Shown one piece after another: positions 1 through 64,000 of a stretch of DNA of 64,000 nt. The first letter of the stretch is position 1, and each line of letters starts with the position of its first letter. The notes under the pieces were generated by a model. It saw only the letters and a program-made list of their open reading frames with translations, did no database searches and was not told the DNA's origin. Made by a program: the position numbers and the translations under genes. Origin of the DNA: Cyanobacteriota bacterium (GTDB lineage: Bacteria; Cyanobacteriota; Cyanobacteriia; Cyanobacteriales; Nostocaceae); NCBI GenBank assembly GCA_046045965.1, contig JBJOKS010000022.1, positions 49,224 to 113,223 of the forward strand, in the 5' to 3' direction.

Positions 1-397
1 ACCCAATGAAATTATTGGTATTACTGCTTCTATTCCTGAACATGAAGCTTATGTTCAGATGTGTCGTAAAAATCGCCAATTGGCTAAATTTTACAAGGTA
101 CTTTGTACAGATATCTACACTTTAACAGATCGTTCTTTACCGATGTTAGATGTGGCTGCACTCTTTCATATTGGTGAATTTTATATGGCTGAAGACGCTC
201 CCTTTGTGCATCATAATGATGAATCAATGGTTGATCTATTTCTCAGAAAATTGAATCCTCACGGGAAAATACTGTTCTATACACAGTCTGTAGGTTATGC
301 TAAAGCTGAAGAAATCATTGAATCATTTACAGCCCAAGGGAAAATTTATCTAGTTGAAAAATACAAGAGTCTTTTGGTTTATGCTAAGAGTAAGTAA
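1..397 (+). CDS. Hypothetical protein, 5'-partial
   Basis: Frame is open from position 2 (PNEIIGITASIPEHEAYVQMCRK...) to TAA at 397; no family recognised. Confidence 0.55.
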   Translation, partial: PNEIIGITASIPEHEAYVQMCRKNRQLAKFYKVLCTDIYTLTDRSLPMLDVAALFHIGEFYMAEDAPFVHHNDESMVDLFLRKLNPHGKILFYTQSVGYAKAEEIIESFTAQGKIYLVEKYKSLLVYAKSK

Positions 398-469
398 GTT
401 GAATCAAGCCGTGATGTGATATTAATTTGGAGTATGTAGGCATTCAGTTTATATTTGAATGCTTACATT

Positions 470-730
470 TCAATATCCAAAGCGTTGATTTAATGGGTGT
501 GCTGCTCGATCTTTCATTACTTCTTCTAGCATAGCGTCTACTGACTCAGGATCATCAGCAAATAATCCCAGTAAACGGTCCTTTGCTGGTTCTGCTACTG
601 CTAGTTTATCAATTGCATAAGCAACCAACTGTGAAAAGTCTAAATTGTGGGACTTTGCCAAAGTAAGGGCTTTTTCCAGGGTTTTTTGGTCGAGTTGTAG
701 TTCTATTTTTTCTACGTCACATTTTACCAT
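470..730 (-). CDS. Small hypothetical protein, antitoxin-like (EKIELQLD...LLGLFADDPE)
   Basis: 86-aa ORF overlapping the stop of the upstream Phd/YefM gene; RHH-like N-terminus and acidic C-terminus. Confidence 0.5.
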   Translation of the reverse strand: MVKCDVEKIELQLDQKTLEKALTLAKSHNLDFSQLVAYAIDKLAVAEPAKDRLLGLFADDPESVDAMLEEVMKDRAAHPLNQRFGY

Positions 731-1010
731 GAGCTAAACCCTCCAGTGCAGATGTAAAGGCTTCTATACTAACCATTTTAGACTGAGTAAGTGCAACCTC
801 AGCAGATTGACCTAAAACCATATCTTCTAATTCATTCAGCCGATGAATTAATTGTTGGTAGCTTTGGGCTGAGATAATTACATGACTAGGGCGTGATTGT
901 TTGGTGAGTAGAACTGGCTCAGTAGTGGCTTTGTCAAAAACTTCTCCGTGTTGATTGCGAGCATCTGTGAAAGTGTAGGTTTGTATAGCAATTTTGACTA
1001 ATTTCGACAT
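717..1010 (-). CDS. Phd/YefM family antitoxin
   Basis: TYTFTDARNQHGEVFDKA..EPVLLTKQSRPSHVIISAQSYQQL is a typical Phd fold pattern; start placed at ATG 1010. Confidence 0.75.
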   Translation of the reverse strand: MSKLVKIAIQTYTFTDARNQHGEVFDKATTEPVLLTKQSRPSHVIISAQSYQQLIHRLNELEDMVLGQSAEVALTQSKMVSIEAFTSALEGLAHGKM

Positions 1011-1098
1011 TTTGGCTATATTTATTTTAGCAGATGCGATCGCATAACTATAGTCAATGTAGAGATGCAAGTATTATTTCATCAATGGGCTGCTAACT

Positions 1099-2292
1099 TT
1101 AATTTATCCAAAACACCCCCACCTTATCCACCTTTTCCCAAGGTAATTCTATATCACTCCTACCCACATGACCATAAGCAGCAAGCTGACGATAAAAACC
1201 ACCTTTAGTTAATGAAGGTAAAAACCTTAAATTAAATTGTTTAATAATTCCTGCTAACCGAAAATCAAAATGTTTCTCTAAAATTGCCGTTATTTCCTCA
1301 TCAGAAATCTTCCCAGTTCCAAAAGTTTCTACCTGCACACTTACAGGTCGAGAAAGTCCAATAGAATAACTTAACTGCACTTCGCATTCATCAGCTAATT
1401 TAGCAGCAACAACATTTTTAGCAGCATATCTGGCAGCATAAGCCCCAATTCTATCTATTCTCACAGGGTCTTTACCACTTAACGCCGAACCGCTATGTTT
1501 AGAATATTCACCATAGGTATCAATAGCGTTTTTTCTACCTGTTAAACCTGCATGAGTAGTAGGACCACCAATAATAAATCTGCCATCAGGATTAATAAAT
1601 ATTCTAGTTTTAGCATCAGGTTTAATTGCTTCATTTGCAAACACAGGAGCAATCACAGTTTCACGAATATCATCACGTAATTGCTGTAAATCAGGTTTTG
1701 CAGATTGATTTTGACTAGCAATAACTGTAATACTGTGAATTCTATAAGGTCTACGATTTTTATATTCAACACCTACCTGAGTTTTACCATCTGGTGTCAG
1801 ATAGGGGAGGATTTTTTGCTTTCTCACCTCACTAATTTGTCGAGCTAATTTATGTGCTAACCAAATGGGTAAAGGCATAAAATTATAAGTTTGATTGCAA
1901 GCAAAACCAAAAACCGTAGCTTGATTAGTAACAGTAATTTTCTCTATTTCCGCATCAGATAAAATTTTTTCATCAAATAAATGATGTTCTTCAGGAGGCA
2001 ATTCTGTTAAACTAGTTAAAATACTGCAATTTTTACCATTGAATTCCGTTTTGTGATAACCAACTTGTTCAATTACCTGCCTAGCAATATTTGTAAAATC
2101 CACATTAGCACTAGGTTCAAATCTAGCAGCAATAAAAACAATTCCTGTAGACACAGCACATTCTGTAATAATTCTCGCGTAGGGATCTTGTTGTAAAAAC
2201 CTATCTACAATAGCATCACTAATCTGATCACAAAGCTTATCAGGATGCCCTTCCGTAACAGATTCCGACGTAAACATAAAATCCTTTTTCAT
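1099..2292 (-). CDS. metK: Methionine adenosyltransferase (MetK) family protein, divergent paralog
   Basis: FTSESVTEGHPDK, PDGKTQV, GLTGRK, SGKD and AAYGH motifs; start reassigned to MKKDFMFTSE at 2292. Confidence 0.85.
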   Translation of the reverse strand: MKKDFMFTSESVTEGHPDKLCDQISDAIVDRFLQQDPYARIITECAVSTGIVFIAARFEPSANVDFTNIARQVIEQVGYHKTEFNGKNCSILTSLTELPPEEHHLFDEKILSDAEIEKITVTNQATVFGFACNQTYNFMPLPIWLAHKLARQISEVRKQKILPYLTPDGKTQVGVEYKNRRPYRIHSITVIASQNQSAKPDLQQLRDDIRETVIAPVFANEAIKPDAKTRIFINPDGRFIIGGPTTHAGLTGRKNAIDTYGEYSKHSGSALSGKDPVRIDRIGAYAARYAAKNVVAAKLADECEVQLSYSIGLSRPVSVQVETFGTGKISDEEITAILEKHFDFRLAGIIKQFNLRFLPSLTKGGFYRQLAAYGHVGRSDIELPWEKVDKVGVFWIN

Positions 2293-2353
2293 AGAAAAAT
2301 CCTCTCTTTTCTCTGCGTTCTCTGCGCCTCTGCGGTTCGTTACCATCATGATT

Positions 2354-5323
2354 TTAATTGATTTTTTTACTCCCTTCATTAACCAAAAGTGGCAACAAAG
2401 CACCACCAGCAATAACAGCAGCATCTCCTATATTCAATTGTGCAATCTTCAACAAACCCCGTAATTGTGGCACAGTTAAAGCTAAAATTTGAATACCAAA
2501 AGAACCAACAACAGCAGTATTTAAATAAGGATTAGATGGTAATTTTTCTTTACTAAAAATACTGTGTTTTTCAGAACGACTGCTAATAGTATGTAGTAAT
2601 TGCCCTGATGTTAAAGTCATAAAAGCTAAGGTACTAGATTTAGGACTAATTCCATATTTAAAAATACCGTAACCATAAGCAGCTAAGGTACTAATAGATA
2701 TGGCAGCAGATTCAAACACAATTCTGCCGAAATCGGTATTTTTAATAATTTGTTCATTAGGGTTACGAGGAGGTTGATTTAATACGTCTGGTTCTGGTGC
2801 TTCCATAGCTAAAGAAAGTCCAGGGAAAATATCAGTTACTAAGTTCAACCATAGCAGTTGAATTGCGTTTAAAGGTTCACCAATACCCACTGCGGTAGCG
2901 GTTGTCATCACCATAATTTCACTGAGATTTGTAGCTAGGAGAAAATGCACAGATTTTCTGATATTGTTGTAAATTGTTCTGCCTCTACTAACCGCAATCA
3001 TCATTGTTTCTAATCTGTCATCTTCCAGCACGATATCAGCAACTTCACGGGCAACATCTGTACCTTCTTTACCCATTGCTACACCGACTTGGGCAGCTTT
3101 TAATGCTGGTGCGTCATTAATACCATCACCGGTCATAGAGACAACTTTACCCGATGTCTGCAATGCTTGGACAATTTGTAGCTTATTACTAGGACTAATG
3201 CGGGCAAAAACGTCAACTTTGTCGCTGAGTGCTGCTAATGCTTCGGGTGTGAGATTATTGAGGTTATTAGAGTCGAGAATTTCTAATTGAGGATGTCGAT
3301 TTAATTCTAACTCTTTTGCGATCGCATAAGCTGTAGGAGTTTGATCACCAGTAATCATTACCGTATCAATTCCCGCTTGATGAAAGTCTGCAATTAATTC
3401 TTTTGCACCTTTTCTAATTGGATCAGCCATCCCCACCAAACCCAACCAAATTAAATCTGATTCATGATTATTGTTATTTTCTACTTCCTCAATATAACCA
3501 TAAGCTACACCCAAAACTCTTAACGCTTTTCCTGCCAAACGATCATTTTCTATTTCCATCTTTTGCCTATCTTCTGCTGTCAAAGGTACAACTTCACCGT
3601 TGTTGATCCACCGATGACAAATTTGTAAAACTTCCGCAGGATTTCCTTTAACTGCAACCATTTGATGACAATTATGAGTTGAATGAATTGTACTCATGAG
3701 GTTGCGATTTTCTGACCGCAAATTAGTTTGCAATAAAGGATATTTTTCTTTCAATGCCATCACATCTACACCCGCACTAATCGCTGTGTAAATCAAAGAA
3801 TTTTCTGTGGCCGAACCTGTAACTTGATATTCACCATCATGGTTTTGACTAACTTCACTTTCATTACAAAGCACTGCCACGTGAATTAATTTTAATAATT
3901 CATTATAGGTATAGGGATTAATAGATTTTTCCTCTACAATAAATTCACCATCAGTTACTTGAATGTGTTTACTGTCGGTGACAATTTCCACTACAGACAT
4001 TTTATTTTCTGTGAGTGTCCCGGTTTTATCTAAGCAAATTGTTTGCACAGAACCCAAGGCTTCAACTGCATTTAAACTGCGGACAAGAACGTGATTTTTT
4101 CGCATATCACGAATGCCTAAAGCTAGGGTTGTGGTGGCAATTGTTGGTAAACCTTCGGGTACTGCTGCGACTGCTAAAGAGATAGAAGATTGCAAAATTG
4201 CTAATAAATTATATCCTCGTAATATTCCCAAACCAAAGACTAAACCACATAATCCCATGCTAATTAAAACCAGTTGGCTACCCACTTGATCTAATTGTTT
4301 AGCAAGGGGAGTTTGGGTTGTTGTTGCTTCACTTACTAATTGCTGAATCTTGCCCATTTCGGTAAATTTGCCTGTAGCAACTACCGCAGCTATTCCCTGT
4401 CCATTAATTACTAATGTACCTTTATAAATCATATTGATGCGATCAGCTAAAGGCACATCTTCAGCATTTAAAGAAGTAGTAATTTTAGTAACGGGAACAC
4501 TTTCCCCAGTTAAAGCAGATTCATCAATACTTAAATTTTCAGCTTCAACAATTCTCGCATCTGCGGCAATATAGCTACCAGGTTTAAGGACTAAAATATC
4601 TCCTAATACTACATTTTCTGTAGGTATTTCTTGTAAGTTACTATCTCTAATTACCCAGGTTGATTTTTCTGAGCGATTTTTTAGGGAATTAATAATGCGT
4701 TCTGACTGACTTTCTGTAAGATAACCAATGGCAGCATTTAAACCAACTACACCCAAAATTACTACAGCGTCAATAATTCCCCCAGTGAAAATAGAAATTC
4801 CCGCAGCAACACCTAATAAAGCAACTGGTAATGATTTAAACTGCTCAACTAACATACTGATTTCTGAGCGTTTTACTGTTGCTGATAATAGATTTTTACC
4901 ATATTTATTGAGGTGTTTATTGGCAGTTTCACTAGATAATCCTGAAATGTTAGAAGTATTTAATGATTGCAGAACATTATCCGCTGTCCTTAAATGCCAG
5001 TTTTCGGTTTTTTGTTCTTGTTTGGGTACAGTAAATTTATCTTTTTTGGGAATTTTAGCTAATACTTTCACATCATAAAATCCAGCCTTATCTTTATAAT
5101 CTGATAAAGCTTGATCAATGAGATATGCAATTTTTTTATAGCTAACATCCGGTTGAAAAGTTACCAGAATATTACTGGTTAACACATTAGCAGCAACAGA
5201 AAATATTTCTGGGTAACTGGCAAGCGATCGCTCCAAATATATCTTTAATGACTGCGAACGATAAAGTTCATCAATTTTATATCTAGCTCTCCCTTTGACA
5301 CTGTTGTGTATTATTTGAATCAC
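2354..5323 (-). CDS. P-type (P2/HAD-IC) cation-transporting ATPase with N-terminal HMA2-like domain
   Basis: TGES, PEGL, DKTGT, TGD, GDGINDAP and LWLNLVTD motifs; N-terminal IHNSVKGRARYKI. Confidence 0.92.
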   Translation of the reverse strand: MIQIIHNSVKGRARYKIDELYRSQSLKIYLERSLASYPEIFSVAANVLTSNILVTFQPDVSYKKIAYLIDQALSDYKDKAGFYDVKVLAKIPKKDKFTVPKQEQKTENWHLRTADNVLQSLNTSNISGLSSETANKHLNKYGKNLLSATVKRSEISMLVEQFKSLPVALLGVAAGISIFTGGIIDAVVILGVVGLNAAIGYLTESQSERIINSLKNRSEKSTWVIRDSNLQEIPTENVVLGDILVLKPGSYIAADARIVEAENLSIDESALTGESVPVTKITTSLNAEDVPLADRINMIYKGTLVINGQGIAAVVATGKFTEMGKIQQLVSEATTTQTPLAKQLDQVGSQLVLISMGLCGLVFGLGILRGYNLLAILQSSISLAVAAVPEGLPTIATTTLALGIRDMRKNHVLVRSLNAVEALGSVQTICLDKTGTLTENKMSVVEIVTDSKHIQVTDGEFIVEEKSINPYTYNELLKLIHVAVLCNESEVSQNHDGEYQVTGSATENSLIYTAISAGVDVMALKEKYPLLQTNLRSENRNLMSTIHSTHNCHQMVAVKGNPAEVLQICHRWINNGEVVPLTAEDRQKMEIENDRLAGKALRVLGVAYGYIEEVENNNNHESDLIWLGLVGMADPIRKGAKELIADFHQAGIDTVMITGDQTPTAYAIAKELELNRHPQLEILDSNNLNNLTPEALAALSDKVDVFARISPSNKLQIVQALQTSGKVVSMTGDGINDAPALKAAQVGVAMGKEGTDVAREVADIVLEDDRLETMMIAVSRGRTIYNNIRKSVHFLLATNLSEIMVMTTATAVGIGEPLNAIQLLWLNLVTDIFPGLSLAMEAPEPDVLNQPPRNPNEQIIKNTDFGRIVFESAAISISTLAAYGYGIFKYGISPKSSTLAFMTLTSGQLLHTISSRSEKHSIFSKEKLPSNPYLNTAVVGSFGIQILALTVPQLRGLLKIAQLNIGDAAVIAGGALLPLLVNEGSKKIN

Positions 5324-5867
5324 TACTTTGTTGCTCCTGAAATTCCATTGAAACAGTATTAATTGATAAATTCGTTAATTGAGTTTCATCCTCAAAATTC
5401 AATCTGGTAAAAATATCAAAAGCATACCAAGCCAATATATACCAAGGTATTTCTTCTAATTCAAATCCTTTTCTTAACAATTGTCGCAGCGAAAGTAAAC
5501 CTATTGCTAAAGGTAATATTACTCGTAAATCAGCAACACCATTTGTCATTCTCCCCACATCTGCATTAAGATCAGATACTACATTTATAAAATCTTTTGC
5601 TGCTTCTGTTTTACCATTGGTGAACCGGTTTGAATAAGTTCTAGATTTCCAACTTTCTGGTTTTTCCTTTCTAGCATCTGCGGTTGCTTTTTCCACAGTT
5701 TCGCCCATTTCTGCAACTGCATCCTTGACCCTTTCTGATAAAAGAATACTATCTTTAATAGTATTTTGGACTACAGGTTGTTTCATAGCTGACGCAATAG
5801 GTAAAATCACAGGTGAGAAGACTATTGCTGTCAACCCTTCAAAAATAGTGTCTAATGTAGATGCCAT
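5283..5867 (-). CDS. DUF5132-like / HMA2-associated membrane protein
   Basis: N-half PVILP..IKDSILLSERVKDAVAEMGE resembles DUF5132; C-terminal DLRVILPLAIG..IPWYILAWYAFDIF hydrophobic segment. Confidence 0.6.
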   Translation of the reverse strand: MASTLDTIFEGLTAIVFSPVILPIASAMKQPVVQNTIKDSILLSERVKDAVAEMGETVEKATADARKEKPESWKSRTYSNRFTNGKTEAAKDFINVVSDLNADVGRMTNGVADLRVILPLAIGLLSLRQLLRKGFELEEIPWYILAWYAFDIFTRLNFEDETQLTNLSINTVSMEFQEQQSSDSNNTQQCQRES

Positions 5868-6143
5868 TTTTTAACCTCCATTGTGAGTAAGTTATCTAAG
5901 TCAATCAATATAAAAGTGTAATTAAAATTATAACTATTTCCATCATCCTAAAGTCAGAGAAGTATTGGTAAGCAAATAGCAAAATTAAAGCTTATTTTCC
6001 TCTAAAATTATTACTTTAGTAATACACTAGATGGCTTGGTGACTCACATAAGAATTACACCTCTAGACTCATGTAATAGAAACATAAAAACCTTAATACT
6101 AAAAAGGATATTCAATAACTATGACTTACATAAAAATAGTTCC

Positions 6144-6605
6144 ATGACAAATTCAGAAAACCCAAATCAACAAATTCAAACATTGCGTACACTGATTCAA
6201 GATGTTGACTCTGCAATGTTAACCACAGTCGATGATGATGGTAGTTTGCATAGTCGTCCTATGTCTATTTTTAGCGACATTGACACAGATGGTAGACTTT
6301 GGTTTTTTACCTTTGCGAATTCCCATAAAGTATTAGAAATTGAACGTCGTCAACAAGTAAATGTGAGTTTTTCTTCACCTGATCAACAGCGATATGTTTC
6401 CATATCCGGTACAGCAGAACTCGTCAGAGATAGAAATAAATTACAAGAAAAATGGCAACAAAAATTACAAACTTGGTTTCATCATGGAGTAGATGATCCG
6501 AATATTGCTTTGTTGAAGGTGAATATAAACAAAGCAGATTATTGGGAAAGTCCATCAAGTTTTACACCACAAACAATTAGTTTATTAGAACTTTCACACC
6601 GTTAA
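6144..6605 (+). CDS. General stress protein 26 / pyridoxamine 5'-phosphate oxidase-like FMN-binding protein
   Basis: AMLTTVDDDGSLHSRPM, LWFFT, YVSISG, WF..G.DDP, ADYW; start at ATG 6144. Confidence 0.85.
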   Translation: MTNSENPNQQIQTLRTLIQDVDSAMLTTVDDDGSLHSRPMSIFSDIDTDGRLWFFTFANSHKVLEIERRQQVNVSFSSPDQQRYVSISGTAELVRDRNKLQEKWQQKLQTWFHHGVDDPNIALLKVNINKADYWESPSSFTPQTISLLELSHR

Positions 6606-6671
6606 ACTTTAATTTTTCCTAGCCCCTTTTTACCCCTTTTTAAGGGGTATCTCCATGCAAATTAAAATTGA

Positions 6672-6884
6672 TCAGCTTCTAACTTCTCTTTGACTTTGGG
6701 AATGAGTTTTTTCAATATATCCCATTAAGCTTTCCGCCATTTCTACAGACGCAATAATTAATTGCTGTTCCATATTTCCAGAACCTCCCTCATCACTAAC
6801 TTGGGGGTAAATATGAGGATTAGATAGCATCGCAGCCAATAATTGAGATGCAGTCTTTTTCAATTCATCAACTTGTGTATTCAT
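6672..6884 (-). CDS. Small hypothetical protein
   Basis: 70-aa ORF starting 4 nt after the stop of the HPF/CSD gene, probably co-transcribed. Confidence 0.65.
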   Translation of the reverse strand: MNTQVDELKKTASQLLAAMLSNPHIYPQVSDEGGSGNMEQQLIIASVEMAESLMGYIEKTHSQSQREVRS

Positions 6885-6888
6885 TTAT

Positions 6889-7518
6889 CTATTCCTGCCA
6901 ATCTAAAGGCGGTTCAATCATAGTTTCTGATGATTTACCAGCACGAACACCGGGTTTATCAACGATTTTTACAGAGCTTGCTTGGGGTCCTTCTTCACCT
7001 TCTTCTTGAGAAAAATGCACACCCGTACCAATTTCTAAACGGTCAAAATCATTATGTAAAACGCTATTGTGATGGAAATATATTTCCCTACCATCTAAAG
7101 TTTTTAGGAAACCATAGCCATCTTCTCGAAATATTTTAGTGACAAAACCTGTACTTTCTTGTACTTCTTCATATCGGTGAGCTACTTCACTTGCACGTTG
7201 CATTTGCGTAAGTTTAGCTAACTGCTGACGCATAGCATCAAAGGTGTCTCTAATGACTGCATCTAGCGGTTGATATTGAATACCCTCACCAGGATTTTTT
7301 TCCGCTGCTAGTTCATGTCCTGGGGGAACAGTCAGATCAATTCTCACCCGGTAAGGAGAACCACTGCTGGGACGGTCATGAATTTTTTCAATAGCGATAT
7401 GACAGCTATTGATGTAGTTACAAATATTTTCCAGCTTGGCGATTTTTTCGTGAACTAAAGTATCAATTGCATCTGATTTTTCTAGATTACGATAGGTGAT
7501 TTCTGGTTGTATTTTCAT
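6889..7518 (-). CDS. HPF/RaiA family ribosome-associated protein with C-terminal cold-shock domain
   Basis: ITYRNLEKSDAI..KIAKLE..YRVRIDLTVP, then GYGFLKTLDGREIYFHHNSV (CSD RNP motifs). Confidence 0.88.
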   Translation of the reverse strand: MKIQPEITYRNLEKSDAIDTLVHEKIAKLENICNYINSCHIAIEKIHDRPSSGSPYRVRIDLTVPPGHELAAEKNPGEGIQYQPLDAVIRDTFDAMRQQLAKLTQMQRASEVAHRYEEVQESTGFVTKIFREDGYGFLKTLDGREIYFHHNSVLHNDFDRLEIGTGVHFSQEEGEEGPQASSVKIVDKPGVRAGKSSETMIEPPLDWQE

Positions 7519-7753
7519 GCTTTTATAGTCCAAATAGCCAATCTAAATATTTACTTGTTACAAATGCCTTGGTTCTATATTCCATCTAAGTTTATCTTAC
7601 ATTCATTAAACAATTTTAAACAAAAAAATAATGATTTTCCTCTCACTCAGGGTAAGAGATTTTTACTTTAAGTATCTACCTTGAGGATGAGTTGACCAGG
7701 CAATTATTAAGTATTATATTTAAAATGAACTTTGTTGTTATAGAAAACTTAAA

Positions 7754-9049
7754 TTGAATGCAGATTTAATCAGTAGCATAATATGGCTAAGTGGCTGCCT
7801 TATCCTAGTTTTATTTGTACTTGCTTTATTCGTCCTTTATTTAAGGATTTCTTGGTATAAGAAAATCAAGTACAGAATGACAGATGTTCCTAACTTTGAG
7901 GAACCTCATTTTTTTCCAGCAATGATGAGCGTGTCAAATTCACTCATTACTTCTGGTGATCCAGCAAAATTTTGGTTTGATATTGATGCTATTTATACAG
8001 CTAGACTAGAGGCAATTAAATGCGCCCAAAAAACAATTCATTTTGAAACATTTTACATGACTCCTGGGCAGCGGGCTGATGAATTTGCTAGGGCGTTAAT
8101 TGAGCGATCGCAAACAGGTGTAGAAGTCCTCTTTATTGCCGATAGCGTGGGGGTAAACTCAATTTCTACCAACTATTGGCAACGGTTAAAAGCTGGAGGT
8201 GTAGCAGTCCGATTTTTTCATCAATTTAATTGGCAAACTCCCCTCACTTATAACATCCGCACCCACCGCAAATTATTATTAATTGATGGTGAAATTGCTT
8301 TTGTTGGCGGTATGGGTGTTTCTGATCATTGGGATGGTATTATGCCTAAAAATATCACCCCCCCTTGGCTAGATTTAGAGGTTTGCTTTAGTGGGCAAAT
8401 TGTTGTTACTCTAGAAGGAATTTTTATGCAACATTGGTTGTACGAAGGTGGTGTGGCCAGTCTGAGAGCAGAACTGTTTAAAACTCAAGTTGTTGGTGGT
8501 TTAACTATGTTAGTAACACCTAGTAGTTCACCATCTCCTTTTTCTTCTGTCTGCGCTCTTTTTTCTACAGCTTTCCTAGCAGCGAAAAACCGCATTTACA
8601 TTGCTACCCCTTACTTTTTACCTGATAGCAACTCTCGGAGAGCTTTATTAGCAGCAAAACAAAGAGGTGTTGAGATTCGTATTCTGACAATGGGTGCAAA
8701 GAATGATAAAACTTTAGTTTACTATGCAGTCCGTCAAGGTTACGGTGAATTATTAACAGCAGGAATTAAAATATATGAATATCAGCCCAGCATGATGCAC
8801 GCCAAAGTTTTGCTCATTGATGATAATTTTGTTAGTACAGGTAGTGCTAACTTAGATCCCCGCAGTATGTTCCATAATGATGAATTGAATATTTCTTTAT
8901 CTGAGTCTAAATTAGCTCAATTTGTACAACAATTCTTTGTTTATGGTTTCTCTCACAGTCATCAGATAAATATGTCAGAATGGAGAAAGCGCAGTATTTG
9001 GCAAAAGTTTTTAGGTAGATTAACTTTGTCTTTTCGTTGGCAATTATAA
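7754..9049 (+). CDS. cls: Cardiolipin synthase-like phospholipase D family protein
   Basis: Two HxKxxxxD motifs (HRKLLLID, HAKVLLID) and an N-terminal TM helix. Confidence 0.85.
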   Translation: MNADLISSIIWLSGCLILVLFVLALFVLYLRISWYKKIKYRMTDVPNFEEPHFFPAMMSVSNSLITSGDPAKFWFDIDAIYTARLEAIKCAQKTIHFETFYMTPGQRADEFARALIERSQTGVEVLFIADSVGVNSISTNYWQRLKAGGVAVRFFHQFNWQTPLTYNIRTHRKLLLIDGEIAFVGGMGVSDHWDGIMPKNITPPWLDLEVCFSGQIVVTLEGIFMQHWLYEGGVASLRAELFKTQVVGGLTMLVTPSSSPSPFSSVCALFSTAFLAAKNRIYIATPYFLPDSNSRRALLAAKQRGVEIRILTMGAKNDKTLVYYAVRQGYGELLTAGIKIYEYQPSMMHAKVLLIDDNFVSTGSANLDPRSMFHNDELNISLSESKLAQFVQQFFVYGFSHSHQINMSEWRKRSIWQKFLGRLTLSFRWQL

Positions 9050-9082
9050 AAAGTAATAATTCAGTATTTAAGAGACTTTCCA

Positions 9083-9150
9083 CCCTATTCCCTATTCCCT
9101 ATTCCCTATTCCCTATTCCCTGTTCCCTGTTCCCTGTTCCCTGTTCCCTG
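9083..9150. repeat. STRR heptamer array (CCCTATT)n then (CCCTGTT)n
   Basis: Direct tandem heptamers. Confidence 0.95.
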
Positions 9151-9154
9151 ATAT

Positions 9155-9982
9155 ATGATCAAAATACTTTCAGAACCATTAAGCATTGAATATTTAACTG
9201 TAGAAATTTTTGGCTTACCTCAACATTTACAAAACACTAAAATAGTTCAACTTTCTGATTTTCATTATGATGGGTTATTACTAACAGAAGATTTACTTGC
9301 CGAAGCAATTGCTGTCACCAATCAACTAGAACCTGATTTAATAGTATTAACAGGTGATTTTGTTACTCATAATCCCCGACCCATCTATCAATTAGCAAAG
9401 CGGTTAAGGCATTTAGAAAGTCGCGCTGGTGTTTATGCTATCTTGGGTAATCATGACCTTTATTATACTCATTCAAAAACCGAAATTACCTCGGCATTAA
9501 CTGCTGTAGGAATTGAGGTACTTTGGAATCAAATTTCCTATCCTTTAGGTTCAGATTTAGCATTAGTAGGACTCGCTGATTTTTGGTCTCCAGAATTTCA
9601 TCCCGCACCTGTGATGAATTCTTTAGATATCAATATTCCTCGCCTTGTTTTATCTCATAATCCTGATAGTGCAGTAGTTTTGAAAAACTGGCGCGTAGAT
9701 TTACAATTATCAGGACATACTCATGGGGGTCAAATTGTTATTCCCGGTGTTGGATCTGTCCCAAATTGGATTTCTTCTTCCCGTCACAAAATTCCTGAAT
9801 TCTTTTGGCCTTGGATACCTTTTATGAAGGGGAAATGGCCGAAAGTAGTGGAAAATTGGCAATGGAGTCAAGGACTACATCAAGTAGGTACAAATCAATT
9901 GTATGTAAATCGTGGTTTGGGAACTTTCCCCCCCGGACGTTGGTATTGTCCACCCGAAGTCACAGCGATTTCTCTAGTATAA
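9155..9982 (+). CDS. Calcineurin-like metallophosphoesterase (YkuE-like)
   Basis: SDFH, TGD, GNHD, SHNPD and GHTHGGQ motifs. Confidence 0.9.
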   Translation: MIKILSEPLSIEYLTVEIFGLPQHLQNTKIVQLSDFHYDGLLLTEDLLAEAIAVTNQLEPDLIVLTGDFVTHNPRPIYQLAKRLRHLESRAGVYAILGNHDLYYTHSKTEITSALTAVGIEVLWNQISYPLGSDLALVGLADFWSPEFHPAPVMNSLDINIPRLVLSHNPDSAVVLKNWRVDLQLSGHTHGGQIVIPGVGSVPNWISSSRHKIPEFFWPWIPFMKGKWPKVVENWQWSQGLHQVGTNQLYVNRGLGTFPPGRWYCPPEVTAISLV

Positions 9983-10053
9983 AAACATTAGACATCTCTA
10001 CTGAATTTTGCCAATATTCTCACCGAAAAATCCTCTCTTGTGGTAAAATTCTA

Positions 10054-10252
10054 ATTCCTATGATTTGGGAAACTTCGGTTAAATTCCGAGACTGTGCCGC
10101 AGCTGTAAAGCAATTTGAGATTTTAGATTGCTGATTTTAGATAGTTGATGCTGAAAAACCATCTAGTACAAAAGATACGGGTAATCAGAAAATCCAAAAT
10201 CTAAAGTCTAAAATCCAAAATTGAACAAGTCAGAATGCCAACTCTAGGAAAT
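10054..10252 (+). ncRNA. Cobalamin riboswitch
   Basis: GGGAA-CTTCGGTTAAATTCCGAG-ACTGTGCCGCAGCTGTAA core and B12 box AAGTCAGAATGCCAAC directly upstream of cobG; extended -10-like TGGTAAAAT at 10041. Confidence 0.8.
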
Positions 10253-10298
10253 ACATCTCAGTTCTGTCTCCGCGTCGCACGGGGAAGGAGTTATAGTT

Positions 10299-11843
10299 TT
10301 GTTAAGTGCATTTACTGCTTGTCCAGGCTTATTTTACACCACACCAGCCCAAGATGGGATATTATCTCGTCTGCGAATACCCGGTGGTATTTTGAATAGT
10401 GAACAGTTTCGCACTATTGCTCACATAGCTGCTAATTATGGTGGGGGCTACGTCGATGTGACAAATCGCGGTAACTTGCAAATAAGAGAAATAAAAAAAG
10501 AAATAAATCTTGAAGTTCTCGAACAGTTACAAAAATTGGGTTTAGGTTCTATTAATCCCGCTGTAGATCATATTCGCAATATTATGACTAGTCCCACTGC
10601 GGGTATAGATACTCAAGAATTAATAGATACTCGTCCGCTAGTGCAAGCTTGGGACGAATATATAACAACCAACTCCCATTTAGGAGGACTTTCGGCAAAA
10701 TTTAGCGTTTGCTTTGATGGTGGTGGTAAACTTTCTCTGAAAAACTGCCCCAACGATATCACTTTTGTTGCTGTTCAGGTAGATGGGGGGGGTAGGAAAG
10801 AACCGAAGTTCCTTCCTACGGGGAAATGGGGACATAATTCAGTATACCTCATTTTGCATCTTTGTGGTGGCGAACAAGAAAAATTATCTAAAAGTACAGG
10901 AATGTTGTTAACACCAGCGGAATGTATCCCGGTTTTAGCCGCTTTAGCAGAAGTCTATTTACAACATACAGACTCTAGCAGTCGTCGGAAACCACGTTTG
11001 CGGGAAGTTATTTATAATTTAGGCTGGGAAAATTATCTACAACAAGTTAAAGAAAACTTAACCACTGCCAAACTCCAGGTAGGTACAAAGCTAGAACATC
11101 AAAATATCAACCATAGGAGCAAAGACGCAAATTTGCATATTGATAAAAATAAAAATTTATATCATCTTGGTATTCATCGCCAAAAACAATTAGGTTTATT
11201 TTATATCGGTATTGTTTTACCTTTGGGGCGTTTGCAAAGTTGGCAAATGCGCGGTTTAGCTAATTTAGCCGCAAAATATGGTAGTGCTAATCTCAGACTC
11301 ACACCTTGGCAGAATATACTGATCACTGATATTCCCCAGAAACACATTTCAGAAGTTGAAACAGAAATTACCCATTTAGGACTGAGCTATTCAGAACTAA
11401 ACATCAAAAGCGCATTAGTATCCTGTTCTGGAAACCAGGGTTGTGCTGCTGCTGCAACTGACACCAAAAGTCATGCTTTAACATTAGGAGAATATTTAGA
11501 AACTCAAATTACCTTGGATTCTCCCATTAATATACATTTTAGTGGTTGTGTTAAATCTTGCGCTCAACATCATCAAAGTGATATTACATTGCTTGGTGTG
11601 AATATTGAGGCAGAAAATGAAACTTGGGAAGGATATCAAATGTATCTTGCTGACGATACCTTACAACAATTTGGTCGTCAAATTTATGAAAATGTGACCT
11701 TTGCTGAATTACCTCAACTCATGGAACGAATGTTAAAAGTGTATCAAATTAAACGGGTTAGTTCTCAAGAATCATTTAGAGAATTTGCCAATCGTTATGA
11801 TATATCTGAACTCAAACAATTGTTCACTGTTCAATCAATTTAA
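10299..11843 (+). CDS. cobG: Precorrin-3B synthase
   Basis: ACPG...DGILSRLRIPGG and nitrite/sulfite reductase-type CSGNQGC and SGCVKSCAQ motifs; heads the cob operon. Confidence 0.88.
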   Translation: MLSAFTACPGLFYTTPAQDGILSRLRIPGGILNSEQFRTIAHIAANYGGGYVDVTNRGNLQIREIKKEINLEVLEQLQKLGLGSINPAVDHIRNIMTSPTAGIDTQELIDTRPLVQAWDEYITTNSHLGGLSAKFSVCFDGGGKLSLKNCPNDITFVAVQVDGGGRKEPKFLPTGKWGHNSVYLILHLCGGEQEKLSKSTGMLLTPAECIPVLAALAEVYLQHTDSSSRRKPRLREVIYNLGWENYLQQVKENLTTAKLQVGTKLEHQNINHRSKDANLHIDKNKNLYHLGIHRQKQLGLFYIGIVLPLGRLQSWQMRGLANLAAKYGSANLRLTPWQNILITDIPQKHISEVETEITHLGLSYSELNIKSALVSCSGNQGCAAAATDTKSHALTLGEYLETQITLDSPINIHFSGCVKSCAQHHQSDITLLGVNIEAENETWEGYQMYLADDTLQQFGRQIYENVTFAELPQLMERMLKVYQIKRVSSQESFREFANRYDISELKQLFTVQSI

Positions 11844-11869
11844 TTCTCAAATCCAAAATCTCAGAACTT

Positions 11870-12499
11870 ATGTTTAATTATATACGTGATGCCAACGAAA
11901 TATACAGAAAATCCTTCGCCATTATTCGCTCAGAAGCTAACTTAGATATTCTGCCCGAAGATGTATCACAAGTTGCCGTCCGTCTAATTCATGCCTGTGG
12001 AATGCCGGATATTGCCACAGATTTGGCATATTCACGCAATGCGGTAATCTCAGGGAGAAAAGCTTTAGCAGCTGGCGCACCCATTTTGTGTGATTGTCGT
12101 ATGGTTGCCGAAGGTGTCACCCGCAAAAGATTACCTGCCAATAACGCCGTGATCTGCACCTTGAATGATCCAGAAGTCCCAGCAATAGCGAAACGGCTGA
12201 CAAATACCCGTTCAGCAGCCGCTTTAGAACTATGGCGTTTTCATCTCGATGGGGCAGTTGTCGCTATTGGTAATGCACCCACAGCCTTGTTTAGATTATT
12301 AGAAATGCTAGATGAGGGAGTACCACGTCCAGCACTAATTTTAGGCTTTCCCGTGGGTTTTGTCGGTGCAGCAGAATCAAAAGCCGCTTTAGCAGCAGAT
12401 AGCCGTGGTGTACCATTTTTAACTTTACATGGACGACGAGGCGGTAGTGCGATCGCTTCTGCTGCTGTTAACGCCTTAGCAACCGAGGAAGAAATATAA
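11870..12499 (+). CDS. cobH: Precorrin-8X methylmutase
   Basis: IYRKSFAIIR, RLIHACG, IGNAPTAL, PVGFVGAAESK, GRRGGS. Confidence 0.95.
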   Translation: MFNYIRDANEIYRKSFAIIRSEANLDILPEDVSQVAVRLIHACGMPDIATDLAYSRNAVISGRKALAAGAPILCDCRMVAEGVTRKRLPANNAVICTLNDPEVPAIAKRLTNTRSAAALELWRFHLDGAVVAIGNAPTALFRLLEMLDEGVPRPALILGFPVGFVGAAESKAALAADSRGVPFLTLHGRRGGSAIASAAVNALATEEEI

Positions 12500-12501
12500 A
12501 T

Positions 12502-13206
12502 ATGAACTCAAAAGGTCGTCTGTATGGAGTCGGTGTCGGTCCTGGAGATCCAGAACTATTGACATTAAAAGCATTACGCTTATTACGTTCGGCCTCTGTT
12601 ATTGCCTATCAGTCAGCAGTAGACCGGGAAAGTATCGCCAGAAAAATTGTGTCGCCATATTTACCCGGTCATCAAATTGAGGTTTTATATCATCTTCCCC
12701 GCGCCTTAGAACCAGAAAAAGCTCAAGCTATCTATGACAAAGAAGTTGAACCCATCGCCGAACATTTAGCCGCAGGTCGGGATGTGGTCGTATTGTGTGA
12801 AGGAGATCCGTTCTTTTACGGGTCTTTTATGTATATCTTCACTCGTTTATCTGACCAATATCAAACAGAAGTAGTGCCTGGTATTTCTTCTTTGATGGCC
12901 TGTCCAGTATCCTTGGGTGTACCCTTCACCTACTACAATGATATTCTCACCGTTCTACCCGCCACACTGCCCACAGAAATGCTCACTTCTCAACTTTTAG
13001 CCACAGATGCAGCCGCAATTATGAAACTCGGCCGCCATTTTACTAAAGTCCGTGATGTCTTGCATCAATTGGGACTAACTTCACGGGCAAAATATATTGA
13101 ACGAGCAACAACTACCCAACAACGCATCATACCCTTAGATGAAGTAGATCCAGAACAAGTACCCTATTTCTCTATGATCGTCATACCTACTAAGCAAAGG
13201 CTTTAA
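12502..13206 (+). CDS. cobI: Precorrin-2 C20-methyltransferase
   Basis: GVGVGPGDPELLTLKA, EGDPFFYGSF, PYFS. Confidence 0.93.
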   Translation: MNSKGRLYGVGVGPGDPELLTLKALRLLRSASVIAYQSAVDRESIARKIVSPYLPGHQIEVLYHLPRALEPEKAQAIYDKEVEPIAEHLAAGRDVVVLCEGDPFFYGSFMYIFTRLSDQYQTEVVPGISSLMACPVSLGVPFTYYNDILTVLPATLPTEMLTSQLLATDAAAIMKLGRHFTKVRDVLHQLGLTSRAKYIERATTTQQRIIPLDEVDPEQVPYFSMIVIPTKQRL

Positions 13207-13386
13207 GGAGTCAGGAGTCAGGAGTCAGGATATATATTACTTCTTCCCAGTCCCCAGTAAAGAGTCCCCAGTCACAGCGCAATAGTAAGTTAAGACTATT
13301 GACTACGACCGAAAAACCTGATATAGTTAGTCTTGACGAGGAAGAACTATCTGGCAATAATTAAATAAAAATAATTTAAATATTAA

Positions 13387-15117
13387 ATGAAAACAAGGGT
13401 TGCACCAGCCGTTGTCATACTGGGACAAAATAGTATCGCAGTAGCCAGGCAAATTATCAGAATTTTACCAGGGGCGAAGTTATACGGTTTAGCAAGTCGC
13501 ACCTGTGATGTTGATGCGAGTTATACGAATTTTGGCGATACACTGCGGGAGTTTTTTGCTGCGGGAACACCTATAATTGGCATTTGTGCGGCTGGGATTC
13601 TCATTAGAACTTTAGCACCACTGATTACAGATAAAAGTCAAGAACCACCAGTATTGGCTGTAGCCGAAGATGGGAGTGCAGTTGTCCCGCTTTTAGGTGG
13701 ACTAAGTGGGGTAAATGAATTAGCACGGCAAATAGCAGAAGCTTTAAATGTCCAAGCTGCAATTACAACTACAGGAGATTTGCGTTTTCGCACAACGTTG
13801 TTATCTCCTCCTCCTGGATATTATTTAGCTAACCCAGAAGATGGGAAAAAATTTATAGCAGACTTATTAGCAGGAGCAAAAGTTAAATTAGTAGGAACAG
13901 CACCTTGGTTAAGTGAAAGTAACTTACCCATTGATGATGATGGTGAGTTAACCATTCAAGTGACAGAAAAAGAGGTGATTTCTCAACCTAACTGTTTAGT
14001 TTATCATCCCAAAAAAGTTGCGATCGCCATCACTACCCCCAATTCAGAAACACTTAGCCACATTTACGAACTACTAGAAGACGCACAGGTTTCACCCAAA
14101 ACAGTCGCAGTCATCCTTGCACCTCTCTACCTAGCTACTAACTCCATACTCCAAAATATTGCCAATATTTTTAAAGTACCAAATCGGTTTTTCAAAGCCA
14201 GTCAACTAACAGAATTTACCATACAAGGATACAGTTTCCACGAAGCAGTTGTTTTTGCAGGTACAGAACCAAATAACAAATCTTTGTGTTCTGCATTTTC
14301 CCACATTACTTTGAGCATTTCTCCCCAAATTATCGACCCTGAAACCATCGGACAACCACAGGGAAAATTAGCCATCATTGGTACAGGACCTGGTGCATCA
14401 AAATGGATGTCACCCGAAGTTAAAGAAATTCTCAATCATGCTACAGATTTAGTAGGTTATAAAACTTATATCAATTTAATTGGTGCTTTAGCTGAAGGTA
14501 AAAAAATTCATGAATCTGATAACAGAGAAGAAGAAACACGGGCAAAAATGGCCTTAGACTTAGCCGCAGAGGGTAAATATGTAGCGGTAGTTTCTTCAGG
14601 AGACCCCGGTATTTATGCAATGGCCACCGCAGTTTTTGAAGTCATAGATAAATATAATCAACCAGAATGGCAAACTATTGATATTCAAGTAGCCCCTGGT
14701 ATTTCTGCTATGCAAGCCACCGCAGCAGCTATTGGCGCACCTTTAGGACATGACTTTTGTGTAATTTCGCTTTCTGACATTTTGAAACCTTGGGAAATTA
14801 TCGCCCAACGCATCACAAACGCAGCCCAAGGTGATTTTGTTATAGCATTTTATAACCCTGTTTCTAAAGAACGCACTTGGCAATTAGCAGAAGCTAAAAA
14901 TATCTTGCTACAGCATAGAAAACCAGATACACCAGTAATATTAGGGTGGAATATTGGCAGACCAGGACAAACTGTAAAAGTCATCACCCTCGAACAATTA
15001 GAACCAATAGAAGCCGATATGCGAACTTTAATTATTATCGGTTCTTCTCAAACGCGGAAAATTGAAACCAGTGAAAAAAATATACGGGTTTATACACCAC
15101 GCCGTTATAATTCGTAA
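13387..15117 (+). CDS. cobJ: CbiG-like domain fused to precorrin-3B C17-methyltransferase
   Basis: N-terminal GILIRTLAP..DK..EPPVLAV (CbiG); C-terminal GTGPG, SSGDPGIY, GHDFCVISLSD, YTPRRY (CobJ). Confidence 0.92.
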   Translation: MKTRVAPAVVILGQNSIAVARQIIRILPGAKLYGLASRTCDVDASYTNFGDTLREFFAAGTPIIGICAAGILIRTLAPLITDKSQEPPVLAVAEDGSAVVPLLGGLSGVNELARQIAEALNVQAAITTTGDLRFRTTLLSPPPGYYLANPEDGKKFIADLLAGAKVKLVGTAPWLSESNLPIDDDGELTIQVTEKEVISQPNCLVYHPKKVAIAITTPNSETLSHIYELLEDAQVSPKTVAVILAPLYLATNSILQNIANIFKVPNRFFKASQLTEFTIQGYSFHEAVVFAGTEPNNKSLCSAFSHITLSISPQIIDPETIGQPQGKLAIIGTGPGASKWMSPEVKEILNHATDLVGYKTYINLIGALAEGKKIHESDNREEETRAKMALDLAAEGKYVAVVSSGDPGIYAMATAVFEVIDKYNQPEWQTIDIQVAPGISAMQATAAAIGAPLGHDFCVISLSDILKPWEIIAQRITNAAQGDFVIAFYNPVSKERTWQLAEAKNILLQHRKPDTPVILGWNIGRPGQTVKVITLEQLEPIEADMRTLIIIGSSQTRKIETSEKNIRVYTPRRYNS

Positions 15118-15833
15118 TTAGTAATTTAACAACTCCTGAGTTCCTGAGAGGATATTTGTAAAGTCTTAAAGTCTACCGAAAAACCTCTCTCCTTGTAGAA
15201 TAAAAGCTTTGAAACATTAGGTTCTGAGGATTTTGGTGTTTCATACAATACTTTTAAAACATCCCCAGTATTCCACAAATAAAGCCCCAAGAATAACAAC
15301 TTATTCTCAGGGCTGTCATACCTGACCACATTTACATTTTTAATTGAAAAATACCAGAAGTTTTGAGAAATCAAAGACATAAATATCGGAATTATGTCTA
15401 AAAATGAATGACTGAATTTAGGAATTTGTGTTATGATGTTATGGCTTTTTTTTATGTAATACATCCAGATATTTATGAGACTATTTCTGCATTTATATTT
15501 TTTCTAAAATTGGCAATATTCAAAACATAGAAGATGCTTAACCCCATCTGCGCTGACAAAAGTCAGAATCATCATCATTTTTTGGATTCAGACTTGATAA
15601 TTTATATAAAAAGGCGTTATTTTGTAATACTATTTTGACAAAGATTCTGTAAATAAATTCCATCTCAGAAACTCTAATGACTCATAAAGTCTCAAACAAA
15701 AAGATATAATTAAAGTAGTTATGTCCAGTCAAATGCTCACAAATACTTGATTTTTTAGTTTTTATCATCAACAATAAAAGCATCATGTTTCATACATGAT
15801 TGTAGCCAATAAAAGTGACAGAAGCCCTAATAT

Positions 15834-15860
15834 ATGTCCGCCCTTGCGGACATTTTATTT
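15834..15860 (+). terminator. Intrinsic terminator-like hairpin in a long intergenic region
   Basis: ATGTCCGC-CCTT-GCGGACAT followed by TTTATTT. Confidence 0.5.
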
Positions 15861-15875
15861 ACTTATTTATTTACT

Positions 15876-15985
15876 TATAGGAATCATATTTGATTATTGA
15901 AAAACACTCCGTACACTTTCCCTGTTCCCTGTTCCCTGTTCCCTCTCTACACAGATAATTTCACAAATCAAATACCAATCCTATA
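15876..15985. mobile_element. MITE-like element (TATAG(G/C)AATC family) with internal STRR
   Basis: Imperfect TIRs TATAGGAATCATATTTGATT and AATCAAATACCAATCCTATA with internal (CCCTGTT)n; related to the element at 31552-31690. Confidence 0.7.
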
Positions 15986-16374
15986 TAAATCACCATCTAT
16001 AGTCGTGGACAGGGTGCTTAGGACATCAATTGATCATAAAACTCCCACTACAAGAGGGTTTTACTCCTGACTCCTGACTCCTGCTATAGATTGATTTTTT
16101 GTTTGATTAAAAAAATAATTTCTCAGTCTCTTGCTCAGGGTGAGATTGCCATAATAAAAAGACATAAATACTATAATTATGTCCAAAAAAATTTAATGCC
16201 TGTCCTAGAAGTCGGGTATCTGGATATTGTATTTTTTAAGTTGCGCCACTTACTATGACAGATGCTGAGATTAGCTATCACATAAATCAACTATTATTAT
16301 TCCTGATAGCTCTGCTCTTGAATTGAAAGATTTAATCGTGTATTCTGAAAATTCAAGAACATTTATCAAGAAAA

Positions 16375-16746
16375 ATGACGAACAAATTTATACTAACCTT
16401 ATTTTCCTCTCCTGTGTTGATTAGCTCTTTTTTGACGATGGGAGTAATGCTAAATCAAGCCCAAGCAGCCGAACCAGTAGCCAAAAACACAGCCCAAAAT
16501 AAAGATAATTTGTCTTGTATTCGCAATAAACATAAAGTGGGTTTAGTCTGTGCCAGAGCTTCCGTATTGGCTCAAATTCCAGAGTATCAAGCCCAACCAG
16601 AAGATTTTGCTACTCCTGATGATATTCAAATGCTAGAGTTCAATATTGAAGAAAGTAATATGGCAGTAGATTTATTTGGCTGTGACTGCCCAGCTTGTAT
16701 AAATTCTTTACGAGCCATGCGTGGTGTAACACCTTTGGTTTATTAA
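16375..16746 (+). CDS. Secreted hypothetical protein with C-terminal CxCxxC motif
   Basis: Signal-peptide-like N-terminus ending AQA-AEP; C-terminal LFGCDCPACIN. Confidence 0.75.
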   Translation: MTNKFILTLFSSPVLISSFLTMGVMLNQAQAAEPVAKNTAQNKDNLSCIRNKHKVGLVCARASVLAQIPEYQAQPEDFATPDDIQMLEFNIEESNMAVDLFGCDCPACINSLRAMRGVTPLVY

Positions 16747-16784
16747 GAACCAAAGACTGGGGACTGGGGAACAGTGAAGAATGA

Positions 16785-16862
16785 TAGGACTTACGCACAA
16801 AAGTTATCTGTGGAGACAGGATGTAGGGGTGTAGGGGTGTAAGGGTTTTTGCGTAAGTCCTA
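16785..16862. mobile_element. MITE-like element with 13-bp perfect TIR
   Basis: TAGGACTTACGCA ... TGCGTAAGTCCTA with internal GTAGGGGT repeats. Confidence 0.8.
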
Positions 16863-16892
16863 AATGATGGACAATGATAACTGAATTGAAGC

Positions 16893-17696
16893 CTATCCGC
16901 GAATACCATTCACATACGCAGATGTCAAATCGTGCTGTGGTTCAGTAAAAATCTGTTCGACTGTACCATACTCGATTAATCTTCCCACTTCTGCTTGTAC
17001 CCAAAATAGGGCAGCGTGATCGCCAATGCGTCTGGCTTGAGCGAGGTTATGGGTGACAATTACCACTGTGTAACGTCCGCGCAGACTAGCAATTAAATCT
17101 TCAACTACGCCGCTAGAAATTGGATCAAGGGCGCTACAAGGTTCATCAAATAATAAAACTTCTGGTTGCAAAACCAAAGCACGGGCAATACATAAACGTT
17201 GCTTTTGTCCACCAGATAAAGATAAAGCTGAAGTATGCAGTCGATCTTTAACTTCGTTCCACAGTCCAACATCTTGGAGTGTGCTTTCAATTAGCCAGTC
17301 TAGTTTCTCACGGTTTTTGATTCCGTGTTCTTGTAGGGGAAAGGCTAAATTCTTCCAAATTGAGAAGGGAAAAGGATTAGGTTTTTGAAAGATTTTACCC
17401 ACACGCCGACGTAAGGCGATCGCATCTACACTGTTATGGAGAATTTCTAAATCATCTAACCGAATACTGCCCGAAATCTTGGTATGAGGAATTAAATCAG
17501 TTAAGCGATTGAGACAACTTAAAAAACTGCTTTTGCCACAGCCAGAAGGTCCCACCAATGCCGTAATTTTACCTGCCTGAATCGGCATGGTGATATCTTT
17601 AAAAGCTGCTTTTTTGCCATAATACAAACTCAGTCCCTCAGTGTACATTGAAGGCAGAGTTGAGGGAGAATTGTGTTTAAATTGAGATTGCTTCAT
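16893..17696 (-). CDS. pstB: Phosphate ABC transporter ATP-binding protein
   Basis: GPSGCGKS, FQKPNPF, LSGGQKQR, DEPCSALDP; ATG at 17696 overlaps the pstA TGA. Confidence 0.93.
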   Translation of the reverse strand: MKQSQFKHNSPSTLPSMYTEGLSLYYGKKAAFKDITMPIQAGKITALVGPSGCGKSSFLSCLNRLTDLIPHTKISGSIRLDDLEILHNSVDAIALRRRVGKIFQKPNPFPFSIWKNLAFPLQEHGIKNREKLDWLIESTLQDVGLWNEVKDRLHTSALSLSGGQKQRLCIARALVLQPEVLLFDEPCSALDPISSGVVEDLIASLRGRYTVVIVTHNLAQARRIGDHAALFWVQAEVGRLIEYGTVEQIFTEPQHDLTSAYVNGIRG

Positions 17697-18538
17697 GTAA
17701 TTCTCCGCGCTAACCAAAATTGGGTTGTCCAAGTTGCCATACCATTCACCAGCAACAATAAAATCAACAGCACTAAAGCAGAAGCGTAGGCGTTAGCATC
17801 CCCACCGGCGACATTCATTGATAAATCGAAAATGTGCAGTGATAGCGATCGCCCGGAATCTAATAACGACTCTGGCATTCGATCTACATAACCACTGGTA
17901 AAAATCAATGCGGCTGTCTCGGCGATCGCCCTACCAATTCCCAGTACCAAACCCACAACTAACCCCGGTGTCGCTGCTGGTAAAAGCAGTTTCCATAATG
18001 TGGTGGTGCGTGATAATCCCAAAGCCGCAGCCCCTAACCGATACTCAGCTGGAACAGCTTGCAGTCCTGCTTCTGCGGAACGAATCAATATCGGCAACAC
18101 CATACAAGCCAAGGTCAAACCACCTGATAAAATCGAAAAACCTAATCCCAACTTAATTGCAAAAAAGGCATTACCAAACAAGCCAAAAACAATGGATGGT
18201 ACTCCTGCTAATACATCCAAACTGCGACGAACTAAACGCCCAAACACACTTTCAGTAGTGGTAAACTCGGCTAACAGTACGGCAGTTCCCACACCCAGGG
18301 GAAGAGAAACTGCTAGACAAACTCCCAATATCAGACAAGTAGAAATCAAGATTGGTGCAATTCCCCCCTCTCGTCCCGCATTTTGCGGTTCAGTGGTTAG
18401 AAATTCCCAGGAAATTTGCCCTGCACCATGCCAGACAATATCACCTAAAATCCAACAAAAAACGGCGGTGACAAATATAGCGATCGCCCACAGAATCAGA
18501 GTAGGTAATAAAATCTGATTTTGTAATTTTTTACCCAT
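17693..18538 (-). CDS. pstA: Phosphate ABC transporter permease
   Basis: GVPSIVFGLFG, GRAIAETAAL; multiple TM helices. Confidence 0.92.
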   Translation of the reverse strand: MGKKLQNQILLPTLILWAIAIFVTAVFCWILGDIVWHGAGQISWEFLTTEPQNAGREGGIAPILISTCLILGVCLAVSLPLGVGTAVLLAEFTTTESVFGRLVRRSLDVLAGVPSIVFGLFGNAFFAIKLGLGFSILSGGLTLACMVLPILIRSAEAGLQAVPAEYRLGAAALGLSRTTTLWKLLLPAATPGLVVGLVLGIGRAIAETAALIFTSGYVDRMPESLLDSGRSLSLHIFDLSMNVAGGDANAYASALVLLILLLLVNGMATWTTQFWLARRIT

Positions 18539-19409
18539 AAATGTCTCTCCTGCTGATCACTTCGGCAATAACCACCAAAGCAGCGATCGCTATCATCAAC
18601 AACAAGCCATTTACAAATAATGCAGAACGGTGATTTCCTGTGGCATAAGCCATTTCTAAGGCAATATTGGCAGTGAGGGTGCGAACAGGGTCAAATATGC
18701 TTTTGGGTGTTTGCACGACATTGCCACAAACCATCAACACTGCCATTGTTTCGCCAATAGCGCGACCTGTTCCTAAAATCAAACCAGTAAATAAACCAGA
18801 TTTAGCAGCAGGTAACACAACACTGCGAATGGTTGACCAGGGAGAAATTCCTAAAGCAGCCGCACCCTGTATATACTCTGTAGGAACTTCTGAAAAACTC
18901 GCTTCTGCTGTTAAGGCGATCGTCGGTAATATCATTAATGTCAAAATAGCAATTCCCGCTAACAGGCTAGTTCCTGGTGCTTGCAATTTGCCAATTAGTG
19001 GTACAAGCACGACCAAACCCCAAAAACCGTAAACTACAGAAGGAATACCTGCCAGTAACTCAATTAACTGCCGATAAAATCTAGTGATCAAAGGAGGTGC
19101 ATAATACTGACAAAATATTGCCGAGCCAATACCTAAAGGTGCAGCAAACATTACAGAACCCAGCGTTACCAACAGACTTCCCCACAGCATCGGCATCAAA
19201 TTATAGAATCCTTCTACCGGATGCCAAGATGGATCTTTTACAAAACGCCACCATCCTAACTGTTGTAATATCGGCAAGGCTTCCAGTAATAAGAATCCTG
19301 TAATTAAGATCACAATTACACCTGTGATCAGAGCTAATCCCCGTAATATCCACAAAAGAAAGATATCACTTTGATATGGGGACAAAATCTTGTTTTTTAA
19401 CAATGTCAT
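18531..19409 (-). CDS. pstC: Phosphate ABC transporter permease
   Basis: ELLAGIPSVVYGFWG, GRAIGETMAV; start position uncertain. Confidence 0.92.
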   Translation of the reverse strand: MTLLKNKILSPYQSDIFLLWILRGLALITGVIVILITGFLLLEALPILQQLGWWRFVKDPSWHPVEGFYNLMPMLWGSLLVTLGSVMFAAPLGIGSAIFCQYYAPPLITRFYRQLIELLAGIPSVVYGFWGLVVLVPLIGKLQAPGTSLLAGIAILTLMILPTIALTAEASFSEVPTEYIQGAAALGISPWSTIRSVVLPAAKSGLFTGLILGTGRAIGETMAVLMVCGNVVQTPKSIFDPVRTLTANIALEMAYATGNHRSALFVNGLLLMIAIAALVVIAEVISRRDIYG

Positions 19410-20220
19410 GAACTTGTGGCGACTGTGCAAACTCAATAAATGCTTGATCTAAGCCTTGGGGCTGGGTTTTAGTAACCAAATTTAGGGAACGGGAAAGGGG
19501 AAATGTCCCATTTTTGACATTCTCTGTAGTGGCGGCAATTCCATTTAGAGGTAATAATTTAATAGGAACGCCGTTGTTAATACTAAATTCAGCCGTACCA
19601 ATTGATACGTAACCAATGGCATTGGGATTACCTGCTACTGTCTTAATTCCCTGCTGGTTATCTCCTATGACAACCGATGATTTAATATCGTTATTTTTGA
19701 GTTGAAAGTAGCTCAGAAACAGTTCTAAAGTAGAACGTCCTTCTGCTTTATTCACAACTGTAATCGGTGCATTTTTGCCGCTAACCTGTTGCCAATTGTT
19801 AATTTTACCAGTGTAAATATCCACAACTTGTTGATTTGACAAGGATTTTACTGGATTATCTTTGTGTAAAATTATGCCAATTCCATCTCTAGCAATTGAA
19901 AAAGCTTGTAGGTCTTTTTCTTCATCTTTGAGGCTACGAGAAATCATCCCAATATTAGCAACGCCTGTACGAGCATCAGCAATACCACGAGATGAACCTC
20001 CGGTTTGTACATCCACTCGCACATCAGGATGCTCTGATTCAAATTGCTTACCAATTTCTGCTACCAACGGTGCTACTGTACTAGAACCTGTTAAAATTAA
20101 CTTTCCTTGCAGCTTGTCGGTTGCTTGAGTAGCTGTTTTTGCAGGTTGTGTGCAAGATTGTAGACCTAAACTAATGGTGGTAGCAACAGTTATAAATGCT
20201 AGTGTGTTAAGTTGTTTCAT
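19366..20220 (-). CDS. pstS: Phosphate-binding lipoprotein
   Basis: Lipobox LQSC; GSSTV, GGSSRG, IARDG, NAIGYVS. Confidence 0.9.
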   Translation of the reverse strand: MKQLNTLAFITVATTISLGLQSCTQPAKTATQATDKLQGKLILTGSSTVAPLVAEIGKQFESEHPDVRVDVQTGGSSRGIADARTGVANIGMISRSLKDEEKDLQAFSIARDGIGIILHKDNPVKSLSNQQVVDIYTGKINNWQQVSGKNAPITVVNKAEGRSTLELFLSYFQLKNNDIKSSVVIGDNQQGIKTVAGNPNAIGYVSIGTAEFSINNGVPIKLLPLNGIAATTENVKNGTFPLSRSLNLVTKTQPQGLDQAFIEFAQSPQVHDIVKKQDFVPISK

Positions 20221-20242
20221 CGAATAATTGCGTTAAAACTTT

Positions 20243-20551
20243 TTATTCAAAAGAGAGCAGACAACAGCCTAAATCAATTGCTTTACCAGTGTTAATTTGT
20301 CGAATGCTAGGAACAAAATGGTAAAGTACCGCCTTACCATCTCGTTGTGCTTCTACAAAACCTGCTTCTCGCAATATTTTTAAATGGTGGGATAATAAAC
20401 TCTGCTCCAGCTTTAAGAAAGAATTCAGTTCCCCTACGTGCTTTGGTCCTTCCATCAGTATTTTGAGAACAGATAGACGAGTTGTATCCGCTAACACTTT
20501 AAGTTGACAAGCGCAGAAATCTGAAGATGTTAAATTTTTAGGGTTCATCAT
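20243..20551 (-). CDS. ArsR/SmtB family transcriptional regulator
   Basis: LKVLADTTRLSVL..SHHLKILREAGFV wHTH; C-terminal GCC. Confidence 0.9.
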   Translation of the reverse strand: MMNPKNLTSSDFCACQLKVLADTTRLSVLKILMEGPKHVGELNSFLKLEQSLLSHHLKILREAGFVEAQRDGKAVLYHFVPSIRQINTGKAIDLGCCLLSFE

Positions 20552-20725
20552 CTACCATTGGTATAATTTGAATGGCTATTGATATGAAAAATTTTTCAAT
20601 TCTAAATTATAGTTGTTTTCTGCTACAGAGTGGTAGAAGTTGTGGATGTTAGATCAGGACTTAAGCAAAAACACGAAAAATTAAGGGGTGATGAAAAGAT
20701 GAACTTTCGTTTTTGTCCCGCTATC

Positions 20726-20760
20726 CATCCCCACCCTATAGAGGGATGGGGAATTTCGCG
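20726..20760. mobile_element. IS200/IS605-type end hairpin remnant
   Basis: CATCCCCACCCTATAGAGGGATGGGGAATTTCGCG imperfect GC-rich palindrome resembling IS605-family subterminal hairpins; no transposase nearby. Confidence 0.5.
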
Positions 20761-20792
20761 GATATTTGGTAAAACTCCTACACCCTGTCGAA

Positions 20793-21341
20793 TCAATAAT
20801 TTCCAGCCCATGTTATCCATGTATGGGATAAACATAAGTGCAGAACTTCCTGGGTTGTCTCTGGTTCAGAAATGATTGCATTAGTTAAATCTGCTTTATT
20901 GAGTTCTGACTCCTCGATATTGCTACCCATCAAATTTGTTTTTTGAAGATTAGCACCACTGAAGTCAGCACCACTGATATCTGCTTCACGGAGATTTGCA
21001 CCCTCTAGGTTAGCCAACTTTAGATTTGCACCTCGCAAGTCTGCACGACTGAGGTTGGTTTCCTGAAAATTAGCTCTCGTTAAGTCAGCACCAATCAAAT
21101 TTACTTGACTCAAGTTTGCACCTTGCAAATTTGCACCATTGAGATCAGCATTAGTCAAGTTTGCGCGACTGAAGTTGCAGTTACTCAAATTTGCTTCACT
21201 TAAATCAGCACCACTCAAGTCAGCTTCTGATAAATTAACTCCAGTTAATTCAGCTTTTGTTAGCTTGACTTGATGTAGAATTGCTCCTTGAAAATTCCGC
21301 TGTCCTGATTTATATTCATTCAGGAAGCTGATACTATCCAT
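20793..21341 (-). CDS. Pentapeptide repeat protein
   Basis: YKSGQRNF start followed by A(D/N)Lxx repeats. Confidence 0.92.
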   Translation of the reverse strand: MDSISFLNEYKSGQRNFQGAILHQVKLTKAELTGVNLSEADLSGADLSEANLSNCNFSRANLTNADLNGANLQGANLSQVNLIGADLTRANFQETNLSRADLRGANLKLANLEGANLREADISGADFSGANLQKTNLMGSNIEESELNKADLTNAIISEPETTQEVLHLCLSHTWITWAGNY

Positions 21342-21528
21342 AGTTCACCTCTCTATGTCTATAGGTGAGTTCAACTCCTCAAACCACACAAAAGACAATC
21401 GGGTTATTCTATTGTGCTAAAGATTTTTGGATTTTAAATCTCTCCTTTAGAGAAAGATACTTAACTTAATGTTAATCCCATGCGTTATGATTAAAATCTA
21501 TTGAGACAGAGAAAAAACAAGTATTAAT

Positions 21529-22161
21529 ATGACGGCTGATTTGATATCTACCATTACGCCTGATTTTTTCAGCATTTTAACCCAAAGCGCGATCGCCTAT
21601 CGACAGGGAAATAAACTTCCTCCGGCTGAGTTAGTAGTCAATGCGTTGTTACAAGCAGAAAAAAATGCCAAACAGCAACGTCTCAATTATCCTTTTGGTT
21701 CTCTCTTCGGTAAATGGCGGCTTTGTTTTGCTACTGGTACTAAGAAAGTCAGAAAGCGTGGGGGAATTATTTTAGGTAAGGGTTTCTATCTACCAAAATT
21801 TGCATCCGCTTATATTTCTTTTAGTCCCAGTTTAGAACAAAGTTTAGAACAATCTGCGGTTAAAGGGGAAATTGCTAATCAAGTACAACTAGGATCTATG
21901 TTGTTAAAACTCACAGGTCCAGCGCAATATTTGGGTAAGAAAAATCTCTTGGCTTTTGATTTTACTCAGATGCAAATTAGTTTATTTAATCGTGTTGTCT
22001 ACAACCAGCAGATTCGTTCTGGTAAAGTTCAATCTGAGGATTTTTATAGTCAAACTATAGCTAAATTACCCTTTTTTGCTTTCTTTTTAATCACTGATGA
22101 TTTTATTGCTGCTCGTGGCCGTGGAGGAGGTTTAGCTATTTGGATTCGAGAAAACAATTAA
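21529..22161 (+). CDS. Hypothetical protein, PAP/fibrillin-like
   Basis: L.GKWRLCF and ARGRGGGLAIW motifs resemble the fibrillin/lipocalin-like fold. Confidence 0.6.
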   Translation: MTADLISTITPDFFSILTQSAIAYRQGNKLPPAELVVNALLQAEKNAKQQRLNYPFGSLFGKWRLCFATGTKKVRKRGGIILGKGFYLPKFASAYISFSPSLEQSLEQSAVKGEIANQVQLGSMLLKLTGPAQYLGKKNLLAFDFTQMQISLFNRVVYNQQIRSGKVQSEDFYSQTIAKLPFFAFFLITDDFIAARGRGGGLAIWIRENN

Positions 22162-22172
22162 AAACCCAAAAT

Positions 22173-23132
22173 CTAAAATCCAAAATTATCTGAAAGAGAT
22201 TTTTCTATTACTTCACTCACAAATTGATTACCTTTAAGATTAAGATGAATGTTATCTTGATAGATACTTTGTGGATTTTCTATTGAGTTAAATTCCGGTA
22301 AAAAATCAATGTATTTAATTTGCTGTTCTTTGGTAAAATCATCTAAACGTTTACGCGCGACAATTTCATAATCACGGGGTCCAGGCTGACCAATTTCTCT
22401 CAATAATGGAGTCATGGCTAGTAGAAATCTACTGTTATTTTCTTGAGCGAAACTGTGAATTTTACCAATGGTTTCTAAATTAATTCCCACGCGATCGCCT
22501 GGTTCTTTTTGCAATGCTTCTAATTCAGGTATGGGTTTTTGTTTAATTAAATAACGCTGTAAAACTTCTATAATTGCTAAAGGCTGTTTACGATCTGGAT
22601 AATTGCGATCGCGTCCCACAGGTAAGGAAGTAGGAGTAGTGGCAAATAAATCATCAGTGTTAATTAATAACACTATAACTTGAGCTTGAAAATTGCCGAA
22701 ACGCCGCAAATAAGCTAATTCGTTTCTCGGTCCCCAGGAATTAGCAGAAGCATTTAAAACTTCTACCTGTTGGTAATTACTCTGAGATTTTTGAGATTTT
22801 AAGGAAGTTTCAATTAAACTAGAAATGGTATTTTGTTGATCTGTCCACCAACCGCCATTAGCAATAGAATCACCTAAAAGCAAAATTCGCAGTGTCGAGC
22901 TTTGAGGTAGCTTTTGTATTGGCGCACTTCGCATAGAATACTGATTAATTTCAATGCGGTTGCCCATTCTGCGGGTGCGTTGATTAGGTGCTAATAAATA
23001 ACCAATTTGTTCATCACCAATATAAATGAGGGGATTACCAAAACCAAACAGCGATCGCAAACCCAACTCTATGATCGCAAATAACCCCACAACTACCGCC
23101 AAAATCACCATCAACACTACTTTCACCTGCAA
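22173..23132 (-). CDS. SGNH/GDSL hydrolase family protein
   Basis: LLGDS, NTDD, DNIH; N-terminal TM helix. Confidence 0.85.
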   Translation of the reverse strand: MQVKVVLMVILAVVVGLFAIIELGLRSLFGFGNPLIYIGDEQIGYLLAPNQRTRRMGNRIEINQYSMRSAPIQKLPQSSTLRILLLGDSIANGGWWTDQQNTISSLIETSLKSQKSQSNYQQVEVLNASANSWGPRNELAYLRRFGNFQAQVIVLLINTDDLFATTPTSLPVGRDRNYPDRKQPLAIIEVLQRYLIKQKPIPELEALQKEPGDRVGINLETIGKIHSFAQENNSRFLLAMTPLLREIGQPGPRDYEIVARKRLDDFTKEQQIKYIDFLPEFNSIENPQSIYQDNIHLNLKGNQFVSEVIEKSLSDNFGF

Positions 23133-23305
23133 TACCTTTCATTGAATAGTATTTACTTATCTATAAATTCCCCAGTCCCCAGTCCCCAGTCCCCAGTCAC
23201 CCATAACCTGTAAATAATAATGTGAATTTAACATCATTAGGTGAACAGAAGAACTACAATCAAAACGGACAGAATGGCAATGTAACAAAGGAGGCTTACA
23301 AAGGT

Positions 23306-23446
23306 ATGTCCGACTTAAATCGCGGAATTATGAAATTTGAAGGTGCAGATTCACCAAAAGTAGTCACAATCTCTACTGTGTTAGTTTTGGGATCAATAGC
23401 AGCACTCATCCTGTGGGCGTTGCAGTCTGCCTATGCGTTAAACTAG
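23306..23446 (+). CDS. ndhQ: NDH-1 complex small subunit Q
   Basis: MSDLNRGIMKFEGADSP plus one TM helix ending WALQSAY, matching the NdhQ pattern (D(F/L)NRGIMKF(D/E)GADSP); SD-like AGGAGG upstream. Confidence 0.8.
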   Translation: MSDLNRGIMKFEGADSPKVVTISTVLVLGSIAALILWALQSAYALN

Positions 23447-23616
23447 GATCATTGATAAGCTTAAAGGACACTGGCAACAAAGGTTTACCTAGCTGCTCAG
23501 TGTCCGTAAAGACATCAAATAGATAGCAAAAAAAATAATTAGAAATAATTCAAATTTAGATTTGCTATTTGCAACTTTAGATGCAATATAAATCTAAAAT
23601 ACAAAAACAACAATAA

Positions 23617-26487
23617 ATGTTTCAGCTTTGGGGTTTATTAGTTATTTTAATTACTTGCCCACTCTTAGGGGCAATGCCGCTAATCGCTTGGATTACTTAC
23701 GCTATCAAGCGTCAGCGATTAGCAAAAATTGGTACAGGAAATATTACCGTCTCCGCTGCTTTCTATCACGGTGGTAAACTCGTAGGTATTCTGGCAGTGC
23801 TGTCGGAAGCATTCAAAGGAATTGCAGCGGTATTAATTGCCCGTATTTTCTTTCCTGAAGGTTCATTTTGGGAATTGATAGCTTTGATCGCCTTAGTTAT
23901 CGGTAGATATACTGTAGGTAGAGGTGCAGGAACGACAAACGTAGTTTGGGGATTTTTGATGCACGATCCCCTAATTGCCGGATTTGTCAGTTTAGTAGCA
24001 GCCATTGGTTTTATCATTCTGCGCTCTAAACAAGCGATCAAATATGGGGTTTTGATTTTATTTCCCGTATTTGTAGCAGTCCTGCATTTTAATGATTTTG
24101 CCAAAATTGTCGCTGCCTTTGCATTAGCGGGGTTAATTGGTTGGATTTATCAACAAATCCCCGATGACATGGATCTGCCAGTCGCAGAAGCAGACACAGA
24201 ATCACAACCCATGATGCAATATTTAAGCGGTGGTGAGCAAACGATTATCACTTTGGACGATGAAATAGAACCAGAAGTATTTGGAGCTAAAGCCGCTACA
24301 TTATCGCAAATTAAACGCTGGGGTTATCCAGTGCCAAAAGGATGGATTTTAGCGCCGTTTGATGATCCTGGGATGTTGATTGATTTTCTGCAACCATCAT
24401 CACTTTCACCCTTGGTAGTGCGTTCCTCAGCTATTGGGGAAGACTCAGAACAAGCTTCTGCGGCTGGACAATACGAAACAGTGTTGAATGTTACGAATAA
24501 ACAAGAATTAGAAACAGCGATCGCTCAAGTCCAAGCCTCCTATAATCATCCTGCGGCTGTCCAATATCGGCGCGATCTTGGTGCTAAAGATGCAGCCATG
24601 GCCGTACTCATTCAACCCCAAGTCCAAAGTGTATATTCTGGGGTCGCCTTTAGCCGTGATCCTATCGTCCAACAAGGTGATGCGGTAGTGATTGAAGCAG
24701 TATCAGGAAGTCCTGCACAAGTTGTTTCTGGAAAAATCACACCAGAACAATATCGAGTGTTTGTTGTAGGTGAAGAGAAGTTATCAACTTTACAGTTTGA
24801 GGGAGAAGGAAAAATTCCCCAAGCATTAATTAAGCAAGTAGCGTACCTAGCTCGACGACTAGAAAAACGTTATCATGGCATTCCCCAAGATGTAGAGTGG
24901 AGTTATGACGGACAAACTCTCTGGGTATTGCAAGCAAGACCAATTACCACCCTCCTACCACTTTGGACAAGGAAAATAGCCGCTGAAGTCATTCCCGGTG
25001 TGATTCATCCCTTAACTTGGTCGATTAATTTACCCTTAACTTGTGGGATGTGGGGTGAACTGTTTACTTTAGTTTTAGGCGATCGCTCTCGTGATTTAGA
25101 TTTTACCAAAATGGCGACGCTGCATTACTCTAGAGCCTATTTTAATGCTTCTTTCTTAGGGGAAGTTTTTCTAGAAATGGGTTTACCGCCAGAAAGTTTG
25201 GATTTTTTAACTAGAGGTGCAAAAATGAGTAAACCCCCTCTAGCTTCAACTTGGGAGAATTTACCAGGACTGACAAAGCTGCTACAGCGAGAAATCAGCT
25301 TAGAAAAGGAATTTAAGCAGGATTATCGCACAAGGTTTATTCCTGGGTTGACAAAATTAGCAAATGAACTAATTGAGGAATTATCAGCACCTCAGTTATT
25401 AGGCCGAATTGACTTGATTCTCGATTTGCTCAACCAAGGTACTTACTACAGTATTTTATCTCCCTTGAGTGCTGCCATCCGTCAAGCAGTTTCTGGGGTG
25501 AAGGATGAAAAAATTGATCATAGTATCACTCCCGAAATTTCATCATTGCGATCGCTGAGAATTTTAGCCGCAGATGCCAAAGAAATATTACCTGAGTTTG
25601 ACCCAGGGAGAGTTTTTGAAGACTTGGCGCAAACTCCAGAAGGTGAAAGGATTTTGGATGATTTTGCCGAAATACTGGAAGATTACGGTTATTTAAGTGA
25701 GGTAGGAACTGATATTTCTGTACCCACCTGGAAAGAACAGCCTCACCTAGTCAAACAATTGTTTATCCAGTTCATGGAAACAAGTGAACCAGCAAATGGG
25801 GATGACTCCAGAAAGCGTCAGCAAGGTTTTGTCCAAAGCCGTGTGGATCTTAAAGGAAGAGTCACAGAAGTTTATTCTCGCTTGTTAGCTGAATTGCGCT
25901 GGACTTTTTTAGCTTTAGAAAAGATTTGGCTGCAAAATGGTTTATTACAACAAACGGGGGATATCTTCTTTTTAAGATTGGGTGAAGTGCGACGTTTAGC
26001 CGCAAATGCTGATCCAGAACTAAGAAATCAACTTTCAGCATTATTGCAAAAACGGCGATCGCAATTTCTCCAAGATAGCCAAATTACTCAAATTCCCCCT
26101 CTAGTTTATGGCAACAATCCCCCCCATCCTATCGCCTCTCCAATAGATACCTCTGACCATATCTTACTAGGCATTCCCGCCAGTCAAGGACAAGCCGCAG
26201 GACAAGTTAAGGTGGTGAGAAATTTACAGGAAGTAGGCGAAATTAATAAGGGGACAATTCTTGTCGTACCTTATACAGATTCCGGTTGGGCTACCATCTT
26301 AGTCAGGGCAGGAGGAGTCATAGCCGAAGCTGGTGGTAAACTTTCTCATGGGGCGATAGTTGCCCGTGAATACGGTATTCCCGCAGTCATGGATGTACGA
26401 GGTGCTACCTATCTGCTCCAGGATGGTCAACAAGTACGCATTGATGGTTCTAAAGGAATTGTCGAACTAGAGGAATTTTTAGCCTAA
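23617..26487 (+). CDS. PlsY-like membrane domain fused to PEP/pyruvate-binding (ATP-grasp) and phosphohistidine swivel domains
   Basis: GTGNITVS..EAFKG (PlsY-like); GAKAATL, VRSSA.GED..SAAGQY, DVEW, LQARPIT; GGKLSHGAIVAREYGIPAV. Confidence 0.85.
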   Translation: MFQLWGLLVILITCPLLGAMPLIAWITYAIKRQRLAKIGTGNITVSAAFYHGGKLVGILAVLSEAFKGIAAVLIARIFFPEGSFWELIALIALVIGRYTVGRGAGTTNVVWGFLMHDPLIAGFVSLVAAIGFIILRSKQAIKYGVLILFPVFVAVLHFNDFAKIVAAFALAGLIGWIYQQIPDDMDLPVAEADTESQPMMQYLSGGEQTIITLDDEIEPEVFGAKAATLSQIKRWGYPVPKGWILAPFDDPGMLIDFLQPSSLSPLVVRSSAIGEDSEQASAAGQYETVLNVTNKQELETAIAQVQASYNHPAAVQYRRDLGAKDAAMAVLIQPQVQSVYSGVAFSRDPIVQQGDAVVIEAVSGSPAQVVSGKITPEQYRVFVVGEEKLSTLQFEGEGKIPQALIKQVAYLARRLEKRYHGIPQDVEWSYDGQTLWVLQARPITTLLPLWTRKIAAEVIPGVIHPLTWSINLPLTCGMWGELFTLVLGDRSRDLDFTKMATLHYSRAYFNASFLGEVFLEMGLPPESLDFLTRGAKMSKPPLASTWENLPGLTKLLQREISLEKEFKQDYRTRFIPGLTKLANELIEELSAPQLLGRIDLILDLLNQGTYYSILSPLSAAIRQAVSGVKDEKIDHSITPEISSLRSLRILAADAKEILPEFDPGRVFEDLAQTPEGERILDDFAEILEDYGYLSEVGTDISVPTWKEQPHLVKQLFIQFMETSEPANGDDSRKRQQGFVQSRVDLKGRVTEVYSRLLAELRWTFLALEKIWLQNGLLQQTGDIFFLRLGEVRRLAANADPELRNQLSALLQKRRSQFLQDSQITQIPPLVYGNNPPHPIASPIDTSDHILLGIPASQGQAAGQVKVVRNLQEVGEINKGTILVVPYTDSGWATILVRAGGVIAEAGGKLSHGAIVAREYGIPAVMDVRGATYLLQDGQQVRIDGSKGIVELEEFLA

Positions 26488-26590
26488 TGGGGACTGGGTA
26501 TTGGGGACTGGGGACTGGGGACTGGGGACTGGGGACTGGGGACTGGGTTATTAATCTCCCCCTGCTTCCCCTGCCTCCCCTGCTTCCCTG
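26488..26590. repeat. STRR arrays (GGGGACT)n and CCCCTGC-type
   Basis: Tandem repeats between convergent genes. Confidence 0.9.
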
Positions 26591-26594
26591 GTTC

Positions 26595-28217
26595 CTACAA
26601 AAATCCCCGTTTACCATTAGGGCGCACTGTCAGCCAATTAATCTTTGCTAATGCCAGTTGCTCATCAGTAACCTTAGCACCAGTGAGATTAGCACCACAC
26701 AAATTAGCACCTCGGAGATTAGCCTGACTCATATAAGCATAACTGAGGTCTGCACCTCTGAGGTCTGCCCCATCTAAATCAGCATGACTCAAATAAGCTT
26801 TAGTCAAATTAGCATCCTTGAGATTCGCCTCTTTCAGACTAGCCCTCCCAAAGTCAGTATTTTCGAGATTAGCATCTTGCAGGTTGGTTTTTGTCAATTG
26901 AGCGCCGTGGAAATTAGTTCCCGATAAATCCGCACCTTGTAAGTTCAACAGACAGATATTGTATGAAGCAAAATCCCGCCTTCCCTTAGTATAGGCTGTT
27001 AGCAAATCTTGGGAATTTAATTTGCGGTTAACTTGAGAACCACTGCTGTTACTGTTAACCAGATTTGAAGATTTGGTGATGAATTGTTTACGCTCTCTTC
27101 GTCCAGCCTGTAATCCAGAAGTTTCTCCTAATTTAGCTCGTCTAGCACGAATCGCAGCCGCAACCTGGGCTACACCATTATTATCATTGGCAGCAGACTC
27201 CTTGAACAAAACAGCAGAATTGTCTGGACGGTTGTTAATTCGCTCTTTAACATCCACATCAGATTTAACATCAGACTTAACTATTAACCCCTTAGCTAAA
27301 CTGTCTAGATATGGTTCCATATCTAACGCTCTCAGTACCTCTGGGGCTGACTGGTAGCGATTGCGAACTGAAACTTCCAACATTTTTTTTAACACGCTTG
27401 TGAAATGCTCACTCAAATCCACAAGCTGTTCCCACATAATTTCTCCCGTTGTGGGATTGTATGGCAAGTCTTTGGGAGTTTTAGCAGTCAATAGATAAAT
27501 ACAGGTGATACCTAGCGCATAGATATCGCTGGCGTAAACTGGACGCATAGCCATTTGTTCAGGAGGAGCAAAACCTGGTGTACCAATGGCATAGGCTGTT
27601 AACGCTGTCTGTCCTGCTGGGTTAGGCGCAGTTTGGCTAACTTGGTTTTTGACAGCGCCAAAATCAATCAGTACCAGTCTTGCATCCTGAGAGCGGCGAA
27701 TTAAGTTAGCTGGTTTGATATCACGGTGAATTACCTTTAGCTCATGGATGTATTGCAGTAGTGGCAGAATCTCGCTTAAGAACTGTTTCACTCCCGCTTC
27801 GCTATAGCATCCAATTTTTTTCACTTCCTGTTGGAGAGTAGCACCACTGATGTATTCCTGAACCAAGTAAAATTGGTTATCCTGTTTAAAATAGTCTAGT
27901 AGCCGTGGTATTTGTGGATGATTGCCAATCTTACCCAAGGTTTTAGCTTCTCTCTCAAACAACTCCTCTGCCATCTGCAATATATGTGGGGCTGTTCCTG
28001 ATGGACGTAGCTGCTTGATAACACAGCTGGGTTTTCCAGGTAAGACTTCATTCTGGGCTAAAAACGTTGCTCCGAAGCCTCCCTGACCTAATTGTTTGAT
28101 TGCTCGATATTGACCGCATTTACCGCTCAACAGTAGTGGAGCGCCACAAGATTCACACCTTTGGACAGATGCCAAATTTTTTGGATGGGGACAGGTAGGA
28201 TTGAAGCAGTAGCTCAT
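26595..28217 (-). CDS. Ser/Thr protein kinase with C-terminal pentapeptide repeats (SpkB-like)
   Basis: N-terminal YCFNPTC..C..CG; GQGGFG, HRDIKPAN, DFG, GTPGFAPPE; A(D/N)L repeats. Confidence 0.92.
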   Translation of the reverse strand: MSYCFNPTCPHPKNLASVQRCESCGAPLLLSGKCGQYRAIKQLGQGGFGATFLAQNEVLPGKPSCVIKQLRPSGTAPHILQMAEELFEREAKTLGKIGNHPQIPRLLDYFKQDNQFYLVQEYISGATLQQEVKKIGCYSEAGVKQFLSEILPLLQYIHELKVIHRDIKPANLIRRSQDARLVLIDFGAVKNQVSQTAPNPAGQTALTAYAIGTPGFAPPEQMAMRPVYASDIYALGITCIYLLTAKTPKDLPYNPTTGEIMWEQLVDLSEHFTSVLKKMLEVSVRNRYQSAPEVLRALDMEPYLDSLAKGLIVKSDVKSDVDVKERINNRPDNSAVLFKESAANDNNGVAQVAAAIRARRAKLGETSGLQAGRRERKQFITKSSNLVNSNSSGSQVNRKLNSQDLLTAYTKGRRDFASYNICLLNLQGADLSGTNFHGAQLTKTNLQDANLENTDFGRASLKEANLKDANLTKAYLSHADLDGADLRGADLSYAYMSQANLRGANLCGANLTGAKVTDEQLALAKINWLTVRPNGKRGFL

Positions 28218-28567
28218 GCACTCTTAACTCGCTGCACGACAAATGAGGGAGAAAATTGGACTCTTATTACATTATTGAGCGCAAATTTCAATGTTGTCAG
28301 GTAATTTTTGCGGGAATATCTTTAAAGATTTCCTAAACTTATAGTGATGTTAATTCAAATTATAGCAAATCACTGAGAATTTTCTATACTTAGAATTAAA
28401 ACTATTTTCTGCACTATTATCTCATTAAAAGAATGCCATAAGTGCTGATTTTTTTATGTAAAATTTACGTAAAATAGTTTTTTTTTGATACAAATTATCT
28501 AGATAATGAATACTATTAATATTTACGTATACTACTTAGATATACTTTCCATGAAATTACTTGCAAA

Positions 28568-28595
28568 TAACGCATGAATGATTGTTTATGTGTTA
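28568..28595. promoter_or_regulatory. SmtB/ArsR-type operator inverted repeat upstream of the metallothionein gene
   Basis: TAACGCATGAA-TGATTG-TTTATGTGTTA imperfect palindrome about 35 bp upstream of the smtA start. Confidence 0.65.
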
Positions 28596-28629
28596 TTGTG
28601 TTATTTACAATCTCAGAATGGAGAGATGT

Positions 28630-28791
28630 ATGACTAACGTCAATCAAATGAAATGCGCCTGTCCGAGTTGCTTGTGCATCGTTTCCCTAGAAAACGCAGT
28701 CCTCAAAGAAGGTAAATATTATTGCTCTGATGGCTGTGCTGAGGGACATGAAACTATCCAAGGCTGTGGCCATAAAGGATGTGGCTGTTAA
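28630..28791 (+). CDS. smtA: Bacterial metallothionein (SmtA/BmtA)
   Basis: KCACPSCLC..YYCSDGCAEGH..GCGHKGCGC; 53 aa from ATG 28630. Confidence 0.95.
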   Translation: MTNVNQMKCACPSCLCIVSLENAVLKEGKYYCSDGCAEGHETIQGCGHKGCGC

Positions 28792-28796
28792 TACGC

Positions 28797-28850
28797 AGGG
28801 AATAGGGAATAGGGAATAGGGAATAGGGAATAGGGAATAGGGAATAGGGA
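28797..28850. repeat. STRR (AGGGAAT)n
   Basis: Tandem heptamers. Confidence 0.92.
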
Positions 28851-28923
28851 ACAGGGCGAATTTTCACTCTTTCCCTTACTCTTATTCCCATATCCCTATC
28901 TTTCTGTTTCCAGTAACAAGAGG

Positions 28924-30222
28924 TTACAGACTGGAAAGCACTTCTTTTGCAGCTGCTAAGGTTTGCTCAATATCTTCATCTGTGTGAGCTAAAGAGGTAA
29001 ACCCAGCCTCAAACTGAGATGGTGCTAAGTAAATACCACGCTCTAACATCCCCCGATGGAATCTGCCAAACTTCACGGTGTCAGCTTTTTTCGCATCTTC
29101 ATAGTTATGAACTGGACCTGCGGTGAAGAATAAGCCAAACATGGCGCTGATACTACCACCACAAGCTGCATGACCAGTTTCTTGAGCAATTTTTAGCAAA
29201 CCATCAGCCAGTTTCTTAGTTATCCGTTCTAGGTACTCGTAGCTACCGGGTTTTTGCAGTAATTCCAAGGTTTTAATTCCCGCAGTCATAGCTAGGGGAT
29301 TTCCAGAAAGAGTCCCAGCTTGATATACAGGACCTGCGGGAGCAACCATTGACATAATATCACGGCGACCACCATAGGCTCCCACTGGTAAGCCACCACC
29401 GATGACTTTACCCATTGTGGTTAAATCAGGGGTGATGCCAAATTTCTCTTGAGCGCCACCGTAAGCAATACGGAAGCCGGTCATTACTTCATCAAATACT
29501 AATAAAGCTCCATGTTCGTGGGTAAGTTCCCGCAAACCTTCTAAAAAGCCAGCATCGGGAGTAATAAAGCCAGCATTACCAACTACTGGTTCGAGAATGA
29601 CACCAGCAATTTCGTCGCGGTTTTGCTCAAATAAAACTTTGACAGCTTCCAAATCATTGTAAGGCGCTGTTAATGTATCGCTAGTTGCAGCTTTGGGAAC
29701 TCCAGGGGAGTCAGGTAAACCCAGTGTAGCTACACCAGAACCTGCTTTGACCAGGAACATATCAGCGTGTCCGTGATAGCAACCTTCAAATTTGATGATT
29801 TTATCTCGTTTGGTGAAAGCTCGCATTAACCGCAGTACGGCCATACAAGCTTCGGTTCCAGAGTTGACAAATCTTACCATTTCGATGCTAGGAACTGCAT
29901 CTATTACCATTTCTGCGAGGACGTTTTCTAACGCACAGGGAGCGCCAAAGCTTGTACCTTTTTCTAAAGCTGTATGTAGTGCGCTGATAACTTCTGGATG
30001 AGCGTGACCACAAATAGCCGGTCCCCAAGTACCAACATAATCAATGTATTTGTTACCATCCACATCCCAAATATATGCGCCATTAACGCGATCAAATACT
30101 ATAGGTTGTCCACCGACGGATTTAAAAGCACGTACTGGAGAACTAACGCCTCCTGGCATCAGGTTTTGAGCAGCTGCAAAGATTTCTTGTGATTTTGTGG
30201 TTTTAATTGTGGTGTTTACCAA
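28924..30222 (-). CDS. hemL: Glutamate-1-semialdehyde 2,1-aminomutase
   Basis: [35 protein letters not shown]. Confidence 0.97.
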
Positions 30223-30570
30223 GGTTATCTCCTATAGGTGGTAATTAAATTGAGCTTCTATTTGAGGATAAGACAAAATCAGGCTGAAAGTGTCTATGCT
30301 CACATAATTGGGGTTTGCTGTAACTTTTGTTGCTGTTGTGATTTCTGTAATTTCTGAGATCCGGCATAGGCATAAAAGTTTTTTTATTGAGGCAAGGATC
30401 AGGGTAAAAAATTATATAATTTTTCAGTGAAGCCACTAGACTAAAATGTTCTTTTTTTTACAATACAGTCAATAAGGGAATGCTTAGGTGTTCAAGTTGC
30501 TTTCTGGACTGGAAATCACCTGTTGCTGTCTCTGATAGATGTGATTTGCAAACAGTAAAAAAAGGACAAC

Positions 30571-31218
30571 GTGATGAAATTATCTCGGATTTTCCCATTG
30601 GTGGTTGGTGGTGCTGTGGCTGGTATGGTGGTTAGTGGTGCATCTCCAGCGCAAGCACTGGAATTTGTCACTAATGGAGATTTTGAATCTGGTTTGACTG
30701 GATGGACGAGTGTTGGTTGGACTTTTTTGAATGCGAGTGATATCGGAGGTGTCGGAGGCAACTTTTCTGGTATCGCTGATACAGGTGCTAGTAGCAGTTC
30801 TCCAGCCAATTTATCGCAAACTATCAGCGGTCTAGTTGTGGGACAGACCTATAACTTTAGTTTTGACTATTTTACGGAGCAGAGTGAACCAAATGGTATT
30901 ATAGCCACACTGGGGTCTACGACTCTGGCCTCTCTCATTAATACCACTCCAGCTGCTTTCACCACCTTTTCCACCAGTTTTGTAGCCTCACAAACCTCAG
31001 CTACATTAAATTTCCAAGGTTACAATGATCCTTCTTTTACTTCTTTAGACAACGTATCTTTGACCGGTGCTGCTGCTGCTCCAGTACCCTTCGACGTTCC
31101 TGGTGGTGCAACTATTCCTACAGTCGGTTCTCTGTTTGCACTAGGATTGATGAGACAAGCTAAAAAGCGGTTAGCATTAAAAAAACTTGTTGTTAATTCT
31201 GGGGAGACTGTTGTTTAA
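30571..31218 (+). CDS. Secreted protein with PEP-CTERM-like sorting tail (VPFDVPGG variant) and CBM/DUF642-like domain
   Basis: Signal peptide ending PAQA; NGDFESG..GW, LDNVSL; tail PVPFDVPGGATIPTVGSLFALGLMRQAKKR. Confidence 0.75.
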   Translation: MMKLSRIFPLVVGGAVAGMVVSGASPAQALEFVTNGDFESGLTGWTSVGWTFLNASDIGGVGGNFSGIADTGASSSSPANLSQTISGLVVGQTYNFSFDYFTEQSEPNGIIATLGSTTLASLINTTPAAFTTFSTSFVASQTSATLNFQGYNDPSFTSLDNVSLTGAAAAPVPFDVPGGATIPTVGSLFALGLMRQAKKRLALKKLVVNSGETVV

Positions 31219-31221
31219 TTT

Positions 31222-31975
31222 TGTCTGAATCAGGATGTCCAGGATTTAAGGATTTTCAGGATGGTTTATTAGGGTGCGTTAGATGTTTAAGAGTTTGACG
31301 CACTTTATTAATTGTCTGCATCAGGATGTCCAGGATTTAAGGATTTTCAGGATGTTGATTTTGTCTGCATCAGGATGTCCAGGATTTAAGGATTTTCAGG
31401 ATGGTTTATTAGGGTGCGTTGGATATTTAAGAATATGTTTGAGGCACTTTATAAACTGTCTGAATCAGGATGTCCAGGATTTAAGGATTTACAGGATGTT
31501 TTATTAGGGTGCGTTTGATATTTAAGAATATGTTTATTGACATTATGTATATATAGCAATCCGATTTGAGTTATGAACAAATAGTACAAATAATTTGGTA
31601 AGGTTAGGATACTCAAAGCCTTAATCTAATTCGATTTACGTCAATAGTAACTATGATCTAATCGTTCTATAATCATTTAGGATTTCTATAGTTTAAATTA
31701 GCATCAGTTAAACTACAGATAAAACCCTATAAGAAATATTGTTGATTCTCATATTTTACGTTTATTATTATTTCTTAATTACTAAAATCTTGATGTTAAG
31801 CAAAAAACCCTATCCTGTAAATCCTCTAATCATGGAAATCCTGATTCAGACAAAAATTCCTAACTTCTAAAATTACGATGTTTGAAAAAAACCATCCCGA
31901 AAATCCTTTAATCCTGGACATCCTGATTCAGACAAAATACCACATCCTGAAAATCCTGAAAATCCTGATTCTGAC
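31222..31975. repeat. Mosaic of 42-bp repeats (4 forward, 3 reverse) with REP-like spacers
   Basis: TGTCTG(A/C)ATCAGGATGTCCAGGATTTAAGGATTTTCAGGATG at about 31222, 31313, 31362 and 31457; inverted copies at about 31811, 31893 and 31943 (last one shortened). Confidence 0.9.
31552..31690. mobile_element. MITE-like element (TATAGCAATCC family)
   Basis: Imperfect TIRs TATAGCAATCCGATTTGAGTTATGAAC and GTTCTATAATCATTTAGGATTTCTATA. Confidence 0.7.
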
Positions 31976-32100
31976 GAATTATATGATTAAACGCAGATAA
32001 ACGCAGATAAACGCAGATTTTTAATTTTTAATTTTTAATTTTTTTAAGGAATGATATCTTAAAACCATTAATCATTCTTAATTAGAGAAAATAATCTGAT

Positions 32101-32751
32101 ATGTCTTCTTCTGAACTGCGATCGCTCACATCTGCCATTCCTGTAGAGAAAATCCGTTATGATGACAAAGGTTTAGTACCGGCAATTATTCAGGATCATC
32201 TAGATGGTACTGTGTTAATGATGGCCTGGATGAATCAGGAATCTCTACAAAAGACTTTGGAAACTGGAGAAACTTGGTTTTGGAGTCGTTCCCGTCAGGA
32301 GTTTTGGCATAAAGGTGCTACTTCTGGTCATATTCAGAAGGTGCAGACTATCCGTTATGATTGTGATAGTGATGCTTTACTAATTGGTGTGGAGCAGTTG
32401 GGAGATATTGCTTGTCATACCGGGGAACGTAGTTGTTTTCACCAGGTTGATGGGAAAGTGACACCACCACCAGGAGATATGTTATCACAGCTTTTCCAGG
32501 TGATATGCGATCGCCGTGATCATCCCAATGAAAGTTCTTATACTTGTAAATTATTGGCAGGTGGTGATAATAAGATTTTGAAAAAGATTGGTGAGGAAAG
32601 CGCCGAGGTAGTCATGGCGTGTAAAGATGATGATGCTGATGCGATCGCAGGTGAAGTTGCAGACTTGTTTTATCATACTCTTGTCGCTCTGGCACATCAT
32701 CAAGTTGATTTAAAAGCTGTATATCGTAAATTGCAAGAACGCAGGAAATAG
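32101..32751 (+). CDS. hisIE: Bifunctional phosphoribosyl-AMP cyclohydrolase / phosphoribosyl-ATP pyrophosphatase
   Basis: [37 protein letters not shown]. Confidence 0.96.
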
Positions 32752-32833
32752 GCAGGGGAGCAGGGGAGCAAGGGAGCAGGGGAGCAGAGGAGAAATATTT
32801 ATCTTTCTTTTGCTATTCCCTGTCACCTGTCAC

Positions 32834-34546
32834 CTAAAATGTAAACGTAGTACGGAGTACACCTACAGCGGTGGTTTGGTTGTTGCTATTACCTTCAGGG
32901 TTAAACAGGACAAACGCACCAGGGGTAATACTCACATTGTCATTAATCCGAAAACGATAATAACCTTCTAGATGGTAAGGTGTTGCTCTAGCTGGTTCTG
33001 GAACTGAATCACTGCTATAAAGAGGTTGTCCAAAAAGCAACCCAGCAGTATTACCTTGTTTAAGCAGATCCTTAAAATGCAAACCTACCATCCAACTGCT
33101 GAAAGTTGTAGAAGCTTCAACAGTAGGAGAATCTACAAATATAGCAGCACCGTAACCAGAAAAGGCTACTTTCGGCGAAAATCTCCAGGTTACTGTTCCA
33201 CCAACAGAGTTCAGATTTACAGGTGTTCCTAGAGGTAAACCTGGTAAAGCACCAATGTCACTACTGGTTAAACCAGTACCTAAAATATTAATCTCGTGAT
33301 AACTATTGGCGTAGTTTAATCCTACATCTATGGAATTAGTAGGTTTAAAAGTCAGTTGGGTTGAAATTACGCTACTACCACCAAATACACCAGAACCCAA
33401 AGGTGTACTACCGTCGCTTTGAGGAATGTTGGCATTCACACTAGCATACAAAGCTCTTAAATCCAGTTTTGGGGAAAAACTATAAATAAAACCCGCCGCA
33501 GATGCTAAACCAGTACCAGAAGTACCACCAGAAACGCGAACAACAGGGTTTAAGTTACCAAAACGAGAAATTGATTCTTGTCCTTCTCCATAAAAGGGTG
33601 TAATAGCTGGAAAAGCATCAGAAACTTCCGCCGCAGTTCCCGCAAATAAGGTTAATTTCTCCGCAACTGGGAAAATATACAGCAGTTTATAAAGTTCCAG
33701 TGAGTTTGCACCAACTGGAGTTAAAGTTTTTACGTCAACTCCAGGAAATTGCGGTTCAAAGCCTGTCCGCGCACTGCTGGAACTCAGTAATGGTGATGCT
33801 AATCCTAAACTATTTTGCAGACTACCAGCACCAGTGACACCTCCCAAGAAATTATGAGCTTGTAACCCGGTAATTAGTAAGTCTTTACCTGTAAAGCTGG
33901 TGGTGAGGTTTAAGCGGACTCGGTTGGTGAGGATGATGTTAGGGTTATCCTGACCGGTAGCACCTCCTGTAGCACCAATAGCGGCGATAATGGCTTCACC
34001 GCTTAATTTGGTTGTGGTAGAAAATCTATTGGCTTCTATTTCAGCAGTACGAGCTTCTAAAGCATCAACTCTACCCCTAATGGTTGCAAGTTCGGCTGAA
34101 AAATCTTCTTGCAGTTTTTGGAGAGTGGTTAAATCTTGTTTTGTTAATGAATCTCCTGTAGCTGTAGCAATTAATTCGTTAACTCTGTCTAAACAAGCAT
34201 TTAAACCAGCTGCAAATTCATAGCGAGTCAACGCACGGTTGCCGCGATATGTGCCGTTTGGATACCCAGCAATACAACCATATCGCTCAACTAAAGATTG
34301 TAATGCACCAAAAGCCCAATCCCCAGGTTGTACGTCTGAAAGTTGGGATACAGATGTTACTTGTTCTATTGGTTCTGATGCTAGAACTAGGGGTGATGAT
34401 GTGGATAAATCAGCACTTTGTTGTTTTTGATTGACAGTTGGTGCATCCTGTGGCGGGCTATTAACAGCTATAGCCTGTACAGGCAAAAATCCAGAGAGTA
34501 AGCTGAGTAAAACTACTCTATGATAATTCAGTAAATTTACTTTCAT
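32834..34546 (-). CDS. SLH-domain outer-membrane porin (OprB-like / iron uptake porin family)
   Basis: QVTSVSQLSDVQP.DWAF.ALQSLVERYGCIAGYP, FSTTTKL, C-terminal LRTTFTF. Confidence 0.93.
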   Translation of the reverse strand: MKVNLLNYHRVVLLSLLSGFLPVQAIAVNSPPQDAPTVNQKQQSADLSTSSPLVLASEPIEQVTSVSQLSDVQPGDWAFGALQSLVERYGCIAGYPNGTYRGNRALTRYEFAAGLNACLDRVNELIATATGDSLTKQDLTTLQKLQEDFSAELATIRGRVDALEARTAEIEANRFSTTTKLSGEAIIAAIGATGGATGQDNPNIILTNRVRLNLTTSFTGKDLLITGLQAHNFLGGVTGAGSLQNSLGLASPLLSSSSARTGFEPQFPGVDVKTLTPVGANSLELYKLLYIFPVAEKLTLFAGTAAEVSDAFPAITPFYGEGQESISRFGNLNPVVRVSGGTSGTGLASAAGFIYSFSPKLDLRALYASVNANIPQSDGSTPLGSGVFGGSSVISTQLTFKPTNSIDVGLNYANSYHEINILGTGLTSSDIGALPGLPLGTPVNLNSVGGTVTWRFSPKVAFSGYGAAIFVDSPTVEASTTFSSWMVGLHFKDLLKQGNTAGLLFGQPLYSSDSVPEPARATPYHLEGYYRFRINDNVSITPGAFVLFNPEGNSNNQTTAVGVLRTTFTF

Positions 34547-34652
34547 GGTGACTCCTCACAGCTAAATTTTCATTGAATATTTCCAAGCAAAAGCTAGGAT
34601 GGCTCTAGTTTTGCCACAATCAGAACTTGGTGATGAGAATAAATTTTGTTTG

Positions 34653-34666
34653 GTAGCTGTAATTAC
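34653..34666. promoter_or_regulatory. Possible NtcA site GTA-N8-TAC upstream of the porin
   Basis: GTAGCTGTAATTAC about 107 bp upstream of the start; no well-spaced -10 element seen. Confidence 0.3.
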
Positions 34667-35331
34667 TGGTTAAAAATTTGTTACCAGATTATTTAGTAAT
34701 TATATTAAATAACACTTGTATCAAAAATGGTTGCAAACAATTGTTAAGAATTTTCGTACTTATTTGAAAACGAACAATCTTAATTTTCAGTATAACCGTG
34801 CATCCGGTGAGAATTTTGCCTTTGAAAACTCAGTCACCTATTACCAATACCTTTTACGGCTGGATTTTGAATTTTGAGTTATTTTGTTAGCAAACCTTGA
34901 CATTTTTGTAATTCTTATCATTAGCTGCAATTATCCTCTTTGATTCCACAGAGTTTCCACAGGCATTTTACTAGTTTTCCACAGATGCTCTACGAATTAA
35001 TCAAGTCTTGCTGGGTTACTGGGGATTTTATGCTTTCATCAGTTAACAAAATCATTAACTGAGTTTTTGTTAAGTTAAGTAACAGAAAATTGCTTATAAC
35101 CCTTATTCTTTCGTGAGTATTTATTTTTTGTCTCCTAATTTTTAACATTTCGCAGCATTGACAAACCCACCCTCTCTGAGCGCACAATGATTCGGCTTGC
35201 TTTTTTATTCTGTTCCAGTATGAGCATCAATTTTGGACAGTGGCCTCAGATATTAGCGCGGATGATAGGGCTGGTGACAATACTGGAGAGCAAGCAACAT
35301 CTCTTGATAGACCATATAGAAGGGAGATCTT

Positions 35332-35529
35332 ATGAACACAACAGTTAGTATCTTTACAGTGATTCCCGAAGCACTCCACGAATCCCTAAAAAACTACCTA
35401 GAAACTCATCCTGACTGGGATCAAACACGAGTATTGACTGCGGCGCTATCGCTGTTTTTGCTCCAAAATGGAGAGAGCGATCGCCAAGCGGCTCGTATCT
35501 ACTTAGAAACTTTATTTTATCAATGCTAA
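35332..35529 (+). CDS. DUF2811 family protein
   Basis: IPEALHESLKNYLETHPDWDQ.RV..AALSLFLLQNG. Confidence 0.85.
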   Translation: MNTTVSIFTVIPEALHESLKNYLETHPDWDQTRVLTAALSLFLLQNGESDRQAARIYLETLFYQC

Positions 35530-35586
35530 GTAGAAATGATTAGGGAGAGGGGCAGATGGGGAGATGAAGACTAGGAAAAAATTCTT

Positions 35587-35645
35587 ACCCTACACCCTAC
35601 ACCCTACACCCTACACCCTACACCCTACACCCTACACCCTACACC
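35587..35645. repeat. STRR (ACCCTAC)n overlapping the response regulator stop codon
   Basis: Tandem heptamers. Confidence 0.9.
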
Positions 35646-36352
35646 TGGTCTTCTTGTGGCTCAGTAGTACATTCAAACTTGTAACCTACACCGCGTACAG
35701 TCTGAATTAATGCTGGTTGACTAGCATCAATTTCAATTTTCTTGCGAATTTGACCGATGTGAACATCAACAACTCGCTGATCGCCTACATATTCATAGTC
35801 CCAAACCTCTTGTATAAGTTCTGCTCGCCGCCAAACTCGACCTGGATGACTGGCTAAAAAATGTAACAAATCAAATTCTAAAGCAGTCAACGGTACTGGT
35901 TCGTCATTAAGTGTTACTTCCCTACGAACCGGATCAATCATCAGCTTGGTAAAAATGAGGCGTTTTTGTTCGGCAGTAGTAACCACCCGCTGTCGCCTTA
36001 AAATCGCTGCCACTCTGACCTCTAGCTCTCCCAAACCAAACGGCTTGGTGAGATAATCATCAGCGCCTTTAGAAAAACCGCGAATTTTATCGGCTTCATC
36101 TGTGCGACTCGTGAGCATCAGCACAAAAACACCATTCCGGCTTTGCATTTCTTGGCACAGGTTAAAGCCAATGGCATCTGGTAAATTTACATCTAGAATT
36201 ACCAAGTCTGGGTTAAATTGCTCAAAAACAGCTAAGGCAGCCTTACCATCTTCAGCAGCTTCTACTTGATAGTTCTGTTTGATCAAAAAGCGTTGGATTA
36301 AATTCCGAACGGCTGGGTCGTCATCAACTACAAGAATCTTGGCGGGAGCCAT
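35639..36352 (-). CDS. OmpR-family response regulator
   Basis: ILVVDDD, LVILDVNLP, GADDYLTKPF, VDVHIGQIRKK, TVRGVGY. Confidence 0.93.
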   Translation of the reverse strand: MAPAKILVVDDDPAVRNLIQRFLIKQNYQVEAAEDGKAALAVFEQFNPDLVILDVNLPDAIGFNLCQEMQSRNGVFVLMLTSRTDEADKIRGFSKGADDYLTKPFGLGELEVRVAAILRRQRVVTTAEQKRLIFTKLMIDPVRREVTLNDEPVPLTALEFDLLHFLASHPGRVWRRAELIQEVWDYEYVGDQRVVDVHIGQIRKKIEIDASQPALIQTVRGVGYKFECTTEPQEDQV

Positions 36353-36937
36353 GACCATTACTTTGCACAAAAATTCATTATGATTAACGGGGGAATTGCG
36401 TAGGAACGCATTTTCAACTTTGGCGGTACTTAAGAATCTACAAGGTGTAGGTACGAGTATCCTGATTGTTCAAATAAACTGTAATTACAATTATGAACGA
36501 TGTTGGCACTAATCTTCTGTTCATCAGTCCGGTGCTTAAGTATATCACTATATACATCCAGAGATTGTTTGGACTCAGTTTGTAGCTTTTTGTTTAAATT
36601 TGGATAATGTGTACTCGGTGGAACAGCAATTTAAAACGTTCTAATTGTAAATCAATATGCAAATTTATACCATAAAATAAATAAGGTAATTATAATTCGG
36701 GGATAAAACTCTAATTGCTAAACCATAGGGGAATATATGTTTTGCAATACTGTGTGATGACAATATGTTAAAGTAACTGAAGTGAAAATTCTTGGGTCGA
36801 ACCAACTCAGCCGTGCTAATATCCTGATTAAAGGATAATAATCGGCCGAACCCATTGTTTCGATTACAATAAAAAATAAGGTTGTTTTTTCTTCAACAAA
36901 AGACTGCCGCTTACTAAGGCCGAAGTAATAAACTGCC

Positions 36938-37564
36938 ATGAGCGATCAAAATCCCTACGAAAAACTTGGGGTATCAGAAGATGCTAGCTTCGATGAAATT
37001 CAGGATGCTCGCAATCGCCTGTTGGAGCAACATGGTGGTGACGGCAAGGGTCGAGAATTGATTGAAGCAGCTTATGATGCGATTCTAATGGATCGCTTAC
37101 GAATGCGCCAAGAAGGTAAAATTAAAGTACCAGAGCGTATCCGCTTTCCAGAGATGCGAGTCCCATCTCCACAGAAAGAAAGCCCCGTTCCTCGTGAGCA
37201 GTCACCTGCATGGCTGCAACGAATGTTAGATCAACCAAGTCTACCAGATATACTCTTACCAGCAGCTTGGTATCTGGGGTTAAGTGCCATCAGTGTATTT
37301 GTTCCTGCTGCAAGCGATCAGGTTTTGCAACTGGGATTGGTGGTTGGGGTTGGAGTTAGTATTTATTTTCTCAACCGCAAGGAAAACAAATTTGGTCGAG
37401 CAGTTTTGTTCACCCTAGCAAGTCTAATTATAGGCTTAATAGTTGGGGGACTGATTGCTACTTGGGTATTACAACAATTACCGTTTATCAACATCACACC
37501 AAATCAGTTTTCTACGGTGCTGACGTTTATCTTGATGTGGTTAATTAGCAGCTTTCTGCGTTGA
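36938..37564 (+). CDS. CPP1-like (DUF3353) J-like domain membrane protein
   Basis: NPYEKLGVSEDASFDEIQ..IEAAYDAILMDRL. Confidence 0.88.
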   Translation: MSDQNPYEKLGVSEDASFDEIQDARNRLLEQHGGDGKGRELIEAAYDAILMDRLRMRQEGKIKVPERIRFPEMRVPSPQKESPVPREQSPAWLQRMLDQPSLPDILLPAAWYLGLSAISVFVPAASDQVLQLGLVVGVGVSIYFLNRKENKFGRAVLFTLASLIIGLIVGGLIATWVLQQLPFINITPNQFSTVLTFILMWLISSFLR

Positions 37565-37670
37565 TAAGGCAAGAGGCAAGAGGCAAGAGGCAAAAGGTAA
37601 GAGGCAAGAAAAAAATTAATTCTAAACTCCTTTCCTGACTCCTGACTCCTGCTGAATTGTAAAACATATT

Positions 37671-40166
37671 TCACCCGATGGGATAAACCAACTCCCTGAC
37701 ACTATGAGCAGAATCTTGCTGTAATGCTACAGATGCGATCGCTTGAGCTTCTGTGATGGTTAAATGTGAAATTGCCTGTTTAAGTGGGGCGATCGCTTGG
37801 GGATTGACACTTAACTCATCTAATCCTAAACCTAATAAAATGGGTGCTACTAAGGTTTCTGCTGCGACTTCTCCACATAATCCTACCCAAATATTAGCAG
37901 CGTGGGCAGCTTGGACAGTTTGCTGAATCATTCGTAATACCGGAGGTTGCAAGGCATCAGCTAAAGTTGCTACTCTAGGGTTAGTGCGATCGCCAGCCAT
38001 CACATACTGACTCAAATCATTTGTACCAATACTAAAAAAGTCCACTTCCCGCGCTAACTGATCAGCGATCGCTACCGCTGCGGGTGTTTCGATCATCATC
38101 CCCACTTTGATATTTTCATCAAAAGCTATAGCAGCTTGTCGCAGTTCTTCCTGTACCTGATTTAAAATTGTTTTAGCTGCTCGTAATTCTGTTAAAGTGG
38201 CAATCATCGGCCACATAATTTTAATATTATTCCCCACACTAGCACGTAAAATTGCCCGTAATTGAGTTTTCAAGAATTGAGGATTTTCTAAACAGAACCG
38301 AATTCCGCGCACACCTAAAAAGGGGTTAGCTTCCGTAACTGGGGAACTCAAATAAGGAAGGTGTTTATCTCCACCTACATCCAGAGTGCGAATAATTAAC
38401 GGACGATGATCCAAAACTTTTGTAATAGCCTGATAAACTTCTAATTGCTCCTGTTCTGTAGGTGCGTTTGTCCTTTCCAAGTACAAGAACTCCGTGCGAA
38501 GCAAACCCACACCTTCTGCACCATGACTTACAGCCGCTTTAGCATCCGCAACACTACCGATATTAGCAAAAACTTTAACGTAACTACCATCACGGGTAAT
38601 TGCTGGTTGATGTGCTTGCTTTCGTGCTTGTGCTTGGGCAATTTTCCAAGCCTCTCGCTTAACTTCCAGTATCTCTAATGTTTCTGGTGCTGGTGCAACC
38701 CACACTTTACCACTTTCGCCATCAAGCGCCATCAAAGTTCCATTTTGCAAGTTTAACACCTGGGCATCTACACCCAAAACCGCAGGAATACCAAGAGTTC
38801 TGGCAATAATAGCACTATGGGAAGTCGCACTACCACAGGTCATGCAGATACCCATGACTTTGGTTGGATCTAGTTTAACGGTATCTGAGGGACTTAAATC
38901 TGTTCCTACCACAATAGATGGTTCTGTCAGTTCCAAGTTGGTGGGAGCATTACCCAGTAATATTCTTAACACCCTCCGCCCGACATCCACCACATCGTCA
39001 ACTCGTTCCTGTAAATAAGCATCCTCTAGTTTGCGGTATGAGTTGGCCACTTCATCCACTACAGCTTGCCAAGCAAATTCCGCATTGAGACGTTCTTGAA
39101 CAATATGCTGACGTGCTGCCTCTAGCATCACCGGATCTGCTAAAAATAGAAGATGAGCATCAAAAATAGCTGCTTCCGCATCACCAATTTGAATAGATGT
39201 GTGGGAGAGTAAAGTTTCTATTTCCTGTTGAGCGACTTGAATAGCAGATTGTAATCTTTGCCACTCTATATTTACATTCTCTATGTAATATTCGGTAAAA
39301 GGAATCACCACAGATTGATAATGAACTAATGGAGCGATCGCCACACCTGGAGAGGCTGGAATTCCCCCTAGTTCGCCCTGGGTAGGTGGGGTAAATTCTT
39401 GGGGAGGTGGTGTTAATTCTACCAGGCTATCATTTTCGCCAAAATTGTGAATAATCAATGTTTGTAAAGCTTGTAGAGCCTCTTGAGCATCAATTCCCGT
39501 GGCAGTAATCAACAATTCATGTCCTTGACGTACTCCCAAGGTGGCGACTTGGTTGATACTGTCACCCCGGACAGCTTCCGTATTTCTCGTTAAATTTTGG
39601 ACTCGAATTTGCGATTGAAACCGGGATGCAGTGGCGACAAATTGGGCAGATGGACGAGCGTGTAAACCTAAGCGGTTACTGACTTTTATTCTTATTTCTC
39701 TGGTTGCAACTTCATTAGTGATGGGGTGGCTACTGACTATTGATAATGGACTACTCACTAAACCTAGTTGTGTTGCTTTTGCGACTAATGCCCCTTGTGC
39801 TTCGGCGATTACTTGCTGAATATTCCTACCAGTAGCAGCAGCGACAGCAGCAGCAATAGCACCTTCAACTAATGGTGCTGCACAGAGATATACTTTTTCT
39901 CGCTGTTCTGGGGGTAGAAACTCCAGAGCCATTTCCGCACTCATTAAAGCACTACCTAAATCCATCAACACGATAACACCATCTTCGGAGAATACGGAGG
40001 CGATCGCTTCATAAACCCGGATCGCATCTGTACCTAGTGGGTTTGCAGGATCATCAATACCTGCTGCAACAGCCAGGGGAACTTTTCCTTGAACCATCTG
40101 TGCAGCTAGTTCTCGTACTCCCAGAGCCAATTGTTTACTGTGCGAAACAATAACAATGCCAACCAC
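37671..40166 (-). CDS. ptsP: Multiphosphoryl transfer protein: DhaM/EIIA-like + HPr + Enzyme I
   Basis: IVIVSHS, DLGSA, GLHARPS, TSHSAIIAR, GLLRTEFLY, SIGTNDLSQY, GLCGE. Confidence 0.92.
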   Translation of the reverse strand: MVGIVIVSHSKQLALGVRELAAQMVQGKVPLAVAAGIDDPANPLGTDAIRVYEAIASVFSEDGVIVLMDLGSALMSAEMALEFLPPEQREKVYLCAAPLVEGAIAAAVAAATGRNIQQVIAEAQGALVAKATQLGLVSSPLSIVSSHPITNEVATREIRIKVSNRLGLHARPSAQFVATASRFQSQIRVQNLTRNTEAVRGDSINQVATLGVRQGHELLITATGIDAQEALQALQTLIIHNFGENDSLVELTPPPQEFTPPTQGELGGIPASPGVAIAPLVHYQSVVIPFTEYYIENVNIEWQRLQSAIQVAQQEIETLLSHTSIQIGDAEAAIFDAHLLFLADPVMLEAARQHIVQERLNAEFAWQAVVDEVANSYRKLEDAYLQERVDDVVDVGRRVLRILLGNAPTNLELTEPSIVVGTDLSPSDTVKLDPTKVMGICMTCGSATSHSAIIARTLGIPAVLGVDAQVLNLQNGTLMALDGESGKVWVAPAPETLEILEVKREAWKIAQAQARKQAHQPAITRDGSYVKVFANIGSVADAKAAVSHGAEGVGLLRTEFLYLERTNAPTEQEQLEVYQAITKVLDHRPLIIRTLDVGGDKHLPYLSSPVTEANPFLGVRGIRFCLENPQFLKTQLRAILRASVGNNIKIMWPMIATLTELRAAKTILNQVQEELRQAAIAFDENIKVGMMIETPAAVAIADQLAREVDFFSIGTNDLSQYVMAGDRTNPRVATLADALQPPVLRMIQQTVQAAHAANIWVGLCGEVAAETLVAPILLGLGLDELSVNPQAIAPLKQAISHLTITEAQAIASVALQQDSAHSVRELVYPIG

Positions 40167-40434
40167 GGTAATACCTTAGCCAGTTACCCATTCCATTATG
40201 AGTTGTGAAAACGCAAAGACCGCATTTATTTAGGTTGTATTTAGGTTTGAGTGGAGAAGATTAATTTTTGTAACAAGAAGCAAGAAAAGTAGTCAGGAGA
40301 AAGCATTCATATTATTGCTTATGTTGTGCTATCAGCATTGAGTGAGTTTAATAGCTGTTCTGTAACTTCAATAAGCTCAAGTACAGAGTTTAGAGTTATT
40401 GTAGTAGTTTTGAAACTTCATCATTCTATCATTA

Positions 40435-41694
40435 CTAAAGTTTCTTAAGTTGATTATCTGCCAATTTCAATAATCTTTGTGCCTCATTATAGGAAGTTGT
40501 TCCTGTTTTCACACTACTTAATTGATTCATAACTCTGATAATTGCAGCCTTTGTCTGATTCTTATCACCTGGTGGTGAAGCAATCAAACTTTGAATTTCT
40601 TTGTTAGCTTCATCAAGAATTTCTTTAGCTTCACTTTCAGCTTGACGGCGATTTTTAATAGTTCCCAAGTTAGTTTGATACTGTGCCATTAATTTTTTAG
40701 CTTCCACATAACTTGGTTCTTGAACTTGAATATTATTTAATTCTTGAATTGCCTTTTCCCATAACTCTGCAATTTGCTCCCATTTCTGCACAGTATGGGG
40801 TGGATTTTGGGAAGCTTGTGCTGCTGCTAAAGCATATTGTTTTGCTGCTGCAATGTAAGTGGTACTACGTGGATCAACTACAGTTTTTTGTTTCACCTGA
40901 TAAGAAGCAATTAATTTTTGTGCATCTACATATTGGGGATTTTCATTTGGCACTTTTTCCAGTCTGTAAATTGCTTGTTGCCATAATTCCGCAGCTACTT
41001 GAGAATTTGTTGGTTGAATTTTTTGAGCTTCTAAATCAAACTCTTGTGCAGCAGTAATAAAACTACTAACCCGCGCATTTTCAAAATCGCGTTTGTAAGC
41101 TATAAGTTGAGTTTGGGCTGTTTTTCCTGCTAATGTTTGTTGAGAAATTTGTTCTAATTGATCTATAGCTGCTTGCCAATTTGCGATCGCATTTTCTCTG
41201 TCTTTTGTATTTTCAGCCTGTGCATATTGCTGTTTTGCCGTCTCTAGAGAATTTTTTGCTTCATTCAACGGAACTAAAGCATTTTTGTCTTGAAAAACAA
41301 CCGCATCCAGTCGCGCTACTCTTTCTCTGGCCTGTTCAAATTCATCAAAAGTAAACTGCCAACTACAACTAAATAAACTACAATAACGCTGAGGATAATA
41401 ACCCAAAAACCAAACTGGTAAATTATCCAAGTGTTTTTTTGCCGCTTTTACCTTCTCTCCACCCAGTTCAATATCCGCACTGCTGGTAGCACGACTTACT
41501 AACTGATCCGCTTGTTCTAAAGCATCTATCGCACCTCGGTAGTGATGATCCATACTGATAAAACTAGGTAACAATAAAATTGGTGCTACCTGTGCTACAG
41601 GTTTGCGGATCATGGGATATGGTAAATTGACAACCCACACAACCCCCGCTGTACCTGCGATGAGAAAAGCCGCAAATTTGATTTTACCGAACAT
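40435..41694 (-). CDS. Hypothetical helical-repeat protein with N-terminal membrane anchor
   Basis: 419-aa ORF with repeated W..AI..L..I..Y..A.KL..YQ units. Confidence 0.75.
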   Translation of the reverse strand: MFGKIKFAAFLIAGTAGVVWVVNLPYPMIRKPVAQVAPILLLPSFISMDHHYRGAIDALEQADQLVSRATSSADIELGGEKVKAAKKHLDNLPVWFLGYYPQRYCSLFSCSWQFTFDEFEQARERVARLDAVVFQDKNALVPLNEAKNSLETAKQQYAQAENTKDRENAIANWQAAIDQLEQISQQTLAGKTAQTQLIAYKRDFENARVSSFITAAQEFDLEAQKIQPTNSQVAAELWQQAIYRLEKVPNENPQYVDAQKLIASYQVKQKTVVDPRSTTYIAAAKQYALAAAQASQNPPHTVQKWEQIAELWEKAIQELNNIQVQEPSYVEAKKLMAQYQTNLGTIKNRRQAESEAKEILDEANKEIQSLIASPPGDKNQTKAAIIRVMNQLSSVKTGTTSYNEAQRLLKLADNQLKKL

Positions 41695-41847
41695 GGTTAT
41701 ACCCTGAGTATACTAAATCTAGTATTCCCTCTTCTGACTAGAAATAATACAAACATTACCAAGAAAAATTTTTCTGTCTGCACACAACCTGTAGGCAGAG
41801 TTGCTACCATAAATAAAGGTGAGAAAATAAATCAGATAATATCTAAA

Positions 41848-42627
41848 ATGTCAACAGCTTTAATTACCGGTGCGTCAGGTGGAATTGGTAAAGCTTTTGC
41901 TGAGGAACTTGCTGCACGTAAAACAAATCTTGTTCTTGTTGCACGTTCAGTAGAGAAACTTAACGAAATAGCCACTAAATTACAACAACAACATCAAATA
42001 AAGGTCGAGGTTATTCCCAAAGACTTGACAGAAACTAATGCTACTAATGAGGTATTTGATGTCATTAAACAAAAGGAATTAACCATTGATTTGTTAATTA
42101 ATAATGCTGGTTTTGGCGACTATGGAGATTTTGCCGAACGAGACGGAGAACGGCAATTAAACATGATTCAATTAAATATTATGGCATTGGTAGATTTAAC
42201 CCACAAATTTCTCCCTTTAATGCGTCAACGTCGTTCTGGTAGCATTATTAATGTTTCTTCAATTGCCGGTTTTCAACCAATGCCTTATATTTCTATTTAT
42301 GCTGCAACTAAAGCTTTTGTTCTCAGTTTTAGTGAAGCACTTTGGGCAGAAAATAAAGATTATGGGGTGAAAGTTTTAGTCCTTTGTCCTGGTCCTACAG
42401 AAACTGACTTTTTCACTGAAGCTAAGTTTCCTGAAACTTTGGCAAAAACAAATAATCAAATAGCAACTCCTGAACAAGTTGTACAAGATGCTTTACAAGG
42501 TTTAGAAAAGGGAGATTCTACTGTAGTTAGCGGCGGTTTAGGAAATAAAATCATCGTCAATATGCACAGGTTTCTACCACGAGAATCTTTGGTAAGTGCG
42601 ATCGCAAAACAGTTTAAAAAAGGGTAA
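41848..42627 (+). CDS. SDR family oxidoreductase
   Basis: TGASGGIG, NNAG, YAATK. Confidence 0.93.
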   Translation: MSTALITGASGGIGKAFAEELAARKTNLVLVARSVEKLNEIATKLQQQHQIKVEVIPKDLTETNATNEVFDVIKQKELTIDLLINNAGFGDYGDFAERDGERQLNMIQLNIMALVDLTHKFLPLMRQRRSGSIINVSSIAGFQPMPYISIYAATKAFVLSFSEALWAENKDYGVKVLVLCPGPTETDFFTEAKFPETLAKTNNQIATPEQVVQDALQGLEKGDSTVVSGGLGNKIIVNMHRFLPRESLVSAIAKQFKKG

Positions 42628-42706
42628 TTGGTAATTGGTAATTGGTAATTGGTAATAATTCTTATCTATCACCTATTCCAATTATTTTTTCTTGGGTTAT
42701 CCAATT

Positions 42707-43006
42707 TTAACTTGTTGATATTAATGGGTTAAATATATGATTTCCAGTGGATATATCACCTGCACAGGTTAAATGCTTCGCAACTAAATCATGCAAAAAA
42801 TCTTCTCCCTGAATTTCACCACTACTAATAAATCTTTCTACTTCCACTGAACCATCAGCGAAAAATTCTACCTCCCAGCGTTCCCCAGGTACAGCAACAT
42901 TTACCATAACGGTTTCTTCTCGGTTATGGGCTAAAGTGTAACTAATTTTATCTAGTTCTAATTGATTTAAAAAGGCAATGAGTTTGTCAAATCCATTATT
43001 TTTCAT
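42707..43006 (-). CDS. Hypothetical protein, immunity-protein-like
   Basis: VMVNVAVPGERWEVEFFADGSVEVERF; ATG overlaps the TGA of an upstream uncalled ORF. Confidence 0.7.
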   Translation of the reverse strand: MKNNGFDKLIAFLNQLELDKISYTLAHNREETVMVNVAVPGERWEVEFFADGSVEVERFISSGEIQGEDFLHDLVAKHLTCAGDISTGNHIFNPLISTS

Positions 43007-43212
43007 TTGTCAAACCTCTTATCGCTCAATAGTTTACGAACTACCTTAAAACCAGGTTTATTTGCTGCTACTCCTGCTTCTATATCTTCCCAAAACATAT
43101 CACAAAATTCATCCCAAGTGGGCGAACCTTCTGGAAGTGGAGCTTGTTTAATACTAGCCTTTTTGGTTTTGAGAATATCGGCAACTTTTTGTCGAGAAAA
43201 TCTATGTATAAT
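43003..43212 (-). CDS. Uncalled 69-aa ORF resembling a polymorphic-toxin C-terminal tip; non-canonical start or pseudogene
   Basis: IIHRFSRQKVADILKTKKASIKQAPLPEGSPTWDEF..KPGFKVVRKLLSDKRFDK*; SD-like TAAGGGG then ATT/ATA; ATGA overlap with the next gene. Confidence 0.55.
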   Translation of the reverse strand: MIHRFSRQKVADILKTKKASIKQAPLPEGSPTWDEFCDMFWEDIEAGVAANKPGFKVVRKLLSDKRFDK

Positions 43213-43281
43213 TTTTACCCCTTATCCATGCTTCATAATTACTACCCAGTCCCCAGTCCCCAGTCCCCAGTTCCCTATTCC

Positions 43282-44061
43282 CTACATATATCTAGTCAAT
43301 TGCACGCGGTAACGGTCTTTTTTAGTAACAGCAATTTCCCCAACTTCTAAACGTCCTTTACCGCGAATTGCAATTAAATCTCCGGTTTTCAATTGAGAAC
43401 TAGCTTGAGTAATTTCTTTCCAATTAACGCGCACATCACCGGAGTCGATAAAATCAACCATTTTGCTGCGGGACATTCCAAAACCTGCTGATGCGATCGC
43501 ATCTAATCTTAAAGAAGCTTCTACTGTAGTTAATTCTTTCTTTTTCGGTTCTCTAATTTTTAACTCATTAATATCAATAGGTTGAGTTTTCACAGGCACA
43601 GAACGCACCTGTTTTAAACTCATTTCCAAAAATTCTGCGAGTTCAGGAACTACAATTGCTTGCGCTCCCCTTTCTCCCAAAATAATAATATCTCCCGTTT
43701 TTTCCCTGACAATTCCTGTACCCAACATCGCACCTAAAAAGTCACGGTGGGTTGCAGTATCAAACAAGAAATTACCAGCAATTTCGACAACGGTAATAGC
43801 GACTTGAGATTGATCTAATGGTAATTCAGAACGAGCGATCGCCACTCGTTGACGTTCAGCTTGAGGATATCCACCCCAGGCAACTAAATGCACATCTGTT
43901 AATCGGCTAAAAACCCGTTGAATTTCCGCCAACTCCGGCGGAGATAAAAAATCAGTTAAAACTACTTCCCAGGTCTTTATAGCTTGCTCTGCTTGGTCAA
44001 TTACACGAGCAATGCTATCACGATTTTCAACACCTTTTAAAAGTTCTTCTCTGGGTAACAT
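43282..44061 (-). CDS. Photosystem II S4 domain protein (YlmH/Sll1252-like)
   Basis: TDFLSP, GGYPQAER, HRDFLGA, SLRLDAIASAGF, RGKGR. Confidence 0.9.
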   Translation of the reverse strand: MLPREELLKGVENRDSIARVIDQAEQAIKTWEVVLTDFLSPPELAEIQRVFSRLTDVHLVAWGGYPQAERQRVAIARSELPLDQSQVAITVVEIAGNFLFDTATHRDFLGAMLGTGIVREKTGDIIILGERGAQAIVVPELAEFLEMSLKQVRSVPVKTQPIDINELKIREPKKKELTTVEASLRLDAIASAGFGMSRSKMVDFIDSGDVRVNWKEITQASSQLKTGDLIAIRGKGRLEVGEIAVTKKDRYRVQLTRYM

Positions 44062-44147
44062 TATTCCTATAGGAGTTCAGGAGTTCAGGAGTTCAGGAGT
44101 TCAGGAGGCAGGAGGCAGGAGCCAGAAGAGTTTGAATTTATTTTTCC

Positions 44148-44191
44148 CAATTACCAATTACCAATTACCAATTACCAATTAGCAATTACCA
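44148..44191. repeat. STRR (CCAATTA)n
   Basis: Tandem heptamers. Confidence 0.9.
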
Positions 44192-44195
44192 AACA

Positions 44196-44696
44196 TTAGT
44201 TTGTTTCTGCATAACCTTGGATATTTTCTGGGTCAAATTGGCGTAAGATGCGGGTAGCTTGGCGAGTCAGAGTTTCTGAACCCTGAACTACAATGATGTA
44301 TTTACCAGCGTCTAAACGGTTGCGGTAAGGTAAAGCATCTCCACCACCGGCAACTAAACCTACACCACCACCAACAAAGACGCTACCCATAGCACCGCTA
44401 CCAGCACCAAGCAAACCACCAATTACATGATTACCGATTTCTCCAGCCCAAGCAAAGGTATTTAAGCCAGTGATAAGACTGAAGGTAGCACCAGCAAAAA
44501 AGCCGAATGGTATTAACCAGAATGCCATTAATCTTGCTTGTTTTTTGGCTTCTTCTTTGGGGTCAATTAAACCAAACTCATCAGCGGTTTTGTATCCTCT
44601 ACCCAATATAGAGCTATTTATGCCTTCTTTTTCTAAGCCTAAGTAAGCAGCTTCAGCTTGGATACGATCTGATAATACGGCAACAAGGTAATTCAT
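44196..44696 (-). CDS. Hypothetical membrane protein
   Basis: 166-aa ORF with Gly-rich TM segments. Confidence 0.8.
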   Translation of the reverse strand: MNYLVAVLSDRIQAEAAYLGLEKEGINSSILGRGYKTADEFGLIDPKEEAKKQARLMAFWLIPFGFFAGATFSLITGLNTFAWAGEIGNHVIGGLLGAGSGAMGSVFVGGGVGLVAGGGDALPYRNRLDAGKYIIVVQGSETLTRQATRILRQFDPENIQGYAETN

Positions 44697-44751
44697 TAGT
44701 CTAAAAATTGTGATCTGAAAAAAATTGTTCTTAATTAACAGGGTATCAGGA

Positions 44752-44862
44752 CTGGTACCGCAGGGCGGAAGTCAAAAGTCAAAAGTCAAAAGTCAAAACA
44801 AAGACAGCATAAGCTTTTCGGAGATTTAGAATGGTTGAGTTATTTATGCCAACCTGTACTAG
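44752..44862. mobile_element. MITE-like element with internal (GTCAAAA)n
   Basis: Imperfect TIRs CTGGTACCGCAGGGCGGAAG and TTATTTATGCCAACCTGTACTAG. Confidence 0.55.
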
Positions 44863-44886
44863 TTCCACGAAATACTCAGCTAAATA

Positions 44887-45264
44887 TTATTTTAGCGAGT
44901 CCAACGGTTCACAAAAATTATTCACGCCTTGCTTGAGGACATATATTAAAACTGGGGTAGCCAAAACCTTGGGAAACTCTGGGATACTTCTCAGGTGTGA
45001 CATCATCCCAGCAACTGATCTATTTAGCAAATCATCTCGATATTCTTGTTCACATAAGACTGCACGCCATTTTCTCGCTAACGCGTCTAACCACTCAGAA
45101 TTTGTTCGTCCTGGTTCTTGTCCGGCTTTGATAGCAAGGGTCATAGCTGCATCTTCTAAGTCTCCCTCACAGTCTTCTATCAAGTCTAATACTTCCATAG
45201 CTTGAGGATCATCTGCTAATTGAGAGCGAAATTTGGCAATTTCTTGTGATGTGATTTTAGTCAT
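44887..45264 (-). CDS. Hypothetical protein
   Basis: Likely true start MTKITSQ at 45264; the longer called ORF reads through an STRR array. Confidence 0.78.
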   Translation of the reverse strand: MTKITSQEIAKFRSQLADDPQAMEVLDLIEDCEGDLEDAAMTLAIKAGQEPGRTNSEWLDALARKWRAVLCEQEYRDDLLNRSVAGMMSHLRSIPEFPKVLATPVLIYVLKQGVNNFCEPLDSLK

Positions 45265-45344
45265 TGGTAATTGGTAATTGGTAATTGGTAATTGGTAATT
45301 GGTAATTGGTAATTGGTAATTGGTAATTGGTAATTGGTAATTGG
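45263..45344. repeat. STRR (ATTGGTA) x about 11
   Basis: Tandem heptamers. Confidence 0.95.
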
Positions 45345-45500
45345 GAAAATGCAAATAATCTCCCCCTGCTCCCCCTGCTCCCCCTGCTTTCTGTCCCCAG
45401 TAAAGAGTCCCCAGTCCCCAGAGAACTGATAAAAGCCTCATTGTGCAGTTTAATTACTGGCAATGAAGCTTTTCGTGGCTTGTAAACCGTTTTTATTTGT

Positions 45501-47405
45501 TTACTTATTAAAAGCTCTGGAGGTGACAAAGCGTTGCAACTGTGTTAAAGCACGGTTGTAATCCAAAATAGCACGAATGCGATTACCTTCGGATCTTGTC
45601 AGTTCAGTTTCAGCGTTGATAACATCAGTTTGAGTACCTACACCAGCTTGGAAACGCAAACGCGCTAACCTTAGAGACTCTTTAGCTTGCTCTAGAGCCG
45701 CATTAGCAGTTTGTACGTTTTCCAAATTAGAGAGCTGGTTAGAATAAGCCTGTTCTACCTGAAAGCGGATTTGGTTACGTTGTTCAGCAAATTGAGTTTC
45801 AGCGATGGCCATATTAGTTTTAGCCTGGGCTGCTCTTGCTTTTGCTGCACCACCATCATATAAGTTTATTCTTGCTTGTACTCCCAGTGAATAACCATCG
45901 CTAACATTGACATTATCATTAAACACATCGAGCAGTTCATATTGAGCAACTAAACTAATCTGTGGACCTAAAGTAGCTAGTGCTTGTCTTCTTTGTTGTT
46001 CGCTAATATTGCGCTGTGCTAACTGCTGTTGTAGTTCAGGACGGTTTTGATAAGCTAAGACAATGCTATCTTCCAAGGTTCGCTCCCAAAGACCAGCCAG
46101 TTGTACAGGATCAGCCGCACTAATATTTACAGCATGGGGCAGATTTAACCGCAGAGCTAACTGACGACGAGCAATGATTTGCTGAGAAATAGCATTAGTT
46201 AAGTCTTGTTGAGAATTAGCTAAATTTACTTGCGATCGCAACACATCGAACCTTGTACCCACTCCAGCCCGTTCTAAAGCCAAAGCATCTCGCAAACTAG
46301 CCTGAGAGTTCTCAACTGCTGATTGAGAAATACGTACATTTTCATCCGCTTGTTGTAAAGCATAGTAATCTGTGGCCACATTCAAGCGAATTTCCTCAGA
46401 TTGTCTTTCTAATTCCAACTCTTGAACACGTACCTGTTCCTCAGCTTCTGTAATGGCCGCGTTTCGTCTCCCAGAGGTATAAAGATCATACCTGAGTTCC
46501 GCTTGACTATTGAAACTGGTATTAGATTCAGCATCAGGGGCAAGAGGATTTAACCTCTGTTGCTGTTTAGCTTGCAGTGTACTATTAGAACTACGGCTAT
46601 TTGCCAGCGCACCATTTACATCTAAAGTAGGCAGCAAAGCAGCTTGAGCTTCCTTTAAAGCAGACTGACTACGTTGCAACTGCAAAATAGACACCTGTAG
46701 TTCATTATTATTCCGCTTTGCCAGTTCTAGAGCCTGTTCTAAAGTAATGGGCTGATTTGCTTGAAGTCTCACTTCCTCTGGGGTTGTAGGAAATAGCAGA
46801 GGATTAGGACCTGGATTGAGGTGTTCAAGCTGTACTTCTGTAGAATTTGTTGGAGCAGGTGTCACAGGTTCTGAATTTTGAGCAGGTGGCTCAGAAGTAT
46901 TCGGAGTACCTGATTCAGTAGGGATATTCACCTGGGCTACCCTGTTGGTGTCCGCATTTTTTTGTGAACAGCTTTTTGAGGCTAGGAGCAAAGCAGCTGG
47001 GCTTTTATGCTGTGCCTGTAAACATTTATTTGCCTCTATTAGTTGTCCTGCTTTGACACCAGCGGTTGAAATTGGCAAAACTGTTTTCGGGCTTTTTTCT
47101 GCTGGCACATTGGTATTATTGACCGCAGTAATTTCGGTAACACTCCGATTAACCACAGGCTGAACACTGATTTGACTGAAATCAAGGGTAGGTACAAAGA
47201 CTGGAGAATTATCAACCGCAGTAATGGGCAGTTGCCTATTGCTTTCCACAACGGAGGTTTTCACATCGATTGCAGTCAAAACACTAGGAGAAGACACCAG
47301 CTTTACCTCATCAGCTTTTACGGTTCCAGCCCAAGCCGACTGAGTTGTTAATACCGCTGCTGTTACACCAGGTAAGAAACTATGAAATAATTGCTGTCCT
47401 TTCAC
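45501..47405 (-). CDS. hgdD: TolC-family outer membrane efflux protein (HgdD-like)
   Basis: OEP repeats (AGVGTRFDVL, RFQAGVGTQTDV), signal peptide, position downstream of kaiC. Confidence 0.85.
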   Translation of the reverse strand: MKGQQLFHSFLPGVTAAVLTTQSAWAGTVKADEVKLVSSPSVLTAIDVKTSVVESNRQLPITAVDNSPVFVPTLDFSQISVQPVVNRSVTEITAVNNTNVPAEKSPKTVLPISTAGVKAGQLIEANKCLQAQHKSPAALLLASKSCSQKNADTNRVAQVNIPTESGTPNTSEPPAQNSEPVTPAPTNSTEVQLEHLNPGPNPLLFPTTPEEVRLQANQPITLEQALELAKRNNNELQVSILQLQRSQSALKEAQAALLPTLDVNGALANSRSSNSTLQAKQQQRLNPLAPDAESNTSFNSQAELRYDLYTSGRRNAAITEAEEQVRVQELELERQSEEIRLNVATDYYALQQADENVRISQSAVENSQASLRDALALERAGVGTRFDVLRSQVNLANSQQDLTNAISQQIIARRQLALRLNLPHAVNISAADPVQLAGLWERTLEDSIVLAYQNRPELQQQLAQRNISEQQRRQALATLGPQISLVAQYELLDVFNDNVNVSDGYSLGVQARINLYDGGAAKARAAQAKTNMAIAETQFAEQRNQIRFQVEQAYSNQLSNLENVQTANAALEQAKESLRLARLRFQAGVGTQTDVINAETELTRSEGNRIRAILDYNRALTQLQRFVTSRAFNK

Positions 47406-47534
47406 CGCATCCCCTCACACGAAAAACCATCTAGCGGCAGAAAACTTATCTTCACACAGAAATATAGCACGATATTAAATGAAGCAAATAATATACTGCT
47501 ATACCGAATTTACCTTTTTTTAGGATTTAGCAGT

Positions 47535-49079
47535 CTATTTGTCTTCAAAACGTTTAACAATGCGAGAAAGTTCCGCCTTTTCGTCTATGCTAACGCGGGT
47601 AGGCGCTCCACTGACAATTCTTTCATAATTACGGAAGGAATCTTTAATATTCGGTCCGTCAGCCGTAATATTGTACTCCCGAATTCCTTTATCGTGCCAC
47701 GAGCCTCGCATTTTGAATACGTTGATAGCCCGGGACATTTCTCCATGAATTTCTACGTACTGTAACATGATAATTGTGTCAGTAATCGTGGAAATATGAG
47801 AATCCGTAATTGAATGTGACCCCATAAATTGGTCACTTGTATTGGTAAAGAAGCCAGTGATTTCTTCTTGTTTAGCATAACCTGTCACACCAATTACAAA
47901 CTGGCGAAAAGCATTATTGCTCACACCTCTAGCCAGTGCTGAAAGGGAGTCAATCGCAATCCGAGCTGGTTTAAAATCGGCAATTTCTGATTTAATAATT
48001 TGTAAGTGATCTTCTAAACCTGTTGATTCAGGATAGGTACAAATTATTTTTAATAAACCTTGGTGTTCTAATTCTTCAAAGTCAATTCCCCAAGAATAGG
48101 CATTACGAGACAGTTGAGCGCGGGACTCTTCATAAGCAAATAATATTGCCCGTTCACCGCTGACACAGCCATCTTGAATAAATTTGCTGACTAAGAGAGT
48201 TTTACCCGTACCTGTGGCTCCTGTGGCTAAAATAATCGAATCTTTAAAGAAACCACCACCACACATTTCATCTAGGGTAATAACTCCAGAGGATACGCGG
48301 ACATTGGAAGACCTTTGAGTTAAACGCATTGCGCCTAGTGGGAAGATATTAACTCCAGCATTAGTAATTGTGAATGGATATTCACCTTTCATGTGGGTTG
48401 TACCGCGTAATTTGAGAATTTCGATGGTGCGGCGGCGGCGTTCTCCTTCTAAAACATTGCGAACAATTACCACGTTGTCAGAAACAAATTCTTCTACGCC
48501 AAAAGAAGCTACCGGTCCATATTCTTCTCCCCGTTCTGTGGTAATGATTGTGGTGACATTTAGCTGTTTGAGACGTGCTACGAGGCGGAATATTTCTCGC
48601 CGTACTACTCCCACGGCTTCATATTGCTGGAAGACTGCTGTAATTGAGTCAATGGAAACGCGATGAGCTTTGTATTTACGGATGGCATATTGTAACCGCT
48701 CAATTAAGGCGGAAAGGTCAAAGTTACCAACAATATCTTGACCTTCAGGATCGGGGGATGCATCGAGAATAAACAGTTTTCCCTCGTCAATTAGTTTTTG
48801 TAAATTCCAGCCAAAAATATGGGCGTTTTTTATAATGTCGCTGGGTGATTCTTCAAAGGTAACAAATACTCCTGGTTCATCAAAGTAGGTGATGCCATTA
48901 TAGAGAAATTGCAGGGATAATAAGGTTTTACCTGTACCAGAAGTACCGCTGACTAAGGTTGTTCTCCCAACAGGTAAACCGCCATGACTAATATCGTCAA
49001 AGCCTTCGATCATTGTGCGAATTTTCTCTACACCAATAATGGGGGGCTTTTGTTGTTCTTGTTGCTCTTGGTCACTCAT
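47535..49079 (-). CDS. kaiC: Circadian clock protein KaiC
   Basis: Two RecA domains (GTSGTGKT, GATGTGKT) and ITDSHISTITD phosphosite motif. Confidence 0.98.
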   Translation of the reverse strand: MSDQEQQEQQKPPIIGVEKIRTMIEGFDDISHGGLPVGRTTLVSGTSGTGKTLLSLQFLYNGITYFDEPGVFVTFEESPSDIIKNAHIFGWNLQKLIDEGKLFILDASPDPEGQDIVGNFDLSALIERLQYAIRKYKAHRVSIDSITAVFQQYEAVGVVRREIFRLVARLKQLNVTTIITTERGEEYGPVASFGVEEFVSDNVVIVRNVLEGERRRRTIEILKLRGTTHMKGEYPFTITNAGVNIFPLGAMRLTQRSSNVRVSSGVITLDEMCGGGFFKDSIILATGATGTGKTLLVSKFIQDGCVSGERAILFAYEESRAQLSRNAYSWGIDFEELEHQGLLKIICTYPESTGLEDHLQIIKSEIADFKPARIAIDSLSALARGVSNNAFRQFVIGVTGYAKQEEITGFFTNTSDQFMGSHSITDSHISTITDTIIMLQYVEIHGEMSRAINVFKMRGSWHDKGIREYNITADGPNIKDSFRNYERIVSGAPTRVSIDEKAELSRIVKRFEDK

Positions 49080-49164
49080 TGCTAATGATATATGGGTGTT
49101 TAACCCGATTTTTAAAATTACTAAAGTTTTTAATCAGTTTTTATGAATTGTATGACTAAATGTT

Positions 49165-49479
49165 TTACTGTTCCCAGTCTTCTTCACTCAATTCTTCATA
49201 AAGTAAGTCTAAGCCTATTAAAACTCTTTCTCTATCTGAAAGATCACCGATAATTTTGCGAACCGGAGGCGGCAAAATTTTTGATAATGTCGGTGTGGCT
49301 AATATTTTATCTTCTTCCGCTAATTGGGGATTTTTGAGAACGTCGATGACTTTTAGAGCATATACTCCTTGAAACTCCTGTTCTAATATGTTTTTGAGTG
49401 TGCTTAATGCTCGCACGGAGTTGGGCGTGTTCCCTGCTACATAAAGCTTGAGAACATAGGTTTTTTTGGCTTTATTCAT
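49165..49479 (-). CDS. kaiB: Circadian clock protein KaiB
   Basis: [28 protein letters not shown]. Confidence 0.97.
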
Positions 49480-49564
49480 AAATTTACAGGCTAGATATGA
49501 GAATAGGAATACAAAATATGCTCAGGCATTTATCTAAATCAATCACAAATGTCGGTTCCCATCT

Positions 49565-50161
49565 TCAGTTTATTTTAGAAATCGAACATCTATAGACTTC
49601 ACATAAATGTGCCAGTATATCTATCAATGTCAGTCTGTAATCTAGTAATGTTTCATCACTCCTTCCTTCTAATTTTAGCTGTTTGGAAAATTCGTCTATC
49701 AGTTCCATGTGAATTTCTATAATTTGTGGCACAGGAATATTAGCATAAAATAAGGCGTTGATAAATTTATCAATTGTTGTTTTCAGCGTTTTGTCTGAGC
49801 TAAAGTAGTTGATCAGAATTTGGCGGTAATCTGATTTGAGATCCTCTAATAGTTCCTGCTTTCCGGCTGGACTCATTTGTTGGAATAATTGCTGGTTTTT
49901 TGGTTCGTTACACGCCAATACAAGAATATATTGATTATTCTCCTCCAATACTTGATAGTTGTCTGCTTGTCTCCTATTGTGTAAATATTGGATTTTTGTA
50001 GGAGTTGCAACAGTCAAGGACAAACCAAAGCATGGGTAAAAAATCTCTGCAATAAAATTTCCCCACTGTCTAATTAAACCCTGTTGGTTATTCCCAGCAT
50101 CAGGATTATATAAATATTTCTTAAGAACTGGTGGACAGAAGAATAATATAGGTAATATCAT
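49565..50161 (-). CDS. kaiA: Circadian clock protein KaiA, short Nostocales form (alternative start about 49876)
   Basis: C-terminal domain YRQILINYF..IHMELIDEFSKQLKLEGRS..DYRLTLIDILAHLCEVYR; no recognisable pseudo-receiver domain. Confidence 0.9.
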   Translation of the reverse strand: MILPILFFCPPVLKKYLYNPDAGNNQQGLIRQWGNFIAEIFYPCFGLSLTVATPTKIQYLHNRRQADNYQVLEENNQYILVLACNEPKNQQLFQQMSPAGKQELLEDLKSDYRQILINYFSSDKTLKTTIDKFINALFYANIPVPQIIEIHMELIDEFSKQLKLEGRSDETLLDYRLTLIDILAHLCEVYRCSISKIN

Positions 50162-50799
50162 TTATTTTTTATATATTTAAGATGATCGCTGAAAGCATTG
50201 CTTAAATGCTGATGAAGTTTGGTAAAAGTTTTTAAGTAAAACCTGGGTCAAGAACGCCTTGTGTCAAAAAAGATTTACCAATTGCCAATCTCTAACTTGT
50301 GGTTGCCAGTGACTGGTATACCTTAGTAGGTAGTTGGTAAAGCGTTCACCGCAGAGCGTGTAGTAACTAATTTTATGATCTATATATGTATATCTATCGG
50401 AATATAGATTTTTTCATTTCACTCCTTGATAAGATACATGAACGAAGTTAAAGTATTGTCTCATTCTAAATCATTATAATTCCTCAAGGTTCTAAAACGA
50501 ATCTTTGGAGCGATAATTGTTTTAGCTGTAACTATCGATCAGGAGTTTCCATACCAGTAGGACACTGGTGGTCTGCTCGTTTACTAGAGTGGTACAGGCA
50601 AACATAGCCACTCTCTTAATTATGGGATTTCGCAATTGCCTATCAAAGCAGATTTCACGGCTTCGATAGTTTTACAGTCTCACCAAGAAAGATTGTATGC
50701 ATCTTCTTGGAGGACATGGCTTCAGGCATGAAAACCATCAGCACTTTGGCAGATGTTGAGGCCAGAGGCAACTACAGGAAGAAAGACCCCCTAAGCCTT

Positions 50800-53700
50800 A
50801 TGTTAATGCTACAGTACCCGCTTTATGACTTTCTAGCAACCGTACCCAGCTGCTCAGAAACAAGTACTCTGGCAGTGGTGCTGGAGATTTTGGAGAAAGA
50901 GCAGTGCGATCGCTTGGTAGTGGTAAATCAACAACAATGTCCCATAGGATTATTGTATTCTGCCCGTTTAATTCCAAAATTATTAGCAGCAGCTAGTGGT
51001 GAAACGTTTTTAAATCTACAACAGCCAATCTCTACTTTGAGTCCAAGTCTGATTTTGCCAATACAGACCATACCCGCTTCTGAACCTCTGGATAAATTAA
51101 GTTTGTTTTTACGTTACCAACAAAACCAAAAAAATAGAAATTTAGATTGGGCGTTGATTGACTCAGATGGTAGATTTGTGGGTCTGCTGGATAACATACG
51201 TCTACTAAGCTTTTTCGCTAGGAATAAAGTCACAATTGCCTCTCACGTTACCGTGATGACGGAGAATAAAACCAGGGTAAAAACTCGCTCCTATCAGCAA
51301 AAACATCATCAGCAACTCAAACAGAACCCGTTAGTGCAGTTGCTGGAAAGACTACCTTGGCCTTTAATGTTGCAAACAAGTAGCGGCGAAGTGCTAACAC
51401 AAAATCCAGCTTGGTGGCAACAATTGGGAGTTTTGAAAGATCCTGAAGGCATCAGACAACAGGTAGAAAGTATCTTGTCTCCTGTCAGCTGTAAAGACTC
51501 AGAGTACGTCAATCAACAAACTCTCAAGGTTAATCCTCATATTACCAGGGGTGAAAGGGAAGATCCATGTGCGGGGATGAAACGGCATCCGGGGAGTAAT
51601 AATTTGCCCCCAACTACTCAAGCACCTCCGACTCAAGCACCTCACTCAGCATCAGTTTTAACCATGATGCAGGAAGCACAAGGAAGAGCAAATGCTACTT
51701 CCAGTTACTGCTATTTGGATGCTCAACAGGGTACTTGTACTTGTGTTGTGGAAGTGCAGAATGGTCAAGAGCGAATTTGGCAGTTTGCGAAAATCCCTTT
51801 AGATAGTCCTGAGTTAAAAATCTGGAGTGGTGATTCAGAAGTTATTCTCTCAAATGAGAATTCAGAACTATTAACTAATGATCTATGGTTGGTTTTAGCT
51901 ACTGATGTCACTGAACAGCAACAACTTTTCAAGGAACTGGCAGCTAAAAATGCTGATTTGATTCAACTCAACCGGTTAAAAGATGAGTTTTTGGCTTGTA
52001 TTAGCCATGAATTGAAAACGCCATTAACAGCCGTTTTAGGCTTGTCAAGATTATTGGTAGATCAACAATTAGGAGAACTCAACGAGAGACAAGCACGTTA
52101 TGCAGGTTTAATTCATCAAAGTGGCCGCCATTTGATGAGTGTGGTTAATGATATTTTGGATTTGACTCGGATGGAAACGGGACAGATGGAACTGACTCCA
52201 TCGCCGGTACAAATTCGGGAAGTGTGCGATCGCGCTTTATCAGAAGCAAAAACCCTCAACAGTCAACCTAGCAAAGCCACCCAGTCATCATCTGATCACC
52301 AATTTAGCCTCACCATTGAACCAGGTTTAGAGCAGATAGTAGCAGATGAATTACGCTTGCGGCAAATGCTGGTACACTTACTTTCCAATGCCTTTAAATT
52401 CACTGAAACTTCTGGAGAAATTGGACTGCGAGTAAATCGCTGGGAAGGGTGGATTGCTTTTACAGTTTGGGATACAGGTATTGGTATTCCTGAACATCAA
52501 CAACATTTAATCTTTCAAAAATTCCAACAGTTGGAAAATCCCTTAACGCGTCAATTTGAAGGTACTGGTTTGGGGCTAGTATTAACTAGGGCTTTAGCTC
52601 GATTACATGGTGGAGATGTGAGCTTTTTGTCCAGTGAAGGTAAAGGTAGCCAGTTTACATTGTTATTACCACCTTCTCCTCCCAAAACCAGCTTTTCTGA
52701 ATCAGAGGGGGGAAATTCCGAATCTCCTCAACCAATTTCTTCTCAACGTTTAATATTAGTAGTTGAGGCAGTAGCTCAATATATTGAAGACCTCACCCAA
52801 CATCTTAAAGGTTTAGGTTATCGGGTGGTAATTGCGCGTTCGGGGACAGAAGCATTAGAAAAAGCTCGTCGCTTGCAACCAAAAACTATATTTTTGAATC
52901 CGTTACTTCCCTTACTCTCTGGTTGGGATGTGCTGACTTTACTAAAATCTGATAGTGCGACTCGCCATATTCCTGTGATTGTTACAGCTACGGGGGCAGA
53001 AAAGGAACAGGCTTATGCTAACAGAGCTGATGATTTCTTGAGTTTACCGGTAGAACATCAAGCTTTAGTACCTCTTCTAGAAAGATTCTGTGCTGCACCA
53101 GAAGTTGAGCAAACAGGTTTAGAAAATAACGATATTGCACTAACGAAAACTCCACTGCGGATTTTGCGGTTGGTGAATCCAGAATTAGAGTCTGTTAATC
53201 CCCAACCCTCTCTGCGCGAACATCGAGTTATTGAAGTTGATGATTTGGATCAAGCCGAACTTTTAGCACGGGTGTGGCAGTTTGATGTAATTCTGTTGGA
53301 TGTTGACACTGCTATAGCCCAAGATTATCTGCACAAGTTGACTAAGTACCAACGGTTGGCAAATTTACCTTTGGTAACTTGTGATGTAGCCACTACCTTG
53401 GCAGCTTCCCGAATACCAGGATTAGGTGTATTTCCTTGCTTAACGCCTTTAGGTAGGGAAAGTCCGCGTGGCAAAGGCAAACCAGATCCTTTATTATCAG
53501 TGTTACAAATTGCTTCTGGTATTGGCTGTCCTCCTAATATTTTAGTGGTAGATGTGACGATGTTGCGTGATTTGCCACAGGCAAAACGTCAGTCATCTCA
53601 TGGTTATCAGTTAGATAGAAAATCTTCTCTACAAGATGTTGCCCAAACACTCACAAATGATTATGAAGGTGGTGATTCTTCACCGAATCCTGAACGTGGT

Positions 53701-54108
53701 TCTGAGTGGTTTCAAGCTTTAATTCAGTATTTACAAACTGCTGGTTTTAAAGCAGCTATGGGCAACTGTTGGGCAGAAGTTTTGCAACAAATTCGCCACC
53801 AAAGTGTTGATTTATTACTAATTTGTTTGGGAGAATCTGCCTATGATCAAGAAGTACAAAAAGCGTTAAAAGATTTGTCTGATTTACAGTTTAATTTACC
53901 CCCAATTTTGGTACTTAGTAGAAGAGATAAAAGATTAGATGAGGTTTCAGAAATGGGGCAAACCAAAACTAATGAATATCAAGCGGGGGAAAATTTAGTT
54001 GGTGAGTTAGGGAAACTAACCGCAGGTATATCTACCAAAATATTACCTCGTTCTATTTCTATGGAGGATTTATTAATTCAGATTAATCAAGCTTTAGAAA
54101 AAGGATGA
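50800..54108 (+). CDS. Hybrid sensor histidine kinase (CBS-like N-terminus, HisKA, HATPase, receiver-like domains)
   Basis: ISHELKTPL, NAFKFT, DTGIGI, GTGLGL; start uncertain (50707-50806). Confidence 0.9.
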   Translation: MLMLQYPLYDFLATVPSCSETSTLAVVLEILEKEQCDRLVVVNQQQCPIGLLYSARLIPKLLAAASGETFLNLQQPISTLSPSLILPIQTIPASEPLDKLSLFLRYQQNQKNRNLDWALIDSDGRFVGLLDNIRLLSFFARNKVTIASHVTVMTENKTRVKTRSYQQKHHQQLKQNPLVQLLERLPWPLMLQTSSGEVLTQNPAWWQQLGVLKDPEGIRQQVESILSPVSCKDSEYVNQQTLKVNPHITRGEREDPCAGMKRHPGSNNLPPTTQAPPTQAPHSASVLTMMQEAQGRANATSSYCYLDAQQGTCTCVVEVQNGQERIWQFAKIPLDSPELKIWSGDSEVILSNENSELLTNDLWLVLATDVTEQQQLFKELAAKNADLIQLNRLKDEFLACISHELKTPLTAVLGLSRLLVDQQLGELNERQARYAGLIHQSGRHLMSVVNDILDLTRMETGQMELTPSPVQIREVCDRALSEAKTLNSQPSKATQSSSDHQFSLTIEPGLEQIVADELRLRQMLVHLLSNAFKFTETSGEIGLRVNRWEGWIAFTVWDTGIGIPEHQQHLIFQKFQQLENPLTRQFEGTGLGLVLTRALARLHGGDVSFLSSEGKGSQFTLLLPPSPPKTSFSESEGGNSESPQPISSQRLILVVEAVAQYIEDLTQHLKGLGYRVVIARSGTEALEKARRLQPKTIFLNPLLPLLSGWDVLTLLKSDSATRHIPVIVTATGAEKEQAYANRADDFLSLPVEHQALVPLLERFCAAPEVEQTGLENNDIALTKTPLRILRLVNPELESVNPQPSLREHRVIEVDDLDQAELLARVWQFDVILLDVDTAIAQDYLHKLTKYQRLANLPLVTCDVATTLAASRIPGLGVFPCLTPLGRESPRGKGKPDPLLSVLQIASGIGCPPNILVVDVTMLRDLPQAKRQSSHGYQLDRKSSLQDVAQTLTNDYEGGDSSPNPERGSEWFQALIQYLQTAGFKAAMGNCWAEVLQQIRHQSVDLLLICLGESAYDQEVQKALKDLSDLQFNLPPILVLSRRDKRLDEVSEMGQTKTNEYQAGENLVGELGKLTAGISTKILPRSISMEDLLIQINQALEKG

Positions 54109-54193
54109 TTGGGGACTGGGGAGAATTAAGTCAAAAATCAAAAATTCTGTTCCCTGTTCCCTGTTCCCTGTTCCCTTCTTTCCCAATTACCAA

Positions 54194-56020
54194 TTATGAA
54201 ATGTCCATCTTTTCTTTTTGTTCTTGTTTAAGTCGTTGAAAGGGTATGCGAATCAGATGATAAGCTCCTTTGGTGGCAATATTTTTGTAATCATCTGGTG
54301 GTAAGTCCATTTCCAGCAACTTTTTCTGCTCGGCTAAAAGTAGTAGTGATGGTGGATCTGTTTTTTTAGCGGCTTGACTGTGAATATAATCTAAAGCTTC
54401 TTGGGAAAACTTCAGGTAATTGACAGTTTTTTGAGAGTAGAAAGTTACTGTTGGCTTTTTGAAACCCACCATGACTAATTCTTCATTGGGTTGTTTTTCT
54501 TGGACTGCAAGCACAGATAATTGTCTTAAAGGTAGCTGACGCTGTGCATCCATTAAAAACAAAGCTGGCATTAAAACAATAGCTAAAAAAGCTACAAATG
54601 CCAAGACATTAATAGCGATGATGGGACGAAAACGATGAGTCAATATTAAAGCGGCGAGAATAATAGCAGCAACCAGCCAAATTATCCCCCCCAGTTTTGT
54701 TAAACCTGAATTTTGTATTTGTTGATAAAGTTCAGGTGCGGCGGGATCTGTGCCTACTAATTTGAAGAGGTTAAATAATCCTACTGCTATGGTTGATAAC
54801 AAGGCAACATTTACCCAACTGCTGATGCGGAAAGATTTAAAAGATTGATTAGTTTGGGTGTGGGAAAAAAGGTCACTCCAGAATAAGGCCACCAGAATAG
54901 CTGCTGCTGGCATTAAAGGTAATACATAACTGGGAAGTTTGGTGACAGCGATGGTGAAAAAGCCAAATACACCCAAAAACCAAAAACTGGCAAATAAACC
55001 TAAGTGTTGAGAACGTTCTTGGTTAATGATGTGCTGACGCTGCCAGAATTTTAACCTAGTTATCGAGGCAGGGATAAAAACTGAATATGGTGCAAAACCC
55101 AATAACACAACTAAAAAGTAAAAATACCAAGGGGCTGAGTGACCGTTAACAACGTCTGTAAACCGTTCTATGTTGTGATAGCCAAAAAAGGCATTAATGA
55201 AATTCCAGCCATTGCGCCAAGTCACCAAGGCATACCAGGGAGCAGATATCAGGAATACTAGGAATAGTCCCAAAATCAGACGCATTTCTCGCCACAGTTC
55301 CCAGAATTTGCCTAAGTACAAGCCAAAGGCGATCATGATCAGTGCTGGTAAAACTATTCCCACTGGTCCTTTGGTTAAAATTGCTCCAGCCATCAGCACG
55401 TAAGAGGCCAGATACCATTTATTGGGAAAGCGGGAAGGGGCGGAATTTTGAGCGTATCCCAAAAAGAAACACAGCAAAGCAGAGGCGATACAACCGGTCA
55501 GTAACATATCAGAAACGCCGACTCTCCCCCAAACTATCATTTCTGGGTTGAGTGCCATTAAAGCTGATGCTACAGCGGCTGTTAAGTAACGACGTGTAGG
55601 ATTTGCAACTTGTTCTAATTCATCTTTTTTGGCAAAATGCCACTGCACAACGTAAAATGCTAAAGCTGTGACACCAGTTGCGGCTAATGCTGAGGGTATG
55701 CGTGCTGCCCATTCGTTTACGCCCATAATGGCGTAGGCGATCGCTTGACACCAATAGATTAACGCTGGTTTGTCAAACCGAGTTTCACCATTAAAAAAAG
55801 GTGTGATCCAGTCACCTGTAACTAGCATTTGTCGGGAAGCTTCGGCAAATAATGGCTCAGTTTCGTCAATTAAGCCAATATTTCCTAAATTCCAGCCAAA
55901 AGCTATAAAGTTAATCAACAGCAACCAGACAATGGCGATGGTAACAGCAAGGGCTGGACGTTGTTCTATGTTTTTAAACCATTGGTCAACAGGTCCGGTA
56001 ACGCTCAATTTTAGCTTCAT
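54194..56020 (-). CDS. ArnT/PMT (GT39/GT83-like) membrane glycosyltransferase
   Basis: DETEP.FAEASRQM..GDWITP, FDKPAL, TKGPVG, TKLPSYVLP. Confidence 0.88.
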   Translation of the reverse strand: MKLKLSVTGPVDQWFKNIEQRPALAVTIAIVWLLLINFIAFGWNLGNIGLIDETEPLFAEASRQMLVTGDWITPFFNGETRFDKPALIYWCQAIAYAIMGVNEWAARIPSALAATGVTALAFYVVQWHFAKKDELEQVANPTRRYLTAAVASALMALNPEMIVWGRVGVSDMLLTGCIASALLCFFLGYAQNSAPSRFPNKWYLASYVLMAGAILTKGPVGIVLPALIMIAFGLYLGKFWELWREMRLILGLFLVFLISAPWYALVTWRNGWNFINAFFGYHNIERFTDVVNGHSAPWYFYFLVVLLGFAPYSVFIPASITRLKFWQRQHIINQERSQHLGLFASFWFLGVFGFFTIAVTKLPSYVLPLMPAAAILVALFWSDLFSHTQTNQSFKSFRISSWVNVALLSTIAVGLFNLFKLVGTDPAAPELYQQIQNSGLTKLGGIIWLVAAIILAALILTHRFRPIIAINVLAFVAFLAIVLMPALFLMDAQRQLPLRQLSVLAVQEKQPNEELVMVGFKKPTVTFYSQKTVNYLKFSQEALDYIHSQAAKKTDPPSLLLLAEQKKLLEMDLPPDDYKNIATKGAYHLIRIPFQRLKQEQKEKMDIS

Positions 56021-56200
56021 AAATCCATATTCACAGACACGGTGAATTGTGTCTTTCACTTAAACACAATAATTCAAAAGTCGTTGCTTGGTGCGATTTT
56101 GTTCTCACAGAAGGTAGGGTGTGGGATGTAGGAGAACAATTCTGGAAAGCGGCTCAAGCATTTGTATAAAATCTATATTGATTTATATATACCCTACAAC

Positions 56201-56749
56201 ATGAAACGTTTTTCTTTATTGGCTGTGCCATTGGTAACTTTCAGCTTGTTGCTGTGCCATGCAATGAATGCTAATAAAAGTCTATCCCAACCTGCTGCTA
56301 TTGATTTGGTGAATGCTATTCCTGATGGTAACCATCGGTTTTGTAGTCAACAACCGAAAACAACTAATGTAGCTCCTCCAGATGCTATCATTGGCAATTG
56401 CTTTTTGTTTCGCAAAACAGGAAATCAGGTTGTGGGAGCTTATTATGATACTAGGACTTTAGGGGAAGAAAGTTTGTGTTTACAGGGAAGATTGAGCGAT
56501 CGCTTAGTCGGTGAAGGTTTAGAATTAATTGGTGGTATTGGCCGTCAAAGTATACCAGCTAAAGCAGAAGGTTCGGATCTAGTAAATTGGGATCAAGAGG
56601 GTATTCTCAAAGTTAGCAACGCAGTCCGTTTTGGTAAGCGTACTCTAGCTGGTCAACAGATACGTTACCGTCAAGCTATCTTAGATTTGAAGCAGCTTTA
56701 TCGCTACAATTTGGGCAATAAACTACCGCCTACACGCTGTATTCGGTAA
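56201..56749 (+). CDS. Secreted hypothetical protein
   Basis: MKRFSLL signal peptide; Cys-containing mature region. Confidence 0.7.
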   Translation: MKRFSLLAVPLVTFSLLLCHAMNANKSLSQPAAIDLVNAIPDGNHRFCSQQPKTTNVAPPDAIIGNCFLFRKTGNQVVGAYYDTRTLGEESLCLQGRLSDRLVGEGLELIGGIGRQSIPAKAEGSDLVNWDQEGILKVSNAVRFGKRTLAGQQIRYRQAILDLKQLYRYNLGNKLPPTRCIR

Positions 56750-57055
56750 CTCACGTATAACCCACATTCGCACCTAAACTGTCACAAAGGGAAATTACGG
56801 GGAGAAAAAATCCAAGTAAGAATAAAAACAAACATATTGAGTGAAAAAAAGGCATTTGAGAAACAGTAAATCACCAAAAACGGTTGAAAAGTAAATTTTT
56901 AGTCAACATTTTATTAAATTTTGTATTATTTACTCCTTAAAAAGACCTCATAGGATTGCTATACGGATAAAATACTGTGGAATATACATTTGACAGTCAA
57001 TTTAGTCGTATTCCCCGATAAATTTGGAATGTAAAAAACCAGGAGGAAATTTCCG

Positions 57056-57781
57056 ATGAAACTCTTCGAGGGTAAACTTTATGCCTCCGCGCCAGTTTTA
57101 TTGACACTTTGCCTAGTAGGCTGGGTTCCGGAAGCTCAAGCCCAGCTGGTGCTGGATGTGAACCCCGGCGGCACCCAAGTACCCTGTGGTAGCTGTGGCA
57201 ACATAAGCGGAAGAACGGTTGGTTGGAGTTTCGGTGTTACCAATAGTTTTACCGTGGATGGCATCGGCGTATGGGACTCTGGCTCGGATGGAATAGGTAC
57301 TTCACCCATACAAGCGGGGCTATGGAGAAGCGACGGCACATTGCTGGCGAGTGTCTTGATTTCTAACAGTAGTACGCCGGTTGCATCGGCAAGCACTAGC
57401 GGTCAGTGGCTATTCGAGGATATTTCACAACTGACCCTGACTCCTGGTAACTACCTGATAGGCTCGATATTTTTCAACTCGACTCCGCTCGCAAATATCG
57501 GTTCAGTCACTACTATTCCCGATATTACGGTTATAGCTGGTGCCATAGGAGGGAGCGGTGCCGATACAGGCTTTCAAGCACCGACAAATTCATTTGGCAC
57601 TGTGATTTACGGACCCACCCTACGCCAAGCCAGTGGAGCCACCCCCGTACCCTTTGACATCCCTGGTGGTGCAACCATCCCCACAGTGGGTTCTCTTTTT
57701 GCCCTAACACTGATGAGAAAAGCAAAAAAGAGAATGGCATTAAAAACCAGTATTACCAGTTCTGTAGAGAAGGCAATTTAA
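57056..57781 (+). CDS. Secreted protein with DUF4082-like domain and PEP-CTERM-like VPFDIPGG tail
   Basis: SD AGGAGG; signal ending AQA; TVGWSF..V.GIGVWD..DG..GLW; tail PVPFDIPGGATIPTVGSLFALTLMRKAKKR. Confidence 0.78.
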   Translation: MKLFEGKLYASAPVLLTLCLVGWVPEAQAQLVLDVNPGGTQVPCGSCGNISGRTVGWSFGVTNSFTVDGIGVWDSGSDGIGTSPIQAGLWRSDGTLLASVLISNSSTPVASASTSGQWLFEDISQLTLTPGNYLIGSIFFNSTPLANIGSVTTIPDITVIAGAIGGSGADTGFQAPTNSFGTVIYGPTLRQASGATPVPFDIPGGATIPTVGSLFALTLMRKAKKRMALKTSITSSVEKAI

Positions 57782-57813
57782 TGAATTTTGGTTGCTCCTG
57801 ATATTTACTGTTG

Positions 57814-57843
57814 AAAGCTACCAGTAATTATTTGGTAGCTTTT
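57814..57843 (+). terminator. Intrinsic terminator-like hairpin
   Basis: AAAGCTACCA-GTAATTATT-TGGTAGCTTTT. Confidence 0.6.
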
Positions 57844-57902
57844 GCATGAGAACTAGAAAGGTGTTCTAGCAATCCTGACAACTTCCTGAATGTAAGCCGT
57901 AG

Positions 57903-58029
57903 TAAGCTGTAGGACATTTAACTTGCTTATTTTTGACCATAGAGAAAAACTGTAAATCCTTCTCCCTTGCACTCTGCTCCCTGCCCCCCTGCTTGCCTAA
58001 ATGTGCAAATTAAAGCGTTTACTGGTTTA
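57903..58029. mobile_element. Degenerate MITE-like element
   Basis: Imperfect TIRs TAAGCTGTAGGACATTTAACTTGC and GCAAATTAAAGCGTTTACTGGTTTA with internal CCCTGC repeats; a related end lies at about 6655-6678. Confidence 0.45.
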
Positions 58030-58094
58030 GTGGACTGAGGCTTGTTTGTTGTGAGTAGGGGAAGAAAAAATTTTTCATCCATTCACATTTATAA

Positions 58095-60107
58095 CTAAAT
58101 ACTGGTTTTAATTGACCGCTGACCACTATATTTATCTAACCATAATTGCACAGCAAATTTTAATTTGGCTCTTTCAGTTTCTGGAATACCTTGGGGATCA
58201 AAACGATAGCGATAATGAAGTTCTATCAATGATGATAATTCCTCAATTAAATCAGATGTAGGTATTTCCTTTTTTAGTCTCTCCATCCAATTCTTTAAAG
58301 ACTCTGAAGGCTGTCGTGTAAATCCTAATTCATTTAATGCTTTTTCTATTAAATAAAATTCTGAATCATTTTTAATGCTATCATATTTTTGACTTTCTGT
58401 AGATAATATCTTTTGATTAAATACCCGCTTGACCTTGTTTGGAGGTGCAGATTTAGCTATGATTATTAAAAACAAAGGCAGCAACAACCACCAAATATAT
58501 TTAAATAAACCACTATTTCTGATATTTCTCAACCAACGGGAAATTTGAAAACCTAAAAATGCCCATAAATCAGAAATTATTGAGAATTTAGAAACAGTTG
58601 CATTTTCAATATTTGTCCAGTCAGGAGGTGTGGTATCAAAAATTTGCCATTTATCATTTATATATACCATTGTCCAAGCGTGAGCATGACGACTGCGGAC
58701 AATATATTGCTTTTCTAATTTGCTATATTCATGTACAGAATAACCGACTGTATAACGAGCAGGAATACCTAAAGCACGTAAAATTAAAGTTGTTGCACTA
58801 GCGAAATATTCACAATGTCCAGAACGAGTTGTGAGTAAAAAGGTTGATAAAGGTGTAGAAGCATTGTCTTTACCTGTGAGTTGCAGTGAATAACGGTAAT
58901 TTTTTAATAAAAATGAGTTTAAAATCTTTAAAATTTCTTGAGGTGATTTTCTTTGAATATCTAATTTATTAACAATTTCATTTATTGCTGCTGCTTCTGC
59001 TGTAGGAATTTGTAAATCATCTGTTGTGGGTGGACTATCTAAAGAAATTTGATCATTAAATTTAACTTTGTAAGCGATGTCATTAACTTTTCCTGTAACT
59101 TTTACTGTTCCATATTTATTTTTCTCCATTTTGCTCACTGGTAAATCATTAATTTCCAATGTACCATTAGCCAATCTCAATATACCTTTACCATTATTTA
59201 GTGTCCCATAAATAGTGAGTTTTGAATTATGTTCTGTTTGATTTCCTAGCCGCCAAGTTGTATTATTACTATCAGGTTTAATGGTGGTAAAATCAGAACC
59301 TAATGCTATCCATAAAGAAGATTGATATTTGTTATAAGTTGCTTCTCTCAGCAGGATGGGAAAATCGCTTTTAGTCTCAGAAGCTACTCGAAAAACAATA
59401 TCATTAGACTGCTTTAAAACTCCAATTTCTCCCATACTTGTTTCTTTTTTGAAAGCATTTATTTCTTGTCCAATAGCATTGCTAAACCAAGCTACTACCT
59501 GATTTTCTAATTGTAGATGAAGTTGATGTAGTCCTATTTGTCCGATAAAGCCAATACTTCCCGCAGTTAGGAATAAACAAAGCCAAATAGCAGGTGAAAA
59601 TCTTGGAGAACGCACAAACCAAAGCGCAATAGCTGAAAGGAAAAACATCCCGATATAAAAAGATATATTTTCAGTATTAGCGTTACTAGCTGCTAAAATA
59701 CAAAGAGCAACATAAGGGTAACTTAAATTAATGCTGAACTGGTTTTTTTGTTCTCCTGTTTTTTCATCATTAAATATTAAAAACAGTGTGGTAAGATGGA
59801 TAGTATCATTGACAGCATAAACCTGAGCAGCTATCAAGGGAAAAAATACAATAGGTAGCCATTGTAAAAGAGTGTAAACTATATAAAAAGAACGGTTAGC
59901 AATCAATAGATAAATAGTCAAACCAACAAGGATAAGAAAGCATAAATTAGCAATACGCTTAATGTCATCATCAGAAAAATCCCAGCGTGACTGCACAAAC
60001 CGAGAACATTCTAAAATTATAGCTACAGGTATAGCAAAAATCCATATTCCAGTTTGCCAACCCCAAAAAATTAAAGCTGCACTAAGCAGAAACGGTGGTG
60101 TTTTCAT
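58095..60107 (-). CDS. Membrane transglutaminase-like protein (TgpA-like)
   Basis: GHCEYFAS, HAHAW and FDTTP triad motifs; N-terminal TM helices. Confidence 0.9.
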   Translation of the reverse strand: MKTPPFLLSAALIFWGWQTGIWIFAIPVAIILECSRFVQSRWDFSDDDIKRIANLCFLILVGLTIYLLIANRSFYIVYTLLQWLPIVFFPLIAAQVYAVNDTIHLTTLFLIFNDEKTGEQKNQFSINLSYPYVALCILAASNANTENISFYIGMFFLSAIALWFVRSPRFSPAIWLCLFLTAGSIGFIGQIGLHQLHLQLENQVVAWFSNAIGQEINAFKKETSMGEIGVLKQSNDIVFRVASETKSDFPILLREATYNKYQSSLWIALGSDFTTIKPDSNNTTWRLGNQTEHNSKLTIYGTLNNGKGILRLANGTLEINDLPVSKMEKNKYGTVKVTGKVNDIAYKVKFNDQISLDSPPTTDDLQIPTAEAAAINEIVNKLDIQRKSPQEILKILNSFLLKNYRYSLQLTGKDNASTPLSTFLLTTRSGHCEYFASATTLILRALGIPARYTVGYSVHEYSKLEKQYIVRSRHAHAWTMVYINDKWQIFDTTPPDWTNIENATVSKFSIISDLWAFLGFQISRWLRNIRNSGLFKYIWWLLLPLFLIIIAKSAPPNKVKRVFNQKILSTESQKYDSIKNDSEFYLIEKALNELGFTRQPSESLKNWMERLKKEIPTSDLIEELSSLIELHYRYRFDPQGIPETERAKLKFAVQLWLDKYSGQRSIKTSI

Positions 60108-61471
60108 AATTTCATTAATTCCTGTTGGATATTGTTAATGTTTAATATTTGCAAAGTTGCTAATTCATAATTCATTAATTCAGTTTTATTAAAATCATTA
60201 GGGTTATGAGTGAGGATTAAAACTAATGTATGTATACCCATATTATTCAGATATTCTACTAATTGTTTTCTCTGTTCATCCCAAGAAATAAATATGCAGA
60301 TACAACCACTTAATAAAGAAATCTTTTCTAAGACAACTGGGATAATAGAATCAAAATCTTTATGTTGACAAGCAACTACAGAAGCAAGAATTTCTAACAT
60401 TTTTTCAGTATGACTTAGTCCTCTACCAAAGGTAAAACAATAAGCTTCATTTCCCACAAACATCAAGTCTAATAAAGATTCTTGGGTTTGTATGTCAGAA
60501 GCTAAAGAAGCTGCTATTGATACTGCTGTTTCTAAAGTTTGACTATATTTTTCAGGTTGAAATGTATCTAAAATTAAAGCGTGACGGACAAAAAACTCAT
60601 CTTGTTCTTCTTTGACGATGGGTTTACCAATTTTTGCCCAACTTTTCCAGTGAATTTTGCGGATAGAGTCCCCAGGACGATATTCTCTTAAAGAGCGAAA
60701 TTCCTCTGCATCTCCCACAGAAGAAGCTAATGCGACACCACCAGATTGATATTTTCTTAAACCAGGTAATTGAATTGGTGGAAGTTGATATAATTGAGGT
60801 AGAATTAATAAACTTTGGGATAATGAAATAGTTTGACAAGCATGAAAAAGACCAAAGGGATCTGGTCTTGCTATGGTTATACTTAAAAGTCGCATGACAC
60901 CTCTATGTATGGGTGTTATTTCTCCAGTAATTTCTGTTTTACTATGAGGTTTTAGAGGAGGTAATTCTATTGTTTTTGCGGTTCCGCACTGTTTGCGAGA
61001 AACTAACCATAACCACCGATAAGACCCTAATTTGATATCTAGAGGACTGCGTTTATTTTCTTCTGGTTCTGGTGTTTCTAGGAACTCTTTAAAAGTGGGA
61101 CGAGGGTCTGCGAAGTTTTCAAATAATTTAAGGTTGGTTTGTGTTTTATCGCTTTTATTATGAATAATAATTCTGTATTTTAATTTTACTCCCACGGTTG
61201 CAAATCTTGGTAGGGTGCGAGTTGCACTGAAGCGGGAACGAAACAATAGACTAGAAACAACAGAAATGATCAGCAGAGATACTAAGAATGTAAATATTTG
61301 ATAGGTCATGTTTTGGGTGGTATCTAAACCCAAAGCTGCTGCAAAAATTAAGCTTAAAATTACTGCAAAACCACTCATAGTTACTCGTTTGTTGAGTTTG
61401 TGTTGCAGTGCGGAAGTAAAATGATAAATTTGATAGATGAATTTTTGCATTTCATTTTGATATGTTGGCAA
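60104..61471 (-). CDS. DUF58 domain protein
   Basis: DPFGL, EFRSLREYRPGDSIRKIHWKSWAK. Confidence 0.9.
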   Translation of the reverse strand: MPTYQNEMQKFIYQIYHFTSALQHKLNKRVTMSGFAVILSLIFAAALGLDTTQNMTYQIFTFLVSLLIISVVSSLLFRSRFSATRTLPRFATVGVKLKYRIIIHNKSDKTQTNLKLFENFADPRPTFKEFLETPEPEENKRSPLDIKLGSYRWLWLVSRKQCGTAKTIELPPLKPHSKTEITGEITPIHRGVMRLLSITIARPDPFGLFHACQTISLSQSLLILPQLYQLPPIQLPGLRKYQSGGVALASSVGDAEEFRSLREYRPGDSIRKIHWKSWAKIGKPIVKEEQDEFFVRHALILDTFQPEKYSQTLETAVSIAASLASDIQTQESLLDLMFVGNEAYCFTFGRGLSHTEKMLEILASVVACQHKDFDSIIPVVLEKISLLSGCICIFISWDEQRKQLVEYLNNMGIHTLVLILTHNPNDFNKTELMNYELATLQILNINNIQQELMKL

Positions 61472-61478
61472 TTAAATG

Positions 61479-61895
61479 TTATAATCTTAATAATAAATCC
61501 CGATATTTAACGATTTGAGTACATTCAAATTTTCCAATTACCAATAAATCTTGATCTCCTGTTACTAAAAAATCAGCATTACTATCTTTTGCTAGTGCTA
61601 GAAGGTAATTATCTTTAGCATCTCGACAAAGAGACACTTGAGATGTGATATTTATAAATATTCCAATAGTTCGCAAAAGTTGAATTAACTCATCTACTTT
61701 GTGAGATGGAAAATACTTTTGTAATTTGGGACGCTGAGTAACAAGCTTTATTTCTTCTAATATTTGTTCAGAAATGACTACTTTAACCTTTTCATCAACT
61801 AACAGATTTTTTAGTTCTGCTAATTCTCTACCAATTAAAAAACTAATCCAAAGATTAGTATCAATAATTATCTTAATTTCTTTTTTCTCTATCAT
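61479..61895 (-). CDS. PIN-domain toxin (putative TA toxin)
   Basis: IIIDTNLWIS, CRDAKDNYLL, LVTGDQDLL. Confidence 0.88.
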   Translation of the reverse strand: MIEKKEIKIIIDTNLWISFLIGRELAELKNLLVDEKVKVVISEQILEEIKLVTQRPKLQKYFPSHKVDELIQLLRTIGIFINITSQVSLCRDAKDNYLLALAKDSNADFLVTGDQDLLVIGKFECTQIVKYRDLLLRL

Positions 61896-62109
61896 AAATT
61901 TCCGAACGCACGCTTTCAACTGCTTCTGTAATTTCTTCTAGGGATAATTCATCGGTTTGAAATATCTCTAATAATTCTGTTAATTTGTGGTTCAAAGTTT
62001 CTTTTTCTAATTCCTTGCTGAGTAACAATTTTTCCGAATCAGAAAGCTGTTTAACTAAGGTGAGAATTTGCTCAAATGTTAAGGGTAATTGATAGGTATT
62101 TTGTAACAT
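61873..62109 (-). CDS. Putative cognate antitoxin
   Basis: 78-aa acidic ORF overlapping the PIN gene start. Confidence 0.75.
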   Translation of the reverse strand: MLQNTYQLPLTFEQILTLVKQLSDSEKLLLSKELEKETLNHKLTELLEIFQTDELSLEEITEAVESVRSEIYDREKRN

Positions 62110-62173
62110 AAAATCAAAGATTCTCCTTTATTGATAAATACATTTTACACACCCAAATCTTTTTTTGATGATA

Positions 62174-63136
62174 TCAACTAGGAACAGGAACAGATTTAAT
62201 AATATCTTCTACCACACCCGCTGCGGTTTTTCCTGAGAAACGCGCTTGGGGTTCCATAACTAAACGATGGGAAATAACTGATACTGCAAGTTCTTGAATG
62301 TGTTCTGGTGTGACAAATTCATAACCATCAAATAAAGCTAATGCTTGAGCGATTTTCATTAAAGTAATAGATGCTCTAGGACTTGCTCCTAATTGTACAC
62401 CTTCTGCTGTACGAGTAGCGTTAACAATATCAACCAGATAACGTTTTAATTCGGTACTGATTCTAATTTGTTTAACTTGCTGTTTTAAACTTAAAATATC
62501 TTCTAAATCAACGCATGGTTGAATAGTATCAATAGGATGTTGTTGAATTTGATCTGAGAGTAGGTTAACTTCTTCTTCTGGTGAGATATATCCTAAACTA
62601 AACTGAATTGCAAACCGATCCATTTGCGCTTCTGGTAAGGGATAAGTTCCACGAGATTCGACGGGGTTTTGTGTAGCAATAACAAAAAATGGATCTTTGA
62701 GTTTTCGCAAATTACCATCAACTGTAACTTGAAATTCTGCCATTGCTTCTAATAGTGCTGACTGGGTGCGGGGTGAAGCGCGGTTGATTTCGTCAGCTAA
62801 AACAATGTGAGCAAAAATTGGACCTTCATGGAAATTAAAGGTTTGTGCGTTGGGGTTTAAAATGGATACGCCTAAGATATCTGATGGTAATAAATCAGGG
62901 GTAAATTGAATGCGTTTAAAGCTAACATCCACAGAAAATGCTAAGGCTTTGGCTAAAGTTGTTTTACCTGTTCCGGGGTAATCTTCTAGTAAAATGTGTC
63001 CACCACTAGCAAAGGCAGCTAATAATTTTCTAATGGCTGAAGATTGCCCTTTCATGACTTTTTGAATGTTGTCAGAAATTTTTTGATAAATTTCTCTACC
63101 GGATAGACTATCAGTGTCTGATGTGGGATTGTACAT
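62174..63136 (-). CDS. MoxR family AAA+ ATPase
   Basis: PGTGKT, RIQFTPDLLPSD, DEINRA, ATQNP, PEAQMDRF. Confidence 0.95.
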   Translation of the reverse strand: MYNPTSDTDSLSGREIYQKISDNIQKVMKGQSSAIRKLLAAFASGGHILLEDYPGTGKTTLAKALAFSVDVSFKRIQFTPDLLPSDILGVSILNPNAQTFNFHEGPIFAHIVLADEINRASPRTQSALLEAMAEFQVTVDGNLRKLKDPFFVIATQNPVESRGTYPLPEAQMDRFAIQFSLGYISPEEEVNLLSDQIQQHPIDTIQPCVDLEDILSLKQQVKQIRISTELKRYLVDIVNATRTAEGVQLGASPRASITLMKIAQALALFDGYEFVTPEHIQELAVSVISHRLVMEPQARFSGKTAAGVVEDIIKSVPVPS

Positions 63137-63166
63137 TTTGGTTATTGATGAATCCTAATTACAGAA

Positions 63167-63745
63167 TTAGGGAATCAGTTCTAATTGCCATTCTTTGGTT
63201 TGAGAATTCCATTTTGGTGAGGAGGTTTCCCCAACAACATAGGGACCCCAATAGCGTCGAGAACCATCTTGGGCAAAAGCCACTAAAATATCTCCTTTAT
63301 CTAGTTTTAGATTACCCTCTGGCAAGGATAAAATTAAACCTTTTTGACTACCTTCTTGGGGATCAAAATCCCAATGAGCTGGAAGATGAGCTTGAGTTTT
63401 GCTGGCTGCGGAGTTTTTGACTGCTGACTGTCGCGCTAATAGGGCTAAACGTACAGGTTGATATGTTTGATTGCTCATTCGCAAAGTTCCTGCGCTTTTG
63501 CTCAAAGCAGGTGAATTTTTTGTAGTGGGTTTTGCTGCACTAGCAGATATTACTGCTTCTGATGCAGTTGGTGGGGCTGTTTTTTCTTCTAATGTGGGGG
63601 TTCGCTCCGCAAGTGTTGATAAAACGTCTGACTGAGCAGGATCAAAGGATACGCTTAGTCCTAAGCATCCGGCTATCAGTCCTGGTAGTCCCAATGCACA
63701 AGTTATAACTGCCAAGTTACGATACATGGAAGATTTCATAATCAT
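63167..63745 (-). CDS. Hypothetical exported protein / possible lipoprotein
   Basis: IAGC lipobox-like motif; HWDF.P.EG, AFAQDGSRRYWGPY. Confidence 0.75.
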   Translation of the reverse strand: MIMKSSMYRNLAVITCALGLPGLIAGCLGLSVSFDPAQSDVLSTLAERTPTLEEKTAPPTASEAVISASAAKPTTKNSPALSKSAGTLRMSNQTYQPVRLALLARQSAVKNSAASKTQAHLPAHWDFDPQEGSQKGLILSLPEGNLKLDKGDILVAFAQDGSRRYWGPYVVGETSSPKWNSQTKEWQLELIP

Positions 63746-63824
63746 ACTTTTTAGAGATAAAATTTTTTTAGTTATCCGTGGTGATTAGGAAAGTTGGGAA
63801 CAGGGAATAGGTAAAGAGTTTTTA

Positions 63825-63925
63825 CCCCAGTCCCCAGTCCCCAGTCCCCAGTCCCCAGTCCCCAGTCCCCAGTCCCCAGTCCCCAGTCCCCAGTCCCCAG
63901 TCCCCAGTCCCCAGTCCCCAGTCCC
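63825..63925. repeat. STRR (CCCCAGT) x about 14
   Basis: Tandem heptamers typical of Nostocales. Confidence 0.96.
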
Positions 63926-63929
63926 GTTC

Positions 63930-64000
63930 ATGCAAAATACTCGTCTTAATAACTTATTCGATACCATTGCTAGAAGTTTGGAGCAATGGTTTATCAATCC
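63930..64000 (+). CDS. Ycf20/DUF565 family protein, 3'-partial
   Basis: ATG 63930 gives [24 protein letters not shown], matching the family N-terminus; runs off the window. Confidence 0.65.

Follow-up and report, generated by a model that had tools for sequence, protein, structure and literature searches.

The gene at positions 1099 to 2292 of the window analysed here (the whole 64,000-nucleotide stretch of DNA, from a genome of the Nostocaceae) encodes a paralog of the S-adenosylmethionine (SAM) synthase MetK with a rebuilt methionine pocket. We favour, with slightly better than even confidence, the view that this protein is not a SAM synthase and would instead act as a soluble, MetK-derived accessory subunit, binding a phosphate ligand, of the P2A-type cation pump encoded directly upstream. 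The features on which the argument draws are the following, in window coordinates:

5283..5867, minus strand: protein of 194 aa with a DUF5132 domain; its gene runs 41 bp past the pump start
2354..5323, minus strand: cation ATPase of 989 aa, P2A type (resembling SERCA and LMCA1), with intact catalytic motifs and Ca site II
within 2354..5323, minus strand: weak N-terminal HMA_2 (CoBaHMA-type) match of the pump, from the domain search
3716..3718, minus strand: pump R536, replacing the N-domain Phe (SERCA F487 position), aligned without gaps to LMCA1
2293..2353, minus strand: gap of 61 bp separating pump and paralog; contains a ribosome-binding site and a repeat (2313-2339)
~2300-2305, minus strand: ribosome-binding site of the paralog, upstream of its start
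1099..2292, minus strand: MetK-fold paralog, 397 aa, triphosphate/Mg/K residues retained, methionine pocket basic (R57, H247, R278)
2122..2124, minus strand: R57 of the paralog, replacing E. coli E55
1552..1554, minus strand: H247 of the paralog, replacing D238
1459..1461, minus strand: R278 of the paralog, replacing K269

The paralog is read from the minus-strand frame running from 2292 to 1099, the plus strand being rich in stops and closed. In the profile search it scored 409.8 bits against TIGR01034, for which the cut-off is 309.4, and all three MAT Pfam domains (PF00438, PF02772 and PF02773) were found in it. The predicted structure (pLDDT 91.2, pTM 0.92) matched the solved MAT 7R3B with a TM-score of 0.88 in the fold search, so that the paralog combines the three-domain MAT fold with the profile match; among the matches listed, 77/77 members of its subfamily likewise match TIGR01034 at E <= 1e-20. 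A look-up in the ESM Atlas, which covered names and was made without a structure search, returned only clusters named SAM synthase. The possibility of a drifting pseudogene was ruled out by the open frame, a dN/dS of about 0.08 and the fixed substitutions described below.

Residues were compared with those of E. coli MetK (from NC_000913.3, mature numbering) in a MAFFT alignment. The paralog retains E8, H14, D16, K17, E42, D163, K165, R244, K245, K265 and D271, and the triphosphate/Mg/K set (H14, D16, E42, R244, K245, K265 and D271) is therein complete. We take D16, E42, D118, K165, R244, K245, K265 and D271 to be the metal- and triphosphate-binding positions of MATs. The substitutions are E55 to R57, Q98 to L98, S99 to P99, I102 to E, D118 to N123, D238 to H247, G258 to S, G260 to S, F262 to L and K269 to R278; at the level of motifs, G54-E55 becomes A56-R57, Q98-S99 becomes L98-P99, G117-D118 becomes T122-N123 and GGGAF becomes SGSAL. 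Every motif change listed in an earlier, sequence-only reading of this DNA was borne out by the alignment. According to the accessible parts of PMC3853416, PMC1282579 and PMC8727953, E55 and D238 contact the amino group of methionine, Q98 and K269 its carboxylate, and I102 its side chain, while D163, R229, F230 and S99 contact adenosine; D238 is listed as a contact of both the methionine amino group and the ribose. Hence the methionine contacts E55, Q98, D238 and K269 are all absent from the paralog (R57, L98, H247 and R278), and among the adenosine contacts this copy has kept D163, R229 and F230 but lost S99, together with I102 of the gating loop.

These changes are a property of a whole subfamily. 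R57, H247 and R278 occur in 120/120 rows (the query and its 119 closest matches), and therefore represent neither chance nor decay. In a wider set of 73 near-full-length proteins, counted at the positions that the DNA search pattern does not preset and limited to the matches listed, D16, K17, E42 and K265 are present in 73/73 each, H14 in 69 (N in 4), D163 in 68 and K165 in 55, and position 271 is D in 69 and E in 4. Within the same set, the E55 position is R in 63, H in 7, K in 2 and Q in 1, and is thus basic in 72, the K269 position is R in 72 and the F262 position is L in 72. R244 and K245 are preset by the pattern, yet both occur in 120/120 of the close rows, which are pattern-free. Conversely, D118 is kept in 13 of the 73 listed proteins and F230 in 34, the gating loop is unconserved, and so are the adenosine-side residues S99, I102 and S186-H189. 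As judged from these alignments, the subfamily is one in which the triphosphate/metal half of the site has been retained, the methionine pocket has exchanged its acidic charge for a basic one, and the adenosine side has been relaxed. The earlier claim that the ATP site had been kept accordingly stands for the triphosphate/metal half and falls for the adenosine side (S99, I102, R229, F230 and S186-H189). Similarly, a GRF motif described as intact is so in this copy but not family-wide (R229 in 5/120 close rows, F230 in 34/73 wider members), and since R229 and F230 vary across the subfamily, that observation was incidental.

A profile search over 50%-identity representatives recovered this signature in proteins as distant as about 40% identity, with H238 or R/H55 in 31/150 rows listed, one or two of them misaligned, and a DNA pattern built on the H238 motif found at least 120 stretches in GTDB genomes, all of them MetK-like. 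Carriers among the matches listed belong to Cyanobacteriota, Thermodesulfobacteriota, Nitrospirota, Pseudomonadota, Acidobacteriota and Actinomycetota, with one Polyangiales genome, which places the subfamily in at least six phyla. Within the Cyanobacteriota its distribution is patchy, the paralog being present in 14 of 251 genomes at an identity of at least 71%. Five representatives (P0159, P0163, P0171, P0219 and P0235) are divergent MetK-like proteins with other pocket changes, outside the subfamily signature. In a quick tree with a midpoint root, one branch (SH-aLRT 100) parts 50 subfamily rows from 36 canonical rows, and the paralog does not group with the canonical MetKs, bacterial MetK and the subfamily sharing about 44-50% identity. 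A 7-residue C-terminal insertion is common to the subfamily and the Cyanobacteriota MetKs examined (16/16, a biased sample, picked as the best-scoring canonical matches), whereas 74/94 canonical representatives have the E. coli length there, without the insertion. This shared insertion suggests that the subfamily may have arisen by duplication of a Cyanobacteriota-type metK. Purifying selection acts on the subfamily: dN/dS against relatives was 0.07-0.11 in 11 pairs and 0.04 in one saturated pair (12/13 pairs computed, one pair of unequal length being left out).

The paralog as sole metK of its genome was ruled out by a canonical MetK at G000:C2:195965-197239, which retains E55, Q98, D118, D238 and K269. 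All 14 cyanobacterial carriers hold a second MetK match, as do 42 of 45 other carriers among the matches listed, the remaining three having one match; these 45 were picked from H238-pattern matches, their completeness is not given, and second copies were counted by match and not by residues. Three non-cyanobacterial genomes (G262:C15, G258 and G265) have three MetK-family genes each, possibly including two paralog copies. With a canonical copy present and four methionine-contact residues replaced family-wide, the earlier statement that this is not the housekeeping SAM synthase is supported. Overall, the paralog resembles bacterial MetK (EC 2.5.1.6; TIGR01034; E. coli 1RG9, 1P7L) in its fold and its triphosphate and metal residues, and differs from it in having other residues at E55, Q98, D238, K269, S99 and I102 and another gating loop, and in being a non-essential second copy, patchy in distribution (14/251 genomes) and linked to a pump.

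We then turned to that pump. Its best PDB match is LMCA1, and it does not reach the curated cut-off of either TIGR01522 or TIGR01116. Motifs for phosphorylation, dephosphorylation and Ca site II are present across 64 such pumps: DKTGT, TGE, PEGL, N799, E802, N827 and D831 occur in 64/64, as do E390, N827 and D831 of site II, and the partner pump also retains TGES and TGDGxND. The M8 glutamate position is Gln in 56/64 pumps, a Glu-to-Gln change also seen in the window's pump. Site II is, according to the accessible part of PMC11468904, the site conserved among Ca-ATPases, and because its residues are retained the transported ion would most likely be Ca2+ (or Mn2+). The partner pump thus shares its motifs and site II with P2A Ca-ATPases (Listeria LMCA1, SERCA, SPCA1 and the cyanobacterial PacL type), but is set apart by an HMA_2/CoBaHMA domain, the M8 Gln, an N-domain Arg and a soluble partner gene; no description of a dedicated soluble partner of P2A Ca-ATPases was found in the literature compared.

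The earlier suggestion that the paralog might be a partner of the upstream ATPase is supported well by gene linkage, and weakly by complex prediction (see below). The pump lies directly upstream of the paralog on the same strand in 14/14 cyanobacterial loci and in 78/78 wider loci having upstream DNA, among the matches listed. Of the 80 wider loci with flanks (a further 40 had none), 76 were scored directly, two end at a contig edge, and in two an extra pump confused the script, the gene map giving the same order. A pump ortholog occurs in 16/251 genomes, and for two of these 16 our query found no paralog, either beside the pump or elsewhere; the dependence is therefore one-way, as expected for an accessory part. 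The correlation of pump and paralog distances (mirror-tree r = 0.89) reflects shared history and was not counted as co-evolution. The DUF5132 gene, found in 9/14 cyanobacterial loci, is probably the first gene of the operon. As described in the accessible parts of bioRxiv 10.1101/2024.07.07.602159 and PMC8890360, HMA_2 corresponds to CoBaHMA, which adjoins DUF5132 beside calcyanin in Microcystis; that ccyA neighbourhood thus shares the CoBaHMA and DUF5132 families and a calcium context with the paralog locus, but its transporter is a Ca/H antiporter rather than a P2A pump. The words "methionine" and "metK" have 0 occurrences in the main text of bioRxiv 10.1101/2024.07.07.602159.

The pump's nucleotide pocket has changed as well. 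In SERCA, the ATP cleft is formed by E442, F487, R489, K515, R560 and L562 according to the accessible part of PMC7313052, and this numbering was transferred to the pump through LMCA1 and known motifs. LMCA1 and the other P2A pump of this genome have Phe at the position of R536, whereas in 77 partner pumps among the matches listed this Arg is invariant (77/77) and the next Lys is kept in 4/77. In the same listed pumps, the equivalents of E442, K515 and R560 occur in 77/77 and that of L562 in 76/77, the R489 position is E in 63/77, and position 542 is aromatic in 47/77. In a scan anchored on the pump (TGDQ motif; 80/120 loci with flanks; at least 400 bp of downstream DNA required, leaving 10 short loci uncounted), the paralog was found downstream in 24/26 Arg pumps versus 0/31 Phe/Tyr pumps, and in 2/13 other pumps, these two having their N domain beyond the locus ends. 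His occupies position 238 in all 26 paralogs reached through the pump, a result free of the circularity of the H238 pattern. Nevertheless, the Arg pumps lie on one side of a single branch (support 98), and their association with the paralog therefore amounts to one observation and not 24. Arg pumps without a paralog behind them (L167:43-3153 and L168:7055-9796, cyanobacterial, and L172, metagenomic) are nested among paralog-bearing ones; the branches of L168 and L172 are long (0.58 and 0.57), possibly through relaxation after partner loss, and L168 is without the N-terminal HMA_2 part.

Pump residues 196-795 and a paralog monomer were folded together from paired 77-row alignments. The complex scored 0.54, against 0.00 for the best of three controls, a result graded weak by the tool, and the runs agreed in at least 92% of contacts with a partner pLDDT of at least 85. 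The mark for a complex was reached by 116/157 solved complexes and by 2/215 mismatches; at scores up to 0.60, 18 solved complexes and both mismatches passed, so that 0.54 falls in the range of both false passes, and it was obtained for the monomer of a dimeric protein, with no interface given. The fold-search matches listed held no MAT-pump complex. Given the weak score, a prior guess that contact is likely, and the lack of such a complex among those matches, we regard direct binding of the paralog to the pump as moderately probable on the basis of this model.

If the paralog is an accessory pump subunit, it would form a MAT-type dimer and bind a phosphate-rich anion, whether ATP through its triphosphate, inorganic tri- or pyrophosphate, or a longer chain of polyphosphate extending into the basic pocket; it is the charge of the pocket that points to this class of ligand. 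Perhaps it would slowly hydrolyse the bound anion through inherited tripolyphosphatase chemistry; as K165 is kept in 55/73 and H14 in 69/73 wider members, any catalysis may not be universal. The protein would dock on the cytoplasmic A/N/P head of the pump, and docking would tune pump turnover, in whichever direction, to the phosphate or energy state of the cell. In KefF-KefC, SbtB-SbtA and GlnK-AmtB, a soluble ligand-binding protein is encoded beside a transporter and regulates it, as we propose for the paralog; their folds are unrelated to it, and the transporters are secondary transporters or channels, not P-type pumps.

The foremost alternative, to which we give a modest share of belief, is that the paralog is a stand-alone tripolyphosphatase or short-chain polyphosphatase, working in the same pathway as the pump without touching it, e.g., by mobilising Ca-polyphosphate stores. 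The residues it retains are those of the MAT triphosphate step, the added basic residues would fit a longer phosphate chain, and 9/80 loci among the matches listed have pst, phn or phoH genes at a distance of up to 8 kb, a count without a background control. However, contact is the better fit to the fixed order behind the pump across phyla, to the change that the pump's nucleotide pocket underwent in parallel, and to the weak pass of the complex prediction.

It is rather doubtful that the paralog is an adenosyltransferase with an anionic acceptor (a keto- or hydroxy-acid thioether or a phosphorylated group) that yields a signal or modifies the pump. H14, D163, K165 and the metal site are retained in this copy, and an acceptor without an amino group would suit the basic pocket. 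On the other hand, the gating loop, S99, I102, R229, F230 and S186-H189 are unconserved and H14 is N in 4/73 wider members. Nor did a methyltransferase or other SAM consumer recur in the loci, one methyltransferase family being present in 2/80 among the matches listed; the supply of SAM to a biosynthetic or methylation cluster was ruled out on the same grounds. Adenosylation of a different acceptor, also raised in the sequence-only reading, is therefore the weaker of its two branches.

Less probable still is a switch of fuel, in which the phosphoryl group of the pump would come from a nucleotide other than ATP or from inorganic tri- or polyphosphate, the paralog binding, making or handing over the donor and both nucleotide sites having been rebuilt for it. 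In pump and paralog alike, aromatics that stack on adenine have gone and Arg has come in (F230 persists in only 34/73 paralogs; in the pumps the F487 position is R in 77/77, with the next Lys in only 4/77), and the accessible part of PMC7313052 places F487 in the ATP cleft. Yet four of the six cleft residues are retained (E442, K515 and R560 in 77/77, L562 in 76/77), the aromatic residue at position 542 (47/77) could take over stacking, and the Arg stays in pumps without a paralog. An extension of the same idea, and one that we put forward with equally little confidence, is that a P-type pump phosphorylated from inorganic tri-/polyphosphate or another non-ATP donor through a bound MetK-derived subunit loads calcium into a store of the polyphosphate type that the CoBaHMA and DUF5132 proteins help to build. 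If so, no earlier case is known to us of a MAT-fold protein with a job other than SAM synthesis, or of a P-type pump that has a phosphoryl-donor subunit dedicated to it.

That the paralog is a divergent but working SAM synthase, the second metK of database annotations, is also improbable: it passes the TIGR01034 cut-off with the same fold, 3/45 carriers have no other MetK match, and the fold of archaeal MATs (T. kodakarensis, P. furiosus) tolerates other methionine contacts, but in the accessible part of PMC3853416 those enzymes, the SAM synthases of their cells, retain the Asp equivalent to D238 that is His here, the subfamily is of bacterial-type descent, the same genome carries a canonical copy, the linkage is to a pump and not to SAM users, and the methionine ammonium should be repelled because both amino-binding acids, E55 and D238, became basic.

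Recurrent neighbours of the pump and paralog are HMA_2, DUF5132, a helical protein (17 loci), Usp, MgtE, CorA, Na/Ca exchanger and cation-efflux genes, and in Nostocales loci the flanking genes resemble general-stress genes. In the window, stress-type neighbours occupy 6036-9049 (a PNPOx-like protein, an S30AE/cold-shock-domain fusion and a cardiolipin synthase-like PLD protein). The intergenic region 5868-6120 is shared with a divergent pyridoxamine-oxidase-like gene of the general stress type and contains short blocks conserved in four relatives, e.g., a GGTGTAATT-like stretch; from their conservation, these are a possible promoter or regulator site. Farther away lie a pstSCAB phosphate ABC operon (16893-20220, minus strand, about 11 kb from the pump-paralog operon), a PEP-synthase/Rph-like protein of the pyruvate phosphate dikinase family that falls below all cut-offs (23617-26487, plus strand), a gene for a PhoB/RpaB-type regulator (35639-36370) and a fused PTS enzyme I/DhaM-like protein (37671-40166, minus strand). 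Downstream of the paralog, after 28 bp, a Phd/YefM antitoxin and a small DUF6364-like gene (470-1070, minus strand) follow; the small gene is followed by a PIN-like one in L036 and L037, two relatives, and since no homolog of the L037 PIN-like gene was found in this genome, the pair may be an orphaned toxin-antitoxin remnant.

Regarding regulation, Pho boxes in this genome numbered 173 matches against 163 expected, and in 64 wider loci among the matches listed 4 against 0.8 expected, a weak enrichment. An SphR-type box was not above shuffles in 12/13 cyanobacterial upstream regions (p = 0.04 in the other), and no NtcA signal was found in those 13 regions. A single RNA run gave short partial matches only, mostly on the intergenic repeat, a CGCAGAG-type dispersed element at 2313-2339, between pump and paralog, with 51 genome copies at up to three mismatches.

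No description of a MetK-like, pump-linked family was found in the literature covered, namely the main texts of mostly open papers, and the accessible parts of bioRxiv 10.1101/716472, bioRxiv 10.64898/2025.12.07.689555 and PMC3604715 hold no passage relevant to it. The cultured strain Trichormus variabilis ATCC 29413 carries the paralog, and Chlorogloeopsis fritschii PCC 6912 the pump and paralog pair; as both proteins occur in cultured strains, the pump-partner idea is directly testable. MetK is regarded as a single-function, nearly invariant enzyme, and the paralog subfamily would depart from that. Because its members pass the metK cut-off and yet lack the usual means of binding methionine, the label "second metK" is probably mistaken in many cyanobacteria, sulfate reducers, Nitrospirota and proteobacteria. 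Altogether, our results suggest a bacterial pump of the calcium type that has a changed nucleotide pocket and is regulated by a soluble subunit, and if the paralog is indeed a regulator, it would link the phosphate or energy state of the cell to cation pumping.
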